In this document: positions 1 to 64,000 of the stretch, piece after piece
Layout of the letters: the number at the start of each line of letters is the position of its first letter
Position numbering within the stretch: position 1 is the first letter of the stretch
Assembly (NCBI GenBank): GCA_001773695.1
Contig: MEXN01000007.1
Location: 47,388 to 111,387 of the forward strand
Reading direction: 5' to 3'
DNA length: 64,000 nt
From: Candidatus Amesbacteria bacterium RIFCSPLOWO2_01_FULL_48_25
GTDB taxonomy: Bacteria > Patescibacteriota > Microgenomatia > CAZETR01 > Amesbacteraceae
Notes under the pieces: generated by a model
Databases searched by the model: none
Seen by the model: only the letters and a program-made list of their open reading frames with translations
Told to the model about the DNA's origin: nothing
Program-made: the position numbers and the translations under genes

Positions 1-176
1 CCACTTGGCAAAATCCTCATCATTAATCAGGTTGGATTTTTCTAACTTGGAGATAGTTTGATTAATTGAAGTGGTGTCGGATGTTTTGGTTTTGAGAAAA
101 CGTTCTACTTCGGCGCGGCTTCTGGGACGGAATGACAAAAACTTAAGCGCGCTATCGATAAGGTTCACTATATTTA
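1..176 (-). CDS. recX: Regulatory protein RecX, N-terminal part. The gene continues beyond the window start. Putative GTG start at 174-176.
   Basis: Minus-strand frame is open from 176 to position 1. It translates to VNLIDSALKFLSFRPRSRAEVERFLKTK..., which is RecX-like. It lies immediately downstream of recA, the usual recA-recX arrangement. Confidence 0.5.
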
Positions 177-178
177 TT

Positions 179-1216
179 TTACTCTTCTTCAATTTCCCCT
201 ACTTGTTTAGGCAGGGGGGTTTTACTGGATTTGACGGATTTCCAGATTGCGTCTTCGAGCTGTTTGGCAGCTTTATGATTTTCTTTGAGATAAGAGCGGG
301 CGGCCTCGCGGCCCTGGCCGATAATGGCCTCAGCAAAGTAAATGAAGGCACCTTTTTTGGTAAGGACGCCTAATTCCAGTCCGACGTCAATTAAGCCGCC
401 CTCTCTGGAGATGCCGCCGTCATTTAGAATATCGAACTCGGCGACTCTAAAGGGTGGGGCGACCTTGTTTTTGACGATTCTGGCCCGGTGGCGGGAACCG
501 ATAGCAAGGTCACCGTCTTTTAGGGTTTCAATTTTCCGGACGTCGATGCGGACGGAGGCATAAAATTTGAGCGCCATACCACCAGGGGTAGTTTCGGGGT
601 TGCCGAACATGACCCCGATCTTCATCCGAAGCTGGTTCGTAAAAATGACGACGGTTTTGCTTTTGGAAATGGCGCCGGTAATTTTCCTTAGAGCCTGGGA
701 CATAAGCCGGGCCTGGACGCCCATGACGCTGTCTCCCATTTCGCCTTCGATTTCTGATCGGGGGACGAGGGCAGCTACTGAGTCGATAACGATAACGTCG
801 ATGGCCCCGGAACGAATGAGGGTTTCGACAATTTCTAAGGCTTGCTCGCCGGTATCGGGTTGGGAAATGTATAAATTGTCCAGGTCAACGCCAATTGCCT
901 CTGCTCGGGAGGGATCGAGAGCGTGCTCGGCGTCGATAAAAGCGGCGGTGCCACCAGCTTTTTGAGCCTGGGCGATACAGTGCAAGGCAATTGTGGTTTT
1001 ACCGGAAGCTTCGGGACCGTAAATTTCGGTAATGCGGCCGCGGGGAAATCCACCGATGCCCAGGGCAATATCAATAGCAATTGAACCCGTAGAAATAACC
1101 TCGACATTAAATTTGTCCCCTTTTTCGCCAAACTTCATGATCGAACCTTTGCCAAACTGTTTTTCAATCTGTTCCATGGCGATTTTAATCGCCTGAAGTT
1201 TTTGGTCTAATGCCAT
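179..1216 (-). CDS. recA: Recombinase RecA
   Basis: 345 aa. P-loop GPEASGKTT and the RecA signature [10 protein letters not shown] are present. The whole length is RecA-like. Confidence 0.97.
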
Positions 1217-1261
1217 GCAAGGGCGAATATCGCAGAAGACTTATAAAAAATCAAGGGTGAG

Positions 1262-2053
1262 TTAGCGGTTGGGGGAAGTTTTAGATGAAGTCAGATTCCA
1301 AAACCAAGACAGTGAGTAAAAAAGGAATAGACCCAGACCCAGATAGTTTAGAAATGCGTTGGGAGAGAGGGAGTTAACGGCGGAAACTAAGAGGGGTAAA
1401 ACCGAAGCGTAGATGGTGAGTTTGAAAAAAGTGAGATAGGGCAAGGGGCGGTGAGTGAAACGGCTGATTAGCCAAAATAATCCGGCCCATAAACTGAAGG
1501 AGGATAAACGCAAACTCCAAAAAAATAAAGAAAATGTGAGTGCCCCCACAATGAGTACTGATAAGCCAATGGCCCAAGCGCGTAAAGAGTGTCGGCTGAG
1601 CCAAAAAACCAAATCCGACTTGGAGAGAGAAAAATCACCTACATTTTTGAGAGGCTGAATACGAGTAGAGCTGTCTTGGGATTTGGAAACAATCCGGTCG
1701 CGAAGTACCAATATCCCTGCTGAAAAATCATTAAGCTGGTCTTCGGTACCGGACGGATCTAAAATAATGGCAAAGTCGGAATTGCCCCAGGTGACGGGCG
1801 TGGGTTGGGTAGTGGAAATTTGGTCGTTTTTAATGGCAATGTCGAATTGAGGAACATTAGTCTCTATGAGACGGGGGAGTTGAGGGACGTAGTAAGTAAT
1901 CAGGGAGATGCCAAAAACTATGACGATGACGGCCAAAAGAAGAATATATTTGGTCCAGTACCATAGCACCTGGCGAAGTGATCTGGTGGAAATGACCTTG
2001 CCATAATACTTGTCCTGGAGACTGGTTAAGGTTTCACGAAATGTGGCTAGCAC
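1262..2053 (-). CDS. Hypothetical polytopic membrane protein
   Basis: 263-aa ORF with several hydrophobic segments. No family recognised. Confidence 0.45.
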   Translation of the reverse strand: MLATFRETLTSLQDKYYGKVISTRSLRQVLWYWTKYILLLAVIVIVFGISLITYYVPQLPRLIETNVPQFDIAIKNDQISTTQPTPVTWGNSDFAIILDPSGTEDQLNDFSAGILVLRDRIVSKSQDSSTRIQPLKNVGDFSLSKSDLVFWLSRHSLRAWAIGLSVLIVGALTFSLFFWSLRLSSFSLWAGLFWLISRFTHRPLPYLTFFKLTIYASVLPLLVSAVNSLSPNAFLNYLGLGLFLFYSLSWFWNLTSSKTSPNR

Positions 2054-2092
2054 CGTTTAATTCTAGACTGAGGTAGGGTAAAATACAAATAC

Positions 2093-2163
2093 CGGGGCGG
2101 AGTTTGACGGTAGAACGCGCGCATGGGGTGCGTGTAGAGGCAGTTCAATTCTGCCCGCCCCGA
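2093..2163 (+). tRNA. tRNA-Pro (anticodon GGG), 71 nt, no encoded CCA
   Basis: Hand-folded cloverleaf. Acceptor stem CGGGGCG/CGCCCCG gives a C1-G72 pair with A73 discriminator, as in bacterial tRNA-Pro. D-arm GTTT/GAAC carries GG in its loop. Anticodon stem CGCGC/GCGTG has loop ATGGGGT with U33 and G37. T-arm GGCAG-TTCAATT-CTGCC is canonical. G8 and G14 are non-canonical. Confidence 0.5.
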
Positions 2164-2220
2164 CTGGTTAGCGTTTGGGGGATTGTTCTTCGACTGCGCT
2201 CAGGACTGCAGATTGTAATT

Positions 2221-2631
2221 TTATCGTTTTGGACTTTGCTTTTTGCGGCGGCTCTTGCCGCCCATGCCGACCATCCGCCTTTGGCGAACTCTGGAATCCC
2301 GGGTGAGAAGACCGAGTTTTCGCAAAGGAGATTTATATTCGGCTTTGAGGGAGGAGATAGCCCGGGCGATGCCTAGTGTGAGAGCGTCCAACTGGCCAGT
2401 AGAACCCCCGCCACGGATTTTGGCTTCGACCGAATAGGTTTTGCTTTTGGGTAGGACGGACAGGGGGGAAGTGGCTCGGGTTTTGGCGATGATGGATGAG
2501 AAATAACGGTCCGCCGGCCGGCCGTTGACCACGATACTCCCGTCACCGGCTATTAGCCTGACTTGGGCTACGGCTTCCTTGCGCCGGCCGACGGCTGTGG
2601 CATAAATCTTATTTTTTAAATTGTTTGGCAT
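2221..2631 (-). CDS. rpsI: 30S ribosomal protein S9
   Basis: GRRKEAVAQVRL... with the basic ...SRRKKQSPKR C-terminus. Start trimmed to the second Met so it does not overlap rplM. Confidence 0.9.
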   Translation of the reverse strand: MPNNLKNKIYATAVGRRKEAVAQVRLIAGDGSIVVNGRPADRYFSSIIAKTRATSPLSVLPKSKTYSVEAKIRGGGSTGQLDALTLGIARAISSLKAEYKSPLRKLGLLTRDSRVRQRRMVGMGGKSRRKKQSPKR

Positions 2632-3025
2632 ATGGGTGGTCGGGGCCGGGATAGACATGAAGATGTTTTAACATGCGGTCGTGAAGCTTGTTTTTGGGGA
2701 GCATACCTGATATGGCGTGGGTGATAATCCTGTCGGGGTGGGAAGCTTGGACTTGGGCGTAGGTTAAGACCACCATGCCTCCCGGATAGCCAGAGTGACG
2801 GTGGTAGAGTTTTTGGGCAGATTTCCGGCCGGTGACTTTGACTTTGGCGGCGTTTATTATGACCACGTGGTCACCCATGTCCAGGTGGCGAGAGAAATCT
2901 ACCCTATTTTTGCCCATGAGCAGCCTGGCTATTCTCGTCGCCATGCGGCCTAAAACCTGACCATTGGCGTCTACTAAATGCCAATCACGGTTTATTTGGG
3001 ATAATTTGGGGGAAAGAGTGGGCAT
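2609..3025 (-). CDS. rplM: 50S ribosomal protein L13
   Basis: N-terminal motif DWHLVDANGQVLGRMATRIARLLMGK is the L13 family signature. Confidence 0.9.
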   Translation of the reverse strand: MPTLSPKLSQINRDWHLVDANGQVLGRMATRIARLLMGKNRVDFSRHLDMGDHVVIINAAKVKVTGRKSAQKLYHRHSGYPGGMVVLTYAQVQASHPDRIITHAISGMLPKNKLHDRMLKHLHVYPGPDHPYAKQFKK

Positions 3026-3444
3026 TACTTAGTTGATCGCTTAATTTTCGCCGGGGCAATTGGTTTGGAGGTAGATGGAGGTGTGGCTTTGGGAGAAGTG
3101 AACTCCATACGAACCATGGGGGCATTGTCGCCTGTTCGGTTGCCAAGCTTAGTTAGACGTAAATACCCGCCGGGGCGAGTTTTGAAACGGGGAGCAATTT
3201 CGTGGACCAGTTTTTCTACCAGGGACTTGTCGGTGACTACTGCCTCGATTGCACGGACGTCGGTCAAAGATCCGTGTTTGGCTTTGGTGATGAGATTTTC
3301 GATCAGGGATACGGCGGCTTTGCCTTTGGCTTCGGTAGTTTCTATCGCCTCGGAACGAATAAGTGCCCCGGCGAGCCCCCTTAGAAGAGCTTGCCGCTGA
3401 TTAGTATCGCGATTGAGTTGACGGCCGAAAACGTTGTGGCGCAT
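3025..3444 (-). CDS. rplQ: 50S ribosomal protein L17
   Basis: MRHNVFGRQLNRDTNQRQALLRGLA... is a typical L17 N-terminus. Confidence 0.9.
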   Translation of the reverse strand: MRHNVFGRQLNRDTNQRQALLRGLAGALIRSEAIETTEAKGKAAVSLIENLITKAKHGSLTDVRAIEAVVTDKSLVEKLVHEIAPRFKTRPGGYLRLTKLGNRTGDNAPMVRMEFTSPKATPPSTSKPIAPAKIKRSTK

Positions 3445-3449
3445 GTCAT

Positions 3450-4376
3450 TTAGAGTACAAAGTCAAACCCTCTCTCCTTGAGGGCGATTTCAATAATTTT
3501 GACTGATTTGGAACCTAAGTTCTTGACTTTGGCTAGTTGGGCCTTGGGGAGAGCGGTGAGCTGGGCGACGGTTTCAAGACCCGCTTTTTGGAGAGCGTTG
3601 GCTATACGGGTGGGAAGATCCAATTCCTCGACCGATAGGGACGACCCTGTGGAGGAGGATGGAGATGAGCCTACTGAAGGGCCGGATACGGAAGAGGGAG
3701 TCTGGGGGTTGGCGATGGCCGAAAAATATCCTACTAAAGTCTGGGAAGCTTGGGACAAAGCTCTCGCGGGGGAAACGGTGCCGTTGGTCGTAATATCGAG
3801 AATCAGCTTGTCAAAATTGGTAAAACGGCCAACGCGGGTAGCCTCGACGGAAAAGTTGACCCGGGTGACGGGGGTGAAAGTGGCGTCTGTCGGGACGGCC
3901 CCGACAGTCGTCGATTTTCGGTCATCGGCGGGGGAATAACCCAAACCGGCTTCGACAGTGGCTACTAGTTCCAGTTTGGCAGATTTGTCCGAAAGATGGG
4001 CAACAATTGCTTGGGGATTGGCAATAATTACGTCCGGAGGGAGTTGGAAATCACCGGCTTTAACTTGCCCTGGGCCTTTGGCTGAAAGTTCTATTTGAAC
4101 GGGTGAATCGCCGGAATACTGGAGACGGATTTGCTTTAGGTTCAGGATAACTTGAACCACATCCTCCCTGACCCCGGGGAGAGTGGTGAATTGGTGGTTG
4201 GTGCCGGTTATATTGACGGAGGTGATGGCTGCCCCAGGAATAGAAGTGTAAAGTACCCGGCGAAGCGAATTTCCCAATGTATGCCCGTAACCTTGAGGCA
4301 GGGGCTCGATAGTAAAACGGGCTTGGGTCGGGTGATCGTCTGATTGGATAGTGAATTGGGGGGTGAGTGAGATCAT
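3450..4376 (-). CDS. rpoA: DNA-directed RNA polymerase alpha subunit
   Basis: 308 aa. NTD carries GYGHTLGNSLRRVLY. CTD helix-hairpin-helix region is present. Confidence 0.95.
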   Translation of the reverse strand: MISLTPQFTIQSDDHPTQARFTIEPLPQGYGHTLGNSLRRVLYTSIPGAAITSVNITGTNHQFTTLPGVREDVVQVILNLKQIRLQYSGDSPVQIELSAKGPGQVKAGDFQLPPDVIIANPQAIVAHLSDKSAKLELVATVEAGLGYSPADDRKSTTVGAVPTDATFTPVTRVNFSVEATRVGRFTNFDKLILDITTNGTVSPARALSQASQTLVGYFSAIANPQTPSSVSGPSVGSSPSSSTGSSLSVEELDLPTRIANALQKAGLETVAQLTALPKAQLAKVKNLGSKSVKIIEIALKERGFDFVL

Positions 4377-4428
4377 ATGGGCCTTTTATCGGCAATATGT
4401 CATCATTTTGATGCCATATATCCGATTT

Positions 4429-5028
4429 TCATCGGCTATAAAACTCCACGATTAACTGTTCATCTATAGGGCTGTCGACATCGGTACGAGATGGGAGCGT
4501 GGTTACAACGCCTACTGCTCCCTGACGATCCAGCCAGGCAGGAAGATGGTGGTCGGTACTTTGGAGAAGAGCACTTACTACTGGCGTTTGCATCGCCTTG
4601 GGGCTTAAGGAAATTTGCTGCCCCGTACTAATTTGGAAAGAGGGAATGGTGACTCTTTTCCCATCCAGTCGAACGTGACCGTGGGAAACTAATTGCCGCG
4701 CCATGGCGCGAGTGGGAGCCATTCCCAGACGGTAGACGACGTTGTCCAGGCGCGTTTCTAATAAACGCAGGAGGACTTCGCCTGTCTTGCCGCGAACTTT
4801 AGTGGCCTTCTCAAAGTACTTGCGGAATTGCCGTTCCATTATACCATAAATTCTCTTCGTTTTCTGCTTTTCCCTGAGCCTGACTGCATAATCTGACGGA
4901 CGCCTGGTGCCTTTGGGGCCGTGTTGACCCGGGGGTTGGGTGGCGCGGCGAAGCTTGTTACCACGGCCGAATAGGTCGAAACCTTCACGGCGGGAGAGGC
5001 GATTTTTGGGTTCAGTATAGCGGGCCAT
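4429..5028 (-). CDS. rpsD: 30S ribosomal protein S4
   Basis: MARYTEPKNRLSRREG... followed by an S4 domain. Confidence 0.95.
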   Translation of the reverse strand: MARYTEPKNRLSRREGFDLFGRGNKLRRATQPPGQHGPKGTRRPSDYAVRLREKQKTKRIYGIMERQFRKYFEKATKVRGKTGEVLLRLLETRLDNVVYRLGMAPTRAMARQLVSHGHVRLDGKRVTIPSFQISTGQQISLSPKAMQTPVVSALLQSTDHHLPAWLDRQGAVGVVTTLPSRTDVDSPIDEQLIVEFYSR

Positions 5029-5066
5029 AAATTATCCTTCGACTTCGCTCAGGATGACACTACGTG

Positions 5067-5543
5067 TCACCATCTAAAATGGGCGAAGGCTTTGTTGGCT
5101 TCGGCCATGCGGTGGGTATCTAACTTTTTCTTGACAGCAGCGCCTGAGTTGGCTGCGGCTTCGACTATTTCGGCGCAGAGTTTTTGGGCAAAAGTGGGAT
5201 AAGTGCTGTTGGGACGGGCGAGAGTAGCCATCAATAGCCAACGAATGGCTAAGGAGTCACGGCGATCTGCCCGGACCGGAGTGGGAACCTGGTAGGCCGC
5301 ACCACCGATTCTTCGGGAGCGGACTTCCATTTGGGGCCGGATATTTTCAATTGCAGCGAGAAAGAGGGGCAAGGGTTCTTGTTTGGTTTGAACTCCAAGG
5401 AGTTCAAATGCCTTATAAACTTGTTTTTGGGCCACGGCTTTTTTACCGTCACGCATGGAGCGATTGATCAACTGGGTAACTAGGGAATGATGATAAATCG
5501 GGTCTGGGACAGTCAATTTTTTGGGGGCTGGTTTACTTCTCAT
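5067..5543 (-). CDS. rpsG: 30S ribosomal protein S7
   Basis: S7 family sequence runs from MRSKPAPKK... The ORF-track N-terminal extension overlaps rpsL, so the start is placed at the internal Met. Confidence 0.9.
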   Translation of the reverse strand: MRSKPAPKKLTVPDPIYHHSLVTQLINRSMRDGKKAVAQKQVYKAFELLGVQTKQEPLPLFLAAIENIRPQMEVRSRRIGGAAYQVPTPVRADRRDSLAIRWLLMATLARPNSTYPTFAQKLCAEIVEAAANSGAAVKKKLDTHRMAEANKAFAHFRW

Positions 5544-5550
5544 ATTTTTT

Positions 5551-5985
5551 TTAGGATGCCGTGGCGACACTGGGGCCGACGGTTGCTTTGGTGCCGTAGC
5601 GAGAACGGCCTTGCTTACGGTTTTCGACTCCGATGGCGTCGTACTTGCCACGAACGATATGGTATTTAACTCCGGGTAAATCTTTAACTCGACCGCCACG
5701 AATCATAACGATGGAGTGCTCGGCTATGGTGTGACCGATACCGGGGATGTAGGCTGTGACCTCACTAGAATTGGAAAGACGAACACGGGCGATCTTTCGA
5801 AGGGCCGAATTGGGTTTTTTGGGAGTCATTGTTTTGACTATAGTAACTACTCCTCGTTTAAAAGGATTGAAACCTTCGGTGAAACGGCGGGACTTGGAAT
5901 TGAACGACCGACGGAGGCTGGTAGCCTTGATTTTTTTGGTCTTGGCCTTTCTGCCGTGACGGATAAGTTGATTGATTGTCGGCAT
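5551..5985 (-). CDS. rpsL: 30S ribosomal protein S12
   Basis: [12 protein letters not shown]... and KKPNSALRK motifs. Confidence 0.95.
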
Positions 5986-5996
5986 ATGAGAGGGGA

Positions 5997-8900
5997 TTAT
6001 TGTACCAATTTGGCTCGCTCGGGGCTAGTTGGTATAAGCCGGCCAATAATGACGTTTTCTTTGAGTCCAATTAAAGGATCGATCCGGCCTTCGATGGCCG
6101 CGTCGGCCAATTGGGAGGTGGTTTCGATAAACGAGGCGGAGGATAACCAGGATCCGGTTTTGAGGGCGGCCCGGGTGATGCCCAAAACTACAACCTGGGC
6201 AGTGGCTGGTTCGCCGCCGGCGGCTAAAATACGGGCATTTTCTACCTCGAAGCCAGTGCGGTCGATAATATCTCCGGGCAGAAGAGTAGTATCTCCTTGG
6301 GAGAGGACCCGAACCCGGTCGCTCATCTTTCTGACAATTACTTCGAAATGTTTGTCGTGGATGGGCACGCCCTGGGACTCGTATACCAATTGAATCTCTT
6401 CGATGAGGTATTCCTGGGCACCCCTGAGGCCACGAATTTCCAATACTTCTTTAATATCTAATGAACCGGTGGCAAGTTGAGTTCCTGAGTCGACCAGATC
6501 TCCATCGGCTACTTTAAGCTCGGCAGTAAGGGGAATAATATATTCGCGTTCGTCGACAGGTTTGACTGAAGTATTTCGAATCCTAACCTTGTAACCGGAA
6601 TCGGTCTGGGTGACCTCGACCCGCCCGGAAATTTCAGCCAGAGGAGCTACTAATTTGGGAGTCCGGGCTTCGAACAGTTCTTCGATTCTGGGTAGCCCTT
6701 GGGTGACGTCGATGCTGCCTACGGACAGACCACCCCGTTTACCGTGTAAGGTCATTTGTGTTCCCGGCTCGCCGATACTTTGGGCGGCAATGACGCCAAC
6801 CGGGTCGCCAATTGATGCTTGGGCCATGGCACCTAATTGCCAGCTATAGCAGGTAGCGCAAAGGCCGTATTTGGCGTTACATGTTAAAGGCGAGCGAACA
6901 ATTACTTCATTTACTGACTCGGTGTTGATCTGAGATACCTTGTCCTCGTCAAGAACCGTCCCTGCCGGAATGAGGACTTTTTTAGACTTGGGAGAAACTA
7001 TGTCGGAAGCCGTAACGCGGCCAAAAATCCGGGCCGGGAAAGACTTGGCCCTACGGCCGGACCGGAAAATGGAGAGACCGGAAGTGGTACCGCAGTCTTC
7101 CCGGCGGATTATGGCGTCGTGGGCTACGTCTACCAAGCGACGGGTGAGATATCCGGCGTCGGCAGTACGAATAGCAGTGTCGGACAAGCCCTTGCGTTCG
7201 CCACGAGCGGCAGAAACATATTCGAAAGTGGAAAATCCCTCCCGATAGTTACTTTTTAGAGGCAGGTCGACGATCCGGCCCAAGGGGTCAACCACCAGGC
7301 CGCGCATGGCGGAGAGTTGCTTGACCTGTTCACGGGAAACCTTACCCACCTGAGCATCCACCATGAGATGAATGGGGTTAGTTTGATCAATTAATTTCCA
7401 GGTATTGTCGGCCAATATATCCGTGGTTTCCAGCCAGGTTCCTTGGGTGAGGCGTTTTTTCTCCTCGGCGGTAATTAACCCTAATGAAAAGTTTTGTTCG
7501 ATTTCAGCAACTTTGCGATTGGCCCCCGAAATAATCTCGGTTTTGTCCGGCGAAATAACACAGTCGGTAATGCTGACCGAAAGACCGGCTATGGTTCCGG
7601 CCCAGAAACCTAAAGATTTAATATCGTCGATCAGCTTGACGATTACTCCGGGATCGGTCTCGCCGAAGAGGCGGAAAGCCTTGTTGAAAATGGCCACGAC
7701 GGTGGAACGGCGGACGGGTTCGTTTACAAAACGCAGAGGTTCGGGTAGAACCTCGTTAAAGAGCAAGCGGCCAACAGTGGTTTCCACTAAGTGACCCTCT
7801 TGACGGACAAGAACTAGTTGGCGCAATTTGAGAATACCGGTGTGGTAGGCCAGAATGGCTTCCGCGTCTGAGGCCATGGGGGTGGAAGCACTTGGAATTT
7901 GGGAATCTACCGAAGTGAGGTAGTAATTGCCCAAAGCCATTTCTTTGGTGGAAGGAATAGTGATAGGCGTACCGTCGGCCGGTTTTCGAAGATTATTTTG
8001 AGGCATCATGGTGGCAATCACTTCGGCGATAGCCCCCTGGCTTAAAGGAATATGAACGGCCATTTGATCACCGTCGAAATCGGCGTTAAAACCGGGACAA
8101 ACACAGGGGTGGATGCGGATGGCCGAACCCTCAATCAAAATGGGATAAAAGGCCTGGATAGATAACTTGTGCAGGGTAGGGGCCCGATTTAGTAGCACCG
8201 GGTGGTCGCGGGTGATGTCTTCCAAAATATCAAAAACTTCGGGGGGGCGGGTTTCTAGCAAATTCTTGGCTGATTTGACGTTTGGCGCCAGACCCTTAAC
8301 AATCATTTGGCGTAAGACAAACGGCTTGAACATTTCCAGGGCCATGTCCTTGGGGAGTCCACATTGATTGATCTTGAGCTCCGGGCCGACGACGATGACC
8401 GAACGGCCGGAGTAGTCCACCCGCTTGCCCAAAAGGTTTTGACGGAAGCGGCCCTGCTTGCCCCGCAACATGTCCGAAAGAGATTTGGAATGAGCGCTGG
8501 TCGGCAGACGAGTGACCCGAGTGTGTTGGGAAGAGTCGATTAGAGCATCGACGGCTTCCTGGAGCATGCGTTTTTCATTTCTCAAGATTATTTCCGGGGC
8601 TCCCAAATCAATGAGGTGCTTAAGGCGGTTGTTGCGATTTATGACTCGGCGATATAGATCGTTTAGGTCACTGGTCGCAAAGCGGCCCCCGGAGAGCTGA
8701 ACCATGGGACGCAGGTCGGGAGGAATAACAGGTAAGATCTTGATTATCATCCAGACGGGATCGATGCTGGCGCGGCGCAAGCCGTCCACGACTCGAAGGC
8801 GTTTGGTGGCTTTAATGTGGCGTTGTCCGGTAGAATTGGCTACTTCCTCCCTAAGGGTGGCTGAAAGGCTGCCGAGATCTAGAGTTCTGATAACATCCAA

Positions 8901-9743
8901 AATGGCTTCAGCGCCCATGCCAACGCCCACGAATTCCAATGCGTCGTATTCATTGAGTTTGGTGTATTCCTCTTCGGTGATCAGGGAGCCGACGTGCAAG
9001 CTCTGAATAATTTCTATCAGCCGGTCGTAAAGATCGGAAATTTTCTCGGTTTCTGCTAATTCTTGGTCTTTGAGAGCTTGTGTTTGCTGGCGGAATTTGA
9101 GAGAGAGCTGGTCTGTAGCCATGACTTGGGCATCGATATTTAAGGCTTGGCCTGAAAGCTCGGCTACATCTTTTTGTTCTTCTTTTCGGAGAGCAGTTGC
9201 TTGGGCCGTTAGTGATTTATGGATTTCATCTTTTTTTCGACTAGCATCTTTGGCTAATCGTTCGATAGCTAGGTCTTTTTGCTTGGAATCGCAGGAGGTA
9301 ACGATGTACTGGGCAAAGTAGATAACTGATTCCAAAGCTTTGGGGGAGACGTCCAAAAGCAGGCTTAGGCGACTAGGGGCTCCTTTGAAATACCAAACGT
9401 GGGCTACCGGGGAAGCTAGGGTAATATGACCCATGCGCTCGCGGCGAACCCGAGAGTGGGTGACTTCCACACCACATTTGTCACAGGTGATGCCTTTGTA
9501 TCGAATGCGTTTGTATTTACCACAGTAACATTCCCAGTCTTTGACCGGACCAAAAATGCGTTCGTCAAATAGTCCGTCTTTTTCGGGCCGAAGAGTGCGG
9601 TAGTTGATGGTTTCCGGCTTGGAGATCTCGCCATATGACCAAGACTTGACCACATCGGGAGAAGCCAATTTGAGTTGGAGCGACTGAAAGTCGGTAACGT
9701 TTTTGAAAGTGTCCTGATGATCTGGATTAATTTTGGCTGGCAT
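5997..9743 (-). CDS. rpoC: DNA-directed RNA polymerase beta' subunit
   Basis: 1248 aa. Zn-binding CxxC...CxxC region near the N-terminus. The NADFDGD catalytic motif is present. Confidence 0.97.
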
Positions 9744-9748
9744 AATTT

Positions 9749-12700
9749 TTAGACGTCCGGTTGGTCTTTAACAGTTACTTTGTCATCTACAGCTAAGGTG
9801 GACACCTGAGTGGCAGTTGTATCGTCGGCGATATTTAAGGGAGGGGTGGCGGCCGTGTCATCGGTAACCTTGGTTTGTACCCCGATGGGTACCACTTGAA
9901 GACTGAGGCTCTGCAACTCCTTGACCAGAACATTAAATGATTCCGGAACGGTTGACGTGGGGATGTCCGTGCCCTTGACGATGGCCTCGAAAGCTTTGGC
10001 ACGGCCGATAACATCGTCGGACTTGATGGTGAGCATTTCTTGAAGAGTGTGGGCGGCTTTGTGGCTCTCCAAGGCCCAAACTTCCATTTCTCCCAGTCGC
10101 TGACCGCCCATTTGAGCCTTGCCTCCCAAGGGTTGTTGAGTCACCAGTGAATATGGACCAGTGGAACGGGCATGAGTTTTGTCTTCCACCATGTGATGGA
10201 GTTTGAGAATATAGCCCACCCCAACCACCGTCGGTTGTTCATAAGGCAACCCGGTGCGACCGTCGTGGAGAGTGATTTTCCCGCTGGTTGGCAAATTGCT
10301 GGCTTGCATTTCGATTGCGATTTGATCCTCAGAAACTTTTTCAAACGCCGGGATGGAGACTTTGCGATGCTGTTTGTCCATCGCCCAGCCCAAACGGGCT
10401 TCCAGAAGTTGGCCCAAATTCATACGGGCCAGAACTGATAAGGGGGAAATCATTATATCTATGGGGGTTCCGTCGGGAAGGTAGGGCATGTCTGCCACGG
10501 GAACGATTTTACTGATGACTCCCTTGTTGCCGTGGCGTCCAGCCAGTTTGTCCCCGACACTGATTTTTCTGATTTGGGCAACCTTGACAATCACCCGCTG
10601 GTTGACTCCAGGGGGGAGCTCGTCACCGGCTTCTTTACTAAGTATATGTATATCGACTACAATCCCCCGCTCTCCGTGGGGCATGCGCAAAGAAGTGTCC
10701 CGGACGTCCCTGGCCTTCTCACCAAAAATGGCTCTGAGCAGGCGCTCCTCGGCCGAAAGTTCGGTCTCTCCTTTGGGGGCAATTTTGCCAACTAAGATAT
10801 CATTTGGGCTGACTTCAGAGCCGATGGCGACAATACCTTGAGCGTCCAGATGAGCTAGATAATTTTCACCGATATTGGGGATGTCACGGGTAAGTTCTTC
10901 CGGACCGAGTTTGGTGTCTACCACGTCTGCTTCATGCTCCTCGATATGAATGGAGGTTAAGAGATCTTCGGTGACTAATCTATCCGAGATAACAACAGCG
11001 TCCTCGTAGCCCAAGCCATCGTAAGAGTGATAGGCGATGACTAGGTTTTGGCCGAGGGCAATTTCGCCGTTTTGGCAGGAGGGTCCGTCAATAATGAGTT
11101 GGCCCTTGGCGATTTTCTGGCCGGTTGTGACCGTGGGAACTTGATTGAAGCAGGAACTTTGGGCCGTCCGTTTGAACTTGGTCAGATAGTAAATTTCGGT
11201 GTCGCCTTTGGAAACTATATTTTCAGTGTCCGGCGGAGGAGAGGCCGGCTTTTTATCCAGTTTAACAATGATTTTGGAAGCATCCACAAAAGAAACCGTG
11301 CCGGCATGACGAGCATAGACACACCAGTCCATGGCGGCTGCTACTGTTTGTTCCATGCCAGTGCCTACAACGGGGCTCGCGGGCTTAAGTAAAGGAACAG
11401 CTTGGGTTTGCATGTTGGCGCCCATCAGTGCCCGATTGGCAGCGTCGTTGGCTAGAAAAGGAATGAGAGAGGCGGAAGTGCCAACCACTTGGCGAGGTAC
11501 AGCATCTATATATTCCACCTGGCTAGCGGGTCCTTCGGAAAAAACGCCTTGATACCGGATGGGAAGCCACTCGTCTTGGATATAACCCTTTCCGTCCACT
11601 CGGACGTCAGAATGGGAGATGCGAAAGTTGGCCTCGTCGTCGGCAGTAAAATAGACAATTTCATTACCCAATCTGACTCCAGTGGTATCGGAAATTAGTT
11701 TTCGGTAAGGTGCTTCCAGAAAGCCATAGTCATTGACCCGGGCATAGAGGGCCATATAAGTGACAAGACCGATATTGGCGCCTTCTGGCGAACGGACCGG
11801 ATCGATACGACCATATTGGCTGCTATTAACGTCACGGATACTAAATGAGGCGCGTTCCCGGGTAATGCCCCCCCGGCCCATGACGGTCAGACGGCGGAGG
11901 TGATCGATTTCAGATAAGGGGTTGGTTTGTTCCAGAATCTGGGACAGTTGAGAGCTTCTAAAAAACTCGTTGATGGAGGCGATAACAGGACGAGCGTTGA
12001 CTAACATAGCCGGGACGACTAAATCTTCGGGCGAGACTAAACTCATCTTTTCTTTGATAGCCCGCTCGAGGCGCAGAAGCCCGTCTCTAAATGCGGTTTG
12101 GTTGACCAGCTCGCCTACCCGGCGGATGCGGCGATTACCCAGGTTGTCTATATCGTCAATGTGGCCCTGATCATTTTGTAGGCCAATAAGGTAGGAAATG
12201 GTGGCGACTAGATCGTCCCTGGTCAAAACGGTTTTATCTGAGGTGAGGTCCAGGCGTTTATTGAGTTTATACCTACCCACCTGGCCCAAATCATAGCGGC
12301 GAGGGTTGAAAAAGAGATCATAAAGGAGGCGTTGGGCGTTTTCCAGAACAATCGGCTCCCCGGGGCGCATTTTCTTGTATATTTCGATCAGGGCTTCCTC
12401 GGTAGTTTTGGTAGTATCTTTGCCCAGCGTCGCTTCCAGATAATGGTGATTGGCGTTTGTATCTACAGCGGCAAACAGGCTGGTTAGTTGGTCCGGATCA
12501 GATAGACCCATGGCCCGCAGGAGAGTGGTAACTACAAACTTGCGCCGGCGGTCGATACGAACAGAAATGACATTTGACCTAGAAATTTCGAACTCCAGCC
12601 AGGTGCCACGGATAGGGCGAAGTTCAGCAGTATGGAGCATCCGGCCTGAGGCGGCATCTAGTTCGGCGCCAAAATAGGCCCCTGGGGAACGGACGACTTG

Positions 12701-13087
12701 GTTGATGACCGCCCGCTCTACCCCATTGACTATAAATGTGCCCCGGTCGGTCATCTGGGGTAGTTCGCCTAAGTAAACTTCGCCGGAAGTGGTTTTGCCG
12801 GTTTGCTTATTGGTAAGCTTGGTCGTGACACGCAGGGCTGCCGAGTAAGTAAGTCCTTTTCGAAGGGCTGTCTGGGGGGTGATTTTGGGCTTTTCGATCG
12901 AGTGAGTGGAAAATTCCAGTAACCAATTTTTACTGGTAAAATCTTCGATGGGGGAAATTTCAGCTAGATTTTGAGGAATGCCCTTGGTCAAAAACCAGGC
13001 CCACGAGTCGAGCTGAACCCGGGTGAGGTTGAGAGTTGGGAGATTTGTGTATTGTCTCCCCCAATATATGCGCTGGTTGGCCGTCAT
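9749..13087 (-). CDS. rpoB: DNA-directed RNA polymerase beta subunit
   Basis: 1112 aa with conserved rpoB blocks throughout. Sits immediately upstream of rpoC. Confidence 0.97.
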   Translation of the reverse strand: MTANQRIYWGRQYTNLPTLNLTRVQLDSWAWFLTKGIPQNLAEISPIEDFTSKNWLLEFSTHSIEKPKITPQTALRKGLTYSAALRVTTKLTNKQTGKTTSGEVYLGELPQMTDRGTFIVNGVERAVINQVVRSPGAYFGAELDAASGRMLHTAELRPIRGTWLEFEISRSNVISVRIDRRRKFVVTTLLRAMGLSDPDQLTSLFAAVDTNANHHYLEATLGKDTTKTTEEALIEIYKKMRPGEPIVLENAQRLLYDLFFNPRRYDLGQVGRYKLNKRLDLTSDKTVLTRDDLVATISYLIGLQNDQGHIDDIDNLGNRRIRRVGELVNQTAFRDGLLRLERAIKEKMSLVSPEDLVVPAMLVNARPVIASINEFFRSSQLSQILEQTNPLSEIDHLRRLTVMGRGGITRERASFSIRDVNSSQYGRIDPVRSPEGANIGLVTYMALYARVNDYGFLEAPYRKLISDTTGVRLGNEIVYFTADDEANFRISHSDVRVDGKGYIQDEWLPIRYQGVFSEGPASQVEYIDAVPRQVVGTSASLIPFLANDAANRALMGANMQTQAVPLLKPASPVVGTGMEQTVAAAMDWCVYARHAGTVSFVDASKIIVKLDKKPASPPPDTENIVSKGDTEIYYLTKFKRTAQSSCFNQVPTVTTGQKIAKGQLIIDGPSCQNGEIALGQNLVIAYHSYDGLGYEDAVVISDRLVTEDLLTSIHIEEHEADVVDTKLGPEELTRDIPNIGENYLAHLDAQGIVAIGSEVSPNDILVGKIAPKGETELSAEERLLRAIFGEKARDVRDTSLRMPHGERGIVVDIHILSKEAGDELPPGVNQRVIVKVAQIRKISVGDKLAGRHGNKGVISKIVPVADMPYLPDGTPIDIMISPLSVLARMNLGQLLEARLGWAMDKQHRKVSIPAFEKVSEDQIAIEMQASNLPTSGKITLHDGRTGLPYEQPTVVGVGYILKLHHMVEDKTHARSTGPYSLVTQQPLGGKAQMGGQRLGEMEVWALESHKAAHTLQEMLTIKSDDVIGRAKAFEAIVKGTDIPTSTVPESFNVLVKELQSLSLQVVPIGVQTKVTDDTAATPPLNIADDTTATQVSTLAVDDKVTVKDQPDV

Positions 13088-13189
13088 TTGTAATCGTTAG
13101 TTAAACGAAGCACCCGAGGCAGGGGGCATTGGGACGCAAAAAACCAGGCGACAATGGCCGCCTAGGGTTATATATTCAGTTTGGTTATA

Positions 13190-14164
13190 TCAGGGCTTGA
13201 GATATTTGTCAACGTTTATATTGTGCTCGGTCAAGGTTTTGGCGTAATAAGTTACTCCGTCTGTTCCAGCAAGATAATACCAATAAGGCGAATCAACTGG
13301 AGCTAGGACAGCCTGGATGGATGCTAGGCCGGGATTGGCTATGGGGTGAGGAGGTAAGCCCACATTTTGGTAGGTATTAAAAACTGAGGAGAGTTTAGTA
13401 TCAAAGACCGGTTGCCAGAATTGACAGTTGACAGTTAACAGTTGACAGTTGGCGCTGTCACGGGCGTATTGAACGGTGGCATCGATTTGCAGCGGCCAGT
13501 TGTTTTTCAGGCGCTTTTGGATGATACCTGCGATTATCGGCCTGTCGACTGCCAGTTTAGCCTCGCGTTCTACCAGCGAAGCGATAATAAGCAAGTCTTG
13601 TTGGGAAGGAATTGAAAGGCCGGATTTGCGACGGAAATTTTCGGTCATGATGCGGATAACATCGGAGGCTTGAGATGTGGGAGAAAACCGATATGTATCG
13701 GGGAAAAGCTGCCCTTCTATCGAGGCGGTTTGGTAAACAAACTCAAGGGTGTCAAAATTTGGCAGATCACTACTTACGCGGAGGGCAATTTGTTCCCGGC
13801 GCCAGCCTTCAGGAAGAGTAATTTTGACGTCTTGGGGTCCGGTGGCGAGAGCCGCAAAAATTTCCTTGGCTGAAAGAGCCGGTGAGAGGGAGTATGAACC
13901 GGGACGAAGGCGGCTATCTAACCCCGTAAATTTAAGATAAACACGAGCGGCTAAAATGGAGCGGATGAGACCAGTAGTATGAAGACTGGAAACTGTCGTG
14001 AGAGCGGGTTGGTTTGGGGCAATATTAAAAGTTACTGAAGGGGAACCAGACGATCCTGCTGGGGAAAGCTGGGAGAAAATCCAGAAGTAGGAAAAGGTAA
14101 TTGAGGCTGCGGCGCAAAATCCTAAGAAGAGGGCAAGGATTAGGCTGAGGTTTTTTCCGGTCAC
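13190..14164 (-). CDS. mltG: Endolytic murein transglycosylase MltG (YceG family)
   Basis: N-terminal TM segment, then a YceG-like domain with the EGQLFPDTY motif. Confidence 0.85.
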   Translation of the reverse strand: MTGKNLSLILALFLGFCAAASITFSYFWIFSQLSPAGSSGSPSVTFNIAPNQPALTTVSSLHTTGLIRSILAARVYLKFTGLDSRLRPGSYSLSPALSAKEIFAALATGPQDVKITLPEGWRREQIALRVSSDLPNFDTLEFVYQTASIEGQLFPDTYRFSPTSQASDVIRIMTENFRRKSGLSIPSQQDLLIIASLVEREAKLAVDRPIIAGIIQKRLKNNWPLQIDATVQYARDSANCQLLTVNCQFWQPVFDTKLSSVFNTYQNVGLPPHPIANPGLASIQAVLAPVDSPYWYYLAGTDGVTYYAKTLTEHNINVDKYLKP

Positions 14165-14397
14165 ACTTCCTCAAACAAGGCGCGGCGATATTTTCCAGAT
14201 TGGGCTTCCTTGACAAAAATCCGGCCGCATTTTTTGCAGGTAATTTTTTCGGTATCACCCTTTTTTTCTAATTTCCCAGTGGAAAGTTCCACACCACAAC
14301 CTACACAACGACCTTGAGACAAAAGCCATGCCTGAACGGGAGCGATGACGTTTTTGAACACTAGGATTACTTTACTATGTGGAATCCTGGGAGTCAA
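14161..14397 (-). CDS. Small zinc-ribbon protein (TTG start)
   Basis: Two CxxC pairs: CVGCG ... CKKCG. 78 aa. Overlaps the mltG start by 4 nt. Confidence 0.4.
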   Translation of the reverse strand: MTPRIPHSKVILVFKNVIAPVQAWLLSQGRCVGCGVELSTGKLEKKGDTEKITCKKCGRIFVKEAQSGKYRRALFEEV

Positions 14398-14404
14398 CTT
14401 AAAT

Positions 14405-14443
14405 ACCTCACCCCTGACCCCTCTCCTAAATTTAGGAGAGGGG
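14405..14443 (-). repeat. Conserved junction element, copy 1: ACCTCACCCCTG plus the perfect 26-nt palindrome CCCCTCTCCTAAATTTAGGAGAGGGG. The ruvX stop codon lies in the loop.
   Basis: A second, similar copy lies at 21413-21450. Both are situated between co-directional minus-strand genes. Confidence 0.8.
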
Positions 14444-14821
14444 AACTGAGGGGGAGAGGTTAGAATCGAGCCAAGATTGCAAGATTATGGCTGCGGCTAC
14501 AGCGTGCTCGTTGGTTTTGCGTCTTTTTTGTGAAGTATGTAGGAGAGATTGACGGGAGTCGTGAGATGAAAGAGTCTCATCAACAATATTTAATGTTAAA
14601 TGTTTAATGTCTAATGCTTTGATAAATTCTTCAAAATCTTTCTTTAACTTTTTATCCGGGCGGCCGATAATTATTGTTCGGATGGAATTATCATCGACTA
14701 ATTGTTTAATTAACTGAACTGCGGATTTGGTAGGTAAAGTGGTCAACGGCTCGGCCAAAGGGCCAGTAGCCAGAGCAACTCCGACGTGTTTTAGCCCATA
14801 ATCGAGACCCAGGCAATTCAT
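14432..14821 (-). CDS. ruvX: Putative pre-16S rRNA nuclease / Holliday-junction resolvase-like YqgF (RuvX)
   Basis: LGLDYGLKHVGVALA N-terminal motif of the YqgF/RNase H-like family. Confidence 0.8.
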   Translation of the reverse strand: MNCLGLDYGLKHVGVALATGPLAEPLTTLPTKSAVQLIKQLVDDNSIRTIIIGRPDKKLKKDFEEFIKALDIKHLTLNIVDETLSSHDSRQSLLHTSQKRRKTNEHAVAAAIILQSWLDSNLSPSVPLS

Positions 14822-14826
14822 ACTAG

Positions 14827-15498
14827 TTAGTTTACCAGTTCGGCGGTGGCTACGAAGCGGCGCCAGTAAGTGCCTAGGGGGACGCAGGTGACGAGGGTTA
14901 GCTGCCTTTTCGATTTGTTTTGAGTCAAAACGTCGATTTGAGACGGAGCGACTTCGCGAGTCGATTTGATCAGATATTTGTAAGTGACTGAGTCGTATTT
15001 AACTGTAATTTGGGCGCCAACTTTAATCTCGGGCAGGGGATTAAAAATGGTCAGGGGATTTCCTTCCCGATATAAATAGGGCGAGGACGAGTGGCCGAAA
15101 ATGACGACGTTTCCAGATTCTCCGGGAAATGCCGTACCGGGAAAATGAACAGCGCCTTTTTTTAAGTCGACGCTATTAACTGAAACCGGAATTCCGTTTA
15201 GACCTATATCTGGAATCGATAAAGCAAAACTGGTTGATTTGGCTGCGGACGGCTTCTGGGGGGTGGACGCCGGAAACCAGTTGGTGGCTTGGGTGAGATC
15301 GGCTGTGGGCATCCCTTGGGGATAAATAATCAGGAACGGCCGGCGACCGGAGGGAACCGTGGGGTCGATCAGGCGGGACTCGGGTGAAAAATAATATTTT
15401 ACCTGGGCGGAAATTATAGGAAAAGTGGCGAGGCCAAGCAAAGCCAGCCCTAGGCTGAAAAGCACGAAACCCAGCGCCTTTGGACGGATAAGAGTCAT
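14827..15498 (-). CDS. Sortase family transpeptidase
   Basis: N-terminal TM segment. VIFGHS supplies the catalytic His. TLVTCVP supplies the TLxTC catalytic Cys motif. Confidence 0.8.
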   Translation of the reverse strand: MTLIRPKALGFVLFSLGLALLGLATFPIISAQVKYYFSPESRLIDPTVPSGRRPFLIIYPQGMPTADLTQATNWFPASTPQKPSAAKSTSFALSIPDIGLNGIPVSVNSVDLKKGAVHFPGTAFPGESGNVVIFGHSSSPYLYREGNPLTIFNPLPEIKVGAQITVKYDSVTYKYLIKSTREVAPSQIDVLTQNKSKRQLTLVTCVPLGTYWRRFVATAELVN

Positions 15499-17574
15499 TT
15501 ATGGAGTCTGGATCGAGACGGTGATATGTCCAGGGAGACGAGGGAGAAAGACAATGGGGTCCGGCAAGGGTAAGCTATAAGTAATTTGGGCACCAGTGAC
15601 GCCGGGATATGAATTGAGGTGGTTTCTGGCCCAGGCGATATTTTTGCCCGCGATCTGAGAGACAATTTGGCTAGAGTCGACTTGAGGCGTAAACCGGGCA
15701 GAAACATTAGTAAATACCGTATTTTCAGACCCGGTAGAACCACGCACTGAAAAACGATAATTTGTCAACTGCCCCAGTTGATAGTTATCGGGGATTTGAT
15801 CTTGCAACTTTTGCTGGACAAGCTCTTCCAGGTTGGATCTGGATACGACCGGGCTTTGGGCTTTAAGAGTGAGCTTGTAGGTGATTTCATTGGCTTCATC
15901 TCCTGTTTTGTGATTTAATTCTTCAGATGTGGTTTGGCTTGTGAAGGTATCCGGGACCAAGATCTGGTCGGGGGTTAATTCTTCGGTAATTTTGGCTTGA
16001 AGAGCTTCGCGAAGTTGGGACATGAGGGTGGATTTGAGCTGGGAAATATCCTCCTGAGCCACAACCCGAGCTTCCCTACTTGAGCCGCCCGAGAGGGCAG
16101 CCTCATTTTTGGCCACCACGTCCAGCTGAGGATAAGTGCCAACACGAAACTCAGTGCCGGCTGTAAGGTTGCCATCAGAGCCAATTTGAGAAGCGGTGAT
16201 CTTGACTGTGACACGGCCTGGTTGGTAGGAATTGGGGTCGGCGGTACCTGAGGCAGAGGCTACCAAGACGCTTGAGTCGGTTGTGAATTTTAGGCTCGTC
16301 GGGGAAGTCAGCAGCGTGCCCGCGGGTAAGTTTTTGACGGTGCTGGTGCCATTTATTATGGTGACAGATCCGGAAGCTGGCTCGCCAACTACTTTGGATC
16401 CGGTGGTAGGAGCGGATTTGGAATCGGATGCCGAGGTTTGTACAAAACTGCCAGTTGTATCGAATTCGGTTGACAAATCCAGGGGAGAAATTTGCAATTC
16501 GACCTTGGCGGATGGTAGATAAAGCGTAGCTAAAACGAGGGCGGCCAAAATGGTAATTATGCCAATCCCCCAAAAAACTAGCCCGAGACGGGGGAGTGTT
16601 GGCCAAGATATGGTAAATGATGGTAATTTGAATTGAGGAAGTTTTAGCTTTGGCAAAGTAAATCGCTTTGATGCGGGGGAGAGCTCATTTTTGGGAGGAG
16701 GGGGAATGGAGGGAGAAGGCGGGGAATTTGGGTTCGGAGCATTTACTCCGGGAGAAAATCCAAGTTGATCTGGAGAAATTTCTAGCGAAGTTTCTTCTCC
16801 CGTGGTGATTAGACCTATGGCTTGGGCGACTTCGGAACCACCTGCCAGGGCAATGGCCCGAATTACAAAATCTTGGGGTAGGGACTCCACCTTGGGAAAA
16901 TGCAGAAATGGCAATCTGGTTTGGGGGGATTGCCAGGGATGAGAGAGTAATTGTTGGCGAATGCTTTCTAGATCCTGGCTGGAATTGTAAAGCAAAATCC
17001 GAGAGGGGAGCATGTCTGTGGGTAAGAGTCGGGAAATGCCTTCGATAACATCGTCTGTGAGCTTGGGGCTGCGACGGACAGTGTGAGTTCCGGTAATCTT
17101 ACCCAAACGAACCAATGAGACTTCCAGATATCCGGCCCAGAAACCCAAGAGGATGGCCGTGGGGGGGGCATTTTCCTGGCTTTGCAAAAAACGGACGGTG
17201 GCTTCGGGGATAACCACATAACCAACTGGTTTGAGAGCCAGTTTGTCAAAAAGCGGACGCAGTAAATTTACTTTGGCGGGATGGATTTTTTCCGTTTCCA
17301 ACCAATCCGGTAATAGTCCTAAAATGATTTTTTCGGGTTGGGTTTTACCCTGGGGATCGAGGTGGTTGCCTGCGTCTGACAGGCTTTGATCGCTGGCTGT
17401 GACCAAGCTATCAGCAGACGAATCGTCCCAGGCGACGCTGCTTCCTACGGCTATAACTTGAGGCCGATTATTGATGACTGCCCAGACGGCACCTTGCACT
17501 TGGCCGTGGCCAATCTGCAAGGCGAAGAGGTATTCGCGTTTGGGATTGGGGTGATTTAAGAAAGGCAGGGTCAT
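15499..17574 (-). CDS. Large membrane-anchored protein. Cytoplasmic N-domain with a tentative actin/FtsA/PilM-like phosphate-1 motif, Pro-rich linker, one TM segment, Ser/Thr-rich extracytoplasmic domain.
   Basis: 691 aa. The motif LFALQIGHGQVQGAVWAV resembles an ASKHA phosphate-1 motif. The linker is PNPNSPPSPSIPPPP. The TM segment is LGLVFWGIGIITILAALVLATLYL. Confidence 0.5.
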   Translation of the reverse strand: MTLPFLNHPNPKREYLFALQIGHGQVQGAVWAVINNRPQVIAVGSSVAWDDSSADSLVTASDQSLSDAGNHLDPQGKTQPEKIILGLLPDWLETEKIHPAKVNLLRPLFDKLALKPVGYVVIPEATVRFLQSQENAPPTAILLGFWAGYLEVSLVRLGKITGTHTVRRSPKLTDDVIEGISRLLPTDMLPSRILLYNSSQDLESIRQQLLSHPWQSPQTRLPFLHFPKVESLPQDFVIRAIALAGGSEVAQAIGLITTGEETSLEISPDQLGFSPGVNAPNPNSPPSPSIPPPPKNELSPASKRFTLPKLKLPQFKLPSFTISWPTLPRLGLVFWGIGIITILAALVLATLYLPSAKVELQISPLDLSTEFDTTGSFVQTSASDSKSAPTTGSKVVGEPASGSVTIINGTSTVKNLPAGTLLTSPTSLKFTTDSSVLVASASGTADPNSYQPGRVTVKITASQIGSDGNLTAGTEFRVGTYPQLDVVAKNEAALSGGSSREARVVAQEDISQLKSTLMSQLREALQAKITEELTPDQILVPDTFTSQTTSEELNHKTGDEANEITYKLTLKAQSPVVSRSNLEELVQQKLQDQIPDNYQLGQLTNYRFSVRGSTGSENTVFTNVSARFTPQVDSSQIVSQIAGKNIAWARNHLNSYPGVTGAQITYSLPLPDPIVFLPRLPGHITVSIQTP

Positions 17575-17580
17575 TAAAAA

Positions 17581-17601
17581 ATTTCTAATTTCTAATTTCT
17601 A
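17581..17601. repeat. Tandem heptanucleotide repeat (ATTTCTA)x3 in the 24-nt alaS to downstream-gene spacer. It overlaps the alaS stop codon.
   Basis: Read directly: atttctaatttctaatttcta. Confidence 0.9.
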
Positions 17602-19347
17602 AACAATTCTTGCATATATTCTCCGAGTGCCTGATCCTAACGACTCCTCCTTGAATATTTTAATACTGCCAATCTCGGCTGTCGAATTTACATGAGGCCC
17701 GCCGCAGAGTTCTTTGGAAAAACCGCCAATTGAATAGACGTTGGCGATATCGGGGTATTTCTCTGGGAAGAAGGCGAGCGCCCCTTCGGCCAGGGCTTGC
17801 TTTTTTTGCATTTCGACTTTGGTCACTGGAATATCCTCAGCTATTTTTTGGTTAATTAACTCTTCCACCTGAATTATTTGTTGATTTGTTAATTTGTCAG
17901 GATGGGAAAAATCAAAACGCAATCTTTCAGCAGTAATATTGCTGCCGGCCTGATGAACGTGATCGCCCAAAACCTGGCGGAGGGCGGCGTGCAACAAGTG
18001 GGTGGCGGTGTGATACTTGGTGGTAATTTCAGACCGGTCCTGCAACCCGCCCTTAAACATGCCCTTGGAGGCAGTACGGGAAAGATCTTGATGTTCTTTT
18101 AATTCTGCCTCGAACTCATTTTCATCAAACTCGATATTTCTTTTCTCGTATAAGTCTTCTATCACCTCTCTTGGGAATCCATAGGATTGATATAAGTCAA
18201 AAGATGGGGCGTTTCCTAGCAGCTTAATTCCAGCTTCGAGAGTTTTATTAAATTTTGTTAACTCATTTTCAATTTCATCAATAATGTCCTTCTTGTTTTT
18301 TAGTAATGTGGGGTATGTGTTTGAATATTCATTTACAAATGCGCTTGTTAGCAACGTGACAATTCCGTTTTCTAAATCACAATTTGCAATTTTTGCGTGT
18401 GCGGCTGCACGTCGTATTAATCGTCTTAACACGTAGCCCTTGTCTTTATTAGATGGAGCAACTCCGCTATCTATAAGAAACATTGCTGCCCTAATGTGGT
18501 CAAGAATAATTCTTAAACCTCTTGAGTCGTCTATAATTTCGTCTTCAAGAACCTTCTTTGCGCTTATAAAAAAGTCTGTTTTAAAAATATCTGGGTCGTT
18601 GTATGCTGCAGCAGTGAGACGTTCTAAGCCCCCACCGAAATCAACATTTTTTTGGGGCAATTCTTTTAAAGACCCGTCGGCTTGTTTCTGGTATTGCATG
18701 AAAACCGAATTGCCGATCTCCAAGAAACGACCGCATTCACAATTGGGATGACATTCACTTCCAAATTTTGGGTCGTGAGGAACTTCGGTAAATTCGTAAA
18801 ATACTTCCGAGTCCGGTCCGCCCGGTTCTCCTGCTGGCATTAAATCTGGGACTCCCGAACGGGACCACCAATTTTTTTTAACTCCGTAATGGAAAATCTT
18901 ATTTTCTGAAATACCGAGTTTTTTCCAAATACCTGCTGATTCATCGTCACGGGGAACTGATACATCGCCTTCGAAAACCGAGACATAGAGCCTATCTTTG
19001 GAGAGACTTACTTCTGAGGTCAAAAATTCGTAAAACCAAGCCAGTTGTTCTTCTTTGAAATAATCGCCCAGAGACCAATTGCCAAGCATTTCAAAAAATG
19101 TGGTATGGCGGTTATCTCCAACCTCCTCGATATCCTGGGTGCGAATGCATTTTTGACTGTTAACAAGCCTGGTTCCGGAGGGATGAGGTTGGCCTAATAA
19201 ATTTAAGACTAGGGGTTGCATGCCACTTGAGGTAAATAATGTCGTGGGGTCGTTTTCGGGGATGAGTGGTGCCGAAGGAATAATTTTGTGTCCCCTGCTC
19301 TCAAAAAATTTCAAGTATTTCTGTCTAATTTCATTAGCTGAAATCAT
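17599..19347 (-). CDS. alaS: Alanine--tRNA ligase (short form lacking the C-terminal C-Ala domain)
   Basis: Catalytic-domain motifs FTSSGMQP, KCIR and DNRHTTFFEMLGNWSLGDYFK. Editing-domain HxxxH and CGGPH are present. The protein ends after the editing domain. Confidence 0.9.
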   Translation of the reverse strand: MISANEIRQKYLKFFESRGHKIIPSAPLIPENDPTTLFTSSGMQPLVLNLLGQPHPSGTRLVNSQKCIRTQDIEEVGDNRHTTFFEMLGNWSLGDYFKEEQLAWFYEFLTSEVSLSKDRLYVSVFEGDVSVPRDDESAGIWKKLGISENKIFHYGVKKNWWSRSGVPDLMPAGEPGGPDSEVFYEFTEVPHDPKFGSECHPNCECGRFLEIGNSVFMQYQKQADGSLKELPQKNVDFGGGLERLTAAAYNDPDIFKTDFFISAKKVLEDEIIDDSRGLRIILDHIRAAMFLIDSGVAPSNKDKGYVLRRLIRRAAAHAKIANCDLENGIVTLLTSAFVNEYSNTYPTLLKNKKDIIDEIENELTKFNKTLEAGIKLLGNAPSFDLYQSYGFPREVIEDLYEKRNIEFDENEFEAELKEHQDLSRTASKGMFKGGLQDRSEITTKYHTATHLLHAALRQVLGDHVHQAGSNITAERLRFDFSHPDKLTNQQIIQVEELINQKIAEDIPVTKVEMQKKQALAEGALAFFPEKYPDIANVYSIGGFSKELCGGPHVNSTAEIGSIKIFKEESLGSGTRRIYARIV

Positions 19348-19383
19348 GGCCTCATTTTATCTTTTGTATTATACTTTAAGCAA

Positions 19384-19755
19384 ATGAGGCTTCGGCTGCT
19401 TCTGATGTTGCTGTTAATTTCAGGATTGGCAATTTTATTCGCTCCGATTCCTCTCATTCTCCAAGAGTCGGCACAATGCATGCCGTGTGAGCTCAATCTT
19501 TCCCCCTCTCAATGTCCCAGATGTCCACAAAAAGGAGACATAGAATGGAAACCATCGTTGGCTCTCATAATTTGGGGTCGGTTAACTAGAACATACCAAG
19601 AAGGTGAAATGGAACGCTCTCCTACCACAGGTAAGAAGGATTGTAATTACAATGGGGTCGATTATAAAGATGGAGAAGGGTTTGGCGCCGATGACGGCTG
19701 TAACGTTTGTTCGTGTGATGATGGTTTTGTGAAGTGCACGTTAATAGCTTGTTAG
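19384..19755 (+). CDS. Secreted cysteine-rich small protein with a VWC-like Cys pattern
   Basis: Signal peptide MRLRLLLMLLLISGLAILFA and 12 Cys. C-terminal block is CNYNGVDYKDGEGFGADDGCNVCSCDDGFVKCTLIAC. Confidence 0.5.
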   Translation: MRLRLLLMLLLISGLAILFAPIPLILQESAQCMPCELNLSPSQCPRCPQKGDIEWKPSLALIIWGRLTRTYQEGEMERSPTTGKKDCNYNGVDYKDGEGFGADDGCNVCSCDDGFVKCTLIAC

Positions 19756-19763
19756 TAAAAATC

Positions 19764-20153
19764 TCACGAATTGAATGGGCTGGAGTGGGAGCGGAGCCAG
19801 GAGGAGATTTCGTCTACAGACAGATTTTCGTTGGCGACTGATACCATGAATTTAACGACTTCTTTTTGGGAAGCCGTAATTTTAACTTTGTTGTACTTGA
19901 GGATAGTGAATGCCGAGACATAAGCTGTGCGTTTGTTGCCATCAACAAAAGGGTGGTTTTTGACTAGGGACTGAATTAGAGCCCCAATTTTTAGAAATAT
20001 GTCTGAATAGAGATCCTCTCCTCCGAAAGTCGCGAAAGGGCGGTGAACGGCTGACTCTAACGTCCCGAGATCCCGCACCCCTGACGAACCGCCGTGTTTC
20101 TTGACCATAGTTTCGTGAAGAGCCAGTATTTGGCGGAGGGAGAGGGTTTTCAC
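19764..20153 (-). CDS. doc: Type II toxin, Doc/Fic family (death-on-curing)
   Basis: Fic motif HPFVDGNKRTA. About 129 aa. Immediately downstream of, and overlapping, the antitoxin gene. Confidence 0.8.
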   Translation of the reverse strand: MKTLSLRQILALHETMVKKHGGSSGVRDLGTLESAVHRPFATFGGEDLYSDIFLKIGALIQSLVKNHPFVDGNKRTAYVSAFTILKYNKVKITASQKEVVKFMVSVANENLSVDEISSWLRSHSSPFNS

Positions 20154-20401
20154 TGAAGTTTGGCTAGTGCATCGAGAGCGTTACCGTAGCGCGCTTCTAC
20201 TTCCCGAATCGCTTCATCTAATTGCCTGTCCGAAATTGCTTCGTACTGAGTAGATTTGGGAAGACGGCTGGAATAAGTAATACTCCCGTTATTATGAGTG
20301 ACTGATATCTTTGAGTTTTTGGTGATTTTGTTCTTAACCACAAAATTCTTGGGAAGAGTAACACCCAAAGAGTTGCCTATTTGAACTACTGATTGGAGCA
20401 T
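20150..20401 (-). CDS. Antitoxin, AbrB/MazE (SpoVT-AbrB) fold, Phd-like partner of Doc
   Basis: IGNSLGVTLPKNF swapped-hairpin motif. 83 aa. 4-nt overlap with doc. Confidence 0.7.
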   Translation of the reverse strand: MLQSVVQIGNSLGVTLPKNFVVKNKITKNSKISVTHNNGSITYSSRLPKSTQYEAISDRQLDEAIREVEARYGNALDALAKLQ

Positions 20402-20403
20402 GG

Positions 20404-20438
20404 TTCTATGTTATAACATGTTATAACTCTTGTCAAGA
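20404..20438 (-). promoter_or_regulatory. Putative autoregulated TA promoter. Minus strand reads TTGACA, 16-nt spacer, TATAAC. Two direct copies of the palindrome GTTATAAC overlap the -10. Transcript is essentially leaderless.
   Basis: GTTATAAC at 20410-20417 and 20420-20427. TTGACA (minus) at 20432-20437. ATG at 20401. Confidence 0.45.
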
Positions 20439-20753
20439 GGGGTGGAGGGGAGTGTGGGAACGGTGGAAGAAACGGCGGGGGTGGGCCGGTGTAGAAATTA
20501 CTCTATCGGGAGTGGAATTTACAATTTCGTCCTGGGTTTCGTTAACCAATTTTTTTACTTCCGTGAAGAAATTGCCTATGTTTACCTCCCCCCGGTGGGC
20601 AATAGTGGGGTGGCGGTCGAGATATTGGTTGAGGTGACGGAGGGTTTGGCGAAACTCGTGAATTAAATGAAAAACTTGGAGGGCGGCGAATGCCAGAAGA
20701 AAAGTCAGAGTACAGACAACGACGACTAGAAGTAATTGGATAGCGTTGGCCAT
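20433..20753 (-). CDS. Hypothetical small membrane protein
   Basis: 106 aa with an N-terminal TM helix. Its 3' end overlaps the TA promoter region. Confidence 0.3.
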   Translation of the reverse strand: MANAIQLLLVVVVCTLTFLLAFAALQVFHLIHEFRQTLRHLNQYLDRHPTIAHRGEVNIGNFFTEVKKLVNETQDEIVNSTPDRVISTPAHPRRFFHRSHTPLHPS

Positions 20754-20758
20754 GTGAA

Positions 20759-21394
20759 TTATTGTACTCTACTGATTGTCCGGGTGATAGAAGTGGACTT
20801 GCCGGATTTGGCGGTGGAGGTGACGACAATGGTATTGAGCCCTGGTTCTAAGGGTAGGCGGAGGTAAAACTGGCCGCCTTTCTCCAGAGCAACTAGTTGG
20901 CGATTTACAGAGATAGTGGCTTCGGGATCGGTGACCCCGGTAATTTCTACCGTCGCCTCACCGGTCGTGGCGCCAGGCTGCGGTTGGGAGATGGTCAGAG
21001 GCGGAGGACCGGTAAGAAGACGGTACTGATAAATCAGATAAACGCCAAAGAAGGCGAATATTAAACAGACGATGGCTGTGATGGTGGTTTTGGGAGTCCA
21101 GAAATCGGGACGGCTAACCGGCTCGGCCATACCGCGGGGGACTATTTGGCCTTGCGGATTTTCGACAAAGTCCCTTCTGAAGACGGCCAAGAGATGATCT
21201 GGATTCAGGTTTAAGTACTCGCTGTAGTTTCTGATAAACCCCCGGGCAACGGCGCCTGAAGGTAATGCCCGGTAGTCGTCCGATTCGATACTTTTTATAA
21301 AATGAGGGCGGATTTTGGTGACTCTGGCCACATCTTCCAATTCTAGTTTTTTACTGACCCGAGTCGCGCTTAGAATTTGACCAGCGGTTTTCAT
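20759..21394 (-). CDS. rodZ: RodZ-like protein (HTH domain, TM segment, C-terminal domain)
   Basis: N-terminal XRE-like HTH ILSATRVSKKLELEDVARVTKIRPHFIKSIE. One TM segment. Pro-rich linker. C-terminal beta domain. Confidence 0.6.
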   Translation of the reverse strand: MKTAGQILSATRVSKKLELEDVARVTKIRPHFIKSIESDDYRALPSGAVARGFIRNYSEYLNLNPDHLLAVFRRDFVENPQGQIVPRGMAEPVSRPDFWTPKTTITAIVCLIFAFFGVYLIYQYRLLTGPPPLTISQPQPGATTGEATVEITGVTDPEATISVNRQLVALEKGGQFYLRLPLEPGLNTIVVTSTAKSGKSTSITRTISRVQ

Positions 21395-21412
21395 CAAATG
21401 AAGAATACCACA

Positions 21413-21450
21413 ACCTCACCCCTGCCCTTCTCCTTACTTTAGGAGGGGGG
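21413..21450 (-). repeat. Conserved junction element, copy 2: ACCTCACCCCTG, CCCTTCTCCT, TACTTT, AGGAGGGGGG. The stop of the upstream 82-aa ORF lies in the loop.
   Basis: Shares the 12-mer ACCTCACCCCTG and the hairpin architecture with copy 1. Confidence 0.8.
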
Positions 21451-21687
21451 CGAGTCGATTGTTTCTCCCAACAACTTTGAAGCACTTGCGCGAATATTTG
21501 CCAGAACGTTTTCTTTTTCATCCGGATTTCTTAAAAAATATAAGGCGTGTCCTCTATTGCCACCTAAAGGTTCGGCTAAAATTGCCTGAATTATTCCAGA
21601 AATATCAAGTAAATCTTTGTGACCAGGAGGAAGAGATGCCTGTTTTTCTCTCAACCTTTCAATAAGCGTTTCCCATTCCGAAGCCAT
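21439..21687 (-). CDS. Hypothetical protein
   Basis: 82-aa ORF. Its stop codon lies inside a conserved hairpin element. Confidence 0.35.
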   Translation of the reverse strand: MASEWETLIERLREKQASLPPGHKDLLDISGIIQAILAEPLGGNRGHALYFLRNPDEKENVLANIRASASKLLGETIDSPPS

Positions 21688-21753
21688 TCTGTCCAGATTT
21701 TACACCTAACCTGGATTCTTCGACTCGCTGCGCTCGCTCAGGGTGACACGTTT

Positions 21754-23898
21754 CTACAATGAAGGTTGTTGGGAGGAGAGGAAGCCCTCGACGTCGGTGA
21801 CTAAGATGTCGCGGGGTTTGGCGCCATCAGTTGGGCCAATTATTCCCACCTGGTGCAACTCGTCCAATATACGGGCAGCCCGGGCATAACCGATCGATAG
21901 TTTGCGCTGTAAAAATGATGCGGAGGCGTTTTGATGCTGGACTATGAGACGAAAGGCATCTACAAACAGGGGGTCTCGGGGTTCGCCATTGGGAGAGATA
22001 AAGGCGGCTCCCGTGGCCCCCCTGTTTAAGGATTTACGACTGCCAAGACCTAAGGGCATATTGGTCACTTCATCAGTGTAGTGAGGAGTAACTCCCTGCT
22101 TTTTGAGAAAATCAATTAAATGGTGGATTTCTTTATCCGAGACAAAGGCACCCTGGATGCGAGAGGGCTTTGCCTGGTCGGGCGGAATGTATAGCATATC
22201 GCCTCGGCCGAGAAGTTTCTCGGCGCCGGGAGTATCAATAATTACCCGGGAGTCGATCATGGAGGAAACGGCAAAGGCGATGCGGGCGGGAATATTGGCT
22301 TTGATTAGGCCTGTTATTATATCTACTGAGGGACGTTGGGTGGAAATAACCAGGTGAATTCCGGTGGCCCTGGCCATTTGGGCAATTCTGGTTATGGCGT
22401 CCTCTACCTCTACTGGGGCATATAACATGATATCTGCCAGCTCGTCGATGAAAATGACGATATAGGGCAGAGCCTGAAAACCGGATAGTTCATTGTAGGC
22501 TTCTACGTTTCTAACCCCGACTTCGGCGAAAAGTTTGTAGCGGCGATCCATTTCTCCCATGGCCCATTTGAGAGCAGATAGAACTTTGTCCGGTTCGACT
22601 ATTACCGGGGCTAGCAGATGGGGAATTCCGTTATATCCCGTAAGTTCCACCCGCTTGGGGTCGACCATAATGATATTTAACTCTTGGGGACTGGTGCGGA
22701 AAAGCAAGGAAGCGATAAAGGCGTTTATACACACTGACTTACCAGAGCCGGTACTGCCGGCGATGAGGACGTGGGGCATTTTGCTAATATCGGCTACAAC
22801 CGGTGTTCCGGATACGTCCAGGCCTAGGCTGACTGCTAATTTACTTTTGTGATGACGCATGGTGTCGGATTCGAGGATCTTTCGCAGGCTGACGAATTCC
22901 GGAGCCCGGTTGGGGAGTTCAATACCCACCAGTGAGCGACCGGGAATGGGGGCTTCTATCCTGATTTGGCCGGTGGGGGCTGCTAGGGCGAGGGCCAGAT
23001 CAGAGCCAAGGGCGCTAATTTTGGACAGTTTGGTGCCGATAGCAACTTCCAGGGCGTATTGAGTGACAGCTGGGCCGAAATTGATTTCTAATACCTTGGC
23101 TATAATACCAAACGCCTCAAGTGTCTTTTCGATAACAGCGGCGTTGGTTCTGGGATCTCCCCGGTCGGCTTTACCGGAGATGTTTTCCGAAAGCAGAGAT
23201 AGGGGCGGATAAGTCCAAGGCATGTCTGAAGCGGAAGGGACGCTGGATATGGGAGAAATGCCGGATGGTGATGAAGGCGGGGTATTGGGAAAAACTGGGG
23301 CTGGTTTGGGCTTGTCTATTAGTCCTGTGGTTTTGATCTGGATTGGAGAGGGATTAGTTTTTAAAATTTTGGGCATGGTCGGAAATGCCGGCCGGAGACG
23401 TGAGGGTAAGGACGCAAGAGTGGTGAATATTTTCACAATAAATTGTAAAACATCTTCGAAGGGGATGTTGAACATGATAATTAGGCCGATGGCTAGCCCG
23501 CTTACGAGAAAAATCCCAGCGCCGGGGGGAGAAATAAAAGTCGCCAGACCGGCCCAGAGGAACTGACCCAACATACCCTGGTTGAGTAGCCCAGAAAGGA
23601 CGGCTAAAACGATTAAACTGCCCAGAAGAACGTTGGGTTCGGTTAGGGGAGCCTTAATTTTGGTGAGCATCAGTCCGCCAATAACCAGCGACACGGGGAG
23701 GAGAAAGGCGGAAGCGAGTCCAAGATAAGCAAGGAGAAGGTCGTTTAAAGAGGCCAAGGGTGGACTAGGCCTAGTAAAAGATAACCAAATAAGGGCGGAG
23801 AGAGCGAAGAGAAGTATCGCGACAATGGAATAAAGGGTGGATTTTTTGAGCTTGACCTGATATTTCTTGCGGCCGAGCAGTGACCGTGGGCGAGGCAT
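21754..23898 (-). CDS. ftsK: DNA translocase FtsK/SpoIIIE
   Basis: N-terminal TM helices. Walker A reads GSTGSGKS. FtsK motor and gamma domains follow. Confidence 0.9.
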   Translation of the reverse strand: MPRPRSLLGRKKYQVKLKKSTLYSIVAILLFALSALIWLSFTRPSPPLASLNDLLLAYLGLASAFLLPVSLVIGGLMLTKIKAPLTEPNVLLGSLIVLAVLSGLLNQGMLGQFLWAGLATFISPPGAGIFLVSGLAIGLIIMFNIPFEDVLQFIVKIFTTLASLPSRLRPAFPTMPKILKTNPSPIQIKTTGLIDKPKPAPVFPNTPPSSPSGISPISSVPSASDMPWTYPPLSLLSENISGKADRGDPRTNAAVIEKTLEAFGIIAKVLEINFGPAVTQYALEVAIGTKLSKISALGSDLALALAAPTGQIRIEAPIPGRSLVGIELPNRAPEFVSLRKILESDTMRHHKSKLAVSLGLDVSGTPVVADISKMPHVLIAGSTGSGKSVCINAFIASLLFRTSPQELNIIMVDPKRVELTGYNGIPHLLAPVIVEPDKVLSALKWAMGEMDRRYKLFAEVGVRNVEAYNELSGFQALPYIVIFIDELADIMLYAPVEVEDAITRIAQMARATGIHLVISTQRPSVDIITGLIKANIPARIAFAVSSMIDSRVIIDTPGAEKLLGRGDMLYIPPDQAKPSRIQGAFVSDKEIHHLIDFLKKQGVTPHYTDEVTNMPLGLGSRKSLNRGATGAAFISPNGEPRDPLFVDAFRLIVQHQNASASFLQRKLSIGYARAARILDELHQVGIIGPTDGAKPRDILVTDVEGFLSSQQPSL

Positions 23899-23927
23899 GG
23901 GTTTGATTATACTGCAAACTTGGAGGT

Positions 23928-24311
23928 TTAAGGGGTATTGGGGCGTCTAATCTTTCGTAATCTTCTTTTTACAACGGCCTGGGGTTGTATTGGCTCCCCA
24001 TATAAGACTTTATCCATTAAAGTATCTCTCTCTTCTGCTTCTGCGGAAGTCAGTCCCATTGTTAGGCCGTCTTTAGCCGGTTGATTTTGGGTGTGGAGTT
24101 CCAACAGTCTATCTTTTTCTAATTGTCGAAGGTTTGGTGAATTGGTAATAACAGAAGTCTCTAGGGCTGTTACGGCTTGGGCAACTCGTTGAAGGGCGTC
24201 CAGCCCCTCTTTTAGATCTCCAGCTTCGCTGGCCACTTTGGCGGCATTTAACCCGCCTTTGGCTGCAGCCAAAAAAAATTGTACTTCTTGGGGATTAGTT
24301 GTAAGGGGCAT
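23928..24311 (-). CDS. Hypothetical protein (coiled-coil-like)
   Basis: 127-aa ORF upstream of ftsK. Confidence 0.35.
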   Translation of the reverse strand: MPLTTNPQEVQFFLAAAKGGLNAAKVASEAGDLKEGLDALQRVAQAVTALETSVITNSPNLRQLEKDRLLELHTQNQPAKDGLTMGLTSAEAEERDTLMDKVLYGEPIQPQAVVKRRLRKIRRPNTP

Positions 24312-24319
24312 GGGGCAAA

Positions 24320-25999
24320 TTATACCTCGACAACAATGGGAAGGACCATGGGGCGGCGGTGGGTGCGGTCAAAAAAGAAGCGTTCAAGAGTGTCGACGAT
24401 TATCTGGCGGGCGTAGCGATCCGAGTCTATGTGTCCGGCGTGACGAGTGAAATTGTTTTTAACCTCGTCGGTGGCCCGTTTTAATAAATCCATGTTTTGC
24501 TTGTCAAAAACAAATCCCCGACTGATGAGTTCTAGGTCGATTAGTTTACTAAAGTCGTTTTGGTCGATTTGACTGACGGCGACGACGATACCCTCTTCGG
24601 CCAGGTGTTTACGATCGCGCAGGACCACGTGGCCCACATCCCCAACTCCCAAGCCGTCTACCATGACATTTTTTATCTCAACCGGTTTACCTAGGGCGGC
24701 GCCATCTGCAGACACTTCTATGATCTGATTATAAGCTGGGAGCAAAACCTGGTTTGAGGCCAAACCAGTGGACTGGGCTAAAAGAGAGTATTGGACCATG
24801 TGCCGGTAAGTGCCGCCTATAGGGACGACGTATTGAGGGCGAGTGAGAGCCAGCATGAGCAGTAGATCCTGTCTGGAACCGTGACCGGAGACATGAAGAT
24901 CGTCGGTAATGTTGGAGTAAATTACCGTCGCCCCCAAATGAGAGAGAGTGTCGATAAGGGATTGAACGGCATTTTCGTTGCCGGGGATGTAGTCTGAGGA
25001 AAAGACGATCTTGTCACCGGGTAAAATTTGGGCGTCATGATGATCTCCGACTGCCAACCGCTCCAGAGCGGAACCGGGTTGGGCTTGGGAGCCGGCGACC
25101 AAAAGGCAGAGATTTTTGGGGGGCATACGGCGGATGTTTTTGGGAGAGACAAAGACACTAGGCGGAAAACTTAAATACCCAAGTTTAGCGGCTGCGGTAA
25201 TGTTTCTGTCTATGGATTTACCTAAGATGGCGACTCTGCGGCCATGACGGACGGCGGCCTCAATGGCTTGGCGAAAACGGCTGATGTTGCTGCTCATGGT
25301 AGTCATAATGAATTTTCCCTGACAGTGGGAAATTTCCCGATCAAACATTTCCTCAAGAGACTTTTCTGACGGGGTGTAGCCTTTGCGTTCACTCCCTAAC
25401 GAATCTGACAGAAGAAGTTTTATGCCAAGATTCCCTGCCGCTGCAATCCGACCGACGTCAGGGGCCTGGCCGTCAACAGGCGTGAAATCAAATTTAAAGT
25501 CGGAGCCATGAAAGACGGTTCCTACCGGAGTGGAGATGATGAGGTTGGTAGCGTCGGGAATGGAGTGGGTGACGTGAACTGATTCGACGGTAAATGCCCC
25601 AAGACGGAGGGGTTTTCTGGTTTCCAAGACATTAATTTGGCGGGGCATGTTGGCATATTCAGCCAGTTTTTCCATGACCAGTTGGGCCGTAAGTCGGCTG
25701 CCATAGACAGGGACGTTCCCTAATTGGGGCAAAATATAAGGCAGGGCGCCAGTGTGATCTTCGTGGCCGTGAGTCAGGACCAGGCCTTTTACCCGGCTAA
25801 TATTGGGCTTTAGGTACGAGACGTCGGGGATGAGAATATCAATGCCTAGCATCTCTTCGGAAGGAAAACCCATGCCGCAGTCTACCAGGAGTATGTCTTG
25901 CCCGTACTCGTAGGCAAACATATTGGAGGTGACCCGACCAAAACCGCCGAGAGCGACGATTTTTAGTTTGGGTGAGGGGGCGGAAAATGGAAGTTTCAT
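24320..25999 (-). CDS. rnj: Ribonuclease J (metallo-beta-lactamase/beta-CASP)
   Basis: HxHxDH motif LVLTHGHEDHTGAL. 559 aa with an RNase J architecture. Confidence 0.9.
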   Translation of the reverse strand: MKLPFSAPSPKLKIVALGGFGRVTSNMFAYEYGQDILLVDCGMGFPSEEMLGIDILIPDVSYLKPNISRVKGLVLTHGHEDHTGALPYILPQLGNVPVYGSRLTAQLVMEKLAEYANMPRQINVLETRKPLRLGAFTVESVHVTHSIPDATNLIISTPVGTVFHGSDFKFDFTPVDGQAPDVGRIAAAGNLGIKLLLSDSLGSERKGYTPSEKSLEEMFDREISHCQGKFIMTTMSSNISRFRQAIEAAVRHGRRVAILGKSIDRNITAAAKLGYLSFPPSVFVSPKNIRRMPPKNLCLLVAGSQAQPGSALERLAVGDHHDAQILPGDKIVFSSDYIPGNENAVQSLIDTLSHLGATVIYSNITDDLHVSGHGSRQDLLLMLALTRPQYVVPIGGTYRHMVQYSLLAQSTGLASNQVLLPAYNQIIEVSADGAALGKPVEIKNVMVDGLGVGDVGHVVLRDRKHLAEEGIVVAVSQIDQNDFSKLIDLELISRGFVFDKQNMDLLKRATDEVKNNFTRHAGHIDSDRYARQIIVDTLERFFFDRTHRRPMVLPIVVEV

Positions 26000-26013
26000 G
26001 AGCTCATTTTACA

Positions 26014-26649
26014 TTAAAATAAACTTGTTTGGGCCTGTGGGGGCGGCATTGGTACGATTGGCGAAACTGGGGAGAGCAATGTTTTGAGCTTGTGAAAGTC
26101 GGCTATAAACTCCTGCATCATGGACCCCGCTCGGAGAGCGGCGGCTGGGTGATACATGGGGAAAATAATATATTTAATACCACCAAATTCTACAAATCTG
26201 GATTGGCCGTGAACGCGAGAAATAGTCACATCGGGGATGAATTTGGCCATACTGAAACGACCTAGAGTGCAGATAATTTTGGGCGCTATTATTGATATTT
26301 GCCGGTCCAACCAATCCCGGCAGGCTTCGATCTCAACGGGGGTCGGATCGCGATTGTCGGGAGGCCTGAATTTGACAATATTAGTTATATAAACGTCATC
26401 CCGTTTTAGGTTCATGACTTCGGCTAGAGTTTTTTCGAGCAATTTGCCAGCTTGGCCTACAAAAGGCCGACCCTCCCGGTCTTCGTTAAAACCCGGGGCT
26501 TCACCAATAAACATAATTTTAGTATCGGGATTACCTTCGCCAGGGACGGCGTGAATGGCGTTTTTGGCGATATCAAGGCTTTTGAAATCTCTAATTTCCT
26601 GGGCAACTTTATTTAATTCGTCTATTTTTTCTTGCGTGGTCATAATCAA
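26014..26649 (-). CDS. udg: Uracil-DNA glycosylase, family 4
   Basis: GEAPG motif. FVGQAGKLL. C-terminal HPAAALR. Confidence 0.85.
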   Translation of the reverse strand: MIMTTQEKIDELNKVAQEIRDFKSLDIAKNAIHAVPGEGNPDTKIMFIGEAPGFNEDREGRPFVGQAGKLLEKTLAEVMNLKRDDVYITNIVKFRPPDNRDPTPVEIEACRDWLDRQISIIAPKIICTLGRFSMAKFIPDVTISRVHGQSRFVEFGGIKYIIFPMYHPAAALRAGSMMQEFIADFHKLKTLLSPVSPIVPMPPPQAQTSLF

Positions 26650-27146
26650 AGCTTTCCCGATTGCTTTTGCAACTCAATAACTTGATCGATGGGTTTGGAG
26701 TGAAATTTGACATTGGCATCGTCAGGGAACTTGAGGATCAGTTCAGGATTTATCTCTCTGGATATAGCTTTAGTAATGAAATCAACAAAGGGATATTTGG
26801 CCATAAACTTTTGCAAATCACCGACAACAACTTCTATATGCTCCAATACATTGTTGTAATTGTCACCTTCGGCGGGGGCTAAAATTTCCACAATTGGGAT
26901 GGTGTATTGCTTATATCTCAAAGGAATGTTTAATTTGATATTTGAAACGGGACGATTGCGAATGACTGTTTCCTCTAGCGAAGTTCCGATTTTCTTCAAG
27001 TCACTTGTGAGTTTTTGATAATCTTCAAGGCTTTGTGTGCGATACGCTATGTGATCTATTTGATATTGAGAAATGTCTATTGGGGTGGTAGAAAGATTGG
27101 TAAACACTCGGTCTAAGAATGGTTGGTATTCGTCGTAAAGTTGCAT
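26646..27146 (-). CDS. Hypothetical protein, possibly a VOC/YecM-like metal-binding fold
   Basis: Candidate metal-ligand motifs DHIAYRT and EHIEVVV. Assignment is tentative. Confidence 0.3.
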   Translation of the reverse strand: MQLYDEYQPFLDRVFTNLSTTPIDISQYQIDHIAYRTQSLEDYQKLTSDLKKIGTSLEETVIRNRPVSNIKLNIPLRYKQYTIPIVEILAPAEGDNYNNVLEHIEVVVGDLQKFMAKYPFVDFITKAISREINPELILKFPDDANVKFHSKPIDQVIELQKQSGKL

Positions 27147-27200
27147 CTGATTGGCTGCTTTAATTAATTGAAGTCCTTTGGTGGGTTTGAAAGGGAAGCG

Positions 27201-28388
27201 TTAATATTTCGGCAGGAATTCTTTAATGTTGTCTTCGGTTATCGTAAATTGGGTGCCTTTGCCTTCGACCATGAGGCGGGCAGCTTTTCTGGTGATACCT
27301 TCGATAGTACGCTCGACAGAACGGATACCGGCGTCAAAACCCATGGGGCGAATTATTTTGGGCCAGACGCTGTCTTGAATTACCAAAGAATGAGGAGGCA
27401 GGCTGGAATTTTTCAACTGGTGGGGAAGAATGTAATCACGGGCGATATGCAACTTTTCGTCGTCGGAATACGAGGGCATGAGGATGGGTTCGAGCCGGTC
27501 CATGACGGCGGTACTAATATTTGCGGTGTTATTTGAGGTGCAAATAAACAGAACCTGGGATAAATCGAAGGGGTAATCCAGAAAGTGGTCGGTGAAGGCC
27601 ATGTTTTGCTCCGGATCGAGAAGTTCTACCAGAACGCCCATAATTTCACCGTAGGCGTTGGGCGAGACGCGGTCGATCTCGTCTAAAAGAATTACGGGGT
27701 TGCGGCTTTTTGCCCGGCGCATGGCTTTTATGATGTGGCCGGGCTCGGCTTCAGGATGAACCCGGGATTGACCACGCAGATCGAGGGCCGAACTCATACC
27801 GCCAAAGGGAATGCGGACAAACCGGCGATTTAAAGCATCGGCGATGCTGCCTGCCAGGGTAGTTTTACCGGTGCCGGCTAGACCGACTAAAAGCAGAACT
27901 GGGGCGTGAAAGTTGGTGGCGTTTTTTTGATTGAGGACAAGAACCGAAACATACTCCAAAAATCGCGACTTAAGTTCGTCTAGGCCATAGTGGTTTTTGT
28001 CCATGATTTGACGAATAAGGATCAGGTCCAGGTTGTCCTTGGTAACTTCGGTCCAGGGAAGATGAGTAATCCAATCAATATAGTGTTGGGCGGTTTCGAA
28101 TTCGCTTGAGTATTGGCCATATTGAGCTTGGCGCTCCAGCCGGTCTAATAGGCTCGTGGCCTTGGCTTCGAGTTCTTCGGGAAGAGATACGGAGTCGATA
28201 AGAGCCCTTAATTTGGCAATATCCGAAGCTAGATGAGAGTCTTGGGGCACAGATTTGATGATATCACAGAAATTACTATCTATACCGACGGTCCGATGAG
28301 TGACGACGAGGTATGGGAGCGGAGAAATGGCCGGAGGGTCTGGGCGAAGGCTCGGGGCGAGCTTTGGACTCGGGCCGACCTTGGTCAT
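27201..28388 (-). CDS. Lon-derived AAA+ ATPase module. Lacks the Lon N-domain and the entire C-terminal protease domain. Start codon uncertain: the track ORF overlaps pnp by 113 nt.
   Basis: Collinear with Lon from YIDWITHLPW through the AAA+ domain. Walker A reads GLAGTGKTT. Walker B reads ILLDEIDRV. The alpha-helical lid ends ...NIKEFLPKY and is followed by a stop. Confidence 0.75.
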   Translation of the reverse strand: MTKVGPSPKLAPSLRPDPPAISPLPYLVVTHRTVGIDSNFCDIIKSVPQDSHLASDIAKLRALIDSVSLPEELEAKATSLLDRLERQAQYGQYSSEFETAQHYIDWITHLPWTEVTKDNLDLILIRQIMDKNHYGLDELKSRFLEYVSVLVLNQKNATNFHAPVLLLVGLAGTGKTTLAGSIADALNRRFVRIPFGGMSSALDLRGQSRVHPEAEPGHIIKAMRRAKSRNPVILLDEIDRVSPNAYGEIMGVLVELLDPEQNMAFTDHFLDYPFDLSQVLFICTSNNTANISTAVMDRLEPILMPSYSDDEKLHIARDYILPHQLKNSSLPPHSLVIQDSVWPKIIRPMGFDAGIRSVERTIEGITRKAARLMVEGKGTQFTITEDNIKEFLPKY

Positions 28389-30465
28389 CGAAAATCATGC
28401 TCAAGCCCACTTTACCTTGGGAATCGACATCCGTCACCCAGACTTTAATTTTTTGGCCTTCGGAAACTACTTGAAACGGATCTGAAACAAAATCACGGCC
28501 CATTTGAGAAACATGGACTAAGCCGTCTTTGTTGGGGGCGATGTTGACAAAAGCTCCGTAGGGCTGAATCCGGGCCACTGTACCTTCGTAAATTTCTCCA
28601 ACCTGAATTTCTTTACCAATACCTGCTATCCAGGCCAGGGCCTTTTTGACGCCGTCGGCATTTGTCCCAGAAACAAAAACAGACCCGTCATCACGAACGT
28701 CAATTGTGGTTTCGGTATCGGCCATGAGCTTCTTTATAACTTTGCCGCCGGGACCTATGAGTTCGCCGATTTTTTCCGGGGGAATTTGAGTGGTACTAAT
28801 CTGGGGGGCATACGCTGACAGTTGGGGCCGGCTTTGGGGTAAAACGGCTAACATGGCTTCGAGAATTTGCAGCCGGGCGGACTTGGCTTGAGTAAGCGTG
28901 TCCTTACAAATATCCAGGGTTAACCCCGGGACTTTGACGTCCAGCTGGATGGCAGTGACGCCGGTTTTGGTACCGGCAACTTTAAAGTCCATATCCCCGT
29001 GGTGATCCTCGAGGCCGATGATGTCTGTTAATAGTGCGTAGTTCTTAGTACTTAGGGGGTAGTCGTCGGGCGTGACAAGACCTACTGATATTCCGGCCAC
29101 TGGAGCTAAAATAGGCACGCCGGTGTCCATGAGAGACAAAGTCGAACCGCAAGCGGAAGCCATGGAAGTGGAACCGTTGGAGGACATGATTTCGGAGACG
29201 ACGCGGATGGCGTAGGGGAAATCGGACTCGGGGGGGATGACCGGGGCTAGAGCTCTTTCGGCCAGAGCACCATGGCCAATTTCCCGGCGGCCGGGTTGAC
29301 CTATTTTGCCGGTTTCACCGGTGGAAAAGGGCGGGAAGTTGTAGTGAAGCATGAAGCGCTTTTGTTCCTCGCCTTCGGCCGACTCGAGTGATTGGGACAG
29401 AGACGGCGCGCCAAGTGTGGTTACTACCAGGGCCTGGGTTTGACCGCGCTTGAACATGGCCGAGCCGTGGACCCGGGGCAGTACCCCGACTTCGATTGAA
29501 AGATCACGAATTTCATCTAACTTGCGCCCGTCAGGACGAATGGATTTAGTTAAAATATTTTTTCTAATAGTTTTATAGAGAAGGTCCTCGACTATAACGG
29601 GGACTTGGGGCTTGAGGGCTACATCTACCGACTCGGAAAGGGAGCTTATGATTTCTGTTAGGCTGTTTCCCTCTTTGGTAGATGAGGAGGAAATATATTC
29701 ATCTATCATTTTTTGACCGGATGCGTGAATTTGAGTTACCAAATCAGCATTGAGCTGGGGGGGGGCGATTGATATTCTGGCCGGGGAGATCTCGGAGGCC
29801 AGGTCTGAGATGAGTTTGATGACATCCTGATTGGTGGCAAAACCGGTTTCCAGGGCTTTAAATACCAGGTCTTCGGGAACTTGGTTTGCACCGGCTTCGA
29901 TCATATCGATTAATTTGTCGGTGCTGGTAACTACTAAATCTAGCTTGGCGCCGAAACGATTGCCGTTTTCGGGGTTGACGACCAATTGATCATCGGGGGT
30001 AAGTCCGACGCGGACGGCGCCTACCGGGCCGGCCCAAGGAAGAGGAGAAAGGGCTAGGGCGGCCGAGGCAGCAATAATGCCTAAAACATCGGCATCGTTT
30101 TTCATATCCACAGACAAAACGGTGACGATAACCTGAATTTCGTGGCGGAGGCTTTTGGGAAAAAGGGGACGAATGGAACGGTCGATGAGGCGGCCGGACA
30201 AAATCTCGGCGTCCGTGCCACGGCCCTCGCGTTTGACCCAACGCGAGCCCTTAATGCGGCCACCGGCATAGAGCCGTTCCTGGTAATCGACCTGGAGGGG
30301 GACGTAGTCCTTTTTGAGGGCTTCGGCGCCCATGACAACTGTCGCCAATAGAGAAGTATCCCCATAACGGGCGTAGACAGCGCTGGTTGCCTGGGCAGCG
30401 TATTTGCCGACTTCAAGCGTGAGAGTCCGACCGGCCAGTTCAATAGATTTACTTACAACTTTCAT
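28276..30465 (-). CDS. pnp: Polyribonucleotide nucleotidyltransferase (PNPase)
   Basis: 729 aa with two RNase PH domains, KH and S1 domains. Basic C-terminal extension. Confidence 0.95.
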   Translation of the reverse strand: MKVVSKSIELAGRTLTLEVGKYAAQATSAVYARYGDTSLLATVVMGAEALKKDYVPLQVDYQERLYAGGRIKGSRWVKREGRGTDAEILSGRLIDRSIRPLFPKSLRHEIQVIVTVLSVDMKNDADVLGIIAASAALALSPLPWAGPVGAVRVGLTPDDQLVVNPENGNRFGAKLDLVVTSTDKLIDMIEAGANQVPEDLVFKALETGFATNQDVIKLISDLASEISPARISIAPPQLNADLVTQIHASGQKMIDEYISSSSTKEGNSLTEIISSLSESVDVALKPQVPVIVEDLLYKTIRKNILTKSIRPDGRKLDEIRDLSIEVGVLPRVHGSAMFKRGQTQALVVTTLGAPSLSQSLESAEGEEQKRFMLHYNFPPFSTGETGKIGQPGRREIGHGALAERALAPVIPPESDFPYAIRVVSEIMSSNGSTSMASACGSTLSLMDTGVPILAPVAGISVGLVTPDDYPLSTKNYALLTDIIGLEDHHGDMDFKVAGTKTGVTAIQLDVKVPGLTLDICKDTLTQAKSARLQILEAMLAVLPQSRPQLSAYAPQISTTQIPPEKIGELIGPGGKVIKKLMADTETTIDVRDDGSVFVSGTNADGVKKALAWIAGIGKEIQVGEIYEGTVARIQPYGAFVNIAPNKDGLVHVSQMGRDFVSDPFQVVSEGQKIKVWVTDVDSQGKVGLSMIFDDQGRPESKARPEPSPRPSGHFSAPIPRRHSSDRRYR

Positions 30466-30564
30466 TGATGCAATTCCGAAGCGTTCCAGAAGTCTGAAGA
30501 AGAGTGAAAAACTGTTCTTCGCACCTCTTGAACTGCTTCGCTTTGTAGGTGGATTATAACAGAG

Positions 30565-30834
30565 TTATTTAGATAATCCAAGTTTTTTAACTAAGGCTTG
30601 ATATCTTTTAAGATCTTTTTTCTGCAGGTAATACAACAGTCGGCGGCGTTTACTGACCATACTAATGAGGCCTCTTCGAGAATGATTGTCTTTTTTGTGG
30701 GCTTTTAAATGCTCGGAAAGCTTGACGATCTTTTCGGTTAGAAGAGCCACCTGGACCTCAGGAGATCCAGTGTCCCCCGCCCCCTGGGCATATTTTTGGA
30801 TGATGTCGAGTTTGGCGGTAGTAGGTAGAGCCAT
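30565..30834 (-). CDS. rpsO: 30S ribosomal protein S15
   Basis: 89 aa. [25 protein letters not shown] motif. Confidence 0.95.
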
Positions 30835-30946
30835 ATGGCATTAAAAAATTAAGAGATAGGGCGAAAGAGAGTATCACAACTGAACCGTCTTTCGTTAATT
30901 CTCTTGTTTAGGATGGAGCTATTATACAACTAAATATAAGATATTT

Positions 30947-31171
30947 CTAGGACTTGGTTTCAAAAGGGGCTTTTAGGGCTTGGTAAAGTCTATCGAATTC
31001 CCCGTCAGTTAGATAGCCAAGTGCACGTCGGAGTTGAAGATTAACAATAAAGGGGGGTGAAAGAGTGGCTAATGCAGCGGATCTTACTTCGGATGTGGAA
31101 AAAACTTTAAGAATGTTATTTCTAAAACCTTGAATGTCAGCTAAAGTTTGGGTTTCCAATTGTTGTGTCAT
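30947..31171 (-). CDS. Hypothetical protein
   Basis: 74-aa ORF. A duplicated 3' fragment of the nrnA-like gene lies just upstream of it. Confidence 0.35.
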   Translation of the reverse strand: MTQQLETQTLADIQGFRNNILKVFSTSEVRSAALATLSPPFIVNLQLRRALGYLTDGEFDRLYQALKAPFETKS

Positions 31172-31190
31172 ACTTTAATGAATTGAGCTA

Positions 31191-31219
31191 TTGTAGCATG
31201 GGGCCGCGGTAGATTTTGG
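31191..31219 (-). repeat. Orphan duplicate of the last 7 codons plus stop of the nrnA-like gene (the intact tail is at 32465-32493), 28 of 29 nt identical
   Basis: On the minus strand both copies encode KIYRGPMLQ*. Confidence 0.85.
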
Positions 31220-31262
31220 TCGGTTTGACATAAGTCTATATGCAGTGTAGTATCCGGCTTAA

Positions 31263-31718
31263 ATGTTGGATAGATTGAAAACGGAGGACACACGGCTCAA
31301 AGAGGCAATTGCTTTGTACGAGCCGGTGAGGGTTTCCTTCGCGAGGCTTATGGAACAAGAGGGAAAGAGGATAGACCTGGGGTGGGGACATACTCTTATT
31401 ACTGGTGCTGGGAGCAGATATGTGTGGGAGTGTTCAGGGGTTCAAGTGGGTGGTGTGAAAATATCAATGGAGACGAGTGACGATGATAGGTTTGGTGGAG
31501 ATTTAAGAAGTGCGACACTTCACGTTGTGGTGTCTAGGGAATGGGCTAGTGAGAAGTTTGATCTGGAACCGACTGGGCATGTTGGAAGCGGGAGACTAAA
31601 CTCTAGGAGTGTGGGGAAGATGGCGGAAGATTTGAAAGAGCTGGCGGATGAAATTAACCAATACTTAAATCCTCGCAAAAACATTCATAGGAATTATGGA
31701 GGGGCAGGGTCGAGGTAG
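31263..31718 (+). CDS. Hypothetical protein
   Basis: 151-aa ORF on the opposite strand inside a minus-strand block. No family recognised. Confidence 0.4.
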   Translation: MLDRLKTEDTRLKEAIALYEPVRVSFARLMEQEGKRIDLGWGHTLITGAGSRYVWECSGVQVGGVKISMETSDDDRFGGDLRSATLHVVVSREWASEKFDLEPTGHVGSGRLNSRSVGKMAEDLKELADEINQYLNPRKNIHRNYGGAGSR

Positions 31719-31726
31719 ATCTAGCT

Positions 31727-31785
31727 AAAGTTCTTTTGCTAGATATTGCACCAGACATATACTCTTCCTGTGGGCGGATCTTCTC
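31727..31785 (-). repeat. Degraded duplicate of the 3' end of the 76-aa gene (intact copy 32232-32408). It carries an internal ~114-nt deletion bounded by a CTAGAT microhomology.
   Basis: An 18-nt block and a 41-nt block are identical to the 32232-32249 and 32368-32408 segments of the intact copy. Confidence 0.85.
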
Positions 31786-31834
31786 AACCAGCTTTCGTTA
31801 GTTCTCTTGGACAGGTGTGATTGTATCACCAAAG

Positions 31835-32179
31835 CTAAGCTTTGAAAAGATTCTTTACAAACACCTCTACTCTTTCGCTGGGTTCATTCGCTCGCGCGCA
31901 GTGAATTAGGGCGGCTGCAGCAAGAGCTTCCAGTTCTCCACTTATATTTTCTCGCATTATAGTTACTGAGTCGTACCCTTCTTGTGGATGATTTATAAGG
32001 AAATTAATACCGGTTACATAGGCGACAAAAGCAACTTCAACGTCAGGCATACCTTTAATTTTTTCTGCAATTTGTAATTGGTCGGGTTTGTCGTACCCAG
32101 CTAATTTAGCCATGTCTTCAAGATCTTGGGCAGTGACACGGATTTCTTCTTTTCTTGCGGGCCTACCTTTTCGTCTCAT
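31835..32179 (-). CDS. Hypothetical protein
   Basis: 114-aa ORF, flanked by a degraded copy of the 3' end of the neighbouring 76-aa gene. Confidence 0.4.
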   Translation of the reverse strand: MRRKGRPARKEEIRVTAQDLEDMAKLAGYDKPDQLQIAEKIKGMPDVEVAFVAYVTGINFLINHPQEGYDSVTIMRENISGELEALAAAALIHCARANEPSERVEVFVKNLFKA

Positions 32180-32229
32180 TGCGCAATTATAGGATATTTT
32201 TGGTTGTTGTCAATTATTGCAACCTGGAG

Positions 32230-32460
32230 TCAAAGTTCTTTTGCTAGATCTGGATAGATTTTCGTGAGAAATGGACAGTTCTTACAATCGTTGGTCTTTG
32301 GTTCATTCACCCAATATATTTCATCAGGAGTCAGGTGCCGGTTTATGCAAAGTGAGGCAGTGGCTAGATTGCACCAGACATATACTCTTCCTGTGGGCGG
32401 ATCTTCTCCAAAAAGTTCAGCGTAAGGGAACTTGTCCTTTTCAAAAACGAGCTGGCTCAT
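32230..32460 (-). CDS. Hypothetical small Cys-containing protein (possible Zn-binding)
   Basis: Start placed at Met (MSQLVFEK...), one nt after the stop of the upstream gene. Cys in WCNLATASLC and DCKNC. Confidence 0.4.
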   Translation of the reverse strand: MSQLVFEKDKFPYAELFGEDPPTGRVYVWCNLATASLCINRHLTPDEIYWVNEPKTNDCKNCPFLTKIYPDLAKEL

Positions 32461-32461
32461 T

Positions 32462-33367
32462 TTATTGGAGCATGGGGCCGCGGTAGATTTTGGGGGCGTA
32501 CCAGTCGGCGGGGGCGGTAGTAGTGGGGCCGGGAGTGTCTTTGAATTCGGCAACGGCTTCGGCAGTGCCCGGCGAGGTGGGAATGGAGCCGGCTGGGAAA
32601 TCTGCAGCTGAAATGGGCGCTTGCCTGCGGGCGCCACTCTTCATAAGCCGGGCGGCAGTTTCGAAAGTGCCGGCAGAAATGGCGGGGTGGGTGAAATTCT
32701 GGGTAGCGCCTTCTAAGCCTATAAATAGATTGGTGGCGGCATCGGCAGAAAAAGGAAGACTTAAGGATTCTATAATATACGTCGTGACTTCGATTAATGA
32801 AGTGGCGGTAGGGTCATAGAATTGATGGGGGGTGTAGTTTTCGGCTGGGGGGCGGGTGGTAAGAGAGACCAGCTGGCGGTGGGATTGAAGAAGATCGCGA
32901 CTATTTTCGTAAATTTGACCAAGATCCGAAAGACGATCGACTCCGACTAGAAAAATAGTATCGGCTTGGCTTGCTGGAATATATTTGAGTTTTTGATGAT
33001 CAATAAGGGGAGCGTCGGGTTTGGGAGAGACTACCAGGCGCAGTTCCCCGGACTCGATGTGGTAACTGATCTTATCCACGTGCTCGGTCTGTTCGGGAAA
33101 GGAAATAATTAGATTCCTACCTCCAAAATGGGTGGAAACCGAGTCCACTCCAACCAGGCGGTTAAACTCGACCGTCATGGGGTCGGGGCAGCCGACGTGG
33201 GTGGATTTGCCAACTTCGTCGCAAATTAGTTTCAGGGCCAGAGCAGTGGCTACAGCGTCAAGGCTGGGATTTTGGGGAAGCAAAAAGGCCAGGGATTGGG
33301 AAGAGGTGAGCAGACTCTTTAGTTGGGTAGTATCGGGATCGGCCATGAAATTAAACCTCGACGGCAA
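32462..33367 (-). CDS. DHH-family protein, NrnA-like but catalytically degenerate, with a disordered C-terminus in place of DHHA1
   Basis: Collinear with NrnA. It retains the conserved block NLFIGLEGATQNFTHP. The DHH position reads YHIE and the DxD motif is not conserved. The gene sits in the infB-(rbfA)-nrnA syntenic slot. Confidence 0.5.
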   Translation of the reverse strand: MPSRFNFMADPDTTQLKSLLTSSQSLAFLLPQNPSLDAVATALALKLICDEVGKSTHVGCPDPMTVEFNRLVGVDSVSTHFGGRNLIISFPEQTEHVDKISYHIESGELRLVVSPKPDAPLIDHQKLKYIPASQADTIFLVGVDRLSDLGQIYENSRDLLQSHRQLVSLTTRPPAENYTPHQFYDPTATSLIEVTTYIIESLSLPFSADAATNLFIGLEGATQNFTHPAISAGTFETAARLMKSGARRQAPISAADFPAGSIPTSPGTAEAVAEFKDTPGPTTTAPADWYAPKIYRGPMLQ

Positions 33368-34754
33368 TTATAAGATCGCCGGGTTTAAAGTCAATATATG
33401 GGCTGAACACGGCACCGAATTCCAAGCCAGATTTTACAGTGATGACATTGGATTTTCCTGATTTTAAGGACTTTATTCGAGTTTCTCCGACTAGAATGTC
33501 GCCGCGCATTATCTTTATTTTATGGGACTTGTTAATGACTCCCTCGGTGCATTTACAGCCTGCAATCCGGTCGGTGTTAATTTTGAACTGGGCGATTATT
33601 TGGGCTCGTCCGAGTATGTTCTCCACCACCGGCTGGACTATAAGTTTATCGATTTGCTCCAATAGTTCGTAAATGATTTTGAAGGAGTAAATACTAACTT
33701 TTTCGACTTCGGCAAGCTTGGATACTGAGGCTGGAGCTTTGACATTGAAGCCGACCACAATGCCAGCCCCGGACTTGGCGGTGGAAATGTTGGTTTCAGT
33801 GATATCGCCGGTACCAGAAGATAAGACAGTTACTGTTGGGGGGAGAGCATTTAATATAGCCTCTAAAGAGCCGGCGACATCGGCACGAAGAATGATATTG
33901 AGCCCGGAGGATTCTGTAACTCCCCCTGCATCCCCTCTTGATTCAAGAGGGGGAACTTTAGTGGGAAACATTGGGGCTGCACTAATCAGTGACCCTACAA
34001 CAGGTACTGTGTTTAGACCTAATATTTCAACCGGGGTTGAGGGGGGAGCTTGTTTAATATTTTGACCATCTGAGTCAATTAGAGCCCGGGCTTTACCGAT
34101 GACTTGGGCCTGATAAATTGCCGAACCTACCCGTAAAGTACCATTTTTCACGATAACCGTGGCTAGCGGGCCTTTTTGAGAATCCAGACGTGATTCCAAA
34201 ACTACCGCCGTTGCTGGAAGATCGGGATCGGATTGAGGGGGGTGAAGAGAAACAAGCAATTCAAGCATTTCAAGCAATTCAGGCAAGCCCTGGCCAGTTT
34301 TGGCTGAAATTGAAACCGCAGGAATTTTGCCACCAAAGTCTTCTACTATTACATTGGCTTCAGTTAATTGAGTCTTTACTTTATCGGGATTTGAGTCGGG
34401 CAAATCTGATTTGTTTAGAACCACGACGAAGGGAATGCCGGCTGCTTTTATAAACTCTATTGACTCTCTCGTCTGGGGCATAACACCATCGACCGCTGAA
34501 ATTACGAGAATGGCAATATCGGCAATTTCACTGCCCCGGGAACGCATAGCTGTAAAGGCCGCGTGACCGGGAGTGTCGATAAAAGTCATTAGCTTTAAGC
34601 TTTCAGTCTTTAGCTGGAAGGAGCGGATAGCTTGAGTGATGCCTCCGGTTTCACGGGCGGCAATGCTGGATTTTCGCAAGTAATCCAACAGAGTGGTCTT
34701 GCCATGATCGACATGGCCTAAAATTACTACGATGGGAGGACGAGGGATTTGCAT
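33351..34754 (-). CDS. infB: Translation initiation factor IF-2 (short form, G-domain onward)
   Basis: [21 protein letters not shown]. 467 aa. Confidence 0.92.
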   Translation of the reverse strand: MQIPRPPIVVILGHVDHGKTTLLDYLRKSSIAARETGGITQAIRSFQLKTESLKLMTFIDTPGHAAFTAMRSRGSEIADIAILVISAVDGVMPQTRESIEFIKAAGIPFVVVLNKSDLPDSNPDKVKTQLTEANVIVEDFGGKIPAVSISAKTGQGLPELLEMLELLVSLHPPQSDPDLPATAVVLESRLDSQKGPLATVIVKNGTLRVGSAIYQAQVIGKARALIDSDGQNIKQAPPSTPVEILGLNTVPVVGSLISAAPMFPTKVPPLESRGDAGGVTESSGLNIILRADVAGSLEAILNALPPTVTVLSSGTGDITETNISTAKSGAGIVVGFNVKAPASVSKLAEVEKVSIYSFKIIYELLEQIDKLIVQPVVENILGRAQIIAQFKINTDRIAGCKCTEGVINKSHKIKIMRGDILVGETRIKSLKSGKSNVITVKSGLEFGAVFSPYIDFKPGDLIIAVEV

Positions 34755-34805
34755 AAATTATTCTAATTGTTCTAATTAACCTGATTTCTAAACAAGCTCC
34801 AGTTG

Positions 34806-35900
34806 TCATTGTGGCTTGTCGTCATTTGTGACGGTGTTTTCTTTCTTTTCCGAGGTGCCTTTTTCTTGGAGAATGGCTTTGCCGTCGCCTTTGATGTCGA
34901 TATGAAGCCCAGTAAGTTTCCCGGCTAATTTGGCGTTCTGACCCTCACGACCAATGGCCAGGGACAATTGATCTTCTGGGGCGGTAACTAAAGCGACTTG
35001 GTTTTTCAAGTCGACTTTGACACCCAGACCGGTAGCGGGAGAAAGAGCTGAGGCAACAAACTTTTCGATGTCTTCATTGAACTGGATGATGTCGATTTTC
35101 TCGCCATTTAGTTCGCCGATAACCGCCTGAACCCGGACACCCTTTTGGCCGACGCAGGAACCGACAGGATCCACGCCGGATTGGTGGGAGTAAACGGCAA
35201 TCTTAGTACGAGAGCCGGGGTCGCGGGCTATGGCTTTGACCTCCACGGCACCGGAGTTGACCTCCGGAACTTCGCGGCGAAAGAGTTCTTTTATAAGTCC
35301 CGTGTCGGTTCTGGAGACGACTACCTCCCGACCCCGGGCAGTCTCACGAATCGATAGTAAAAGGAAGGTGAGGCGTTGGTTGAGGTGATAATTTTCGGAG
35401 TGCACTTGTTCGGAGGGGGGGAGCACAGCTTCGGATTTACCAATGTCCACCATTATTTCGTTACCCACGAAGCGGATAATCATGCCGCTTACCAGTGTGC
35501 CCAGGCGCTTCTCGTATTCGGCGACGATAGTGGATTTCTCAGCCTCACGGATTTTTTGGATAATGACTTGTTTGGCAGTTTGGGCGGCAATACGGCCAAA
35601 CCCTGGCGGGGTAACGTCAGAACGGGGAGAACCCGCAACTGGCTTGACTTTACTGATTCCGTCTTCTTCGTATAACTCTCCGGCGACTTCGAAAATGCGG
35701 GCTTCGCCGGTACCAGGGTCCAGTTCCACATCGTAGACGTGGTCTTCTTGGTATATTTCGGGGTGGTCTTTTTTGAAAGCGGCGACAATTGATTGCCTGA
35801 TGGCATCAAGAATTATTTGGGGGTCCAGATTTCTTTCATGGGCCACCTGATTTAGAGCTGAGGCAAACTCGGATCTGGCGGTGATATTTGATCTGGACAT
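34806..35900 (-). CDS. nusA: Transcription termination/antitermination factor NusA
   Basis: N-terminal domain, then S1 and two KH domains, with GxxG-type motif VGQKGVRVQAV. No C-terminal AR repeats. Confidence 0.88.
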   Translation of the reverse strand: MSRSNITARSEFASALNQVAHERNLDPQIILDAIRQSIVAAFKKDHPEIYQEDHVYDVELDPGTGEARIFEVAGELYEEDGISKVKPVAGSPRSDVTPPGFGRIAAQTAKQVIIQKIREAEKSTIVAEYEKRLGTLVSGMIIRFVGNEIMVDIGKSEAVLPPSEQVHSENYHLNQRLTFLLLSIRETARGREVVVSRTDTGLIKELFRREVPEVNSGAVEVKAIARDPGSRTKIAVYSHQSGVDPVGSCVGQKGVRVQAVIGELNGEKIDIIQFNEDIEKFVASALSPATGLGVKVDLKNQVALVTAPEDQLSLAIGREGQNAKLAGKLTGLHIDIKGDGKAILQEKGTSEKKENTVTNDDKPQ

Positions 35901-35966
35901 AATTGGCCGCAATAAAAAAGTGGGCCTTAACTCCCACCTTAGAATACTTAACCCGGGTTTATTATA

Positions 35967-36842
35967 TCAGCTTCTTCCGAATTCTTCCAGTAATTGTCTT
36001 TGTCTTCTGGATAAATTTTCGGGGAGTTTGATGAGGAGGCGGATATAGAAATCGCCGTGATCGCCTGAGCGAAGAGAGTGCAGTCTGGGTGCGCCACGGC
36101 CTGCTAGCCGGACGGTGGTCCCTGGTTGGGTACCTGGACGGATTTTGAGTTTTAAATCTCCGTCTAGCGTCGGAACTTCGGTCTCCCCCCCTAATATGGC
36201 CTGGGTGAAGGGGATGGGATGGTCTAGATAAAGGTCGTCGCTGTCACGCTTGAACTTGGCGTGAGTTTCAACTTCAAATGTGACGTCAAAATCGGAAAAA
36301 CGGAGGTGGGTGCCGGTATCGGCACCGGGGGGGATTTTTATGGTGTGTTTCTTGCCATCTATAGTCACTTCCTCGGTACCGCCTTTGATGGCGGTTAAAA
36401 ACGGAATACGCAAGGAGTAGTGGGGTTTGGCAGGCCCGCGACGGCCAGAAAAGCCGGTGCCACCGAAAAACTGTTCGAATATCTCGAAGGGATCGGAAAA
36501 ACCTCCAAAGTCGAAGTCGCCAAAGGGATTGGCACTGCCACCTCCGCCAGAATAATAATAGGTAAAGGGGCCTTGCTTGTATCCGCCTTGACCGCCAAAT
36601 CCACTAGCTGCGGCCGGGTCAAAGGCGGCATGGCCAAATTGATCGTATGTGGCTTTTTTCTTGGAATCGGAAAGAACTTGGTAGGCTTCGTTGATTTCTT
36701 TAAATTTGGTTTCGGCTTCCGGGGATTTATTTTTGTCCGGGTGCCACTCGAGGGCAAGCTTGCGGTAGGCTGATTTGAGTTCGGCAGCTGAGGCGGTCTT
36801 GGAAACGCCTAAAATATCGTAATAGTCTCTCTTGGTGGCCAT
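35967..36842 (-). CDS. dnaJ: DnaJ-family co-chaperone lacking the Zn-finger domain (CbpA-like)
   Basis: J-domain [32 protein letters not shown], Gly/Phe-rich region, C-terminal substrate-binding domains. No CxxCxGxG repeats. Confidence 0.85.
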
Positions 36843-36925
36843 GGCTGGTTATCAATTCTACCCCCGGAGTGCTAAGTTGACAATTGGAAATGACAAATCA
36901 CTTTTAAATTATTATCCTGTAGTAG

Positions 36926-37234
36926 TTGGTTGAACCGATTTTCAGAGGGATAGAAAGAGCGTTTTTGATTGACCAAATAAGAAAAGTTGATAGACAAATG
37001 GGTTTCCATCAGGGGGCGGCAAATACTTTTGGTATAGCTGCTTCAAAAGAAGGCGTAGGGGGTTGGCCTAAAGTTTACTTCGGGAACGAGAGGAGAGCTC
37101 TTGGTCGGGACATCAAAAAAGAGGGGGGGGAGCTGGGCCGGCTTTTGAATTCACAGGCATTAAGACTTCGGGCTATGGAAGCTGTGATGGTATGGTCGGC
37201 AGTGGCAGGATTGGCAATTGGAATGTTGAAATAG
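36926..37234 (+). CDS. Hypothetical small protein with a C-terminal TM helix
   Basis: 102-aa ORF ending ...RLRAMEAVMVWSAVAGLAIGMLK. Confidence 0.25.
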   Translation: MVEPIFRGIERAFLIDQIRKVDRQMGFHQGAANTFGIAASKEGVGGWPKVYFGNERRALGRDIKKEGGELGRLLNSQALRLRAMEAVMVWSAVAGLAIGMLK

Positions 37235-37329
37235 AGCTGCGGGAGATATTAAAATTACTTCCTACTTCGACAAAAATTTTGAGAAGATGGGGTTTGAGGT
37301 GTTATAATTTCGGCTATGTCTGCATTTGA

Positions 37330-37491
37330 ATGGCGAGGGCGGCAATAAAACAAAAGAATGAGTTTCGGGAGAGAGCACAAAATGCTGAAAGGAAGGAGTG
37401 GAATCTGGTAGTATTGGGGGGCACGATAAGCGGTGTTTTCGCTGGAGCTGCTGTGTATCTGGCTAGTACGCATATTTTCGGGTGGTGGTAA
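37330..37491 (+). CDS. Hypothetical 53-aa tail-anchored membrane protein. Not in the ORF track; found by manual translation.
   Basis: ATG at 37330 reads MARAAIKQKNEFRERAQNAERKEWNLVVLGGTISGVFAGAAVYLASTHIFGWW*. An extended -10 TGtTATAAT lies at 37292-37300. Confidence 0.25.
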   Translation: MARAAIKQKNEFRERAQNAERKEWNLVVLGGTISGVFAGAAVYLASTHIFGWW

Positions 37492-37541
37492 TCAAGTGAG
37501 GGGTTTGATACAATCGAGAGGAGCCGGATGGCTTTATTTTT

Positions 37542-39692
37542 ATGGCGGCGGGAGATATTAAGACTACAAATCGGGATGTGCCGTTGGATCGGGTGCGGAA
37601 TATTGGGATAATTGCCCATATCGATGCGGGGAAGACGACCACCACGGAGCGGATTTTATTTTATACCGGAAAGAGCTACAAAATCGGAGATATCGATGAG
37701 GGTGACACCCAAATGGATTGGATGGCGCAGGAAAGGGAGCGGGGAATTACGATCGTTTCGGCGGCAACGACGACATTCTGGACTGTGACCGACCCCAATT
37801 CCCCGGTGGGCAACGAATCGTTTAGGGTAAATATTATTGACACACCGGGACACGTGGACTTTACGGCGGAAGTAGAACGATCTTTGCGGGTATTGGACGG
37901 TGCGGTGACAGTACTAGATGCAGAGGAGACGGTGCAGTCACAAACTGAAACGGTATGGCGACAAGCTGATAAATACAAGGTTCCGCGGATTATTTTTGTG
38001 AATAAAAACGACAAACTGGGAGCCAATTTTGAGGGAACAGTTAAGGCTATTATCGAAAGACTAGGAGCAAACCCTGCAGTGATGGCATATCCTATTGGGG
38101 CTGAACAATCATTTCGCGGAGTAGTATTACTATTGGAAAAGAAGGCTTTGATTTGGCAGGGAGACGAGACGGGGGCAAAATTTACTGAAGAAGAAATACC
38201 GACTGACATGGCTGAAGTGGTAGAAAAGTGGCGGGCAAAACTAATTGAGCAGATTTGTGAAACGGATGACACTCTTTTAGAAAAATTTCTGGCGGGCGAA
38301 GAGCCGACCGTACCAGAGTTGAAAGCGGCAATGCGCCGGGCGGTAATTGCTTATAAATTGGTACCGGTCTATGCGGGCGCGTCATTACGCAACAAAGGAG
38401 TGCAGCCGATGCTGGATGCTATCGTAGAATACCTGCCCTCGCCTGTGGACATAGACCACGTCAAAGGAGTGGCGCCAACAACGGGTGAGACAGTTTTTCG
38501 AAAAACCGTGGTGGAGGAACCGTTTTCCGGGCTGGCTTTCAAAATCCAGACCGATCCGCATGTGGGAAGATTGACTTATGTGCGGATCTACTCCGGAAAA
38601 CTTTCGGCCGGGCAGTCGGTGTGGAATGCTTCCAAGCAGAAAGAAGAGCGGATCTCCCGGATGCTTCTCATGCATGCTAACAAGCGAGAAGAAATTGATG
38701 CGGCTTATGCGGGGGAAATCGTGGCCTTGGTCGGACTGAAAGAGGCAACAACGGGAAACACCCTATCCGACCGGAGTCACCCGATAATATTGGAGTCGAT
38801 AACATTTCCGGAGCCGGTAATCTCACTGGCCATCGAGCCCAAAACTAAATCCGACCAGGAAAAGATGGGGTATGCCCTAAACAAATTATCGGATGAAGAT
38901 CCGACGTTTAAGATCAAGACCAATCACGAGACTGGGCAGACGATCATATCCGGAATGGGGGAACTGCATCTGGAGATTATCGTGGACCGGATGAAGCGGG
39001 AGTTTTCTGTGGAGGCGGATACTGGGGCGCCCCAGGTGGCATATAAAGAGACTATTAAAAAGATGGCCGAGGGAGAGGGAAAATATATCCGTCAGTCCGG
39101 TGGGCGGGGGCAATATGGACATTGTTATATCCGGATTGAACCACAAACCCGGGGAGTTGGATATGAATTTGTGGATGCGATTAAAAGCGGGGCGATTCCG
39201 AATGAATTTATTCCGGCTGTAGAAAAGGGTGTGCGTGAAGCGATGGAGAATGGTGTACTGGCTGGGTTTCCGACTGTAGACATGAAGGTGACTTTGTACG
39301 ATGGGACTTATCACGACGTCGATTCCTCGGAAATGGCGTTTAAGATTGCCGGGTCGATGGCATTCCAGCATACGGCCAAAATAGCCGACCCAGTTTTGAT
39401 TGAGCCGGTAATGAAGGTGGAAGTATCCACCCCAAACCAGTTCATGGGAGACGTGATTGGGGACTTGTCCTCAAAAAGGGCCCAGATATTGGGAACGGAC
39501 AAGCGGGGGCATCTGACGATTATTAATGCCTATGTCCCCTTGGCCGAATTGTCCGGGTACGCGACGAAGTTACGGTCGCTGACCCAAGGGCGGGCGTCAT
39601 ATTATATGGAGCCGTCGCATTACGAAGAAGTGCCGCGAAACATTGCTGAGGGAATAATCGCCAAATCTGGTAAAATGGCTGCAAATGGCTGA
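37542..39692 (+). CDS. fusA: Elongation factor G
   Basis: 716 aa. [15 protein letters not shown] and DTPGHVDF. Ends with a TGA stop. Confidence 0.97.
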
Positions 39693-39885
39693 CTTGGTTA
39701 AAAAAAGGTTGACTCGGGGGACGGAGAAAAAATTGGTGGGGGTGTGCTCTGGTATTGGAGATTATTTGGGAGTTGATCCGGTGCTCGTTAGATTGGCATG
39801 GGTACTGATAACTGTGTTTACGGGAATATTTCCAGGGCTGATTGCCTACATACTGGCCGCTTGGGTGATGCCGGAAAAGAAGTAG
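39685..39885 (+). CDS. PspC-domain small membrane protein
   Basis: [49 protein letters not shown] matches the PspC N-terminal domain. The start overlaps the fusA stop. Confidence 0.6.
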
Positions 39886-39889
39886 AGGA

Positions 39890-40126
39890 CTAGGGCAGGT
39901 CAGTAAGAAAGACGTGAACCGCGGCTCCGGTAACAAGGGAGACACCTGGAACAGCGTAGTTGTCACCTCTGGCTTTCCAGAGTTCGAGTTGATCAGGGGT
40001 AATGTTGTGTAATCGGACTTCTTCTCCAGTTTTAATTATGATGACTGCGTGTTTTTCGGGAGGTAAAGCGGGAGAGCCGGCGCCACAACCAAAGCCTGGT
40101 CCTTCAATTCGAGACATCGGGGCCAA
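39890..40126 (-). CDS. Hypothetical protein
   Basis: 78-aa ORF. GFGCGAG near the N-terminus. No family recognised. Confidence 0.3.
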   Translation of the reverse strand: MAPMSRIEGPGFGCGAGSPALPPEKHAVIIIKTGEEVRLHNITPDQLELWKARGDNYAVPGVSLVTGAAVHVFLTDLP

Positions 40127-40180
40127 AAAAAAGAGCCGGGTGGCTCTTTGAAATAAAATAATTTGTCCAGGTAGTCATGA

Positions 40181-40570
40181 ATGGCTCCTGGGAGTAAAGT
40201 ATATCACATGAAGTGGAGCGATAGGTTTTGGGTGACAATGCTCGTTCTTCTGCCTTTAATCGGAGTGTATCGGATAGGATATTATTTTTGGTACCACAAG
40301 CAGGTAATTGTAAAACCCTTAGAAGGAGAGTGGAAAAACTATGGGAAATGTAAGAGGGATAGCGAGTGTGCAAAAACCGCTAACCCTAATTGCAGCGGGT
40401 GCGGGTGCGGGGTGTATATAAATCGAGAATCTTTAGGAAATTATATGGATCAACTTAAGAAACAGTGTCAGGGAGAGTCGGGGCAGGTGTGTTTCGGGGC
40501 AGTATGCCCACAAACCAATGCGGCGTGTATTGAGGGATATTGCGTGGGGAAGAGAATTGAGTCCCAGTAA
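40181..40570 (+). CDS. Cysteine-rich membrane-anchored/secreted small protein
   Basis: N-terminal signal-anchor FWVTMLVLLPLIGVY. 10 Cys in the C-terminal 70 aa (CKRDSECAKTANPNCSGCGCG...CIEGYCVG). Confidence 0.5.
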   Translation: MAPGSKVYHMKWSDRFWVTMLVLLPLIGVYRIGYYFWYHKQVIVKPLEGEWKNYGKCKRDSECAKTANPNCSGCGCGVYINRESLGNYMDQLKKQCQGESGQVCFGAVCPQTNAACIEGYCVGKRIESQ

Positions 40571-40621
40571 TTGACCCTTGCAAAGGGAAGCTGGGATGCG
40601 ATAGAATCGTTACCGCATCAT

Positions 40622-41800
40622 ATGGCGACATTTCAAAGAACCAAACCGCACGTCAACATCGGAACTATTGGTCATGTGGACCATGGGAAGACGACTTTAA
40701 CTTCGGCTATCACCATGGTTTTGGCCAAAAAGGGGATGGCGACTGCCAAAAAGTACGAGGACATTGATTCGGCACCGGAAGAAAGAGCCCGAGGAGTGAC
40801 GATTAATTTATCCCACCAGGAGTATGAGACGGAGAAGAGGCACTATGCCCACATCGATGCGCCGGGTCACGCCGACTACATCAAGAACATGATTACCGGA
40901 GCTGCCCAAATGGACGGGGCGATTTTGGTAGTATCTGCCGCGGATGGGCCTATGCCCCAGACCCGAGAGCATATTCTTTTGGCCAAGCAGGTGAATGTGC
41001 CGGCGATCGTAGTGTTTTTGAACAAATGCGATATGGTGGATGACGAGTCACTTTTGGATCTGGTCGAGATGGAAGTTAGGGAGCTACTGACTAAATACGG
41101 CTACAAGGGGGACGAAGTGCCCATAATCCGGGGATCGGCACTAAAGGCTACTGAGGGGGATGCCAAGTATGAAGAGAAAATAATTGAACTGATGAAGGCG
41201 GTCGATGAACACGTGCCAACTCCCGTACGGGAACTGGACAAGCCGTTTTTGATGCCGATTGAAGACGTGTTTTCTATTAAAGGCCGGGGGACGGTGGTAA
41301 CCGGCCGGATTGAGCGGGGCGTGGTCAAGCTAAACGAGACTATTGAAATTGTAGGAATTAAGGCTACTAAGTCGACGGTTGTAACCGGGGTAGAGATGTT
41401 TAGAAAGCAACTTGATGAGGGTCAGGCGGGAGACAATGTGGGAGTCTTGCTGCGCGGAATTGAAAAGGACGACGTGGAAAGAGGGCAAGTGCTAGCTAAG
41501 CCGGGGAGCATTACCCCGCACACCGAGTTTGAAGCCGAAGTGTACATCTTGAAGAAGGAAGAGGGTGGACGGCACACTTCTTTCTTCACTGGGTATAGGC
41601 CGCAGTTTTACATCCGGACAACGGATGTGACGGGCGAGGTGACCCTCGCTTCTGGCGTCGAGATGGTCATGCCCGGAGATAACGCCAAGATGAAAGTGAA
41701 GTTGATCGTGCCAGTCGCTATTGAAGAGGGATTGAGGTTTGCTATTCGCGAGGGCGGTAAAACCGTGGGTGCGGGAGTAGTGACCAAAATTATTAGTTAG
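40622..41800 (+). CDS. tuf: Elongation factor Tu
   Basis: Start placed at [27 protein letters not shown]. The track ORF begins at an upstream TTG. Confidence 0.97.
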
Positions 41801-41816
41801 TGCGTTGCTCTTTTAT

Positions 41817-42125
41817 ATGGCAAAGGGAAGACTGAGAGTCAGACTGAAGTCTTTTGACCACCGGGTCATAGATGAGGCGGTAGCCAAGATATTGGATGCC
41901 GCGATTTCCACAGGGGCAAAAGTTGTAGGCCCAATCCCCTTGCCAACAGATAGAAAACTGATGGCGGTAAATACCTCTCCGCATACGGATAAAGACGCTC
42001 GGGAACATTTTGAGATGTTGGTGCACAAGCGGTTGATTGACGTGGTCGACCCGACGCCGAAGACCATCGAAGCTCTTTCTAATCTGGATCTGCCAGCCGG
42101 AGTGGATATTGAAGTGAAGATGTAG
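41817..42125 (+). CDS. rpsJ: 30S ribosomal protein S10
   Basis: MAKGRLRVRLKSFDHRVIDEA... ATG at 41817. Confidence 0.92.
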   Translation: MAKGRLRVRLKSFDHRVIDEAVAKILDAAISTGAKVVGPIPLPTDRKLMAVNTSPHTDKDAREHFEMLVHKRLIDVVDPTPKTIEALSNLDLPAGVDIEVKM

Positions 42126-42134
42126 AATAAGATT

Positions 42135-42374
42135 ATGCCGGAATACGATGTGGTTGTAACTACGAATGGTAACTACGCAAAGGCCACTCTTGACGGTTTT
42201 GTTCTAACCGCTGCGGTCATAGACGGTGGAGTTGTAAAGAGGTTTTGGTTTGACGGAGCAACACTGAGGATGGAAACGCCTGATATTTCTCATGAGGTAG
42301 CGAAGGCTTTGATGTTGGGATTAAGACTTAATTCCCGAGTCACTAAAGTGGAACTCGAACCTAAAAGGGTTTGA
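42135..42374 (+). CDS. Hypothetical 79-aa protein inserted between rpsJ and rplC
   Basis: Intact ORF MPEYDVVVTTNGNYAKATLDGF... No family recognised. Confidence 0.4.
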   Translation: MPEYDVVVTTNGNYAKATLDGFVLTAAVIDGGVVKRFWFDGATLRMETPDISHEVAKALMLGLRLNSRVTKVELEPKRV

Positions 42375-42377
42375 TGG

Positions 42378-42407
42378 TTGGAAACTTTCGGGGAAATCTG
42401 GTATACT
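42378..42407 (+). promoter_or_regulatory. Putative sigma70-type promoter: TTGGAA, 18-nt spacer with TG, TATACT. Lies upstream of the rplC leader.
   Basis: -35 TTGGAA at 42378-42383. TG at 42399-42400. -10 TATACT at 42402-42407. Confidence 0.3.
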
Positions 42408-42482
42408 GGGTTCACTGTGGGCAGAGAGAATTGCCAGACTATTGCTCCGGTACCGTAAGGTTGGCTAGGTAAGTTTTTATAT

Positions 42483-42504
42483 AGCGCCGACGGGCGCTTT
42501 TTTT
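42483..42504 (+). terminator. Intrinsic terminator or attenuator hairpin (AGCGCC-GACG-GGCGCT followed by TTTTTTT), 14 nt upstream of the rplC ATG
   Basis: Perfect 6-bp GC-rich stem, 4-nt loop, 7-T tract. Lies within an approximately 100-nt leader. Confidence 0.55.
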
Positions 42505-42518
42505 GACCGAAAACATAA

Positions 42519-43082
42519 ATGAACACCATATTTGCCAAAAAAATTGGAATGACTGGAAAATATACCCCTGACCGGGCGAGGGTGGGAGTAACAACGTTAC
42601 GGGTATTTCCAACTACGGTTGTGGGGTTAAGAACTAAGGACAAACATGGTTATGAGGCGGTGGTGGTCAAGTCACAAGTCACAAGTCACAAGTCACAGCT
42701 GCGGGAAATAAGGACCGGGGAGAAAATGGAGCCGGGGACGGAGATAAAATTGGAGGAGGTCTTAAAAGTCGGGGACGTGGTAAGAGTGGCTGGGATAAGC
42801 AAGGGAAAGGGATTTGCGGGAGTGGTAAAGAGGCACGGGTTTGCCGGGGGTCCCAGAACCCATGGACAATCTGACCGGGAGCGGGCGCCGGGATCGAGTG
42901 GGTCGACCACCACTCCGGGGAGAGTTTACAAAGGAAAGAGACGGGCGGGAAGAATGGGAAATGAAAGAATAAGCGTAAAGGGTCTTAAGGTTTTGGAAGT
43001 TGACACACAGAATAACTTGTTGACAATTATTGGGTCAGTGCCGGGAAGCCGCGGGGGGCAATTGGAGGTAAGCCGGATATGA
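42519..43082 (+). CDS. rplC: 50S ribosomal protein L3
   Basis: KKIGMTGKY... and GKGFAGVVKRHGF motifs. Confidence 0.95.
   Translation: MNTIFAKKIGMTGKYTPDRARVGVTTLRVFPTTVVGLRTKDKHGYEAVVVKSQVTSHKSQLREIRTGEKMEPGTEIKLEEVLKVGDVVRVAGISKGKGFAGVVKRHGFAGGPRTHGQSDRERAPGSSGSTTTPGRVYKGKRRAGRMGNERISVKGLKVLEVDTQNNLLTIIGSVPGSRGGQLEVSRI
42668..42698 (+). repeat. Perfect tandem heptanucleotide repeat (CAAGTCA)x4 inside rplC
   Basis: Read directly: tcaagtcacaagtcacaagtcacaagtcacag. Encodes QVTSHKSQ. Confidence 0.95.
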
Positions 43083-43705
43083 TTAGCGCAGGAAGTATTA
43101 ATTGGAAAGGAGAAGCCGGGGAAAAGATCACTTTACCCAAGGCTGTGTTTGAAGCGAAGGTCTCTCCTACTCTTTTGGCCCAAGCTCAGAGAGTGTACTT
43201 GGCAAACCAGAGGAAAGCTAGGGCCCGGACTAAAACCCGGGGGGAAGTGGAGGGATCGACCCGCAAAATCTACAGACAAAAAGGTACTGGGGGAGCGAGG
43301 CATGGCTCGATCAGAGCGCCAATTTTTGTAGGTGGAGGAATTTCCCACGGGCCGACGGGAGGACAAAATTATATACTGAAAATGCCGCGAAAAATGGGGT
43401 CGACGGCGCTTCTGGGGGCATTGGCTGATCGAGCGGCTTCTAAAAGAATAGTCGTCGTGACTGGCCTGAAGCTGCCGGAAAAAACCAAGGCGGCATCTTC
43501 GATGTGGAAGAAGGCAAAATTGGAAAAAGGGGCCCTTTTGGTAATATCCGACAAAGAGATGGCGGGGAGGAAGAGTTTTAGAAATTTGAAAGATGTGGAG
43601 GTAGCGCTGGCTTCTAGTTTAAACCCGTACGAGGTGCTTGGTTGTAAGCAATTAGTTATTTCTCAGGCTGCGATTGAGGCTCTTTCTAAAAGATATGTTA
43701 ATTAG
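43079..43705 (+). CDS. rplD: 50S ribosomal protein L4
   Basis: 208 aa, L4 family, overlaps rplC by 4 nt. Confidence 0.92.
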   Translation: MISAGSINWKGEAGEKITLPKAVFEAKVSPTLLAQAQRVYLANQRKARARTKTRGEVEGSTRKIYRQKGTGGARHGSIRAPIFVGGGISHGPTGGQNYILKMPRKMGSTALLGALADRAASKRIVVVTGLKLPEKTKAASSMWKKAKLEKGALLVISDKEMAGRKSFRNLKDVEVALASSLNPYEVLGCKQLVISQAAIEALSKRYVN

Positions 43706-43985
43706 GCCAATTATTACGGAAAAATCTCTGAGAGAAGCGGGTTTAAAACGGTATGCTTTCCGGGTAGCTAAGGATGCTTCTAAGCCTAAAATAGGGAAGG
43801 CTGTGGAAAAAATGTTTGGAGTAAAAGTACTTTCGGTACGAACAATGACCATGCCCGGAAAAGCTTACCGGACGGGTAAAAAGTGGAAACTGGGCCGTAG
43901 GGAAGACTGGAAAAAGGCTGTGGTAGCAATTAAACCGGATCAAAAAATTGATTTATTTGAAGTCGGGTCCCAAAAGGACAAATAA
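43695..43985 (+). CDS. rplW: 50S ribosomal protein L23
   Basis: MLIRPIITEKS... ATG at 43695. The track ORF begins at an upstream TTG. Confidence 0.9.
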   Translation: MLIRPIITEKSLREAGLKRYAFRVAKDASKPKIGKAVEKMFGVKVLSVRTMTMPGKAYRTGKKWKLGRREDWKKAVVAIKPDQKIDLFEVGSQKDK

Positions 43986-43988
43986 CAT

Positions 43989-44729
43989 ATGGAAAAAAAA
44001 CTAAGGCGGGTAATACCCAAACAATCAGGGCGAGGAGCTACTGGGCAAATAACTACCAGACACCAAGGAGGGCGGGAAAAGAGATTTTTCAGAGTGATCG
44101 ACTGGAAACGAGAGAAAAGGGATATGCCGGCCGTGGTAGAAGGGATTGAATATGATCCCAATCGGTCAGCTGATATAGCCTTGATCCTATATCCGGATGG
44201 AGAGAGAAGATATATTTTGGCACCAGACGGACTTAAGACTGGTCAATTGGTATCTAGTGGAGAAGCAGCACCACTGACATCTGGAAACGCATTGCCCCTG
44301 CGGGCGATACCAGTGGGAACACCGATTCATGCCGTAGAAATCCACCCAGGTAAAGGGGCCCAAATAGTGAGAGGTGCGGGGACTGCGGCGACTATTGTAG
44401 GCTTTGAAGATGCCTTCGCTTTGGTAAGATTGCCCTCCGGGGAAGTCCGGAGGTTTGCGACCGAGGCCTTGGCCACAATCGGTCAAGTGGGAAACACCGA
44501 GTGGAAAAACACGGTTTGGGGCAAAGCCGGGAGGAGACGCCATTTGGGAATAAGGCCCACGGTTCGAGGAACGGCCCAAAATCCAAGAAGCCATCCCCAC
44601 GGTGGCGGGGAAGGCCGATCTGGCGAGGGAATGCATCCCAAAACGCCGTGGGGCAAGCCCGCGCGGGGCAAAAGAACCCGGAATAAATTTAAGTATTCTA
44701 ATTATTTAGTCGCCCAAAGGAGAAAGTGA
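43989..44729 (+). CDS. rplB: 50S ribosomal protein L2
   Basis: 246 aa. Basic C-terminus [23 protein letters not shown]. Confidence 0.95.
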
Positions 44730-44730
44730 T

Positions 44731-45015
44731 ATGGCCAGATCAAACAAAAAAGGACCATATATAGACCTAAAATTAATGAAGAAGGTGCAAAAACTCAAGG
44801 AGTCAGGCACTAGTACGGCTATTAAAACGTGGGCTAGGGGGAGTCAGATTCCGCCCGAGTTTGTAGGACTAACTTTTTCTATTCACACCGGAAACAAATT
44901 CGTAGATGTATTTATCACCGAAAGCATGGTAGGGCACCGGTTGGGAGAGTTTGCCCCAACGAGAGTGTTCCGCGGCCATGGAGCTATTGTTAAGAGAACA
45001 ATGGAAAAGACATAA
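44731..45015 (+). CDS. rpsS: 30S ribosomal protein S19
   Basis: [19 protein letters not shown]... with [11 protein letters not shown]. Confidence 0.95.
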
Positions 45016-45017
45016 AA

Positions 45018-45395
45018 ATGACAAATCAAAAATCAAAAATCAAAAATCAAAAGACAGTGGTGGCGAGGGCGAGTTTTGTGAGAAATGCGCCTCGGAAATT
45101 GAGGTTGGTAGCTGATGCGGTGCGAGGACTGTCGCCGCTGTCTGCAATAGAAGCTCTAAAACACTTACCACAACGGGGGGCGAGGCCTGTGAGGCTGGTG
45201 CTGGAGCAGGCGATGGGTAATGCCAAAAACAACGCTGGGTTTTCCCCGGATCGACTGCTTATTGATACTATCCAGGTTATGGGGGGGCCAAGGGTCGCAA
45301 AAAAAAGCGATGTTCATGCTCGAGGGGCGAGATTTGGCAGGGGGACAAGAGTAAAAAGGTTATCTCATGTTTTAGTTCGATTAAAGGAGGTATAA
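45018..45395 (+). CDS. rplV: 50S ribosomal protein L22 (N-terminal extension encoded by a heptamer repeat)
   Basis: NAPRKLRLVADAVRG... is L22. The N-terminal sequence TNQKSKIKNQK is encoded by four AAATCAA repeats. Confidence 0.93.
   Translation: MTNQKSKIKNQKTVVARASFVRNAPRKLRLVADAVRGLSPLSAIEALKHLPQRGARPVRLVLEQAMGNAKNNAGFSPDRLLIDTIQVMGGPRVAKKSDVHARGARFGRGTRVKRLSHVLVRLKEV
45023..45052 (+). repeat. Perfect tandem heptanucleotide repeat (AAATCAA)x4 inside the rplV start region
   Basis: Read directly: acaaatcaaaaatcaaaaatcaaaaatcaaaag. Confidence 0.95.
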
Positions 45396-45397
45396 AA

Positions 45398-46063
45398 ATG
45401 GGACAAAAAGTAAACCCTATTAGCTTTCGAATTCCCCTGGCACCATCGACTGCTTGGGTTTCCCGCTGGTTTACCACTAATCATAAACGCTATGCGGACT
45501 ATTTGGCTACGGATGTAAAGTTGCGTCTGGCGGTAATGGAAAAGCTAGTCTCTGCCGGGGTAACCAGAGTGGAGATTGAACGGTCACTAAAAAGCATGAG
45601 GATTGTGGTGTATGTGACGCGGCCGGGGATTGTTATCGGACGGGGAGGATCGGGCTTAGAGGAGCTAAAAAAGTTTATTTATGCGCACTTGGGCCACACA
45701 GCTTCTGGAAAGACCGCGCCCAAAATAGACCTGCAGGTAGAAGAGGTGAAAAACCCCGATTTATCAGCCTGGTTGGTAGCCACTAGAATTGCTGAACAGC
45801 TAGTAAAAAGGATGCCGCCAAGAAGAGTCGTTAACAGGGCGATGGAGAGAACTATCCAATCGGGAGCCCGGGGAGTGAAGGTGTTACTGTCTGGGCGGAT
45901 AAACGGAGCGGAAATTGCGCGGCGTGAGCCTTATAAATCCGGATCCGTACCATTGCAGACCTTGAGGGCAAATATTGATTACGCCCAAGTACCGGCTTTA
46001 ACCAGGTCGGGGTACGTGGGGGTTAAAGTGTGGATATGTAAGGGGGAAAATGTTACAACCTAA
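45398..46063 (+). CDS. rpsC: 30S ribosomal protein S3
   Basis: KH domain plus S3 C-terminal domain. 221 aa. Confidence 0.95.
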   Translation: MGQKVNPISFRIPLAPSTAWVSRWFTTNHKRYADYLATDVKLRLAVMEKLVSAGVTRVEIERSLKSMRIVVYVTRPGIVIGRGGSGLEELKKFIYAHLGHTASGKTAPKIDLQVEEVKNPDLSAWLVATRIAEQLVKRMPPRRVVNRAMERTIQSGARGVKVLLSGRINGAEIARREPYKSGSVPLQTLRANIDYAQVPALTRSGYVGVKVWICKGENVTT

Positions 46064-46457
46064 AAAACAAAAATACCGGAAACAATTTAGAGGACAGATG
46101 CCGGGCCTGGCTTGGAGGGGGTCGGAGGTGGCGTTTGGAGAGTTTGGGCTGCAATCGATGCAGCGGGGTTGGTTGTCTGCCCGACAAATAGAAGCGGCCA
46201 GAAAGGCCATTACTCACCATGTGCAAAGAGGAGGTAAGGTGTGGATCAAGGTATTTCCGGATAAACCTGTGACCAAAAAGGCCCTGGGAACGAGGATGGG
46301 TTCGGGGAAGGGAGATATTCACGAATATGTGGCTGTAATCCGCCCGGGGAGAATTATTTTTGAGATTGCCGGAGTCCCGGAAGATATTGCCAAAACCGCT
46401 TTTTTACGAGCGGCGGCTAAATTACCGTTTGATGTGAAGATTATTTCGAAAAGATAA
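46050..46457 (+). CDS. rplP: 50S ribosomal protein L16
   Basis: MLQPKKQKYRKQFRG... is L16. Confidence 0.95.
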   Translation: MLQPKKQKYRKQFRGQMPGLAWRGSEVAFGEFGLQSMQRGWLSARQIEAARKAITHHVQRGGKVWIKVFPDKPVTKKALGTRMGSGKGDIHEYVAVIRPGRIIFEIAGVPEDIAKTAFLRAAAKLPFDVKIISKR

Positions 46458-46461
46458 AACC

Positions 46462-46668
46462 ATGGCCAAGAAAAAACAAGAAGTGATAAAGATTACCGAT
46501 ATGACGGGCACGGAGTTGGCCGCCCGGGCAAAAGAGCTAAGACGAGAAGTGGCCAAAACTAGAATGGAAATCGCTGCTAAAAAGCAAAGGAATACCAGGA
46601 AAGCATTTAACTTGCGGCGTGAATTGGCCCGGACACTGACAGTGTTAAATATCAAGTTAATGCGATAA
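46462..46668 (+). CDS. rpmC: 50S ribosomal protein L29
   Basis: 68 aa with a coiled-coil L29-like sequence, located between rplP and rpsQ. Confidence 0.88.
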   Translation: MAKKKQEVIKITDMTGTELAARAKELRREVAKTRMEIAAKKQRNTRKAFNLRRELARTLTVLNIKLMR

Positions 46669-46682
46669 AATAGCCAATACTT

Positions 46683-46922
46683 ATGAAAACTTTAAGCGGA
46701 TTAGTTGTTTCAGACAAAATGCAAAATACCGTAGTGGTGGCTGTCGCTAAGTGGATGAAACACCCCAAATACGACAAACGGACAAAGAAAACCAGGAAGT
46801 ACCACGCCCGGAATGAGACCGGAGCCAAAGTGGGGGACACTGTCACTATAGTTGAGGTGAAACCTGTGGCTAAGACAGTATTTTTTAAAGTGGTGGGAGT
46901 AGAAAGCGGGGGTAAGAAATAA
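46683..46922 (+). CDS. rpsQ: 30S ribosomal protein S17
   Basis: [18 protein letters not shown]... is S17. Confidence 0.92.
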
Positions 46923-46923
46923 T

Positions 46924-47295
46924 ATGTTACAACTGCGAAGTATCTTAAAACTCGCCGACAACTGTGGCGCTCGAAAATTGCGCCTGATTCACATCGTGGG
47001 TGGATCGAAGCGCAAATGGGCATACTTGGGAGACACCGTCACGGCGGTTGTGGATCGAGCCGACCCCATGGGAGTAGTAAAAGACTCGGAAATAGTGAAG
47101 GCGGTAATAGTGCGCACCCGAAGGGGAGGAAGGCGTCGGGACGGAAGTTTTATAAGATTTGATGACAACGCGGCTGTTGTTATCGACCCCAAAACGGGGG
47201 AGCCCAGGGGGACGCGAATTTTCGGGCCGGTGGCTCGGGAAGTGAAAGACAGAGGATTTAATAAAATTGCCTCATTGGCAGCAGAGGTACTATGA
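46924..47295 (+). CDS. rplN: 50S ribosomal protein L14
   Basis: [17 protein letters not shown]... is L14. Confidence 0.95.
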
Positions 47296-47612
47296 AAAAG
47301 CCGAAACTAAAAATAAAGAAGGGGGATCTGGTTGTGGTTGGAGTGGGGAAGGATCGGGGTAAGCAAGGGAAAGTTGAGAAGGTCTTTCCAAAAGACGGCA
47401 TGCTACTGGTGACAGGAGTTAACCAGTACAAGAAGCACCGCAAGTCACAAGGAGAAGGGCGGCCGGGGGAAATTGCCACGTTGACCAGGCCTATCCTTAC
47501 ATCTAGGGTTGCGTTGATTTGTCCGAAGTGTAAACAACCTACTCGAGTGGGATATAGATATCAGGACGCCAAAAAAATTAGGGTATGTAGGAAGTGCGGA
47601 GGGGATATATGA
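47292..47612 (+). CDS. rplX: 50S ribosomal protein L24
   Basis: [22 protein letters not shown]... is a KOW-type L24. Confidence 0.9.
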
Positions 47613-48142
47613 ATTTAACCCAGCAATTAATGGGTGAGTTTGGGATAAAAAACCAAATGGCGGTACCCAAAATAACCCGGATAGTTGTGAATATCGGGCT
47701 TAAAGAGGCGGCAAATGATAAGGGGGTCTTGGATAAGGCTTCTGAACAGCTGGGTGTAATTACCGGCCAAAAACCCAAGGTTACCCGAGCCAGAATGTCG
47801 ATTGCTAATTTTAAGCTGCGCCAGGGGGCACCGGTGGGCTTGACCGTGACACTAAGAAATCGGCGGATGAATGACTTTATAACCAGATTGTTTAGAGTCG
47901 CGTTACCCCGAGTGAGAGATTTTCATGGGGTGTCAACAACGGCATTTGATAAAACGGGAAATTATACTTTGGGACTTTCCGAACAGATCGTTTTCCCTGA
48001 GATAGATTATTCAAAAATTGATAAAGTGAGGGGCTTAGAAATTACGTTCGTAATTAAAAACGGCAATGGTACAATCTCGAGGCGGATGCTGGAGTTAATG
48101 GGGATGCCATTTAAGAAAGAGCAGGAGAGCAGGAGAGTATAA
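47609..48142 (+). CDS. rplE: 50S ribosomal protein L5
   Basis: L5 family. ATG at 47609 overlaps the rplX stop (ATGA). The track ORF begins at an upstream GTG. Confidence 0.92.
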
Positions 48143-48144
48143 GT

Positions 48145-48333
48145 ATGGCAAAAACATCAAAGATTGTTAAACAAGAAAAGGGCAGACTCAAATATCCGAC
48201 TCAATACCGGAACCGGTGTCGGATATGCGGTCGGCCGCGGGGGTTTATGCGGATGTTTGGAGTATGCAGGTTGTGCTTTCGAGAATTAGCTAGTCGGGGA
48301 GAGTTACCCGGAGTAAGGAAGGCATCATGGTAA
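48145..48333 (+). CDS. rpsN: 30S ribosomal protein S14, Zn-ribbon (type Z)
   Basis: 61 aa. [25 protein letters not shown]. Confidence 0.9.
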
Positions 48334-48707
48334 ACGACCATTTATCAGATTTGGTGACTAGGGTGCGCAACGGTTATCTGGCCGGGAAACTAGTAGTGGA
48401 GGCGCCACTGACCAAGACTTCGAAAGCGGTATTGGAGGTCTTGGTCAGTGAAGGGTTTTTGGAAAAAGTTGAGGTACAAGATGGGTCACTAATAATTACT
48501 TTGAAATATAAGAAGAAGACCCCGGTGGTGACCGGGATCAGACGGGTAAGCAAACCGGGGAAGCGGGTGTACGGAGGATTTCGGGAGTTGCCGCGGGTGC
48601 TGGGGGGCTTAGGTATAAATATACTGTCAACTCCTGCCGGAATAATATCGGAAAAGAAAGCCAGAAAGTTAAATGTGGGCGGGGAAATTATCGCCCAGGT
48701 ATGGTAG
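48327..48707 (+). CDS. rpsH: 30S ribosomal protein S8
   Basis: [17 protein letters not shown]... is S8. Confidence 0.93.
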
Positions 48708-48719
48708 AGGTTAAAAATT

Positions 48720-49265
48720 ATGTCCAAAATTGCTAAAAAAGTAATTCCAGTGCCATCGGGGGTGGCGGTGTCTGTTTCCGACAGGACCGTCAGGGTGGTC
48801 GGACCTAAGGGGGAGTTGACAATGGGACTGCCGGCACAAGTCGAGGTGTTAGTAGAGGGAAATATCATTAATACAACCTATGACGAGGGTGCTAGTCATT
48901 TGGCAGGCCTGACCAGGTCTACGATTGCCAACATGACTTATGGAGTAACGACTGGCTGGAGTAAGGTTTTGGAGCTATCCGGGACCGGGTATAGGGCGGC
49001 GGCTACAAATGAGCAGTTGACATTGAATTTGGGTTTTTCCCATCCGGTAATAATGGTTGCCCCCGGAGGAATCGCTTTTGAAGTTAAAGAAAACAAGATT
49101 ACGGTTTTGGGGGCAGACAAAATCCTGGTAGGAGGGGTGGCGGCCAAAATCAGAAATCTGCGCCCGGCCGACCCATATAAGGCCAAGGGGTTAAAATATG
49201 AGGGTGAAGTTATTGTACGCAAGGCTGGCAAAGCCGCCAAAGCAGCGGCCGGGGCTACCAAATAA
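48720..49265 (+). CDS. rplF: 50S ribosomal protein L6
   Basis: Two-domain L6 fold sequence. 181 aa. Confidence 0.93.
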   Translation: MSKIAKKVIPVPSGVAVSVSDRTVRVVGPKGELTMGLPAQVEVLVEGNIINTTYDEGASHLAGLTRSTIANMTYGVTTGWSKVLELSGTGYRAAATNEQLTLNLGFSHPVIMVAPGGIAFEVKENKITVLGADKILVGGVAAKIRNLRPADPYKAKGLKYEGEVIVRKAGKAAKAAAGATK

Positions 49266-49271
49266 TCCAAA

Positions 49272-49586
49272 ATGATCAAACGCTATAAAAATAAATCCCA
49301 GAGAAGAGCAGTAAGAACCAGGTTTAAAGTCCGGGGAACGGGGAAGTATCGGCTCACGGTGTTTAGGTCCAATAAGTATATCTATGCCCAAGTGGTAGAC
49401 TTAGCACGAGGAGATACTCTGGTCGGAGTGAGTGGAAAAAGTCCTTCTGAAGTGGGAGAAAAAATTGCCAAAAAAGCTCTGAAATCGGGAATTGGCTCAA
49501 TCGCTTTCGACCGGGGCAGTTATCGTTATCACGGCCAGGTAAAACAGCTGGCTGAAGCTGCAAGGGTGGCCGGATTAAAATTTTAA
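49272..49586 (+). CDS. rplR: 50S ribosomal protein L18
   Basis: RLTVFRSNKYIYAQVVD... is L18. Confidence 0.9.
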   Translation: MIKRYKNKSQRRAVRTRFKVRGTGKYRLTVFRSNKYIYAQVVDLARGDTLVGVSGKSPSEVGEKIAKKALKSGIGSIAFDRGSYRYHGQVKQLAEAARVAGLKF

Positions 49587-49592
49587 TTTGAT

Positions 49593-50075
49593 ATGAGACC
49601 CAGCTTTCATCAATCCAGAAACCGTCTACCACAAGAACCGCGCGAGTTCGAGGAGAAAGTGGTGCAGGTTAACCGGGTAAGTAAAAAGACTAAAGGTGGA
49701 AATAGAATCGGATTTTCGGCGCTGGTCGTGGTGGGAAATAAAAAGGGGAAAGTGGGGGTGGGTCTTGGAAAAGCGGCCGATGTAGCTACCGCGGTACGTA
49801 AAGCCAACACTTACGCTGGACGCCACTTGATTGACGTGCCGATGAAAGGGACGACAATCCCTCACGAAGTCCACATAAAATTGGGTGCGGCAAGATTACT
49901 GATAAAACCTGCTCCCGAAGGAAGCGGAGTTATTGCGGGAGGAGCCGTACGAGCTGTGGCAGAAGCGGTGGGGATTAAAGATATAGTGGGCAAAATTTTG
50001 GGGACCAATAACAAGGCCAGCAACGTGTATGCGACGTTTGAAGCCTTTAAGAGGCTGAGATTAATAGAAAAATGA
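49593..50075 (+). CDS. rpsE: 30S ribosomal protein S5
   Basis: VVQVNRVSKKTKGGNRIGFSALVVVGN... is S5. Confidence 0.93.
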   Translation: MRPSFHQSRNRLPQEPREFEEKVVQVNRVSKKTKGGNRIGFSALVVVGNKKGKVGVGLGKAADVATAVRKANTYAGRHLIDVPMKGTTIPHEVHIKLGAARLLIKPAPEGSGVIAGGAVRAVAEAVGIKDIVGKILGTNNKASNVYATFEAFKRLRLIEK

Positions 50076-50509
50076 ACCTATCAGATTTACCAAAAATAGT
50101 CGCTAGATCCAAAAAAAGGGTGGGGAGGGGTATTGGATCCGGGAAAGGAGGACATACTGCCGGACGAGGAACAAAGGGACAGAAAGCCAGAGAAAAGATT
50201 GGTTTGACATTTGAAGGAACCAAGGTCAAGAAGTCGTTCGTTAAAAAAACTCCACTTTTACGCGGGAAGGGGAAATTCAGACCCGCTTTGGGGGGTCCAG
50301 TGATCATTAAATTGAAGGACTTGGCCGATTGGCCGGTAAAGACTGAGGTGACTGTGGAAAATCTAATTAAAAGGGGCCTGGTAAAATACGGGCCGGTCAA
50401 AATTTTAGGCGACGGGGAAATTAAAACAGCATTGGTTGTGAAAGTGGCGACTTCTAAACAAGCGGCAGAGAAGATAACTAAGGCAGGTGGTAAGATGGTT
50501 GAGCCATGA
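50072..50509 (+). CDS. rplO: 50S ribosomal protein L15. Follows rpsE directly, with no rpmD (L30) between.
   Basis: [25 protein letters not shown]... is L15. 4-nt overlap with rpsE. Confidence 0.9.
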
Positions 50510-51795
50510 ACAAGGTTTTTTCTTTTTGGCGACAGGTGTGGTCTTCTCCTGATTTGCGAAAAAAAATCCTATTTACTGGAGGCATTTTACTGGTATATCG
50601 ATTGTTGGCTCACATTCCGGTGTCGGGGATCGACAGGACTGCTTTAAGACAACTATTTAGCGGTAACCAGCTGTTGGGTCTACTGGACATCTTCTCGGGC
50701 GGAACTCTGGCCAATTTTAGCGTAGCGGCACTGGGGTTGGGCCCGTATATCAACGCGTCGATTATTATCCAATTGTTATCAGTCGTTTACCCTAAACTGG
50801 AAGAATTGCAGAAAGAGGGGGAGTATGGCCGAGAACTGGTAAACCAATACACCAGGCTTTTGACTGTGCCGATTGCCATTTTACAGGGGGTGGGGATGTT
50901 CTTTTTGCTTCGCAACCAAAAAGTCATCGGAAGTGTTTCTCCGTTGGAGATGGTGGGGCTTTTGATTACCATTGCCGCGGGAACAATGTTGACCGTTTGG
51001 CTGGGAGAACTGATAACCGAGTATGGAGTGGGAAATGGAATTTCCCTTCTGATTTTTGCCGGAATTGCCGGCCGATTGCCGGTGATATTGACCCAGACGG
51101 CGGTAACATTGGAGACTATCAACGTGGCCAATTTGCTGGTGTTTGGGGCCCTGAGCCTGGCTGTTGTCGCGGCAGTAGTATTTATGAATGAAGCCTCGCG
51201 AAATGTGACGGTCCAGTATGCAAAGCGAATCCGGTCGGGCAAGGAGTACGGTGGGCAGACTACCCATCTCCCCCTACGGGTAAACCAGGCGGGGGTTATC
51301 CCGATAATTTTTGCCGTATCTTTAGTGTTATTGCCATCGATGGTGGGAGGTTTTTTGGAGCAAGTACCAAATCCGGCCATATCCGGAGCAGCCAGGTCCG
51401 TGGTGCAAATTATGAATCCCGCGGGGTGGGCGTACAGTATCGTGTATTTTGCCCTAGTAATCGGCTTTACTTATTTTTATACGGCGGTGGTGTTTAACCC
51501 GGAGAAAATTTCCGAGGACCTGAAAAAATACGGCGGATTTGTTCCGGGGATCAGGCCGGGGGTAGCGACTACGGCGTATTTGAACGGGATTTTGAACCGG
51601 ATCACTCTCGCTGGGGCGGTATTTTTGGGCCTGATTGCCGTGCTGCCAAATATTATGCAGGCGATATTTAAAATTCCGACATTGTCAATCGGCGGGACGG
51701 GGATTCTGATCGTAGTATCGGTGGTACTTGAAACCACCAAGTCGCTACAATCGCAGCTGTTGGTGCGTAGTTATGATAGCCTGGGAAAACTATAG
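50506..51795 (+). CDS. secY: Protein translocase subunit SecY
   Basis: 429 aa with 10 predicted TM helices and a SecY family sequence. Confidence 0.95.
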
Positions 51796-51798
51796 ATT

Positions 51799-52476
51799 AT
51801 GAACCTGGTTTTGCTGGGACCACAGGGGAGCGGAAAAGGGACGCAAGCTGAGTTACTGTCTCACAATTTGGGCTTGGCATATTTGGAGATGGGCCGGGTA
51901 CTGCGAAGTGTAGCAAATTCGGACAATAAATATGCCGAGGTCGTGAAGAATACTTTGGACCGGGGTGAGTTGGTCCCCGATGAATATGTGAGGTTGATTG
52001 CCTGGGATTTTATTAACAAACACCAAGGTGGGGTGACGGGGTTTATTTTTGACGGATATCCCAGATCGCTGGCCCAATACGAGCACCTGGAAGACATGCT
52101 GCGCAAATTTGGAAAAAAAATAGACAGAGTCATCTTTTTGAAACTGTCGGAGGAGGAGACGATACGCCGCTTGTCTGCCAGAAGAATTTGTGAGAAGTGC
52201 GGGGAAATTTATAACTTGTTGACAAACCCCCCTCTAAATATGGATGTTTGCGATAAATGTGGTGGCAATCTAGTTTTTCGGGAGGATGATAAACCGGACT
52301 CAATAAAGAGACGGTTGCAGATATTTGGGGAGAGGACCAAGCCGGTTTGGGAAAAAGCCAAGAGTGAGGGCGTGGCTCTGGAAATAAATGGCGAGCAGCC
52401 TATAAAAGCCGTTCACGAAGAGATTGTGAACAAATTAACCCTTCGGCTGCGCTCGGGGCAAGCCCCCGATAACTAA
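51799..52476 (+). CDS. adk: Adenylate kinase (with Zn-binding lid CxxC...CxxC)
   Basis: GPQGSGKGTQA P-loop. CEKCGEIY...CDKCGGNL lid. Confidence 0.93.
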   Translation: MNLVLLGPQGSGKGTQAELLSHNLGLAYLEMGRVLRSVANSDNKYAEVVKNTLDRGELVPDEYVRLIAWDFINKHQGGVTGFIFDGYPRSLAQYEHLEDMLRKFGKKIDRVIFLKLSEEETIRRLSARRICEKCGEIYNLLTNPPLNMDVCDKCGGNLVFREDDKPDSIKRRLQIFGERTKPVWEKAKSEGVALEINGEQPIKAVHEEIVNKLTLRLRSGQAPDN

Positions 52477-53244
52477 ATGGATAGATTCACGATAAAAATG
52501 GCTGAGGAAGTTAAAATTATGGCCCAGGGGGGGAAAATTCTGGCGGGGATTAGAGATAGGATCGCGGGGGCGGCAAAGCCGGGAATGACGACGGTCCAAC
52601 TGGATAAACTGGCAGAAGATTCAATCGTGAAAGCCGGGGGTAAGGCTTCTTTTAAAATGGTGCCAGGGTATCACCACGCGACCTGTATCAATGTTAATGA
52701 TGTGGTAGTACATGGAGTGCCGGGATCTTACAAGATTAAAGTCGGGGACAAAGTGGGAATTGACGTAGGACTTTTTTATAGGGGGTTTCACACAGATACG
52801 AGTACCACCGTCGTGGCGACAAATGAAGCTACAAATCCCAATACTATAAAATTTCTGGAGGTGGGAAAAAAGGCGCTATTGGAAGCGATACTCCAGGCTA
52901 GGCCGGGGAAAAGAATTGCCGATATATCAAGAGCCATGCAGGAGACGGTGGAGGGAGCGGGGTATTCGGCGGTACGGGCTCTGACCGGGCATGGAATAGG
53001 CCGGCACTTACACGAAGAACCGGCGATCCCCTGCTTTGTAATGGGCAAATATAACCACTCGCCCAAGATTGTGCCGGGAATGGTGCTGGCTATCGAAGTG
53101 ATGTATAACGAGGGCACGTTCGAGGTGGTATACAAAAATGGGGACGGTTGGACAATAGGCACGGCTGATGGTAAAATGTCTGGGCTATTTGAGGAGACTG
53201 TGGCCGTTACCCGAGCGGGGCCGGTAATCTTAACTCGCACTTGA
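52477..53244 (+). CDS. map: Methionine aminopeptidase type I
   Basis: Pita-bread fold with metal ligands (D, D, H, E, E). 255 aa. Confidence 0.92.
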   Translation: MDRFTIKMAEEVKIMAQGGKILAGIRDRIAGAAKPGMTTVQLDKLAEDSIVKAGGKASFKMVPGYHHATCINVNDVVVHGVPGSYKIKVGDKVGIDVGLFYRGFHTDTSTTVVATNEATNPNTIKFLEVGKKALLEAILQARPGKRIADISRAMQETVEGAGYSAVRALTGHGIGRHLHEEPAIPCFVMGKYNHSPKIVPGMVLAIEVMYNEGTFEVVYKNGDGWTIGTADGKMSGLFEETVAVTRAGPVILTRT

Positions 53245-53462
53245 TGAATAATTCCCAAGTCACATTTGTCGAGGGAGTAGTGGCCGAAAATTTGCCAAAC
53301 GCCCTATTCAGGATAAAAACTGATGATGAACGAATGATATTGTGCCGTTTGTCGGGGAAGATGAGGACAAATTACATCAGATTGCTGCCCGGGGACAGGG
53401 TGAGGTGCGAGACACCAATACAGGACCCCAACCGGGGGAGGATAATCTTCAAATTTAGATGA
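53241..53462 (+). CDS. infA: Translation initiation factor IF-1
   Basis: S1-like OB-fold sequence VTFVEGVVAENLPNALFRIKTDDE... Confidence 0.9.
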   Translation: MMNNSQVTFVEGVVAENLPNALFRIKTDDERMILCRLSGKMRTNYIRLLPGDRVRCETPIQDPNRGRIIFKFR

Positions 53463-53474
53463 CCAATTAACTAT

Positions 53475-53588
53475 ATGAAAGTGCAAGCTTCCATCAAAAT
53501 TCGATGCCGGAATTGCCGGATAGTTCGGCGCAAGGGAAATCTGTTTGTTATTTGCACCAATCCCAAGCACAAACAAAGACAAGGATAA
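53475..53588 (+). CDS. rpmJ: 50S ribosomal protein L36 (37 aa; not in the ORF track)
   Basis: [37 protein letters not shown]. Confidence 0.85.
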
Positions 53589-53594
53589 GAGACA

Positions 53595-54020
53595 ATGCCG
53601 AGAATTGCTGGAGTAGATATCCCCGAGAAAAAAAGAGTAGACGTCGCTTTGACGTATATTTACGGCATTGGCAGGACGAATGTAAAACCGATTTTAGAGA
53701 GAGCGCAAGTGAATCCGGCCAAACGAACGGCCGAGTTGACGTCTGAAGAATTATCCCGTTTGCAAAAATTGGTGGACGCTTTGAAAGTGGAGGGAGACTT
53801 ACGAAAAGAGATAGGGCAAAATATTACTAGACTTAAAGAGACTGGGAGTTACAGAGGAATCCGGCACAGCAAGGGCTTGCCGGTCAGAGGACAGCGGACA
53901 CGGACAAATGCCCGAACCAAAAGAGGGAAGAGAGTGACTATTGGAGCTTTGAAGAAGGAGGCCTTGGGCAAGGTAGAAGCGGCCAAGGCGGAAAAAGAAA
54001 AGAAGGAGGCGGCCAAATAA
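53595..54020 (+). CDS. rpsM: 30S ribosomal protein S13
   Basis: [26 protein letters not shown]... is S13. Confidence 0.95.
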
Positions 54021-54021
54021 A

Positions 54022-54363
54022 ATGAAGGGCAAAGTATTTATCACGGCAACTTTTAATAATACTTTGGTGACTATCACGGATATGTCTGGGAATACCGTAG
54101 CTTGGGGGTCGGCTGGAGCGGCGGGATTTAAGGGAGCCAGGAGAGCCACGCCGTTTGCGGCTACAACTGCCGTCGAGGTGGCGGCTAGAAAAGCCATGGG
54201 GGCCGGGATTAAAGAAGTGGAAGTATACCTAAAAGGCCCCGGGTCTGGGCGGGATGCGGCACTGCGCGCTTTAAAAGCGGTGGGGATGAAGATGAGCTTG
54301 ATTGCGGATGTGACTCCCCTGCCCCATAACGGGCCCAGGCCGGAAAAAAGAAGGAGGGTTTAG
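54022..54363 (+). CDS. rpsK: 30S ribosomal protein S11
   Basis: [18 protein letters not shown]... is S11. Confidence 0.95.
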
Positions 54364-54381
54364 TTCATTGTTACTTAGTTC

Positions 54382-55233
54382 ATGGTTCATAGCATTTTGA
54401 TTCCGGAAGAGTGGAGAGACTATGAGTTGGTGGATACAGGGGACGGAATGAAACTGGAGAGGTGGGGGCAGTATATGATGGCCAGGCCGGACCCGAGGAT
54501 TATTTGGAGTAAAGGTGATCCTGAATTGTGGAAAAAAGCAGATGCAGTATTTGAAGGCGAAAATTGGAAATTCAGAAACGAGCCGCCTCAGGATTGGGTT
54601 GTTAGTTGGGAACGTTTGCGTTTTATGCTGCGTCCGACTGACTTTAAGCATACGGGGGTTTTCCCGGAACAAGCGGTCAATTGGCAATGGCTGCAACAGA
54701 AAAAAGCTACAAGGGTTTTAAATTTGTTTGCATATACCGGGGGGGCGACGATGGCTGCGGCACTGGCTGGGGCACACGTGACCCATGTGGATAGTTCGAA
54801 ACCGGCGATGATGTGGGCGGGGGAAAACGCCAGATTGTCGAGAATTTCTAAAGATAAAATCCGGTGGATCCAAGAAGACGCTTTGAAATTTGTAAGCCGA
54901 GAAATCAGGCGAGGAGTGAAATATGACGGGATAATTATGGACCCGCCGAGATTTGGAAGAGGGCCGTCCGGAGAAGTGTGGAAATTGGAAGAAAAATTAC
55001 CAGAATTGGTTAGGGCGGCTCACGAAATACTGTCCCCTACCCCGCAATTCTTCTTAATCAACGCCTATACGGCGGATTTATCTAGCATCGCTTTGGGGAA
55101 CTTACTTTCGGATGTGATGGGGAAAGAAGTGGAGAGCGGAGAGTTGGGGTTGAAAGAAAGCTCTAAAGGGCGAGTCTTGCCCGCTGGAATTTTCGCCAGG
55201 TGGAAAAGCCTAACGCAAAAGATACCAAATTAG
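54382..55233 (+). CDS. Class I SAM-dependent methyltransferase, RlmI/PF10672-like (rRNA m5C-type MTase core without a PUA domain)
   Basis: SAM-binding motif LNLFAYTGGATMAAALAGA. Catalytic motif IIMDPPRFG. It occupies the slot where rpsD-rpoA-rplQ normally follow rpsK. Confidence 0.6.
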   Translation: MVHSILIPEEWRDYELVDTGDGMKLERWGQYMMARPDPRIIWSKGDPELWKKADAVFEGENWKFRNEPPQDWVVSWERLRFMLRPTDFKHTGVFPEQAVNWQWLQQKKATRVLNLFAYTGGATMAAALAGAHVTHVDSSKPAMMWAGENARLSRISKDKIRWIQEDALKFVSREIRRGVKYDGIIMDPPRFGRGPSGEVWKLEEKLPELVRAAHEILSPTPQFFLINAYTADLSSIALGNLLSDVMGKEVESGELGLKESSKGRVLPAGIFARWKSLTQKIPN

Positions 55234-55374
55234 CCCCAAACAGACCGTGGAAAAAACAGCCAGGGTTCCTATTCTGTCGGCTTTTCCCCAGTCAATTGGT
55301 TTCCTACCGGCAGTTCTTTTTATTATTTCTTCTTGGATGTCGGGACGGATAGGGATAATCTCTATAACTTTAGT

Positions 55375-55542
55375 TTACCACTTCGCCTTTTGAAAAAGCT
55401 GAATCCAGAGTGGAGAGGTGAGCATTGCAATGACTCCAAGAAATGCAGCTCCCAAAATTGCTGCTTCAGCTATATTATCTCGCAACGAAAACTCTCTTAC
55501 ATTTTTAAACACTTGCTTCCAGAAATCTTTTTCGGCGCCCAT
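55375..55542 (-). CDS. Hypothetical 55-aa small membrane protein immediately downstream of dnaK. Not in the ORF track.
   Basis: ATG lies 3 nt after the dnaK stop. It reads MGAEKDFWKQVFKNVREFSLRDNIAEAAILGAAFLGVIAMLTSPLWIQLFQKAKW*. Its last 16 nt duplicate the dnaK 3' end. Confidence 0.3.
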   Translation of the reverse strand: MGAEKDFWKQVFKNVREFSLRDNIAEAAILGAAFLGVIAMLTSPLWIQLFQKAKW

Positions 55543-55544
55543 GA

Positions 55545-57413
55545 TTAATTTACCACTTCGCCTTCTTCGGGTTTCTTGGTGTCGGTTTTTTCTTCAGTGG
55601 GAGGCGTTTGGGTTTGGTCTTGCTGTTGGTACATGCTGGAACCTAGGGCTTGGAGGGAGTCCATGAGGTCTTTGGATTTGGCTTCCAAGTCTTCTTTGGT
55701 ACCGGTTTCTAAGATATCTTTTAAGGCTTTAATTTTTTCTTGAACTGGGTTTTTTAGATTTTCGGGTGATTTATCTGCATCTTTGAGGGTTTTTTCGGCG
55801 GTGAAGATTAAACCATCAGCCTGATTTCTGGCCTCTATTTTGGCTTTTTTTTCAATATCCTCTGATGCGTGCACTTCAGCTTCCTGGCGCATGCGCTCTA
55901 CTTCTTTTTCGTCCAAATTGGTGGAGTTGGTAATGGTAATGTGTTGAATTTTATTGGTAGCTTTGTCTTTGGCGGAAACTTTTAAAATACCGGATGCATC
56001 GATATCGAAAGTAACTTCGATTTGGGGGATACCGCGGGGGGCGGGAGGAATGCCGTCAAGGATAAAGCGGCCAAGGGTCTTGTTGTCCGTGGCCATAGGC
56101 CGCTCGCCCTGGAGGACATGGATTTCGACAGATGTTTGGGTGTCAGCTGCGGTCGAAAAAACCTGGGACTTGGAAGTGGGGATGGTGGTGTTTCTCTCGA
56201 TGAGGGAAGTCATTACGCTACCTAGGGTTTCAAGGCCCAGGGTAAGCGGAGTAACGTCCAGCAAGACTACGTCTTTGACGTCTCCGGTTAATACCCCGCC
56301 CTGAATGGCGGCGCCGACGGCCACTACTTCGTCCGGATTAACGGAGCGGTTGGGCTCTTTGCCAAAGAAGGATTTGACGACCTCGATAACTTTTGGCATC
56401 CGGGTCATGCCGCCAACCAAAACTACTTCATCTATTTCTTTGATGTCTTTTTTGGCGTCTTTGAGGCAGGCCTTGACAGGAGTTATCGTCTTTTGAATGA
56501 GTTCATCGACAATCGTTTCGAGCTTGGACCTTGTAAGCTTGAGTGTGAGATGTAAGGGGTTGCCGTCTTTTTGGGTAATGTACGGCTGGTTGATTTCCAC
56601 TTCGACTGAAGAAGAGAGTTCTATTTTGGCTTTTTCGGCGGCATCCCGAATGCGCTGGAGGGCATGGGAATCTTTTTTGAGATCTACTCCATGCTCGCTT
56701 TTAAACTCACCCACGATCCAGTCCATGATTTTTTGGTCGAAGTCGTCACCTCCCAAATGGGTGTCACCATTGGTGGCTTTGACTTCAAATACACCATCGC
56801 CCAGCTCTAAGATAGAAATATCAAAAGTACCACCACCCAAATCATAGACCGCCACGGTGTGGGAATTTTTCTTGTCCAGGCCGTAGGCCAGAGCTGCAGC
56901 CGTAGGTTCGTTTATTATTCGTTCAACTTTGAGACCGGCAATTTCCCCAGCTTGCTTGGTGGCCTGGCGTTGGGAATCGTCAAAATAAGCCGGGACGGTG
57001 ATGACAGCCCGGTCTACAGAACCTCCCAAATAGGCTTCGGCGTGGGCTTTCATGGTTTGTAAAACTTTGGCGGAAATTTCCTGGGGGGTATAGACCTTGC
57101 CATCGACTTCGACGCAGGCCATGTTGTCTTTTCCGGAAACTATTTTGTAAGGCACCATATCCATGGTGCGTTTGACTTCGCTGTCTGTGAATTTGCGGCC
57201 CATTAGTCGTTTGATGGAATAAATGGTGTTTTTGGGATTTAGGATCATTTGGCGCTTGGCTACATCGCCAACCAGATTCTTGACGGGTTCTACAATCGAA
57301 GGAGTGACATTTCTGCCGGTATCGGCCGCAGTAATAACCTTGGGAGAGCCGCCTTCCATGACGGCCACACAAGAGTTGGTAGTACCTAAATCAATGCCGA
57401 TTATTTTGCTCAT
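55545..57413 (-). CDS. dnaK: Chaperone DnaK (Hsp70)
   Basis: [22 protein letters not shown] and the rest of the Hsp70 signature. 622 aa. Confidence 0.97.
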
Positions 57414-57832
57414 ATTTTTTTATAGACTTTCACCTTCGCTGGTCTTATAACTAAGCCATCAATTTTATAACCCTTTGCGACTAATTCTACAACAGAATTA
57501 TCTGGTTCGCCGAGTATGGTCTCGATGCATTCGTGGATGGTGTGATCAAACGGCTCCCCAGGAGCTGTGATGATGGATTGGAGACTTTCGGAGGACAAAA
57601 CATCCTGAAATTGTTTGACGGCCATTTGAATACCGGGATCGGAAGAATGGGCGGCGGCCAACTCCAAGACGTCTAAGGTGGGAATAAGTTTGGTAACGAT
57701 ATTGGCCGCCGCGAACTTGACGAATTCTTTTTTATCGGCCTCGACCCTTTTACTTAGGTTTTGATAATCAGCCAAAGCTCGCTTCCAATTCTCATTGAGA
57801 GTTTTTATTTCATCGGTTTTTTTGGTTTTCAT
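57410..57832 (-). CDS. grpE: Nucleotide exchange factor GrpE
   Basis: 140 aa with a GrpE-like coiled coil and beta domain. Overlaps the dnaK start. Confidence 0.85.
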
Positions 57833-57835
57833 AAT

Positions 57836-58570
57836 TTACCAGCTGCTGGCGAGTTCGGTCATTAGACCGGAAAAATAACGCAGACAAGGGATGACATGGG
57901 GAAAGTTGAGGCGGCATGGGCCGACGACGGCTAACGACCCCCGGCGGGACCCGGAATCGTAATAAGTAAAAGCCATGCCCACCGGCTCAAAATACGGCCA
58001 GCCCAGTTCGGCGCCAAAGACAATATGAACAGGCTCGGGTCCATATGTTCGGCCAAAGAAGAGTTGGCGCAGACGTTGCTGTTGGTCAAGCATTGACAAC
58101 ACGGTGCGAGCAACGTCGATATCAAAAAACTCCGGCATGTCTAGGATATTGGCTACCCCGGAATAGTAGACGTCTCCTTGGTCGGTGGTAATTAAAGACA
58201 GGGCCTTGGTGCGGTCGGCCAAAGCGGCCGAGGTGTGGCGCAGGAGACGATCGTAATCCAGGCGAACGTCCCAGACTTGTTCTTTGGTAGCTACTTCTTC
58301 GGCCAAGGAAAGCTGTTTTTCCTGCATGAGATGGTCTACATAAAAGCGCAAGGCCTGGGGGGTGGGAATGCGGCCGGCAGAGGTGTGGGGTTGACGCAAA
58401 AAACCCATCTGAGTCAGCTCACCCATCTCGTTTCTAATGGTGGCCGGGGAGACGCCGAGGTTGTATTTCTTGTCCACCTGTTCGCTGGCTACCGGTTCGG
58501 CTGAGGTGATGTACTCGTCGATGATAGCTTTTAAAAGCTGGTTCTGGCGGGGGGTGAGATCCATGGACAT
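57836..58570 (-). CDS. hrcA: Heat-inducible transcription repressor HrcA
   Basis: LTPRQNQLLKAIIDEYITSAEPVASE... is the HrcA wHTH N-terminus. Confidence 0.85.
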   Translation of the reverse strand: MSMDLTPRQNQLLKAIIDEYITSAEPVASEQVDKKYNLGVSPATIRNEMGELTQMGFLRQPHTSAGRIPTPQALRFYVDHLMQEKQLSLAEEVATKEQVWDVRLDYDRLLRHTSAALADRTKALSLITTDQGDVYYSGVANILDMPEFFDIDVARTVLSMLDQQQRLRQLFFGRTYGPEPVHIVFGAELGWPYFEPVGMAFTYYDSGSRRGSLAVVGPCRLNFPHVIPCLRYFSGLMTELASSW

Positions 58571-58574
58571 AATA

Positions 58575-58601
58575 TTAGCAGAATGATAATAGGAGTGCTA
58601 A
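58575..58601 (-). promoter_or_regulatory. CIRCE-like HrcA operator TTAGCAgaa-N9-GAGTGCTAA. It overlaps a putative TTGACA, 17-nt spacer, TATCAT promoter of hrcA-grpE-dnaK.
   Basis: The right half matches the CIRCE consensus GAGTGCTAA exactly. The left half reads TTAGCAGAA, against consensus TTAGCACTC. The element lies immediately upstream of hrcA. Confidence 0.7.
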
Positions 58602-58641
58602 TAGTTGTCAAGAGGCTCCCCCGGGAAGTACAATCTGGCAA

Positions 58642-59997
58642 ATGCAAAAAAAATCCGAAAACTGGTGGTCGATTGCGGGAGTGGTGGGGCTGGCATTGGC
58701 ACTACCAATATTCTTGCGGGGAATTAATTATTTGCAAAGACTGTGGGTGGGAGCCGAAGGAAGACTGGCGGCAATTTCAGTAAGCACAGAAAGAGAGCTG
58801 GGGCCGATGCCGGCTCCCTGGAAAGCTATGGCCCAGGGCGGATTTGAGGTGAAGAATTTTCTGGATGGAAACGAGGAAAAAATAAAATCGCTGGGACCAG
58901 AACAAATCAGGATCGACCATATATACGACCAGTTTGGTGTAGTGACGAGACGGGAGGGAAAGTTGGAATTTGATTGGTCTAATCTCGACAGGACGGTCGA
59001 TGGAATTTTGGCAGTTGGAGCCCAGCCGTTTTTGGTTTTATCTTATATGCCGGAAGCAATTGCTAAGGAACCCCCGAGCGGGGAAGACAAAACTTTGCAA
59101 GGCCCAGTAAATTGGGACGAGTGGGCAAATGTCGTTCAAAGGACGATTGAACACTATAGCGGTGAAAAGGGGTTGGGAAATGTGTACTACGAAGTGTGGA
59201 ATGAACCGGACTTATTCGGGAAGTGGAGAATGGGAGGGAGAAAAGATTACCGCCTTCTATATGCCTACTCTGCTCGGGGAGCGGCTGCGGCCCGGGGAGT
59301 CAGACCGTTTAAACTGGGAGGACCTGCGACGACGGGTTTATATAAGAACTGGACAGATCAATTTTTGGAATATGTGTTGAAAAATAGATTGCGGTTAGAC
59401 TTTTATTCTTGGCACAGGTATGAAAGAGGGGTGGAGAAATATACCGCCGATATTTCAAATATAGACGGCTGGTTGGACCGGCACCCTTATTTTTCTCAAG
59501 TAGAAAAAATTATCAGCGAGACGGCCTTGTCCAGCGAAAAAAATGGGGGGAATAACTCGAAAGTAGGGGCAGTTCAACTGATTGCTACGGCTCGAGAGCT
59601 TTTATACAAAGTAAGATATGGTTTCAATTTCTCTGTTGTGGGAGAGAGTTTTGGGATTTTGGGAACTCCACGGGAAAATGCCTTGAAAATGCTTTCACAA
59701 TTGGGACAGGCTAGATTACCAGTGGATGGGGAAGGAACTTGGGTGAGAGCAATCGCTGCCAAAAACAGGGACGGGGTGCAGGTGGTAATAGTAAATTATG
59801 ATCCCAAGGGAGAACATAGCGAGGTAGTGCCAGTGACTTTTTTGGGCTTGACCCCGGGAAAATATGTCATAAGGGAGATGTATTTGGGAGGAGTGGTGAC
59901 GACACGGGAGATGGCCACCGATGCGGCCATGTGGCAAAAAGAAATACCGATGACACCTAATAGTGCGGTATTGTTGGAGTTGGAACCTAAACTTTGA
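58642..59997 (+). CDS. Secreted or membrane-anchored TIM-barrel glycoside hydrolase (clan GH-A, GH39-like)
   Basis: N-terminal hydrophobic segment. YYEVWNEPD supplies the NEP catalytic acid/base motif. FDWSNLDRTVDGILAVGAQPFLVL is also present. Confidence 0.5.
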   Translation: MQKKSENWWSIAGVVGLALALPIFLRGINYLQRLWVGAEGRLAAISVSTERELGPMPAPWKAMAQGGFEVKNFLDGNEEKIKSLGPEQIRIDHIYDQFGVVTRREGKLEFDWSNLDRTVDGILAVGAQPFLVLSYMPEAIAKEPPSGEDKTLQGPVNWDEWANVVQRTIEHYSGEKGLGNVYYEVWNEPDLFGKWRMGGRKDYRLLYAYSARGAAAARGVRPFKLGGPATTGLYKNWTDQFLEYVLKNRLRLDFYSWHRYERGVEKYTADISNIDGWLDRHPYFSQVEKIISETALSSEKNGGNNSKVGAVQLIATARELLYKVRYGFNFSVVGESFGILGTPRENALKMLSQLGQARLPVDGEGTWVRAIAAKNRDGVQVVIVNYDPKGEHSEVVPVTFLGLTPGKYVIREMYLGGVVTTREMATDAAMWQKEIPMTPNSAVLLELEPKL

Positions 59998-61768
59998 GAA
60001 TTGACAGGAAGGCCTCTTGGGGAATGTCAATCTTACCGAAACGGCGCATGCGAGCTTTACCTTTCTTTTGCTTTTTTAATAACTTGTCTTTTCTTGTCTG
60101 ATCGCCGCCAGACATTTTGGCCAGGACATCTTTACGAAACGACTTGAGATCTGCGCGAGCTATAATATGGCCGCCAATGGCTGCCTGGATACTGATTTCA
60201 AATTGCTGACGGGGAATAATATTTTTGAGACGTTCCACCAGATCGCGGGCAATATATGGAGATTGGAATCTGGGGACAATTTGAGAAAAAGCATCGACGC
60301 GATCGCCGCCAATCAAAATATCCAGCTTTACTAGATCCCCGGCTTTGAACTCGGCTACTTGGTAGTCGATAGTTGCATAGCCGGCTGAAGCACTTTTAAG
60401 TTGGTCATAAAAACCACGAATGAGCTCGACTAACGGTAAATTGTAACTGAGGTGAACGAGTTTGCCTTTGTAGGACATATCGATAAGTTCTCCCCTGTGA
60501 TTTTGACAAACTTGCATGACGGATCCCAGAAATTCCTGGGGTAAGAAAAGAGAAGCGTTGATGAACGGTTCGCGGATCTCTTTAATTGTTGAGGGGTCGG
60601 GTAGATCAGACGCCTTGGAAATAGTCTGTAGCTTATGGTTGGTAGTCGCTAGCTCGTAGGAGACGGATGGGGCGGCGGCAATCAGATTGAGGCCAAACTC
60701 GCGTTCGAGGCGCTCCTGAACTATATCCGCATGCAGTAGCCCCAACAGTCCCAAACGAAAGCCGTTACCCAGGGCTGGAGAAAACTCGGGGACATAAGTA
60801 AATGAGCTGTCCTGAAGGCGGAGTTTGGTTAGCGCGTCTCTAAAATTACTTATTTCGGCACCGTCGGTAGGATAAAAGCTGATAAACACGACGGGCTTTA
60901 GCGGTTGGTAACCAGGTAGTTGAGAGGAGGAGAAAGTATTGGAAAGTGTGTCGCCGATTTGGATTTGAGAGATGTCTTTAAGATTGGTGACCACATAGCC
61001 GACCTCGCCAGCGGATAATTTACCGGTAGGGGTTTTGGCGGGAGTGAAGACCCCGACTTCAATTGCCGAAACTAGGGTATTGGTAGCAAGCAAAAACAAC
61101 TTCTCTCCTGTTTTTATTTCTCCATCCACAATTCTAACCCAAGCTATTACTCCAAGGTGGGAATCAAAATTCGAATTAAAGACAAGGGCGCGAGTGGTTT
61201 GCGGCTGAAACCCGGGAGCTGGGACTTTATTGATTATGGTCTCCAGAAGTTCGGGGATACCGGCGCCAGTTTTGGCGGAGACGAGAAGAATAGAATCAAT
61301 GTCGAAATCTAAAATATCGTGCACTTGCTGTTTAGTCCCTTCGATATCGGCGGTTACTACGTCGATTTTGTTGATGACCGGGATAATCGTCAGGCTCAAT
61401 TTCTTGGCCTGGTTGTAATGGGCCAGGGTTTGGGCTTGAACCCCTTGGGTGGCATCGACTAACAAAATCGCACCTTCACAAGCGGCTAGAGAACGGTTGA
61501 CTTCATAAGAAAAGTCCACATGTCCCGGTGTGTCGATCAGGTTTAAGGTATAGGGTATATCGTATAACGTATAACGCATCCGTACCGGGGCGAGTTTGAT
61601 AGTAATCCCCCGCTCTCTTTCGATAGGGTTGCTATCTAGAAGTTGGTCCTGCATTTCTCGCTTGGAGACTGTGCCGGTTAGCTCCAGCATCCGGTCTGCC
61701 AGGGTGGATTTGCCGTGATCAACGTGGGCAATAATCGCGAAATTGCGGATGTTTCTGATATTTTGCAC
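59987..61768 (-). CDS. lepA: Elongation factor 4 (LepA)
   Basis: [26 protein letters not shown] and a LepA-specific C-terminal domain. 593 aa. Confidence 0.95.
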   Translation of the reverse strand: MQNIRNIRNFAIIAHVDHGKSTLADRMLELTGTVSKREMQDQLLDSNPIERERGITIKLAPVRMRYTLYDIPYTLNLIDTPGHVDFSYEVNRSLAACEGAILLVDATQGVQAQTLAHYNQAKKLSLTIIPVINKIDVVTADIEGTKQQVHDILDFDIDSILLVSAKTGAGIPELLETIINKVPAPGFQPQTTRALVFNSNFDSHLGVIAWVRIVDGEIKTGEKLFLLATNTLVSAIEVGVFTPAKTPTGKLSAGEVGYVVTNLKDISQIQIGDTLSNTFSSSQLPGYQPLKPVVFISFYPTDGAEISNFRDALTKLRLQDSSFTYVPEFSPALGNGFRLGLLGLLHADIVQERLEREFGLNLIAAAPSVSYELATTNHKLQTISKASDLPDPSTIKEIREPFINASLFLPQEFLGSVMQVCQNHRGELIDMSYKGKLVHLSYNLPLVELIRGFYDQLKSASAGYATIDYQVAEFKAGDLVKLDILIGGDRVDAFSQIVPRFQSPYIARDLVERLKNIIPRQQFEISIQAAIGGHIIARADLKSFRKDVLAKMSGGDQTRKDKLLKKQKKGKARMRRFGKIDIPQEAFLSILKV

Positions 61769-61914
61769 TCTTTGATTTTATCAATTACTGGTATATATTA
61801 CGAATGTGGCTTATCCAAAAAACATTGAAAGTGTGGTAATCTGCTTAAGTATCTTGTGACTGCGTTGAAACAGTTGGTCAAGCGGGGTTGACTTGTTTTT
61901 TGGGGATTTATCGG

Positions 61915-62160
61915 CTACAGTTTCTCCATAGTCCACATGCGAATTAATTGAGTCACCCCCAACCCCCTTCTATGGGCCTTATAACGAAGTGTCTTCATGG
62001 AGTTTGAGTCGAATCGCACGTTAATTGTTTCAGAGAGGTTCTTAGCAAATCTAACCCTGACCGGTTTACCTTTTTTCCATGCTTTGTCAAAGTTCTTCTC
62101 CCAAAAACTCGCTTCTTTTTCCCTGTTTCTAAAAATAGCTTTGTTTGGTGCTTTATTCAT
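61915..62160 (-). CDS. brnA: BrnA-like antitoxin (RHH/CopG-like)
   Basis: C-terminal INVRFDSNSMKTLRYKAHRRGLGVTQLIRMWTMEKL resembles BrnA. Start placed at MNKAPNK, just after the toxin stop. Confidence 0.55.
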   Translation of the reverse strand: MNKAPNKAIFRNREKEASFWEKNFDKAWKKGKPVRVRFAKNLSETINVRFDSNSMKTLRYKAHRRGLGVTQLIRMWTMEKL

Positions 62161-62407
62161 AGTACGCAGTAATAACATAATAAATCCCACCGCCATACGG
62201 TTTAAGATTGGTGTCTTCCGGCGAAAGGATTATAGACAAATTTTTCCCGGTTTTAGTTTGGCCTTTGACCATGATTCTTTTGCGATAACTTTCTGTTGTT
62301 TGATGGTCGCCGTTGCAAACTTCTTCCACTTCTTCCGGGGTGATATGGTGTCGAGCTAGATGCTCCCGGTTCCAATCGTCCCAGACTAGGCTGTCTACCA
62401 CGAGCAT
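62153..62407 (-). CDS. brnT: BrnT-like toxin (DUF497 ribonuclease toxin)
   Basis: VWDDWNREHLARHHITPEEVEEV N-terminal motif of the BrnT family. 84 aa. Toxin gene precedes antitoxin, as in brnTA. Confidence 0.6.
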   Translation of the reverse strand: MLVVDSLVWDDWNREHLARHHITPEEVEEVCNGDHQTTESYRKRIMVKGQTKTGKNLSIILSPEDTNLKPYGGGIYYVITAYYE

Positions 62408-62424
62408 AATTAACTAGAATTAGT

Positions 62425-62476
62425 GTAGCACGTTGTGCTACAAAGTCAATGGGCGACTCATGGTCAAGTTAACTTG
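62425..62476. promoter_or_regulatory. Two perfect palindromes in the divergent brnT/nudix promoter region: GTAGCAC-gtt-GTGCTAC and CAAGTTAACTTG
   Basis: 62425-62441 and 62465-62476, 18 to 70 nt upstream of the brnT start. Confidence 0.35.
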
Positions 62477-62505
62477 ACTTGCTTTTGGGAATTTAGGACT
62501 TAGTA

Positions 62506-63225
62506 TTGGTTTTAATGAAACAGTTGCACGAGATCCAATTGCAGATACTTAAAAGGCTGCTTTTTGCCAACGAACTGAGATATGCACAGGTCAAACCTGA
62601 CCAGGGGATGGAAAATAACCAGTTTGATTTCCACTTGGATCAGCTAATCGACGGAGGATATGTGGCCAAGAAAGACAAGTCATATAAACTAACTAATTTT
62701 GGCAAGGAGTATGCCAACCGGATGGATACGGAAGAGGTGGTGGTGGCCAAACAATCAAAGATTTCAGCCTGGATTTGCTGTACAAGAGAAGGGAACAAAC
62801 AAAAACAATTTTTGATTTACACCAGACTAAAGCAGCCTTTTTACGGCTGCCAGGGATTTATGTCCGGTAAAGTTAGGTACGGCGAAAAAGTGGTTGATGC
62901 GGCCAGAAGAGAGTTAAAAGAAGAAACGGGTCTAGGGGGCGAGCCTCAAATAGTGAGTGTTAAACACTTTTTGGTGTATGACAAAACTACGAATGAGTTA
63001 GTGGAAGATAAAATCATGGTTCTATGTGTGGTAAAAAATCCTAAAGGCGATCTAAAACCCCATAACGAGGGATTATATCAATGGGTGGGTGAACCTGATC
63101 TACGAAAACATATTACAAATCCGTTCGAGCCGATTGATGAGTTTTTGAAATATCTATATGAGGCGAAAAAGTTTAAAGGAAAAGTTAGTTTTATAGAAAT
63201 AGAACATTGGACCAGTAAATTCTAG
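62506..63225 (+). CDS. Nudix hydrolase with an N-terminal winged-helix domain
   Basis: Nudix box GKVRYGEKVVDAARRELKEETGL. N-terminal wHTH-like region of about 90 aa. Confidence 0.7.
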   Translation: MVLMKQLHEIQLQILKRLLFANELRYAQVKPDQGMENNQFDFHLDQLIDGGYVAKKDKSYKLTNFGKEYANRMDTEEVVVAKQSKISAWICCTREGNKQKQFLIYTRLKQPFYGCQGFMSGKVRYGEKVVDAARRELKEETGLGGEPQIVSVKHFLVYDKTTNELVEDKIMVLCVVKNPKGDLKPHNEGLYQWVGEPDLRKHITNPFEPIDEFLKYLYEAKKFKGKVSFIEIEHWTSKF

Positions 63226-63668
63226 AGTTCGCCTTGAATATTGTGTCTTACGGCCACTCCTAAAACCGCAAATTTGACCGCAAGATTAGAAACTGCCGCA
63301 ATTGCTGTGACCTCTGGCATATTAACCATGAGGCCAACCACACCAATGGGGATGGAGATTATATCAATACCGGCCAGGCCCATTCCTATGGACATGGCAT
63401 GAAGTTTGTCCCCTGTTGTCCTTTGGGGGAGAGTGAGGAGGGGTTTTCCATCCCTTTTTCTTCTTGTTACACCGTATGAGAAAGGGATGACATCAAGAAG
63501 GGCTGCGGCTGCGGTTTCGATCCAGGTTAGTCTGGGGTTTTCTGAGGCTATATGGGTAATTCTACTCTTTTCGAGTGGGATTTTCCACAGAGTCAGTTTT
63601 GGTCCGGGGCGGGGAGGATGACGGGTTCGGTGGGAGTTTCCTGGGGGGACGAAAGGAGTTTGCGCCAA
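63222..63668 (-). CDS. Hypothetical protein with a hydrophobic C-terminal half. It may be the downstream part of a frameshifted flippase-like gene.
   Basis: 148-aa ORF. Its C-terminal segment LHAMSIGMGLAGIDIISIPIGVVGLMVNMPEVTAIAAV is TM-like. It overlaps the next ORF in a different frame. Confidence 0.3.
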   Translation of the reverse strand: MAQTPFVPPGNSHRTRHPPRPGPKLTLWKIPLEKSRITHIASENPRLTWIETAAAALLDVIPFSYGVTRRKRDGKPLLTLPQRTTGDKLHAMSIGMGLAGIDIISIPIGVVGLMVNMPEVTAIAAVSNLAVKFAVLGVAVRHNIQGEL

Positions 63669-64000
63669 GTCCAGACCCGCCGACCGAGTTCGATAAATGT
63701 CACCAGTTCTGGAATTTTAAACAAGTACGCCAAAAGACCATAAACGGTCATGCCAATGAAACTGGTGGTCATTGTCAGGAATAATAAGGGGAAGGTGCGG
63801 GTGGTATCGAACACGAATTGATCCAAAAGGCGCATGGGGATCCACAAAAAGATTCCGGCTACAAAACTTATGAAGATCATCTTGGCTAATGACTTGAAAA
63901 TGATGCTTTCCAAAGGACGGGAAGTGCCGAGACGAACTTCTAGGGCGATGGCTAAGGCAAAGCATTCGATAATGTTGGTTATGGTAATGGCAGTGGCAAT
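63593..64000 (-). CDS. Partial polytopic membrane protein (MurJ/Wzx-like flippase C-terminal region?). The open frame continues beyond the window end.
   Basis: Frame is open from 64000 down to the stop at 63593. It contains several hydrophobic helices (IATAITITNIIECFALAIALE...FISFVAGIFLWIP...). Confidence 0.35.
   Translation of the reverse strand: MATAITITNIIECFALAIALEVRLGTSRPLESIIFKSLAKMIFISFVAGIFLWIPMRLLDQFVFDTTRTFPLLFLTMTTSFIGMTVYGLLAYLFKIPELVTFIELGRRVWTWRKLLSSPQETPTEPVILPAPDQN

Follow-up and report, generated by a model that had tools for sequence, protein, structure and literature searches.

The rpoBC-str-S10-spc-alpha supercluster of the Candidatus Amesbacteria lineage (Microgenomates, CPR/Patescibacteria) has most probably undergone an old, clade-defining rearrangement in which the block running from fusA to rpsK left its place, changed orientation and came to lie between dnaK and dnaJ, with resealing of the flanks; we give this reading a probability of about 85%. 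The rearrangement is real and clade-wide, and all three of its junctions recur in the in-clade relatives examined. The analysis was centered on a window of 64,000 nucleotides from Candidatus Amesbacteria bacterium RIFCSPLOWO2_01_FULL_48_25 (contig MEXN01000007.1), to which all coordinates refer.

A hybrid gene string from rpoB to rpsI

Gene identities in the window were assigned through NCBIfam and Pfam profile scans in combination with open reading frame (ORF) lists, and every gene named in the initial annotation was confirmed. An assignment to Saccharibacteria, suggested at first by the short AlaRS and IF-2 and by the sortase, was rejected on the names of homologues. The minus strand carries the order rpoB-rpoC-rpsL-rpsG, followed after a 38-nt spacer by rpsD-rpoA-rplQ-rplM-rpsI, just as first described. 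The string starts with rpoB (RNA polymerase beta, 1112 aa, 9749-13087), recognized from its ORF and from the RNA_pol_Rpb2 domains that Pfam detects in the identical gene of locus L001, and continues 5 nt later with rpoC (beta', 1248 aa, 5997-9743; ORF and L001). Next come rpsL (S12, 5551-5985; TIGR00981, 195 bits), rpsG (S7, 158 aa, 5067-5543; TIGR01029, 186 bits, with a 158-aa gene call in L001), rpsD (S4, 4429-5028; NF003717, 258 bits) and rpoA (RNA polymerase alpha, 3450-4376; NF003519, 305 bits), and the tail is formed by rplQ (3025-3444), rplM (2609-3025) and rpsI (2221-2658), identified by profile scan. The rpsG ORF is extendable to position 5699; public gene calls give 158 aa. The contiguity of rpsD-rpoA-rplQ on a single strand is a canonical feature of the alpha operon that is kept here. 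The canonical neighborhood of rpsG in the str operon is lost, as rpsD follows it and fusA is found at position 37542 on the plus strand.

From rpoB to rpsI, the spacers measure 5, 11, 7, 38, 52 and 5 nt and are followed by two overlaps. The location of all the genes on one strand, the tight spacers, the lack of an internal terminator and the conservation of the order suggest that the string may be transcribed as a single unit. Such a fused operon would likely hold the genes for all three RNA-polymerase core subunits along with those for S12, S7 and S4, and the direct sealing of rpsG to rpsD is compatible with the new co-transcription unit put forward in the initial annotation. Upstream of the string, between mltG and rpoB, a terminator-like hairpin of 9 pairs (6 G-C) with a T6 tail (13144-13165, minus strand) is likely the upstream boundary or an attenuator of the fused unit; terminator-like sites were found at chance frequency (19 vs 16.2 ± 4.4 expected).

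The rpsG/rpsD spacer (junction J1, 5029-5066, minus strand) contains a short hairpin, a Shine-Dalgarno-like motif (GAAGGA) and, at 5035-5054, one copy of a 20-nt repeat. No terminator-like site was detected in this spacer; a weak promoter-like match (9/12) inside it counts against the single-operon reading. A regulatory structure was also considered for J1, and none is proposed because the predicted fold was no stabler than shuffled sequence (z = -0.57). The search for E. coli-type leaders (S4/alpha, S7/str, L4/S10) or other RNAs gave no Rfam match at gathering score in the window, and none at E ≤ 1 in 1900-14500 and 36800-42600.

The relocated block lies within a heat-shock gene array

The genes from fusA to rpsK occupy positions 37542-54363 of the plus strand, in a block of about 17 kb located some 24 kb from the rpoB string (24.4 kb from rpoB start to fusA start) and on the opposite strand, in agreement with the initial annotation. 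The block comprises fusA (37542-39692), three small inserted ORFs, tuf (40622-41800), rpsJ (41805-42125), the remaining S10 and spc genes, secY-adk-map-infA-rpmJ, rpsM (53595-54020) and rpsK (54022-54363). After rpsJ, the order is rplC-rplD-rplW-rplB-rpsS-rplV-rpsC-rplP-...-rplN-rplX-rplE-...-rpsH-rplF-rplR-rpsE-rplO-secY-adk-map-infA-rpmJ-rpsM-rpsK, so that the S10-spc order from rpsJ to rpmJ is maintained on one strand; rpmD (L30) is absent between rpsE and rplO. This layout supports the proposal that the canonical string was broken at rpsG/fusA and rpsK/rpsD, with relocation and inversion of the block. fusA and tuf are not adjacent; three ORFs lie in the 929-nt gap between them, one with a PspC domain, one of 75 aa on the minus strand and one of 129 aa that is Cys-rich. 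Other insertions are found in relatives, both at this position and between rplO and secY. A split of the spc cluster between rplO and secY had been suspected in Gr01-1014_16 from a DnaJ-domain gene preceding secY; a wider look-up revealed a two-gene insertion in an intact cluster.

At its rpsK end (junction J2, 54364-55544, plus strand), the block is followed not by rpsD but by an 18-nt spacer, a SAM-dependent methyltransferase gene of PF10672 type (RlmI/K/L-like, 54382-55233) and, after a further 311 nt, the 3' end of dnaK, which is convergent. Some clade members carry the methyltransferase gene and others lack it. Beyond it, dnaK-grpE-hrcA (55545-58570, minus strand) constitute the upstream part of an interrupted heat-shock operon. 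At the other end, fusA is divergent from dnaJ (291 aa, 35967-36842, minus strand), the gene located directly downstream of dnaK in outgroups; here the block intervenes between the dnaK end at 55545 and the dnaJ start at 36842. The presence of dnaJ on one side and of dnaK-grpE-hrcA on the other places the block exactly inside the hrcA-grpE-dnaK/dnaJ array. The two breakpoints of the initial annotation are both real, and its methyltransferase was correctly placed, but it had missed the third breakpoint, dnaK/dnaJ, along with the divergent dnaJ/fusA junction and the dnaK-grpE-hrcA genes; what the rpsK end was joined to is the dnaK 3' end, and the methyltransferase between them is variably present.

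The dnaJ/fusA intergenic region (junction J3, 36843-37541) contains a strong sigma70-like site directed towards fusA (37279-37308, plus strand; TTGAGA-18-TATAAT with an upstream TG, 11/12) and a second one on the minus strand directed towards dnaJ (36883-36855). Judged by these motifs, the relocated block may have gained its own promoter region beside dnaJ.

The three junctions define a clade nested within Microgenomates

On 24 contigs of this species, from separate ENA and JGI assemblies, the same S4 protein was found with the same neighbors. J1 is also carried by Amesbacteria GW2011_GWB1_47_19, Microgenomates Gr01-1014_16, a relative whose S4 is 65% identical and two GTDB species genomes; spacer lengths across loci are 3, 6, 6, 29, 38 and ~65 nt. 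At J2, dnaK is immediately followed by the inverted rpsK end in each of the 22 informative in-clade loci (DnaK ≥82% identical) and by dnaJ in none of them, as compared with adjacent dnaK-dnaJ in 34 of 50 outgroup loci (DnaK 59-66%). J3 recurs in locus L091 and also in L175, where three additional genes are present. In Gr01-1014_16, the whole lepA..dnaK-block-dnaJ.. segment is inverted relative to the window.

The canonical order rpsM-rpsK-rpsD-rpoA was retained in 71 of the 80 genome-scan loci, including those of Woyke-, Davies-, Levy-, Pace-, Beckwith- and Dojkabacteria, GWA2_44_7 and UBA1400. In a neighbor-joining tree of S4 plus RpoA (495 columns, 200 bootstraps), 200/200 bootstraps supported the monophyly of the rpsG-rpsD loci, which nested among Microgenomates with rpsK-rpsD. 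Two metagenomic outgroup loci, placed by percent identity only, display the uninterrupted arrangements: the near outgroup L092 (78% EF-G identity) reads rpoB-rpoC-rpsL-rpsG-fusA-tuf-rpsJ-rplC..., and L124 reads hrcA-grpE-dnaK-dnaJ-nusA-infB-..-pnp, which is the window order minus the block. The nested monophyly, the rpsG-fusA adjacency in L092 and the unbroken outgroup hrcA-grpE-dnaK-dnaJ array together indicate that the block moved in the ancestor of the clade. The initial annotation had implied a novel and uncertain event, and had suggested comparing synteny among relatives, where an arrangement universal in the lineage would be conserved rather than novel. This is what was found: the rpsG-rpsD adjacency recurs, and the in-clade relatives all carry the junctions and form a monophyletic group.

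Strand composition provided an indication of age. GC skew at four-fold sites is unusually strong (~0.4-0.5), depends on the DNA strand instead of gene direction, and tracks the strand over the whole window without discontinuity. The C-rich strand holds nearly all window genes outside the block and the entire canonical cluster of L092. The coding strand of the block genes is G-rich in the clade vs C-rich for fusA and tuf in L092, a flip of sign indicating that synonymous sites have re-equilibrated since the inversion and that the event is old.

Since the two halves of the supercluster lie on opposite strands, one of them must be transcribed head-on to replication. A more specific proposal is that both halves sit on one replichore, with one permanently head-on throughout the clade. 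Either RNA polymerase, S12/S7/S4, nusA-infB, pnp and dnaK would have been kept on the lagging strand while the inversion 'rescued' S10-spc onto the leading strand, or the leading strand would be the C-rich one, against what holds for bacteria in general; we consider this proposal doubtful. To tell which strand is leading, a DnaA-box cluster was sought where the skew of the Gr01 contig switches sharply and was not found, with 7 single-mismatch matches in the 20-kb locus vs 4.3 expected and none in the switch intergenic region.

Discussion

The sequence of events that we favor would have started in the clade ancestor with the removal of fusA...rpsK from between rpsG and rpsD. The removed block would then have been inverted and inserted into the hrcA-grpE-dnaK-dnaJ-nusA-infB array ~25 kb away, at the dnaK/dnaJ boundary, and the flanks would have been rejoined as rpoB-rpoC-rpsL-rpsG-rpsD-rpoA-rplQ-rplM-rpsI. 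Such an inverted transposition would be formally equivalent to two overlapping inversions with three breakpoints (rpsG/fusA, rpsK/rpsD and dnaK/dnaJ), and the mutational path may have consisted of two inversions, of duplication followed by loss, or of direct transposition. A search for repeats or mobile-element remnants at the junctions revealed only GTPase-domain similarity between paralogues and chance pairs.

Misassembly, raised as a concern in the initial annotation, would require a contig chimeric at 5029-5066, at 54364-54381 or at both. The source is metagenome-derived and these junctions are short, clean intergenic spacers where misjoins could occur, but the identical context on the 24 independently assembled contigs, from different assemblers and samples, the orthologous junctions in at least five other species and the lack of a compositional break in four-fold-site skew at either junction leave this explanation with a negligible probability. 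It is also very improbable that the inversion was a recent one, specific to a strain or species, as the initial annotation implied: later rearrangements do differ among clade members, as in the inverted segment of Gr01-1014_16, but the three junctions are common to a monophyletic clade whose members diverge down to 60% S4 and 82% EF-G identity, and the skew of the block genes is fully reversed with respect to the canonical near outgroup.

Gene order alone defines only relative rearrangements and does not lead to a unique scenario, so that the block could have been stationary and the flanks mobile, for example by transposition of rpsD-rpoA-rplQ-rplM-rpsI behind rpsG, with dnaK and dnaJ coming to flank the block through separate events. 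Against this possibility, which we regard as improbable, stand the outgroup dnaK-dnaJ adjacencies, the order of L124 and the fact that strand composition changed only in the block in comparison with the near outgroup. Moreover, the downstream linkage of rpsI to recA in the window is the same as in outgroup locus L011, indicating that the block moved and not the flank. The reverse polarity, in which Microgenomates or CPR started from rpsG-rpsD and the canonical order elsewhere arose secondarily, could be entertained in view of the poor survey of CPR gene order, and our literature searches gave nothing specific on this arrangement in Amesbacteria, Microgenomates or CPR. However, rpsK-rpsD occurs in nine named CPR lineages, in several others and in all non-CPR phyla sampled, the clade is nested within rpsK-rpsD lineages, and an independent re-creation of the universal order is implausible; this polarity has hardly any probability.

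Relocation of the fusA-rpsK block in the clade ancestor can be compared with known systems. In a published supercluster study of Gammaproteobacteria and Bacilli, the same genes and internal orders are described, with a rearranged cluster and small non-ribosomal genes inserted between neighbors, as in Amesbacteria. The changes described there are mostly disconnections between operons (rpoBC/str, str/S10), whereas the Amesbacteria cuts fall inside the str (rpsG/fusA) and alpha (rpsK/rpsD) operons as defined in E. coli, the ends are rejoined as a hybrid string, and the excised middle lies inside another conserved operon. rpsD is also separated from rpsK in Bacilli (Lysinibacillus, Planococcus and Solibacillus loci L035, L043, L063, L072, L080 and L087), but there it moved alone and is monocistronic, whereas in Amesbacteria it stays with rpoA-rplQ-rplM-rpsI and gains rpsG upstream. 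As for the widespread hrcA-grpE-dnaK-dnaJ operon, hrcA-grpE-dnaK are intact and ordered in Amesbacteria and dnaJ-nusA-infB follow in the same orientation, but 17.7 kb of opposite-strand block part dnaK from dnaJ, so that the two can no longer be co-transcribed.

Archaeal clusters are arranged as rpoB-rpoA...-rps12-rps7-EF2 and as rps13-rps4-rps11-rpoD-...-rpl13-rps9. They thus also have RNA-polymerase subunit genes beside those of S12/S7 and S4, and the rplM-rpsI pair after an alpha-like cluster. This is a likeness of layout only and does not come from common ancestry, since the Amesbacteria order derives from the bacterial canonical one.

The rearrangement is a rare genomic change, clean and well polarised, whose three common breakpoints mark the Amesbacteria clade within Microgenomates and are therefore usable as a synapomorphy where CPR sequence phylogenies are noisy. 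Binning and marker-tree pipelines that use the syntenic ribosomal block should expect rpsD, rpoA and rplQ away from rpsK in this clade. Neither an assembly error nor a one-off, it is an instructive gene-order variant: cuts within the str and alpha operons, in the most conserved gene string of bacteria, and within the dnaK operon can persist without being purged. In E. coli, 30S assembly is initiated by two proteins, S4 and S7, and the Amesbacteria arrangement offers a natural experiment in which their genes share one putative operon with those of the three RNA-polymerase core subunits.

Gene order in the window

The analysis of the window through an ORF listing and family scans confirmed the gene order that the initial annotation had proposed for both strands. 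On the minus strand, rpoB (9749-13087), rpoC (5997-9743), rpsL (5551-5985) and rpsG (5067-5543) are followed, after a spacer of 38 nt (5029-5066), by rpsD (4429-5028), rpoA (3450-4376) and the genes rplQ, rplM and rpsI (2221-3444). The relocated block lies on the plus strand, where fusA (37542-39692) is followed by tuf, rpsJ, the complete S10 and spc series, secY-adk-map-infA-rpmJ, rpsM and rpsK, which ends at position 54363. Downstream of rpsK, an 18-nt spacer leads to a gene for a PF10672 SAM-methyltransferase (54382-55233, plus strand). Two neighbors of the block were absent from the initial annotation: dnaJ (35967-36842, minus strand), divergent from fusA, and dnaK-grpE-hrcA (55545-58570, minus strand), immediately past the methyltransferase gene.

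The short AlaRS and IF-2 proteins, the modest scores of the ribosomal proteins against bacterial models and the absence of L30, whose loss is a known trait of the Candidate Phyla Radiation (CPR), point to this group. The names of homologs settle the assignment: S11 and EF-G are 100% identical to the proteins of Candidatus Amesbacteria bacterium RIFCSPHIGHO2_01_FULL_48_32. The species occurs in groundwater at Rifle and Hainich. The overlap of rpsE and rplO (49593-50509) leaves no space for the L30 gene rpmD, and the L3 and L2 ORFs (187 and 246 aa) match bacterial family models only partially. In this genome, rpoB is not preceded by rplK-rplA-rplJ-rplL; the interval 14827-17574 (minus strand), upstream of ruvX-mltG-rpoB, holds a sortase gene and then a 691-aa ORF whose sole family match is a Baseplate_J-like domain (E = 1e-6). 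An additional ORF of 395 aa (27201-28388, minus strand), overlapping the start of pnp by ca. 110 nt, contains only the Lon AAA+ module and lid, matching Lon residues ~251-571, and no protease domain was detected in it. Exact or near-exact direct repeats were found between infB and pnp (31189-32493), among ORFs without family match; they include a 41-mer at 31745 and 32368 (100% identical) and a 31-mer at 31189 and 32463 (97% identical), and may correspond to a local duplication. Finally, ARAGORN predicted a tRNA-Pro(GGG) at 2093-2164 (plus strand) with visible acceptor, anticodon and T arms and a seemingly atypical D arm; an Rfam search at this site gave no match at the gathering score or at E<=1.

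Conservation and single origin of the rpsG-rpsD junction

The initial annotation had left open a misassembly of the contig. The S4 protein of the window was indexed on contigs in 60 collection blocks. All 24 of the longest contigs bearing the exact S4, from ENA and JGI assemblies of different samples, had the same neighbors (sortase-ruvX-mltG-rpoB-rpoC-rpsL-rpsG-rpsD-rpoA-rplQ-rplM-rpsI-DUF1189-recA). Furthermore, the GC skew of the plus strand at four-fold sites keeps one sign over the whole window, with no break at either junction. These data rule out a misassembly, and the arrangement is not an artefact.

The next-nearest S4 proteins (~71% identity) belonged to Amesbacteria and to a "Microgenomates group" genome. 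When S4 contexts were looked up, the rpoB-to-rpsI string of nine genes recurred in Amesbacteria GW2011_GWB1_47_19, in Microgenomates Gr01-1014_16 and in a third relative, whose S4 is 65% identical. In an S4-alignment scan of GTDB species, each represented by one genome, in which the window proteins were compared by tblastn with the 80 loci returned, rpsG-rpsD was found in two loci, an Amesbacteria MAG (S4 67%) and a mislabelled MAG (S4 60%). The order rpsM-rpsK-rpsD-rpoA was present in 71 of the 80 loci, including Woyke-, Davies-, Levy-, Pace-, Beckwith- and Dojkabacteria, GWA2_44_7 and UBA1400, and a solitary rpsD in the other seven (six Bacilli and one MAG labelled Deltaproteobacteria). In a neighbor-joining tree of S4 and RpoA (495 columns), the rpsG-rpsD genomes formed one clade in 200 of 200 bootstraps, nested among Microgenomates with canonical order. 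This monophyly and nested position indicate that the arrangement arose once. Several MAGs titled "uncultured Gammaproteobacteria" or "Pseudomonadales" (among loci L009-L012, L014-L017, L019 and L030) have S4 and RpoA proteins that cluster within Microgenomates, and seem to carry incorrect taxon labels in the public records.

Linkage of rplM-rpsI directly after rplQ was observed across CPR loci (L010-L020, L039, L045, L046, L066 and L067), and is therefore older than the Amesbacteria rearrangement; in Chloroflexi-type loci rplM-rpsI lies ~1.2 kb past rplQ, and in most other phyla it is not nearby.

Identity of the segment that moved

The two remaining junctions were studied from their conserved neighbors. 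S11 look-ups showed rpsK followed by the methyltransferase gene and convergent dnaK-grpE-hrcA in two relatives, and a 171-aa ORF in place of the methyltransferase between rpsK and dnaK in a third one. A DnaK-seeded scan of metagenome contigs, analysed by tblastn, placed the inverted rpsK-rpsM-map-adk-secY end directly past dnaK in all 19 informative in-clade loci (DnaK at least 82% identical) as well as in the three look-up loci; the methyltransferase was absent from eight of all these loci, and dnaJ followed dnaK in none of the 19 and three loci. Among 50 loci with DnaK 59-66% identical, 34 had dnaK-dnaJ and none had ribosomal genes. At the outgroup dnaK locus L124, the order hrcA-grpE-dnaK-dnaJ-nusA-infB-..-pnp is exactly that of the window minus strand with the block left out. 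Regarding the dnaJ-fusA junction, EF-G look-ups showed infB-nusA-dnaJ divergent from fusA in an Amesbacteria relative (L091), and the same layout, with three inserted genes, in a more distant clade member (L175). The near outgroup L092 (EF-G 78% identical) has the canonical rpoB-rpoC-rpsL-rpsG-fusA-tuf-rpsJ-rplC order, and the downstream rpsI-recA linkage is common to the window and outgroup L011. Altogether, these gene orders show that the fusA-rpsK segment is the piece that moved, in agreement with the initial reading of this segment as relocated and inverted. It was cut out of its original place and inserted, in inverted orientation, between dnaK and dnaJ.

Organization of the fused string and of the relocated block

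The genes from rpoB to rpsI are co-directional, with spacers of 5, 11, 7, 38, 52 and 5 nt and then two overlaps. Terminator-like hairpins occur at chance frequency and none was found in the rpsG-rpsD spacer; the best one (13144-13165), between mltG and rpoB, is probably the upstream boundary of the unit. Since rpsG-rpsD spacers in relatives can be as short as 3-6 nt, the simplest reading of the sequence is co-transcription from rpoB to rpsI, possibly with translational coupling. Such a unit would encode RNA polymerase beta, beta' and alpha along with S12, S7, S4, L17, L13 and S9. No Rfam ribosomal-protein leader was detectable in the window, in line with the statement that the E. coli leaders are narrowly distributed (PMC3616713).

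The spacers of the rpsG-rpsD junction in the clade (3, 6, 6, 29, 38 and ~65 nt) have no common sequence. The one in the window is longer than the 3-6 nt of relatives because it holds a 20-nt motif, TCCTGAGCG(A/C)AGTCGAAG(G/A)A, which occurs twice on the minus strand, at 5035-5054 and just past rpsI at 2186-2205 (0.01 matches expected by chance). It is missing from the rpsG-rpsD spacer of relatives, is found in the unrelated loci L011 and L155, and resembles a small, dispersed intergenic repeat.

The block is predicted to be served by a strong sigma70-like site between dnaJ and fusA (37279-37308, TTGAGA-18-TATAAT preceded by TG). Co-transcription of dnaJ with dnaK is no longer possible. The fusA-tuf gap (39693-40621, 929 nt) contains three small non-ribosomal ORFs, encoding a PspC-domain protein (39694-39885, plus strand, Pfam E = 2e-21), a 75-aa product on the opposite strand (39890-40117, minus) and a Cys-rich 129-aa protein of no family with an N-terminal hydrophobic stretch (40181-40570, plus strand). 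At the same spot, relatives carry other insertions (in L091, an RHH protein; in L175, two NUDIX proteins together with two unknown ORFs), indicating that this spacer is an insertion hot spot. In the Gr01-1014_16 locus (L174, 4120-6504), rplO and secY of the spc cluster are separated by two inserted genes, one for an AAA_14/DUF4143 ATPase and one for a 362-aa protein whose only domain is a J domain.

In the rpsJ-rplC gap (42126-42518, 393 nt), a strong terminator-like hairpin (42483-42498, AGCGCC-GACG-GGCGCT and a T7 tail) is directly followed by promoter-like sites. The gap may mark a transcription boundary within the S10 cluster, or act as an attenuator there. In relatives the two genes are likewise separated, by 720 nt in L091 and by a 72-aa ORF in L175.

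Comparison with known rearrangements

The same kind of phenomenon has been described outside this phylum, in Gammaproteobacteria and Bacilli (PMC8046335), where inter-operon insertions come before full disconnection, and duplications or successive inversions were proposed as mechanisms. In comparison with those cases, the Amesbacteria arrangement is unusual in that the breakpoints lie within the str and alpha operons, the flanks have been joined seamlessly and the target site is inside another conserved operon. Erosion by insertion of small unrelated genes is also seen in the Amesbacteria clade, at fusA-tuf in the window and relatives and at rplO-secY in Gr01-1014_16. A literature search on Amesbacteria, Microgenomates and CPR gene order found no publication on this arrangement.

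Age of the rearrangement and strand composition

The plus strand of the window is G-rich at four-fold sites whatever the gene direction, with a skew of +0.37 in plus-strand genes, +0.53 in minus-strand genes and only +0.11 in intergenic DNA, a very strong asymmetry that follows the DNA strand. In every clade member, the coding strands of rpoC through rpsI are C-rich at these sites (-0.1 to -0.8), and those of the block genes are mostly G-rich; fusA and tuf of the near outgroup, which has the canonical order, show the same C excess as rpoC (~-0.5 to -0.6). This opposite skew indicates that the synonymous sites of the block have re-equilibrated to the other strand since the inversion, which, together with the clade-wide distribution, excludes a recent event. 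The rearrangement is thus ancient and clade-wide, and the arrangement, being conserved across the lineage, is not the novelty that the initial annotation had considered.

Later rearrangements also occurred in the clade: in Gr01-1014_16, the entire lepA..dnaK-block-dnaJ.. segment is inverted with respect to the window, with all three junctions retained. On the contig of this genome (k139_528308, ~67.5 kb; L174 ~17700-18100), GC skew flips sharply from +0.17 to -0.22, exactly at the divergent lepA/rodZ-like intergenic region, from which the genes on both sides point away. No DnaA-box cluster is present at this switch, which might mark an origin or a terminus, or else the breakpoint of a recent inversion.

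The arrangement adds to the known gene-order changes and its interest is modest; the strand asymmetry is the most interesting loose end of the case. Since the two clusters are on opposite strands of one replichore, one of them is head-on to replication. Of the 41 scored genes, 28 lie on the C-rich strand, with rpoBC, nusA-infB, pnp and dnaK among them, and, if the G-rich strand is the leading one, most essential genes here would be head-on to replication.

Follow-up and report, generated by a model that had tools for sequence, protein, structure and literature searches.

The hairpin elements that carry the stop codons of ruvX and of an 82-aa ORF in the window (the whole 64-kb stretch of Amesbacteria DNA analyzed here) are probably solo, ORF-less, G/C-rich class II intrastrand-triplex repeats, i.e., selfish or unstable DNA-level insertions at gene ends and not RNA signals. 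A repeat class known from E. coli and cyanobacteria would thereby reach CPR bacteria and at least ten phyla. This reading would explain the odd element-encoded tails (RuvX ...NLSPSVPLS*) and linker peptides (IF-2 and LeuRS), and it carries a warning for annotation, as such hairpins should not be labeled regulatory RNAs, terminators, or Shine–Dalgarno (SD) sites. In other genomes, the same motif flanks genes for DUF559 nucleases, an association that is possibly a new result and deserves testing.

Anatomy of the Window Elements

The sequence-only reading described a ~38-nt element in two copies between co-directional minus-strand genes. The elements are real, and related ones occupy 14405-14463 and 21413-21450. 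The 12-mer common to them, ACCTCACCCCTG, has two exact matches in the 64-kb window, both on the + strand (at 14405 and 21413); with up to one mismatch allowed, 0.29 matches are expected from shuffles, and 1 of 100 shuffles reaches two. The count of two holds for the exact 12-mers but not for the elements, of which a third, diverged copy lies inside infB at 33917-33952. The features of the three copies are as follows.

14405-14460, plus strand: copy 1, ACCTCACCCCTG-A-CCCCTCTCCT-AAATTT-AGGAGAGGGG-AACTGAG-GGGGAGAGGT
14443 to 14405, minus strand: copy 1 as a 39-mer, 5'-CCCCTCTCCTAAATTTAGGAGAGGGGTCAGGGGTGAGGT-3'
14405-14414, minus strand: predicted third-strand block of copy 1, GGGGTGAGGT; 10/10 canonical purine-motif triads against AGGAGAGGGG
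14415-14417, minus strand: loop 2 of copy 1 (TCA), between the purine arm and the predicted third strand; 3 nt, cf. the TM_ECO pattern (PMC4666352)
14418-14443, no strand: hairpin of copy 1, CCCCTCTCCT-AAATTT-AGGAGAGGGG; perfect 26-nt palindrome
14451-14460, plus strand: second predicted third-strand block of copy 1, GGGGAGAGGT; 10/10 triads, 7-nt loop 2
21413-21450, plus strand: copy 2, ACCTCACCCCTG-CCCTTCTCCT-TACTTT-AGGAGGGGGG
21413-21450, minus strand: copy 2, decayed, CCCCCCTCCT-AAAGTA-AGGAGAAGGG-CA-GGGGTGAGGT; 8/10 stem pairs, 9/10 triads
33917-33952, minus strand: copy 3, variant, CCCCTCTTG-AAT-CAAGAGGGG-ATGCAG-GGGGAGTT; 9/9 stem pairs, 8/9 triads

The core of copy 1 at 14405-14443 was delimited correctly, but the element is longer than described: an outer arm, GGGGAGAGGT, pairs with ACCTCACCCC to form a nested palindrome at 14405-14460. 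This outer stem, in which 14451-14460 pairs with 14405-14414, is present in the minimum-free-energy fold. Folded as DNA, copy 1 reaches −18.9 kcal/mol on one strand (z = −4.6 vs shuffles) and −19.4 kcal/mol on the other (z = −5.2); the fold tool does not model triplexes, and these energies describe the hairpin only. Copy 2 shows no such advantage over shuffles (z = −1.0 and −1.6 for the two strands). The palindromes themselves are as first described, perfect over 26 nt in copy 1 (14418-14443) and paired at 8 of 10 positions in copy 2.

Both stop codons were also placed accurately. The TAA of ruvX (14432-14434) and that of the 82-aa ORF (21439-21441) lie inside the hairpin loop, and the 5' arm that precedes them encodes P-L-S in ruvX and P-P-S in the 82-aa ORF, whose protein ends in ...IDSPPS*. 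Copy 3 is positioned in frame in the variable linker of IF-2 (..KVPPLESRGDAGGVTE..; infB spans 33351-34754 on the minus strand), and the same linker harbors other motif-like peptides, e.g., PSPKLGEGRKGEV, in related Microgenomates. The orientation relative to the host gene is identical for all three window copies.

Of note, the window also contains a 41-nt direct repeat with 100% identity (31745-31785 and 32368-32408) and a 31-nt repeat with 97% identity (31189-31219 and 32463-32493). These pairs, ~0.6-1.3 kb apart, suggest local duplication around 31-32.5 kb.

Triplex Geometry and Relation to Known Repeats

The 12-mer is no SD box; it mirrors the purine arm and is predicted to be the third strand of the triplex. 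Its minus-strand form GGGGTGAGGT, which is the conserved “tag” across the repeat family, is a mirror of the purine arm AGGAGAGGGG, with A kept or swapped for T. Mirror repeats, which to our knowledge cannot arise through replication, mark a third strand in antiparallel position on the purine strand (G·G-C, T·A-T, and A·A-T). The proposed unit on the G-rich strand, read 5' to 3', consists of a pyrimidine arm and, beyond a loop, its purine complement, followed by a second loop of 2-7 nt and a G-rich mirror block; in single-stranded DNA, the hairpin would form, and the 3' block would occupy the third-strand position on the purine arm.

All four window readings (copy 1 on each strand, copy 2, and copy 3) contain the three blocks of class II, namely a 5' pyrimidine block, its complementary purine block, and a 3' antiparallel-compatible block. 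Under the strict ITxF rule (stem of 6-15 nt, at most one mismatch, loops of 1-6 nt; PMC4666352), the minus strand of copy 1 and copy 3 qualify. The plus strand of copy 1 has a loop 2 of 7 nt, and copy 2, with two stem mismatches and one triad mismatch, falls outside the rule and looks decayed. A DNA structure of hairpin plus third strand is a well-supported prediction for these elements.

The architecture of the window elements is the one that goes by the names BoxC, PIT elements, and TM_ECO in E. coli, with the pattern CCCTCNCCC N3-6 GGGNGAGGG N3 GGGNGAGGG (Holder et al. 2015, PMC4666352). TM_ECO is a class II purine-motif intrastrand triplex whose stability in vitro, as a single strand, was demonstrated by CD and NMR; the evidence for triplex formation is confined to such single strands of the E. 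coli variant, and the triplex was detected neither in duplex DNA nor by in vivo DMS footprinting (PMC4666352). [quoted passage not shown] TM_ECO has been linked to local genome variability, and no mobility genes were found nearby (PMC4666352).

The present elements share with BoxC/PIT/TM_ECO the order of a C arm, a loop of 3-6 nt, a G arm, a loop of ~3 nt, and a mirror G block (Hoyne & Maher 2000, 2002; PMC4666352), as well as G/C-rich stems of 9-10 nt with variable loops. They are likewise dispersed in multiple copies with inverted pairs and unbiased orientation, features seen in the related loci, the window itself holding three copies in 64 kb. The words are near-identical (GGGAGAGGG / GGGTGAGGG in E. 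coli vs GGAGAGGGG / GGGGTGAGG in the window). The literal TM_ECO pattern is nevertheless unmatched, with the window stems (CCCCTCTCC / GGAGAGGGG / GGGGTGAGG) shifted in register by one base. Judged by these words, the window elements belong to the class as a sequence variant with a shifted register and are not TM_ECO itself. There are further differences. The hosts are CPR bacteria and many non-proteobacterial phyla, and the family overlaps coding sequence at gene ends and in frame, whereas TM_ECO was reported to be always intergenic (PMC4666352). In contrast to published TM_ECO work, in which there is no mobility gene, the present family is tied to DUF559.

Among the three options offered by the sequence-only reading, a REP-like repeat comes closest, in that the elements are dispersed, multi-phylum, palindromic, and polymorphic for presence and absence. 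Similar to RAYT-mobilized REP/REPIN sequences, they are short tagged hairpins without coding capacity, occur as singlets and inverted doublets, and are enriched between convergent genes. However, they are not REPs in the strict sense. The window copies lack the GTAG/CGTC tag, there is no RAYT gene nearby, and their tag mirrors the stem, which is unknown for REPs. No Y1 transposase recurs among the neighbor genes of the related loci, and the motif is absent from the RAYT-associated REP literature lists and supplementary tables checked. Rickettsia palindromic elements (RPEs) offer another parallel, as palindromic repeats that reside in frame in coding genes, including essential ones, and are translated as an extra peptide. 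RPEs are longer and unrelated in sequence to triplex-motif repeats, and we know of no triplex geometry or associated nuclease gene in them.

Probable Insertion at ruvX and the 82-aa ORF

The product of the gene upstream of copy 1 is assigned to RuvX by Pfam (PF03652) and has the C-terminus ...LDSNLSPSVPLS*. The features around its 3' end are as follows.

14432-14461, minus strand: element-encoded RuvX C-terminus N-L-S-P-S-V-P-L-S plus TAA (14432-14434, in the loop)
14369-14397, minus strand: relic of the ancestral ruvX 3' end, now non-coding; promoter-like TTGACT-17 nt-TAAAGT
14359-14361, minus strand: GTG, conserved start of a 66-aa zinc-ribbon-like gene; gene call in L001/L002, with GTG or ATG aligned in relatives

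RuvX ends at, or at most ~7 residues past, WLDS(H/N/Q) in 12 of 13 homologs, and only homolog P0007 (Microgenomates Gr01-1014_16), with the tail NLSLSVPLS, shares the tail found in the window. At the DNA level, copy 1 is present in the window and in the related locus L122, while alignment shows the site to be empty in L124 and L126; copy 1 is absent from L128 too. The old ruvX 3' end persists downstream of copy 1 (TTGACTCC...TAG). In L124 and L126, which are without the element, its TTGACT encodes the last RuvX codons, L-D-S. The promoter-like TTGACT-17-TA(A/G)A(G/T)T is found at a fixed distance, with TTGACT 29 nt from the start of the next gene, a small gene upstream of mltG/yceG, in the window, L122, L124, and L126 alike.

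The site of copy 2 is empty in L127, where the homologous ORF ends in ...GETKDES* and the flank TGTGGTATTCTTC..TTTGATGAAAAC is conserved. Copy 2 is also absent from L128, which is without the whole 82-aa ORF. In the window, this ORF (21439-21687) lies between ftsK and a RodZ-like gene; its L127 homolog (3240-3425, Gr01-1014_16) is uncalled and may be truncated. In L128 (Amesbacteria 47_9), ftsK and the RodZ-like gene are 7 nt apart.

Relatives have empty sites and other C-termini, so the element is the source of the RuvX tail, of the tail of the 82-aa protein, and of both stop codons. The sequence-only reading had expected the existence of only two copies, together with unrelated C-termini in relatives, to indicate chance or a recent local duplication; most relatives do have unrelated C-termini, but this is due to the insertion of a family member and not to chance. 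We infer that the direction of the event is insertion rather than loss, and the empty sites support selfish insertion at gene ends as the likely history, in which the repeat would have entered the 3' ends of ruvX and the 82-aa gene as well as the IF-2 linker. There is an apparent duplication of ~9 nt (the L-D-S codons) at ruvX. At other full-length copies, which have inverted tags, target-site duplications follow no consistent pattern, and no transposition mechanism has been established. As for a MITE-type parent, the only linked gene among the loci examined is DUF559, which is not a known transposase.

Between the window and L122, identity amounts to 87.7% in copy 1 vs 69% in the ruvX DNA of these two species. 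The loop is GAATTC in L122 and AAATTT in the window, a two-sided change that leaves the palindrome perfect. This high conservation and the compensatory change suggest constraint or gene conversion rather than neutral junk.

The position of the stop codon follows from composition. In arms made up purely of purines or pyrimidines, all six frames are free of stop codons, and only the A/T-rich loop has one. Translation would run into the arm (P-L-S) until the loop gives TAA; therefore, a stop in the loop would be expected without any function being needed. The next start codon is also more remote than the 7-17 nt claimed initially, a distance that rested on mechanical TTG starts. The conserved GTG at 14361 is 44 nt downstream of copy 1, with the promoter-like site in between, and the conserved ATG of the gene after copy 2, at 21394, is 18 nt away. 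In view of the evidence for insertion and these distances, the stop in the loop is judged to be a by-product of insertion, and any effects of the element on expression would be incidental.

Distribution and Co-variation of the Family

The 20-base pattern ACCTCACCCCTG N0-2 CCCNTCTCC was scanned against one genome per species. The scan returns at least 119 loci in at least ten phyla, far beyond chance (~3 expected by our own calculation). Hosts among the matches listed include Chloroflexi, Bacteroidota, Ignavibacteria, Acidobacteria, Cyanobacteria, Bosea, Planctomycetes, Gemmatimonadetes, and CPR bacteria. In nearly all of the matches listed, the complementary arm GGAGAGGGG, for which the pattern does not select, occurs after a variable loop; a second GGGGTGAGGT often follows this arm, and some loci among these matches carry 4-6 copies or inverted pairs. 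The pattern is also found in 17 viral contigs.

Among the matches listed, and with crude ORF calls, there is no orientation bias relative to flanking genes (43 vs 41), and copies occupy 20 convergent-gene gaps vs 7 divergent-gene gaps. In-frame copies inside ORFs occur in IF-2 (window), in LeuRS, and in a 608-aa protein with two ..SPSPHGEGSGVRS.. insertions. The latter protein, from a Paludibacteraceae MAG (L075, 557-2383), carries the in-frame motif insertions LSPSPHGEGSGVRS and LSHSPNGEGSGVRS, and one insertion is present in the L040 and L059 orthologs. Rfam covariance models applied to the window and 18 related loci give no gathering-score match, and E-value mode returns generic hairpin/miRNA noise. 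A full-text search with DNA words and translated peptides (e.g., GEGSGVR) retrieves only unrelated eukaryotic matches, and plasmid BLAST of copy 1 gives three weak, uninformative matches.

The third strand varies together with the stem. Over 223 hairpin sides, a mirror alignment of the tag outscores a direct one in 111 and falls behind it in 17. There are 105 near-perfect matches in the mirror orientation and 45 in the direct orientation, and mirror co-variation reaches p ≤ 0.02 in 25 sides vs 4.5 expected. The tag tracks the stem variant, such that the arm GGAGAAGGG occurs with the tag GGGATGAGG, AAGGGGAGGA with AGGTGGGGTT, and AAAGGGGG with GGGGGATT. This tracking argues that the triplex geometry is under selection and adds comparative evidence for what the 2015 in vivo footprinting was unable to reveal. 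RNA does not form purine-motif triplexes (Semerad & Maher 1994, as cited in PMC4666352); the co-varying third strand is a DNA-only feature, which speaks against the RNA-level readings.

A sub-class of the motif (L150, L152, L159, L163, L172, L225, and others) has a loop 2 of 12-18 nt between the purine arm and the putative third strand. This long loop itself folds as a mini-hairpin, e.g., tgCCGAAGGc or CACGCgaaGCGTG.

RNA-Level and Host-Level Alternatives

A cis-acting RNA hairpin at the cistron end, acting as an mRNA 3'-end stabilizer, a processing site, or an insulator of ruvX from the downstream promoter and gene, is unlikely. The hairpin of copy 1 is very stable, its conservation between the window and L122 (88%) includes a compensatory loop-proximal change, and the three window copies share one orientation relative to their host genes. 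REPs at most 15 nt from a stop codon reportedly affect translation in E. coli (Liang, Rudd & Deutscher 2015). However, the family as a whole shows no orientation bias among the matches listed, copies reside inside ORFs, and the closer relatives without the element retain the operon layout. On the mRNA strand, copy 2 folds like shuffles. The stem is followed by TCAGGGGTGAGG, which lacks a T-run, and the scan for intrinsic terminators reports no site at the element. PIT elements have neither promoter nor terminator activity in E. coli, according to Hoyne & Maher (2002) as cited in PMC4666352. Moreover, a co-varying third strand would be useless in an RNA hairpin. The earlier suggestion of an RNA processing or stability hairpin thus finds no support.

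Quite unlikely, too, is a DNA structure that benefits the host, i.e., a replication or transcription pause site, or a recombination or instability hotspot kept for useful variation (adaptive instability, Holder et al.). Such a role would agree with the greater rearrangement of TM loci among E. coli strains (PMC4666352), with the replacement of the fabI-ycjD-TM locus by a different island in O157:H7, and with the conservation of the orthologous copy 1. It is at odds with the absence of any positional logic across genomes and with the decay of copies such as copy 2, and selfish DNA more typically shows a link to a nuclease gene together with in-frame invasion of essential genes. Against the selfish-repeat reading itself stand the conservation of copy 1, the presence of only three copies in 64 kb, the lack of a consistent target-site duplication, and the lack of a DUF559 gene in the window.

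Translational coupling, or presentation of an SD sequence, in which AGGAG and GAGGT in the 3' arm and tag pass ribosomes on from termination in the loop to the next start, is very improbable. SD-like strings are present, and in DUF559 cassettes the upstream motif is often found a few nucleotides before the nuclease ATG. In the window, however, the distance from GAGGT to the conserved start is 44 nt for copy 1 and 18 nt for copy 2, with AGGAG farther away, and a promoter-like site separates copy 1 from the next gene. Relatives without the element have the same start context and gene arrangement, and family members occur in every orientation and also in convergent gaps. Chance similarity or a recent duplication confined to the window, for which the mere two exact 12-mers in 64 kb might speak, is refuted by the at least 119 independent loci with the 20-base pattern and an unselected complementary arm, as well as by the orthologous copy in another species (L122), and its probability is negligible.

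Four other candidates were dropped: a KOPS/SRS-like polarity signal, as the palindrome cancels polarity; a G-quadruplex, as the G-runs per strand are too few; an attC-like site, as R''/R' core complementarity is missing; and an anti-SD mimic, as the start codons are too distant.

Association with DUF559 Nucleases

Clustering of the ORFs that neighbor the repeats initially gave housekeeping genes only and then a leuS cluster and small ORFs, the latter with a DUF559 domain (PF04480, E-values of 1e-29 to 1e-37). In L026, L071, L083, and L085, tagged hairpins flank the DUF559 ORF at no more than ~100 nt on either side, and in L106 a hairpin is seen on one side only. In L026 and L085, the whole DUF559 cassette, with triplex-motif linkers, lies in frame in LeuRS just before VFTTRPDT, while L082 has a solo palindrome only at the same LeuRS site; these three are Bacteroidota genomes. 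The stem and tag of the metagenome cassette L164 are exactly those of the window.

The association was also assessed in 80 DUF559 loci from metagenomes, picked on protein sequence alone. A purine/pyrimidine hairpin is found within 220 nt in 60 of the 80. Mirror tags flank DUF559 in 54 (about 1.4 expected, from a background of 0.018 per 440 nt) and are present on both sides in 26. In 5 of 25 cases, the hairpin contains the stop codon of DUF559.

The full-text literature searched yielded no paper linking DUF559 or ycjD with BoxC or an intrastrand triplex. A review of the PD-(D/E)XK superfamily places DUF559 in a Vsr/DUF559/DUF2726 group together with a group I intron homing endonuclease (PMC3424549). 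The cassettes resemble free-standing Vsr-like PD-(D/E)XK homing endonuclease genes (e.g., I-Bth0305I) in being small, putatively selfish nuclease genes of patchy distribution. Unlike genes of the I-Bth0305I type, the DUF559 cassette, known from sequence, lacks an intron or intein, has triplex-motif hairpins at its borders, and can be read through in a host protein.

Solo copies such as those of the window would derive from DUF559 cassettes flanked by two motifs. We tentatively propose, with somewhat less than even confidence, that the BoxC/PIT/triplex repeats are the termini and ORF-less remnants of an unrecognized mobile cassette. Its DUF559 (Vsr-like PD-(D/E)XK) nuclease of ~110-125 aa is hypothesized to recognize or process the triplex or hairpin, and the stop-free ends would allow in-frame residence in essential genes (leuS and the infB linker). 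If so, E. coli YcjD would be the long-missing partner of the BoxC repeats, and the mirror co-variation over dozens of stem variants would for the first time provide comparative evidence that triplex pairing itself is selected in vivo. The 30-year-old question of the identity and spread of BoxC/PIT would then become an experiment that is feasible in E. coli K-12.

The E. coli ycjD Locus

In K-12, the DUF559 gene ycjD encodes the C-terminus ...RRSPSP* and has its TGA inside the loop of a degenerate motif (L226, NC_000913.3 1351041-1351840). It is followed by a duplicated ycjD 3' fragment and then by TM_ECO no. 9. As far as sequence can tell, the layout of ycjD is the same as that of the other DUF559-motif loci.

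ycjD is an accessory gene; of 5,426 complete E. coli genomes, 3,378 (62%) carry it. In 60 evenly spread E. coli records, TM-matching places number 9-23 in ycjD+ strains (median ~14, with the ycjD locus counted) and 1-11 in ycjD− strains (median ~3), a roughly threefold difference in TM copies that is confounded by phylogroup.

A solo-motif “scar” at the ycjD site of ycjD-less O157:H7 was considered and rejected, as the locus has been swapped for a different island with no motif at the junction. In O157:H7 FRIK2455 (L227), the segment adjacent to fabI is a TetR/RND efflux island, and homology to K-12 (L226) stops ~40 nt before TM.

Follow-up and report, generated by a model that had tools for sequence, protein, structure and literature searches.

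A variable islet beside rpsO in Candidatus Amesbacteria, probably built from stacked versions of one interval

Our analysis suggests that an islet of about 1.6 kb beside rpsO in Candidatus Amesbacteria (CPR), an uncultured bacterium from groundwater, consists of three head-to-tail, partly overlapping versions of one and the same interval, which were probably stacked by additive recombination, homologous on one side and illegitimate on the other. The islet lies inside the nusA-infB-rpsO-pnp core cluster of a 64-kb stretch of DNA (the window) and carries four small inserted genes, of 76, 114, 151, and 74 aa. It occupies the gap between an nrnA-like gene and rpsO, a gap that is a recombination hot spot in Microgenomates. 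Each repeat in the islet corresponds to part of the conserved sequence that flanks this same gap, and the repeats would persist because versions were added, not swapped.

Results

In 69/69 related loci that hold both the nrnA-like gene and rpsO, the gene order is infB, nrnA-like, rpsO, pnp. The gap between the nrnA-like gene and rpsO is present in 57 distinct versions among these loci. It measures between 13 and 1191 nt and contains unrelated small ORFs. This range of sizes identifies the gap as a variable hot spot. The window's own gap is larger than any of them (1627 nt). A preliminary description of the locus held that five small genes had replaced a canonical infB-rbfA-truB-rpsO region. 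We count four inserted genes (Table 1), and nothing canonical has been lost, as rbfA and truB are absent from this position in 69/69 related loci. Our sampling of the lineage consists of metagenome contigs; a scan of the GTDB species representatives with infB returned no close relative, only relatives at ≤44% identity, which are useless for synteny.

Table 1. Features of the nrnA-like/rpsO region, in window coordinates.
Feature	Position	Strand	Remarks
nrnA-like gene	32462..33367	-	divergent, putative DHH/NrnA-family protein, called 294-301 aa; conserved left flank of the hot spot
D2b	32463..32493	-	functional nrnA-like 3' end, KIYRGPMLQ*, stop TAA
76-aa Cys-rich gene	32230..32460	-	starts 1 nt past the nrnA-like stop; holds D1b (32368-32408) and D5b (32232-32249)
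sigma-70-type promoter	32186..32213	-	TTGACA-16-TATAAT, perfect, 12/12 matches; precedes the 114-aa gene
114-aa orphan gene	31835..32179	-	cargo of segment 1
D3b	31783..31833	-	orphan rpsO promoter TGATACAAT and 5' half of S15-type leader, 'GGTTGAGAAGATC' subtype; repeated part 31783-31809
segment 1/2 junction	31777..31785	-	putative 9-nt microhomology GAGAAGATC
orphan 3' fragment of the 76-aa gene (D1a and D5a)	31727..31785	-	D1a 31745-31785, D5a 31727-31744; 59/59 identical to the intact gene besides a 118-nt internal deletion
hairpin	31719..31744	.	between the convergent 76-aa fragment and 151-aa gene
151-aa gene and promoter	31225..31718	+	ORF 31263-31718; promoter TTGACA-17-TAGTAT, 31225-31253; cargo of segment 2
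D2a	31189..31219	-	orphan nrnA-like tail, stop TAG; left edge of the putatively imported module
74-aa gene	30947..31171	-	cargo of segment 3
rpsO promoter TGTATAAT and structured leader	30835..30946	-	functional; P1 AAGAGA/TCTCTT, P2, variable hairpin; D3a 30880-30906
rpsO (S15)	30565..30834	-	right end of the putatively imported module

The islet had rightly been called variable. In close relatives the site is empty (about 100 nt; L039, L040/L047), holds just the 74-aa gene between the nrnA-like gene and rpsO (L042/L043), or holds a convergent pair, nrnA-76like -> <- 151like-rpsO (L041). A locus that is identical in all relatives, without cassette variation, is not what we observe, since alleles differ between relatives. 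The nrnA-like gene itself has 184 homologues, a few of which carry Pfam DHH (PF01368). The profile of the family matches NrnA/TM1595 (DHH) structures with an E value of about 1e-10, over about 100 residues only. The single protein has no Pfam match and reaches only E 0.17 against NCBIfam NrnA, and an exact look-up of the 301-aa ORF and of P0123 returned no record.

Within the species, the islet is 100% identical in L001, L002, L003, and L125 over the stretch compared, and L122 differs by nine SNPs. By accession, the structure is found at 100% in ENA ERZ27254752, JGI 3300025322, JGI 3300002503, and ENA ERZ28563591, and with SNPs in ERZ4903185. We read 24 contigs in total, from assemblies of different samples and pipelines, and looked for presence/absence variants within the species; none were found (five assemblies, one structure). 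Repeats and mixtures of strains may mislead short-read assemblers, and one could argue that the islet is an assembly artefact or a chimeric contig from co-assembled strains, a concern already raised for the repeats. However, the repeats are at most 41 nt long, which is below typical read length, and five independent assemblies from different samples and pipelines share an identical structure. This agreement excludes an artefact as far as we can judge, and we regard one as extremely improbable.

All three direct-repeat pairs of the preliminary description were found in the places it gave. They are real and far above chance. D2 (31 nt) is 30/31 identical with an exact core of 24 nt, and it occurs twice in the 64 kb where zero copies are expected. 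D1 (41/41) and D5 (18/18) are fully identical, again with two copies against zero expected. D3 is 23/27 identical, includes an 18-mer with one mismatch, and has an E value of 0.001 by self-BLAST. D2 is the tail of the nrnA-like gene, D1/D5 are the 3' end of the 76-aa gene, and D3 is the promoter together with the 5' half of the conserved structured rpsO leader. The repeats follow one another as D2-D1-D3 / D1 / D2-D3, an order that is colinear with the canonical interval inside each segment. A weaker candidate pair, D4 (32194-32220 vs rpsO codons 6-14; 78%, E 0.12), was set aside as possibly due to chance.

Could these repeats be the attL/attR of cassettes or of an integrative element that inserted site-specifically at gene 3' ends, with its integrase located elsewhere or lost? 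Integrative elements often use gene 3' ends as targets, and D2, a 31-nt direct repeat of a gene 3' end, brackets 1.27 kb of extra DNA. Still, this reading, which had been put forward for the locus, is very unlikely for the following reasons. First, the order D2, D1, D3, D1, D2, D3 is interleaved, not nested. D1/D5, D2, and D3 are mutually unrelated in sequence and length and have no common core, and no shared att core was found at cassette boundaries in the 64 kb. Second, the DNA between the D2 copies is made of pieces of the same locus (half a leader, the 76-aa fragment, and a 151-aa gene like that of L041), and D2a is the orthologous nrnA-like tail of a different lineage. Third, there is no integrase or transposase among the ORFs scanned across the 64 kb, just as the preliminary description had it: Pfam identified only housekeeping genes among the island genes and 30 further ORFs, and so did precomputed Pfam annotation within +/-10 kb in L001. 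Fourth, viral contigs scanned with all four small proteins gave no relatives of the cargo. The four proteins have no match in Pfam, PHROGs, PADLOC, or NCBIfam, and the 151-, 114-, and 76-aa proteins have no significant match among PDB sequences.

Segment 1 (32493 to 31783) would comprise the nrnA tail, the 76-aa gene, the 114-aa gene, the promoter, and the 5' half of the leader. A word-indexed search with the 76-aa gene found only itself; distant homologues occupy the corresponding site in L041, L051, and L079. The 114-aa protein falls into its own cluster only, among 5.8 billion proteins, without family, PDB, or viral match, and its AF2 model has a pLDDT of 52. The leader half at the end of this segment, D3b, is truncated and unable to fold (z +2.1 vs -3.1 for the true leader). 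Its best match is the leader of L044 (44/51), whereas its own partner D3a matches at only 23/27. D3b belongs to a widespread leader subtype, whereas the functional leader of the window is of a different subtype (52/57 to L043). Among relatives, no carrier of the segment 1 allele (76-aa gene, 114-aa gene, and leader) was found.

Segment 2 (31785 to 31220) would comprise the 76-aa gene's 3' end and, beyond the hairpin, the 151-aa gene in convergent orientation together with its promoter, an arrangement that is intact in L041. There too the 76-like gene adjoins a convergent 151-like gene: L041_126 is a homologue (26% identity, E 9e-12) with the same location and orientation, and the -35 region of the promoter is conserved as well. 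A weak single-blade similarity of the 151-aa protein to FG-GAP repeat proteins, the sole HMMER result besides the protein itself, was rejected as functional evidence. The hairpin is a 26-nt palindrome (85%; -13 to -15 kcal/mol, z -2.5 to -2.7), one arm of which is formed by the last codons of the 76-aa gene, and it is confined to the fragment copy. The fragment still closes with a stop codon (TAG vs TGA). It had been described as a copy with a 114-nt deletion bounded by a CTAGAT microhomology. The deletion is indeed internal, but the net loss is 118 nt (177 vs 59 nt); a 7-mer, GCTAGAT, does lie at both edges, but the junction retains an extra AT. At the joint between segments 1 and 2, GAGAAGATC is common to the leader subtype, judging from same-subtype leaders such as those of L078/L082, and to the 76-aa gene, and appears as a microhomology of 9 nt.

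Segment 3 (31219 to 30565) would comprise the last 31 nt of the nrnA-like gene, the 74-aa gene, the promoter, the full leader, and rpsO, from an L043-like donor. It begins with D2a, which matches the real nrnA ends of L046 at 31/32 and of L043 at 31/34. D2a has the L043/L046-type ending CTACAATAG, and the 16-nt spacer and 74-aa start that come after it are shared with L043. Inside it lies an extended -10-like element, TGCTACAAT, 28 nt upstream of the 74-aa start. The 74-aa protein is 78-79% identical to the product of the gene between nrnA-like and rpsO in L042/L043, and in L046 only a 3' remnant of the gene is kept. The functional leader is 92.9% identical to that of L043, and the rpsO product has 94-96% aa identity to L043/L046 vs 80-82% to other relatives. 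Over 655 nt, the stretch from 31219 to 30565 has 87.5% DNA identity to L043, and its ends are position 31219 and the stop codon of rpsO. In the flanks, identity to L043 is only 64% (infB/nrnA) and 69-72% (pnp). By these identities segment 3 is phylogenetically incongruent, and the contrast with its flanks argues for lateral import of the segment, rpsO included. L043 and L046 are sister lineages with 78-80% identity in the flanks, and they share the module at only 84%, which points to a donor on the L043 branch. We infer that segment 3 came from a lineage close to L043.

One could also argue that nothing was imported, and that slipped or unequal recombination produced two rounds of tandem duplication of a single ancestral interval, after which the copies diverged by deletion and gene replacement. 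Colinear flank pieces in each segment fit tandem duplication, and so does the putative microhomology between segments 1 and 2. The identity of D1/D5 (59/59) and of D2 (30/31) is what recent in-situ duplication predicts. However, the cargo is wholly different among the copies, with no residual similarity; segment 3 resembles L043 far more than its flanks do; and D3b and D3a are different leader subtypes, each closer to other genomes than to one another. We consider a purely intragenomic origin unlikely. The earlier suggestion that duplicated gene tails travelled with incoming segments agrees with our results, but its alternative, duplication of the target in situ, does not, since D2a and D3b are orthologous flanks of other lineages (matching L046 and L044, respectively).

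Discussion

Under the stacking that we favor, the canonical interval would consist of the nrnA-like tail, one or more small genes, and the rpsO promoter and leader, with different cargo in each copy. The repeats would be the conserved edges carried by each version. One end of the incoming or misaligned DNA would have recombined in the conserved nrnA-like/76-aa gene or in rpsO, and the other end would have been joined illegitimately, with a putative microhomology at the segment 1/2 junction. The orphan 76-aa fragment would have lost its 118 nt later, by a slippage-type deletion. The joins may have formed by homology-facilitated illegitimate recombination (HFIR) or by unequal crossing-over; the window encodes RecA (179-1216). 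We infer both the order of these events and the entry of the DNA by natural transformation.

Some observations speak against stacking. Complete identity of D1/D5 over 59 nt requires a near-identical donor, in-situ duplication, or gene conversion, and therefore one or more of the joins may have arisen within the genome. The lack of a relative with the segment 1 allele, the lack of a demonstrable microhomology at the segment 2/3 joint, the extra AT at the deletion junction, and the lack of within-species polymorphism in five assemblies also belong on this side.

The process is of a known kind, in a new setting. HFIR has been described in the naturally transformable Streptococcus pneumoniae, Acinetobacter baylyi, and Pseudomonas stutzeri (summarised in PMC3240628). 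There, as proposed for our islet, a one-sided homologous anchor and an illegitimate joint add foreign DNA beside conserved genes, and the window encodes RecA. In our case, however, HFIR is deduced from sequence scars only, in an uncultured organism, and one or more of the joints could reflect unequal crossing-over within the genome. In CPR bacteria, natural competence is documented for Saccharibacteria only (PMC10187176).

A second parallel is found in the orphan arrays of Vibrio cholerae T6SS effector-immunity genes and in the C-terminal displacement of Rhs/CDI genes (PMC5361080 and references therein). Here too, incoming versions of a locus are added and do not replace the resident one. In these arrays one orphaned 3' gene end comes after another, and behind each of them stands the small downstream gene that was kept with it; integrases play no part, and anchoring is provided by the conserved region upstream. 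Our islet has the same features, with D2a ahead of the 74-aa gene and D1a/D5a ahead of the hairpin and the 151-aa gene. In contrast to the arrays, a toxin/immunity signature is absent (no Pfam or PADLOC match), and what has been duplicated is not a variable toxin domain but the conserved tail of a putative DHH protein with a housekeeping role. The islet also lies within the nusA-infB-rpsO-pnp core cluster, and one step appears to have exchanged the essential rpsO and its leader as well. Integron and integrative-element cassettes (attC/attI, attL/attR) likewise gather small promoter-bearing genes at one site between short direct repeats. Unlike these, the islet has no integrase and no common site, and its repeats are differing, interleaved pieces of neighbouring genes and a leader.

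CPR bacteria have tiny genomes that are rich in lineage-specific small proteins, and the scars at this locus show one route by which such proteins may accumulate. Lineages seem to trade versions of a hot spot that lies between core genes, and now and then to stack them, with no mobile-element machinery involved. One of these exchanges probably also moved an essential ribosomal protein gene together with its leader. The case also illustrates that an integrase need not be behind gene-end repeats close to core genes.

A much bolder proposal would be that the nrnA-like/rpsO gap acts as an integrase-free "landing pad" across Microgenomates. The nrnA-like tail, which would also serve as an extended -10 promoter, and the S15 leader with rpsO would be portable recombination anchors. 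As self-contained modules with promoters of their own, small orphan genes would then move between lineages whose DNA differs by about 35%, and so would even the essential rpsO and its regulatory leader. We offer this as a speculation that is rather improbable.

The leader deserves mention of its own. Like the S15 autoregulatory leaders (PMC4137082, PMC7247131), the structure to which D3 belongs is conserved, covaries, and lies in the 5' UTR of rpsO, just upstream of the start codon. Unlike them, it has no Rfam 15 family match: a scan of the island at E <= 10 returned chance matches only, none to the leader, which is also absent from the list in PMC7247131. Apparently, this is a conserved rpsO leader RNA in Microgenomates that is undescribed so far. 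Among the 35 distinct sequences aligned, P2 has compensatory changes in 7/10 pairs and P1 also covaries, and the true leader of the window folds at -17.6 kcal/mol (z -3.1).

The gap between nrnA-like and rpsO

The region 30565-33367 has nusA and infB upstream and pnp downstream. With a profile of nrnA-like homologues we collected 80 metagenomic loci, to which exact look-ups added three. In all 69 loci containing both genes, nrnA-like is followed directly by rpsO and then pnp, and at none of them are rbfA or truB present. Hence, no canonical gene was replaced here by the small genes, as had been supposed for rbfA and truB in the preliminary description.

The gap comes in 57 distinct versions: 34 measure 210 nt or less (promoter and leader only), 14 measure 211-460 nt and have one small ORF, and the remaining 9 exceed 460 nt and reach at most 1191 nt. 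At 1627 nt, the window's gap is larger than all of them. With so many versions, and with ORFs that are mostly unrelated from lineage to lineage, the gap is a true variable hot spot; the suspected variability of the island is borne out across relatives. The hot spot not only gains genes but also loses them by deletion, since in one relative (L046:1535-1690) only the last ~40 nt of the 74-aa gene are left between nrnA-like and the rpsO promoter.

Features of the island in window positions (L043 is a related locus)
Feature	Position	Strand	Identity	Remark
nrnA-like	33367-32462	minus	64% (protein, to L043)
76-aa gene	32460-32230	minus		starts 1 nt past nrnA-like stop codon
114-aa gene	32179-31835	minus
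151-aa gene	31263-31718	opposite to its neighbours
74-aa gene	31171-30947	minus	79% (protein, to L043)
rpsO (S15)	30834-30565	minus	94% (protein, to L043)	80-82% to other relatives
pnp (PNPase)			66% (protein, to L043)
D2 pair	31189-31219 / 32463-32493		30/31	nrnA-like tail
D1 pair	31745-31785 / 32368-32408		41/41	76-aa gene 3' end
D5 pair	31727-31744 / 32232-32249		18/18	76-aa gene 3' end
D3 pair	30880-30906 / 31783-31809		23/27
Segment 1	32493-31783			114-aa cargo
Segment 2	31785-31220			151-aa cargo
Segment 3	31219-30565			74-aa gene, leader, rpsO

The three repeat pairs first noticed by eye all lie where they were reported. D1, D2, D3 and D5 each occur in exactly two copies in the 64 kb, against ~0 expected. 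They are not an assembly artefact: contigs of four separate samples (L001, L002, L003, L125) agree at 100% over the island, and all 24 contigs read, from 67 assembly blocks recording the rpsO protein, have the same neighbourhood. One further contig, L122, from a near-identical strain, has nine SNPs within the island. Six of them fall in one 59-nt stretch of the 114-aa gene (31993-32051) and cause three amino-acid changes; the cluster may be a small recombination tract or reflect relaxed or diversifying selection.

A structured leader upstream of rpsO

Empty sites (L039, L040/L047) reveal the ground plan of the locus: nrnA-like ends in ...PK(I/V)YRGPMLQ*, and the ~100 nt between it and rpsO carry a conserved leader and a promoter of the extended -10 type. 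The leader follows the plan 5'-AAGAGA-(A)ATTAACGnnAG-hairpin-CTCnCnnnCGCC-nTA-TCTCTT-3', with helices P1 (AAGAGA/TCTCTT) and P2 (ACGnnAG/CTnnCG(C)) and a variable apical hairpin. It lies at 30849-30906 (minus strand) in the window and at ~35 related loci (e.g., L039:7903-7961 and upstream of 1636 in L043). Among 35 distinct aligned sequences, compensatory changes occur in 7 of the 10 predicted pairs and the outer helix covaries too; the window's functional leader has a predicted fold of -17.6 kcal/mol (z -3.1). On this evidence, the leader is a structured RNA. No family in Rfam 15 matches it and the published S15 leaders we compared include no counterpart. It is a candidate for a new S15 autoregulatory leader of Microgenomates. 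In some relatives (L051, L054, L067, L072, L079-L081, L091, L098, L104) an extra ~80-nt insertion with paired hairpins (CCCCTCTTA...TAAGAGGGG, AAACCCCGCAGGGAGGGG) sits between leader and rpsO start codon, and may be a small repeat element.

D3 is the promoter-proximal 5' half of this leader. The copy D3a (30880-30906) is part of the functional leader, and D3b is a truncated orphan, predicted to be unable to fold (z +2.1), with its own promoter TGATACAAT. D3b belongs to the widespread subtype 'GGTTGrGAAGAyC' (best match L044, 44/51). The functional leader with D3a is of a subtype found only in L042/L043/L046, and matches L043 at 52 of 57 positions. D3a and D3b agree with each other at no more than 23 of 27.

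An imported rpsO module

The orphan nrnA-like tail, D2a (31189-31219), ends in CTACAATAG, the functional tail D2b in CTCCAATAA. D2a is 31/32 identical to the tail of L046, and the short spacer and 74-aa start codon that follow it are the same as at the real nrnA-like end of L043. Duplicated tails had been proposed previously; the repeats are indeed pieces of gene and leader, but D2a and D3b are not simple duplications in situ: they match the flanks of this locus in other lineages.

The part of the window that starts with D2a and reaches the rpsO stop codon (31219-30565) is 87.5% identical to L043 over 655 nt. The flanks are only 64% (infB/nrnA-like) and 69-72% (pnp) identical, the same distance as to every other relative. 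L043 and L046, which has lost most of the 74-aa gene, are sister lineages with flanks 78-80% and modules 84% identical. The module is therefore vertical in that clade, and the window lineage received it from the L043 branch. On these identities, segment 3 is demonstrably foreign, with rpsO on board, and it displaced the earlier rpsO along with the 3' part of that gene's leader. A candidate extended -10 of the 74-aa gene (TGCTACAAT) lies inside the orphan tail, and may be the reason why the tail travelled with the module.

The window's rpsO-pnp spacer (30466-30564, minus strand) contains a probable pnp leader or processing hairpin, the motif TTCAAGAGGTGCGAAGA...TCTTCAGACTTCTGGAACGCTTCGGA, which is kept in L044, L046, L047 and L061. 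L043 lacks it, and its pnp starts 4 nt past rpsO.

The small genes

Between nrnA-like and rpsO, L041 encodes distant homologues of the 76-aa (E 0.002) and 151-aa proteins (26% identity, E 9e-12), convergent as in the window and with the -35 region of the 151-type promoter conserved. In the window, the 151-aa gene adjoins the orphan 76-aa fragment rather than the intact gene, via a hairpin (31719-31744) one arm of which lies among the final codons of the 76-aa gene. The similarity of the D5 copies ends exactly at the stop codon (TGA versus TAG). Hence, the fragment marks the original site of the 76-aa gene, the convergent 76/151 pair being the ancestral arrangement. It lacks 118 nt, not the 114 nt reported; the microhomology proposed at the deletion is there, as the 7-mer GCTAGAT at both edges, but an extra AT is kept at the junction. 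L041 also has a palindromic element, CCACCTGGAGGGTGG(TC), twice over between its converging 75-aa and 126-aa genes (1733-2080).

At the same place in the gap, L041, L051 and L079 too encode members of the small Cys-rich family to which the 76-aa protein belongs. Close homologues of the 74-aa protein occur in L042/L043, and it weakly resembles small proteins that L054 (z 5.8) and L069 (z 3.0) encode at this site. For the 151-aa protein there is a single locus-specific homologue, and part of it is weakly FG-GAP-like. The orphan among the four is the 114-aa protein, which is encoded behind a perfect sigma-70 promoter and whose AF2 model is unreliable. Apart from the 76-aa gene, each small gene comes with its own plausible promoter.

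A model of stacked versions of one interval

In gene direction, the flank pieces read D2-D1/D5-D3 | D1/D5 | D2-D3. One interval is thus present in the island as three partial copies, all colinear inside and each with its own cargo: a recombination scar of stacked hot-spot versions. At the first joint, half a leader is fused to the 76-aa gene at GAGAAGATC, 9 nt present both in that gene and in leaders of the same subtype (L078, L082). At the second, the 151-aa promoter region is fused to the last 31 nt of a foreign nrnA-like gene.

The att-like cassette mechanism initially suggested is not supported. The ORFs scanned in the 64 kb include no integrase or transposase and are all housekeeping (RecA, RNA polymerase subunits, ribosomal proteins, EF-Tu/G, SecY, DnaK, FtsK and others). 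The repeat pairs are interleaved, unlike in length and sequence, and share no core; the DNA between the D2 copies is pieces of the nrnA-like/rpsO locus itself, and we found no phage, defence or viral-contig relatives of the cargo proteins. Elsewhere in the window, a 691-aa ORF (15499-17574, minus strand), which has a sortase gene beside it and housekeeping genes otherwise around it, has a weak Baseplate_J-like Pfam match (E 1e-6).

For the stacked versions, a three-step history is most economical. Unequal or one-sided recombination would have joined two versions of the locus, '76-114-leader' and '76 -> <- 151'. Because D1/D5 are identical at 59 of 59 positions, both versions should come from the same species or the same chromosome, and the first joint could have formed either between versions within the species or within one chromosome; a donor of segment 1 was not found among the related loci. 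Import of the L043-type module, before or after this recombination, would have involved a homologous crossover at or near the rpsO 3' end and an illegitimate left joint. Finally, slippage would have deleted the 118 nt from the orphan fragment.

This pattern is that of homology-facilitated illegitimate recombination (PMC3240628), and resembles the orphan arrays at T6SS effector-immunity and Rhs loci, thought to be built by the same process (PMC5361080). The process is already known; what makes this a new instance is its setting, a core cluster of translation genes in a CPR bacterium, with small orphan proteins and with a ribosomal gene and its leader exchanged. The window encodes RecA. The route of DNA uptake is one we can only infer, since natural competence in CPR is documented for Saccharibacteria only (PMC10187176).

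Lastly, the promoter region of the 114-aa gene (32194-32220) resembles rpsO codons 6-14 (30790-30816; 78% over 27 nt, self-BLAST E 0.12), which may be due to chance or else mark one more remnant of an rpsO 5' end.

Follow-up and report, generated by a model that had tools for sequence, protein, structure and literature searches.

In E. coli, tufA is chiefly co-transcribed with fusA, and E. coli and Salmonella also have secondary tufA promoters inside fusA, as described in the older E. coli literature. The str operon of both has the layout rpsL-rpsG-fusA-tufA, and in the Gammaproteobacteria multigene insertions, as well as terminator-promoter overlaps, are found between operons of the translation supercluster (Brandis, Cao and Hughes, 2019; PMC6735719). 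A further point of comparison, for the start of tuf, is given by the leaderless and short-leader bacterial mRNAs treated in PMC3160421 and PMC8459731, among others. Here, we analysed a 64,000-nt stretch of Amesbacteria DNA (the window) in which fusA and tuf are spaced 929 nt apart, with all coordinates verified (Table 1). With a probability of roughly 0.75, we take the fusA and tuf genes of the Amesbacteria to be separate transcription units, with an accessory-gene slot lying between the fusA stop and a conserved promoter of tuf's own. What the slot displays is ordinary local gene turnover at a transcription-unit boundary, and not a new system.

As in the str operon of E. coli and Salmonella, tuf in the window is downstream of fusA and may have its own promoter. 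Unlike in that operon, the tuf promoter is intergenic instead of inside fusA, the two factor genes are parted by 929 nt and three genes, and rpsL and rpsG are 32 kb away from fusA, where they follow rpoC on the opposite, minus strand (~5067-5985). With no rpsL-rpsG in front, fusA heads its own unit, and the contiguous, one-strand order rpsL-rpsG-fusA-tuf of the canonical str operon is absent. That this operon is already broken in the window was overlooked in the first-pass annotation.

Table 1. Features of the fusA-tuf interval and its two flanking genes, in window coordinates.
Feature	Position	Strand	Remarks
fusA (EF-G, 716 aa)	37542-39692	+	Pfam GTP_EFTU, EFG_III, EFG_IV, EFG_C (full EF-G domain set)
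Repeat AAATGGCTG-c-AAATGGCTG, inside last fusA codons	39673-39691	+	Copies 39673-39681 and 39683-39691
66-aa PspC-domain membrane protein	39685-39885	+	PF04024, E=2e-21
orf78/75, 75-aa soluble protein	39890-40117	-	Identical to NCBI hypothetical protein A2634_00585
Terminator-like hairpin AAAGAGCC-accc-GGCTCTTT plus T-run	40125-40149	-	Part of conserved orf78 leader
Conserved orf78 upstream region	40165-40206	-	Inverted repeat CCAGG-N15-CCTGG (40167-40191), -10-like TGaTATACT (40198-40206)
orf129, N-terminal membrane anchor and extracytoplasmic domain	40208-40570	+	10 invariant Cys
tuf promoter (putative)	40564-40607	+	A/T-rich and C-run upstream block, -35 TTGCAA (40578-40583), 18-nt spacer, -10 TAGAAT (40602-40607)
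tuf (EF-Tu, 392 aa)	40622-41800	+	Pfam; no Shine-Dalgarno

The gap holds a 66-aa PspC-domain protein, a minus-strand 75-aa protein (orf78) and a membrane-anchored 10-Cys protein of 120-129 aa (orf129). An assembly artefact is ruled out, because ENA and JGI assemblies together supply at least 24 contigs with the same arrangement. Judging from the low dN/dS values (0.07 for PspC, 0.15 for orf78, and 0.17-0.22 for orf129) and from their retention in sister lineages, all three small ORFs are genuine genes under purifying selection, and their GC content is inside the host range. Coordinates and sister-lineage conservation thus agree with the first-pass annotation that three small genes separate fusA and tuf. 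Moreover, its description of these genes as inserted is borne out by synteny, since both empty and filled gaps are present in the relatives. In fact, the Amesbacteria gap measures merely 84-97 nt in four related species and is filled in eleven, these with ten different gene sets (PspC, orf78, orf129, HigB/RHH, NUDIX, DUF3105, serine hydrolase, and AAA_14/DUF4143 ATPases). The accompanying statement that fusA-tuf adjacency is near-universal is overstated for the phylum, as 18 of 69 Patescibacteria species have a gap of at least 400 nt, with cargo such as Maf, MFS, Ddl, PIG-L, and GH18. On a rough fusA tree, which has no support values, empty and filled states are interspersed. By this comparison, the insertion is lineage-specific and the slot is recurrently re-used, the window being one state of many rather than the outcome of a single insertion; such re-use had earlier gone unremarked. 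When the three small proteins were compared by tblastn with 80 fusA loci from species representatives, no match had E<0.1, and Rfam returned nothing credible, either for the whole window at gathering scores or for 39600-40700 at E<=5.

The fast change of slot content between species, and the toxin-antitoxin genes that occupy the slot in two lineages (L081 and L096), would be in keeping with a joint arrival of the three genes as a small mobile element or genomic islet, with the 9-nt repeat at the fusA 3' end as its target-site duplication. Against this, we found no integrase or transposase gene in the insert and no PHROG or PADLOC match, a repeat search around the insert for target-site duplications and flanking direct or inverted repeats found none, and the host-like GC content leaves no foreign composition to point to. 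The genes also occur singly or otherwise combined, with orf129 alone in the slot of L089 and orf78 alone in that of L091. As to the repeat, which had been described as a tandem 9-nt junction duplication shared by fusA and PspC, it is not strictly tandem because its period is 10 nt, and it is not significant alone because near-tandem exact 9-mers number 3 in the window vs 1.03 +/- 0.95 in Markov shuffles. Both copies lie in fusA codons (K-M-A-A-N-G) that are homologous to K-V-A-A-N-A (L006 and L093) and K-V-T-A-N-A (L008) in relatives without PspC. The duplication claim is thus withdrawn, and so is the repeat as an insertion scar or target-site duplication, the codons being ancestral to the fusA C-terminus and the repeat being at chance level. 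A joint arrival on a mobile element is, then, scarcely to be credited.

Next to fusA, the first small ORF gave the PF04024 match that had been predicted for it, with 75.8 bits against a cut-off of 25 and the full model (1-58) covered, and has a hydrophobic helix at residues 40-58. Its counterpart in L087 is 88% identical. While the domain is held in common with PspC of the phage-shock (Psp) envelope stress system, the window protein differs in having 66 aa, about half the model length, and a sub-equivalog score (54.9 vs 104 bits for TIGR02978 and 33.3 vs 136 bits for PRK10697). Taking a bona fide PspC to be a full-length protein of ~120 aa that scores over the equivalog cut-off, we do not count it as one. 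Judged by the neighbouring Pfam-annotated genes in the locus tables, among which there are no PspA or PspB domains, it would be a stand-alone PspC-domain mini-protein. The overlap of its start with the fusA stop, reported earlier, is seen as the 8-nt ATGGCTGA, in which the PspC ATG stands 5 nt before the fusA TGA. Moreover, the gene lacks the upstream Shine-Dalgarno or GGAGG-like motif that internal operon genes of the same genome have. This combination of overlapping stop and start with no Shine-Dalgarno of its own is that of a coupled gene pair, and suggests that translation of PspC would be coupled to that of fusA, as its tail.

Convergent with PspC is orf78, the stop codons of the pair being 4 nt apart. 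It had been called as a minus-strand hypothetical of 78 aa; the minus-strand gene is real, but while its frame is readable from a TTG (39890-40126), it is the ATG at 40117 that is conserved as a start, for a protein of 75 aa. Neither orf78 nor orf79 has a match in Pfam, NCBIfam, PHROGs, or PADLOC, and the orf78-family profile found none among PDB sequences. A 120-aa minus-strand ORF of L081, considered as an orf78 homologue, was discarded for lack of significant similarity (E=0.27). The predicted fold of orf78 is a small SH3-like beta-barrel. In its leader, the hairpin itself (40130-40149) consists of an 8-bp stem and a 4-nt loop, followed by the T-run, and ends 7 nt before the orf78 ATG. Across six lineages only the loop varies. 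No covariation is seen, and with the stems invariant the covariation test on the leader is uninformative. The hairpin has the GC-rich stem and T-run of an intrinsic terminator, but not the placement downstream of a same-strand gene, as the window has no minus-strand gene ahead of it. Farther upstream, the -10-like hexamer is fixed 5 nt ahead of CCCAGG in six lineages. L091 and L093, both of which are without orf129, conserve this upstream region too, and there the palindromic TTGCAA acts as the tuf -35, at a distance of 17 nt from the orf78 -10-like hexamer. We would expect orf78 to be transcribed oppositely to its neighbours, from its own promoter and via the conserved leader.

The occurrence of orf78 in the fusA-tuf gap only, and always antisense, might be taken to tie the small genes to translation, with orf78 as, for example, an SH3/KOW-like factor or an autoregulator at the fusA/tuf boundary and its leader as an attenuator. 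Such a tie would be consistent with the terminator-like hairpin kept in the six lineages, the palindromic tuf -35 of L091 and L093, and the SH3-like barrel of the predicted fold, and we consider it very improbable. Just as doubtful is the idea that orf78 and its leader (promoter, 5' inverted repeat, and terminator-like hairpin with its T-run close to the ATG) make up a small Amesbacteria-specific regulatory module at the EF-G/EF-Tu boundary, in which the leader, having its TTGCAA -35 in common with tuf in L091 and L093, would be a new attenuator and the SH3-like protein would act on tuf expression or translation.

The last gene of the slot, orf129, is open from 40181 (40181-40570, 129 aa, with 10 Cys and a hydrophobic N-terminal segment), though the ATG at 40208 (120 aa) is the more likely conserved start, as the upstream ATG is missing from L087. 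Of its earlier description as a 129-aa cysteine-rich membrane-anchored protein, the cysteines and the hydrophobic N-terminus stand and the length is probably to be shortened. Homologues of 87, 73, and 53% identity, along with one of 50% in L087, immediately precede tuf in every case where the neighbourhood can be seen. Counted at E<=1e-3, the family more widely comprises 46 representatives, with all 10 Cys invariant across 15 members, and a distant relative (P0011) is located away from fusA and tuf. TPR-rich proteins among the profile matches are probably spurious and match repeats. There was no match to orf129 in Pfam, NCBIfam, PHROGs, or PADLOC, or to the family profile among PDB sequences, and a metagenome contig scan with the orf129 alignment re-found L081 and nothing further. 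An AlphaFold2 model made from 3 sequences was unusable (pLDDT 54). The gene ends 7 nt before the tuf -35 and, because no terminator comes in between, transcription of orf129 probably reads through into tuf.

The start of tuf is the ATG at 40622, with the N-terminus MA(T/V)(F/Y) in the relatives compared; a longer ORF from the TTG at 40571 was rejected, as it is not conserved. The promoter proposed in the first-pass annotation, TTGCAA-N18-TAGAAT, has 9 of 12 matches to the sigma-70-type consensus and a spacer within 16-18 nt. A motif of this kind is expected 0.67 times in the window and matched once, so that by itself it has no significance there. Even so, all 15 Amesbacteria lineages examined carry TTGC..-N17/18-TA.AAT immediately ahead of tuf, as the one block conserved there. 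Its TTGC (-35) and TA.AAT (-10) are invariant, whereas conservation is lacking in the spacer and farther downstream, and all inserts are between the fusA stop and this block. Such conservation strongly supports a sigma-70-type promoter of tuf's own right before its start codon, whose activity and transcription start site we infer from the sequence. Because this promoter is downstream of the slot, genes there could be gained, lost, or swapped without cutting EF-Tu expression.

Alternatively, there may be a single fusA-to-tuf operon with passenger genes, in which the block is conserved for a different reason, for instance as a protein-binding site or RNA element, and tuf relies on read-through from fusA. 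Such read-through could occur, because no convincing plus-strand terminator was found from fusA/PspC to tuf (39692-40622); the lack of a terminator in the 7 nt after orf129 and the main co-transcription of E. coli tufA with fusA are in line with it as well. Yet conservation falls precisely on the -35 and -10 hexamers, which are spaced by 17/18 nt of unconserved sequence, the minus-strand orf78 with its own conserved upstream region stands in the path, and five relatives (L001, L002, L003, L005, and L007) have a terminator-like hairpin and T-run just before tuf. We regard a single operon as unlikely and retain separate transcription units as the preferred reading.

The distance from the tuf -10 to the ATG is 14 nt in the window and 9-54 nt among relatives, being 9-13 nt in L009, L081, L006, L008, L091, and L093. 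In six lineages the interval is 36-54 nt and holds a terminator-like hairpin or some other longer leader, and regulation at the fusA-tuf boundary is for this reason not uniform. For the window we predict a tuf mRNA leader of ~7-8 nt that has no Shine-Dalgarno. Such a leader would be short, not strictly leaderless, so the earlier "almost leaderless" holds for a very short 5' UTR and not for one of zero length. Compared with the leaderless and short-leader mRNAs of PMC3160421 and PMC8459731, tuf is similar in its -10 near the start codon and its missing Shine-Dalgarno, and is unlike the leaderless ones there in that 14 nt separate the end of the -10 from the ATG and the predicted 5' UTR has 7-8 nt rather than none. 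The same layout, with a -10 near the start codon and no Shine-Dalgarno, is seen for dnaJ in the window.

As in the translation supercluster (PMC6735719), the insertions gather at an operon boundary of an otherwise conserved cluster, and the hairpin packed against the tuf promoter in the five relatives resembles the terminator-promoter overlaps described there. Unlike those boundaries between classical operons, this one is inside a classically single operon and belongs to a CPR lineage. The fusA-tuf slot does not overturn current understanding. It does flag two uncharacterised small-protein families, namely an Amesbacteria-specific SH3-like one and a wider membrane-anchored 10-Cys one, and the conserved tuf promoter provides an uncultured lineage with a promoter consensus that can be used. 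Moreover, fusA-tuf adjacency is not to be presumed when bins of the Patescibacteria are judged or scaffolded by synteny. For the biology of these organisms, the slot is a clean case, from a small CPR genome, of accessory-gene turnover within the gene cluster that bacteria conserve most, and tuf's own promoter suggests why this turnover is tolerated.

Within the translation gene cluster, the fusA-tuf gap of 929 nt, in which three small genes stand between EF-G and EF-Tu, is an ordinary build-up of accessory genes where two transcription units meet. Our re-check of the ORF, overlap, and promoter-motif positions in the first-pass annotation showed these to be correct. The host is a Candidatus Amesbacteria genome (Microgenomates, Patescibacteria/CPR), with the nearest fusA loci all in Amesbacteria bins, and the 75-aa protein is a 100% match to hypothetical protein A2634_00585 of Amesbacteria bacterium RIFCSPHIGHO2_01_FULL_48_32 (NCBI). 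At least 24 contigs from ENA and JGI assemblies share the identical layout, which rules out an assembly artefact. Here, the start of the PspC-domain ORF overlaps the fusA stop, its ATG lying within ATGGCTGA, and the convergent orf78 ends with its stop codon 4 nt from that of the PspC-domain ORF, with no terminator between the two stops. The end of orf129 and the tuf -35 hexamer are separated by 7 nt, again without a terminator.

Features of the fusA-tuf region and neighbouring clusters (window positions)
Feature	Position	Strand	Remarks
rpoB, rpoC, rpsL, rpsG, rpsD	4429-13087	-	
dnaJ-fusA spacer	36843-37541		700 nt
dnaJ promoter-like motif	36855-36883	-	TTGTCA-17-TAGAAT; 14 nt to ATG
Spacer promoter-like motif	37279-37308		TTGAGA-18-TATAAT, with TG
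Hairpin and T-rich run before fusA	37520-37535		GGAGCC-ggat-GGCTTT
fusA	37542-39692	+	
GCAAATG at fusA end	39683-39692		
PspC-domain ORF	39685-39885	+	66 aa; PF04024, E=2e-21
orf78	39890-40117	-	75 aa, ATG 40117; alternative TTG 40126 gives 78 aa
orf78 leader	40118-40206	-	
orf129 (Cys-rich)	40181/40208-40570	+	129 aa from 40181; conserved start 40208
tuf promoter motif	40578-40607		TTGCAA-N18-TAGAAT; -10 to ATG 14 nt
tuf	40622-41800	+	
79-aa ORF	42135-42374	+	between rpsJ and rplC
Hairpin and T-run before rplC	42483-42498		AGCGCC-gacg-GGCGCT; 20 nt 5' of ATG

The three small ORFs are genuine genes, as shown by the sister species (loci L087/L088, fusA 89% identical), which keeps fusA, PspC, antisense orf78, orf129, and tuf in the same layout, and by low dN/dS values. 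Between the window and L087/L088 these are 0.07 for PspC (88% identity) and 0.15 for orf78 (71% identity), set against 0.04 for fusA and 0.015 for tuf as reference genes; for orf129, dS is saturated in all comparisons with the window, and the estimates (0.17-0.22) come from pairs of other homologues. The PspC match expected for the first ORF was borne out by HMM search, and this ORF, which scores under the cut-offs for genuine PspC, is a stand-alone mini-protein. Homologues of orf129 are found at 87, 73, and 53% identity, and at 50% in L087, and an orf129 profile run against 1.84 billion representatives gave 46 proteins at E<=1e-3. Most of these are 100-160 aa long and share the layout of orf129, in which a Cys-rich domain comes after a hydrophobic N-terminus; 10 of 10 cysteines and one asparagine are invariant among 15 members. 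No match to orf129 was found in Pfam, NCBIfam, or PDB sequences, and an AlphaFold2 model from three sequences (pLDDT 54) was too poor for use.

We then placed fusA, tuf, and rpsJ in the fusA loci of 80 species-representative genomes, none of which (0/80) has a gene for any of the three small proteins (no E-value <0.1). In four Amesbacteria (L001, L002, L003, and L007), the fusA-tuf gap is only 84-97 nt, and in five others it is 0.6-2.9 kb and holds unrelated genes, namely a serine hydrolase and two unknowns (L004), two NUDIX proteins and two unknowns (L005), DUF3105 with a 23S-IVP-like protein (L006), DUF3105 (L008), and two AAA_14/DUF4143 ATPases (L009). Further states came from contigs retrieved via homologues of the window's small proteins: HigB-like, RHH, NUDIX, a 120-aa ORF, and orf129 (L081); orf129 (L089); orf78 (L091, RIFCSPHIGHO2_02_FULL_47_9); a 60-aa ORF and orf78 (L093); and, on a partial contig, orf78 followed by a HigB-like toxin gene (L096). 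Among the 15 Amesbacteria lineages with both gap ends visible, four gaps are empty and 11 filled, with ten distinct contents. Neighbour-joining on the C-terminal part of fusA (a rough tree, built without support values) groups the orf129 carriers together, and elsewhere in the tree empty and filled gaps are mixed. Insertion of the small genes, as first proposed, is supported, and from these varied contents the gap is an accessory-gene slot used again and again, with the window as one state. The premise that fusA-tuf adjacency is near-universal fails in Patescibacteria, where the two genes lie at least 400 nt apart in 18 of the 69 loci with both found, the cargo including Maf, an MFS transporter, D-Ala-D-Ala ligase, PIG-L, GH18, and UPF0047. 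No integrase, transposase, or flanking repeats were found at the slot, searches against phage and defence-system collections gave no matches, and the GC content of the three small genes is inside the host range. Other Patescibacteria lineages (L016, L035, L051, L055, L059, L065, L069, and L073) have 0.7-1.9 kb of extra DNA in the tuf-rpsJ spacer, not in fusA-tuf; this spacer is only 6-76 nt in all Amesbacteria.

A junction duplication had also been proposed at the fusA/PspC boundary, where AAATGGCTG is followed by c and a second AAATGGCTG (period 10 nt). Both copies sit inside the final fusA codons (K-M-A-A-N-G-stop), the counterpart in L087 being AAATGGTTGCAAATGGCTGA. Homologous codons occur in relatives without PspC, as K-V-A-A-N-A in L006 and L093 (AAAGT.GC.GCAAATGCTTAA) and K-V-T-A-N-A in L008, and near-tandem exact 9-mers number three in the window against about one expected. 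With ancestral-type codons and a count near chance, we rejected the repeat as an insertion scar. At this same fusA end, the ATG embedded in GCAAATG (also L006 at ~10136-10148, L008, and L093) starts unrelated downstream genes, these being PspC (window and L087), DUF3105 (L006 and L008), and the 60-aa ORF (L093); such re-use agrees with repeated termination-reinitiation coupling to fusA.

Although CTTGC-N17-20-TANAAT in the window (1 observed vs 0.67 expected) is alone not significant, sequences anchored 5' of tuf in 15 lineages give strong comparative support for a tuf promoter. At the -35, TTGC is kept in 15/15 lineages, as are four -10 positions (T, A, A, and T), at a spacing of 17 nt (18 in the window), behind an A/T-rich block and C-run, while the spacer and the sequence past the -10 are without conservation. 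All inserts fall upstream of this block, after the fusA stop. Together these traits form the footprint expected of a functional promoter older than the insertions, which accounts for the tolerance of new DNA at this position. The proposal that tuf has its own promoter is supported accordingly by the conserved hexamers, its activity and start sites being predicted from sequence. From the -10 to the tuf ATG there are 9-17 nt in eight lineages (window included), 22 nt in one, and 36-54 nt in six. Given a start site ~7 nt past the -10, a 7-8-nt leader without a Shine-Dalgarno sequence is predicted for tuf mRNA in the window; "very short leader" fits better than "almost leaderless". Shine-Dalgarno sequences are present at internal operon genes here. 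The dnaJ promoter-like motif, likewise without a Shine-Dalgarno, has the same short-leader layout as tuf. Five long-leader relatives (L001, L002, L003, L005, and L007) bear a short hairpin and T-run between the tuf -10 and ATG (e.g., AGTTC-gaaa-GGACT; L001 10170-10238, with equivalent positions in the others), absent from the short-leader lineages. Such an element may insulate tuf from fusA as a terminator-promoter overlap, and resembles the overlaps described from Gammaproteobacteria, where they lie between translation operons (PMC6735719).

The region upstream of orf78 is conserved on the minus strand, also in L087, L091, L093, L096, and L097. In 5'-to-3' order it has a -10-like hexamer at a constant 5 nt ahead of CCCAGG (in six lineages), then an inverted repeat (CCAGG...CCTGG) and an A/T-rich linker, and last an invariant hairpin (AAGAGCC-N4-GGCTCTT, loop variable) with a run of 7-8 T right before the ATG. 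This terminator-like hairpin, placed directly ahead of the orf78 ATG although its strand has no gene further upstream, has an invariant stem that offers no covariation, and gave no Rfam match. As comparable hairpins with T-runs stand just ahead of the fusA and rplC starts, the orf78 layout may be generic to the lineage and not a specific attenuator. Where orf78 abuts tuf, in L091 and L093, the palindromic TTGCAA forms the tuf -35 when read on one strand and lies 17 nt from the orf78 -10-like hexamer on the other, shared back-to-back with the tuf promoter.

In the neighbouring clusters, rpsL and rpsG lie with rpoB and rpoC, apart from fusA, and therefore the classical str operon is split after rpsG; fusA is 32 kb from rpsL and rpsG and divergent from dnaJ-nusA-infB. 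The dnaJ-fusA spacer has an unusually strong GC skew (0.3-0.44), a promoter-like motif, small unsupported ORFs, and no Rfam match. The 79-aa ORF, seen only in same-species contigs and without family matches, lies between rpsJ and rplC and so is a second insertion, within the S10 cluster.

We propose that fusA heads its own transcription unit, that PspC is translated via coupling to fusA, and that orf78, convergent on PspC, would use its own conserved upstream region. Transcripts of orf129 probably run on into tuf, and some read-through from fusA to tuf is possible, with no good plus-strand terminator between fusA/PspC and tuf. Besides two uncharacterised small-protein families and an unexplained orf78 leader, the locus offers a clean comparative picture and a promoter consensus for an uncultured lineage.
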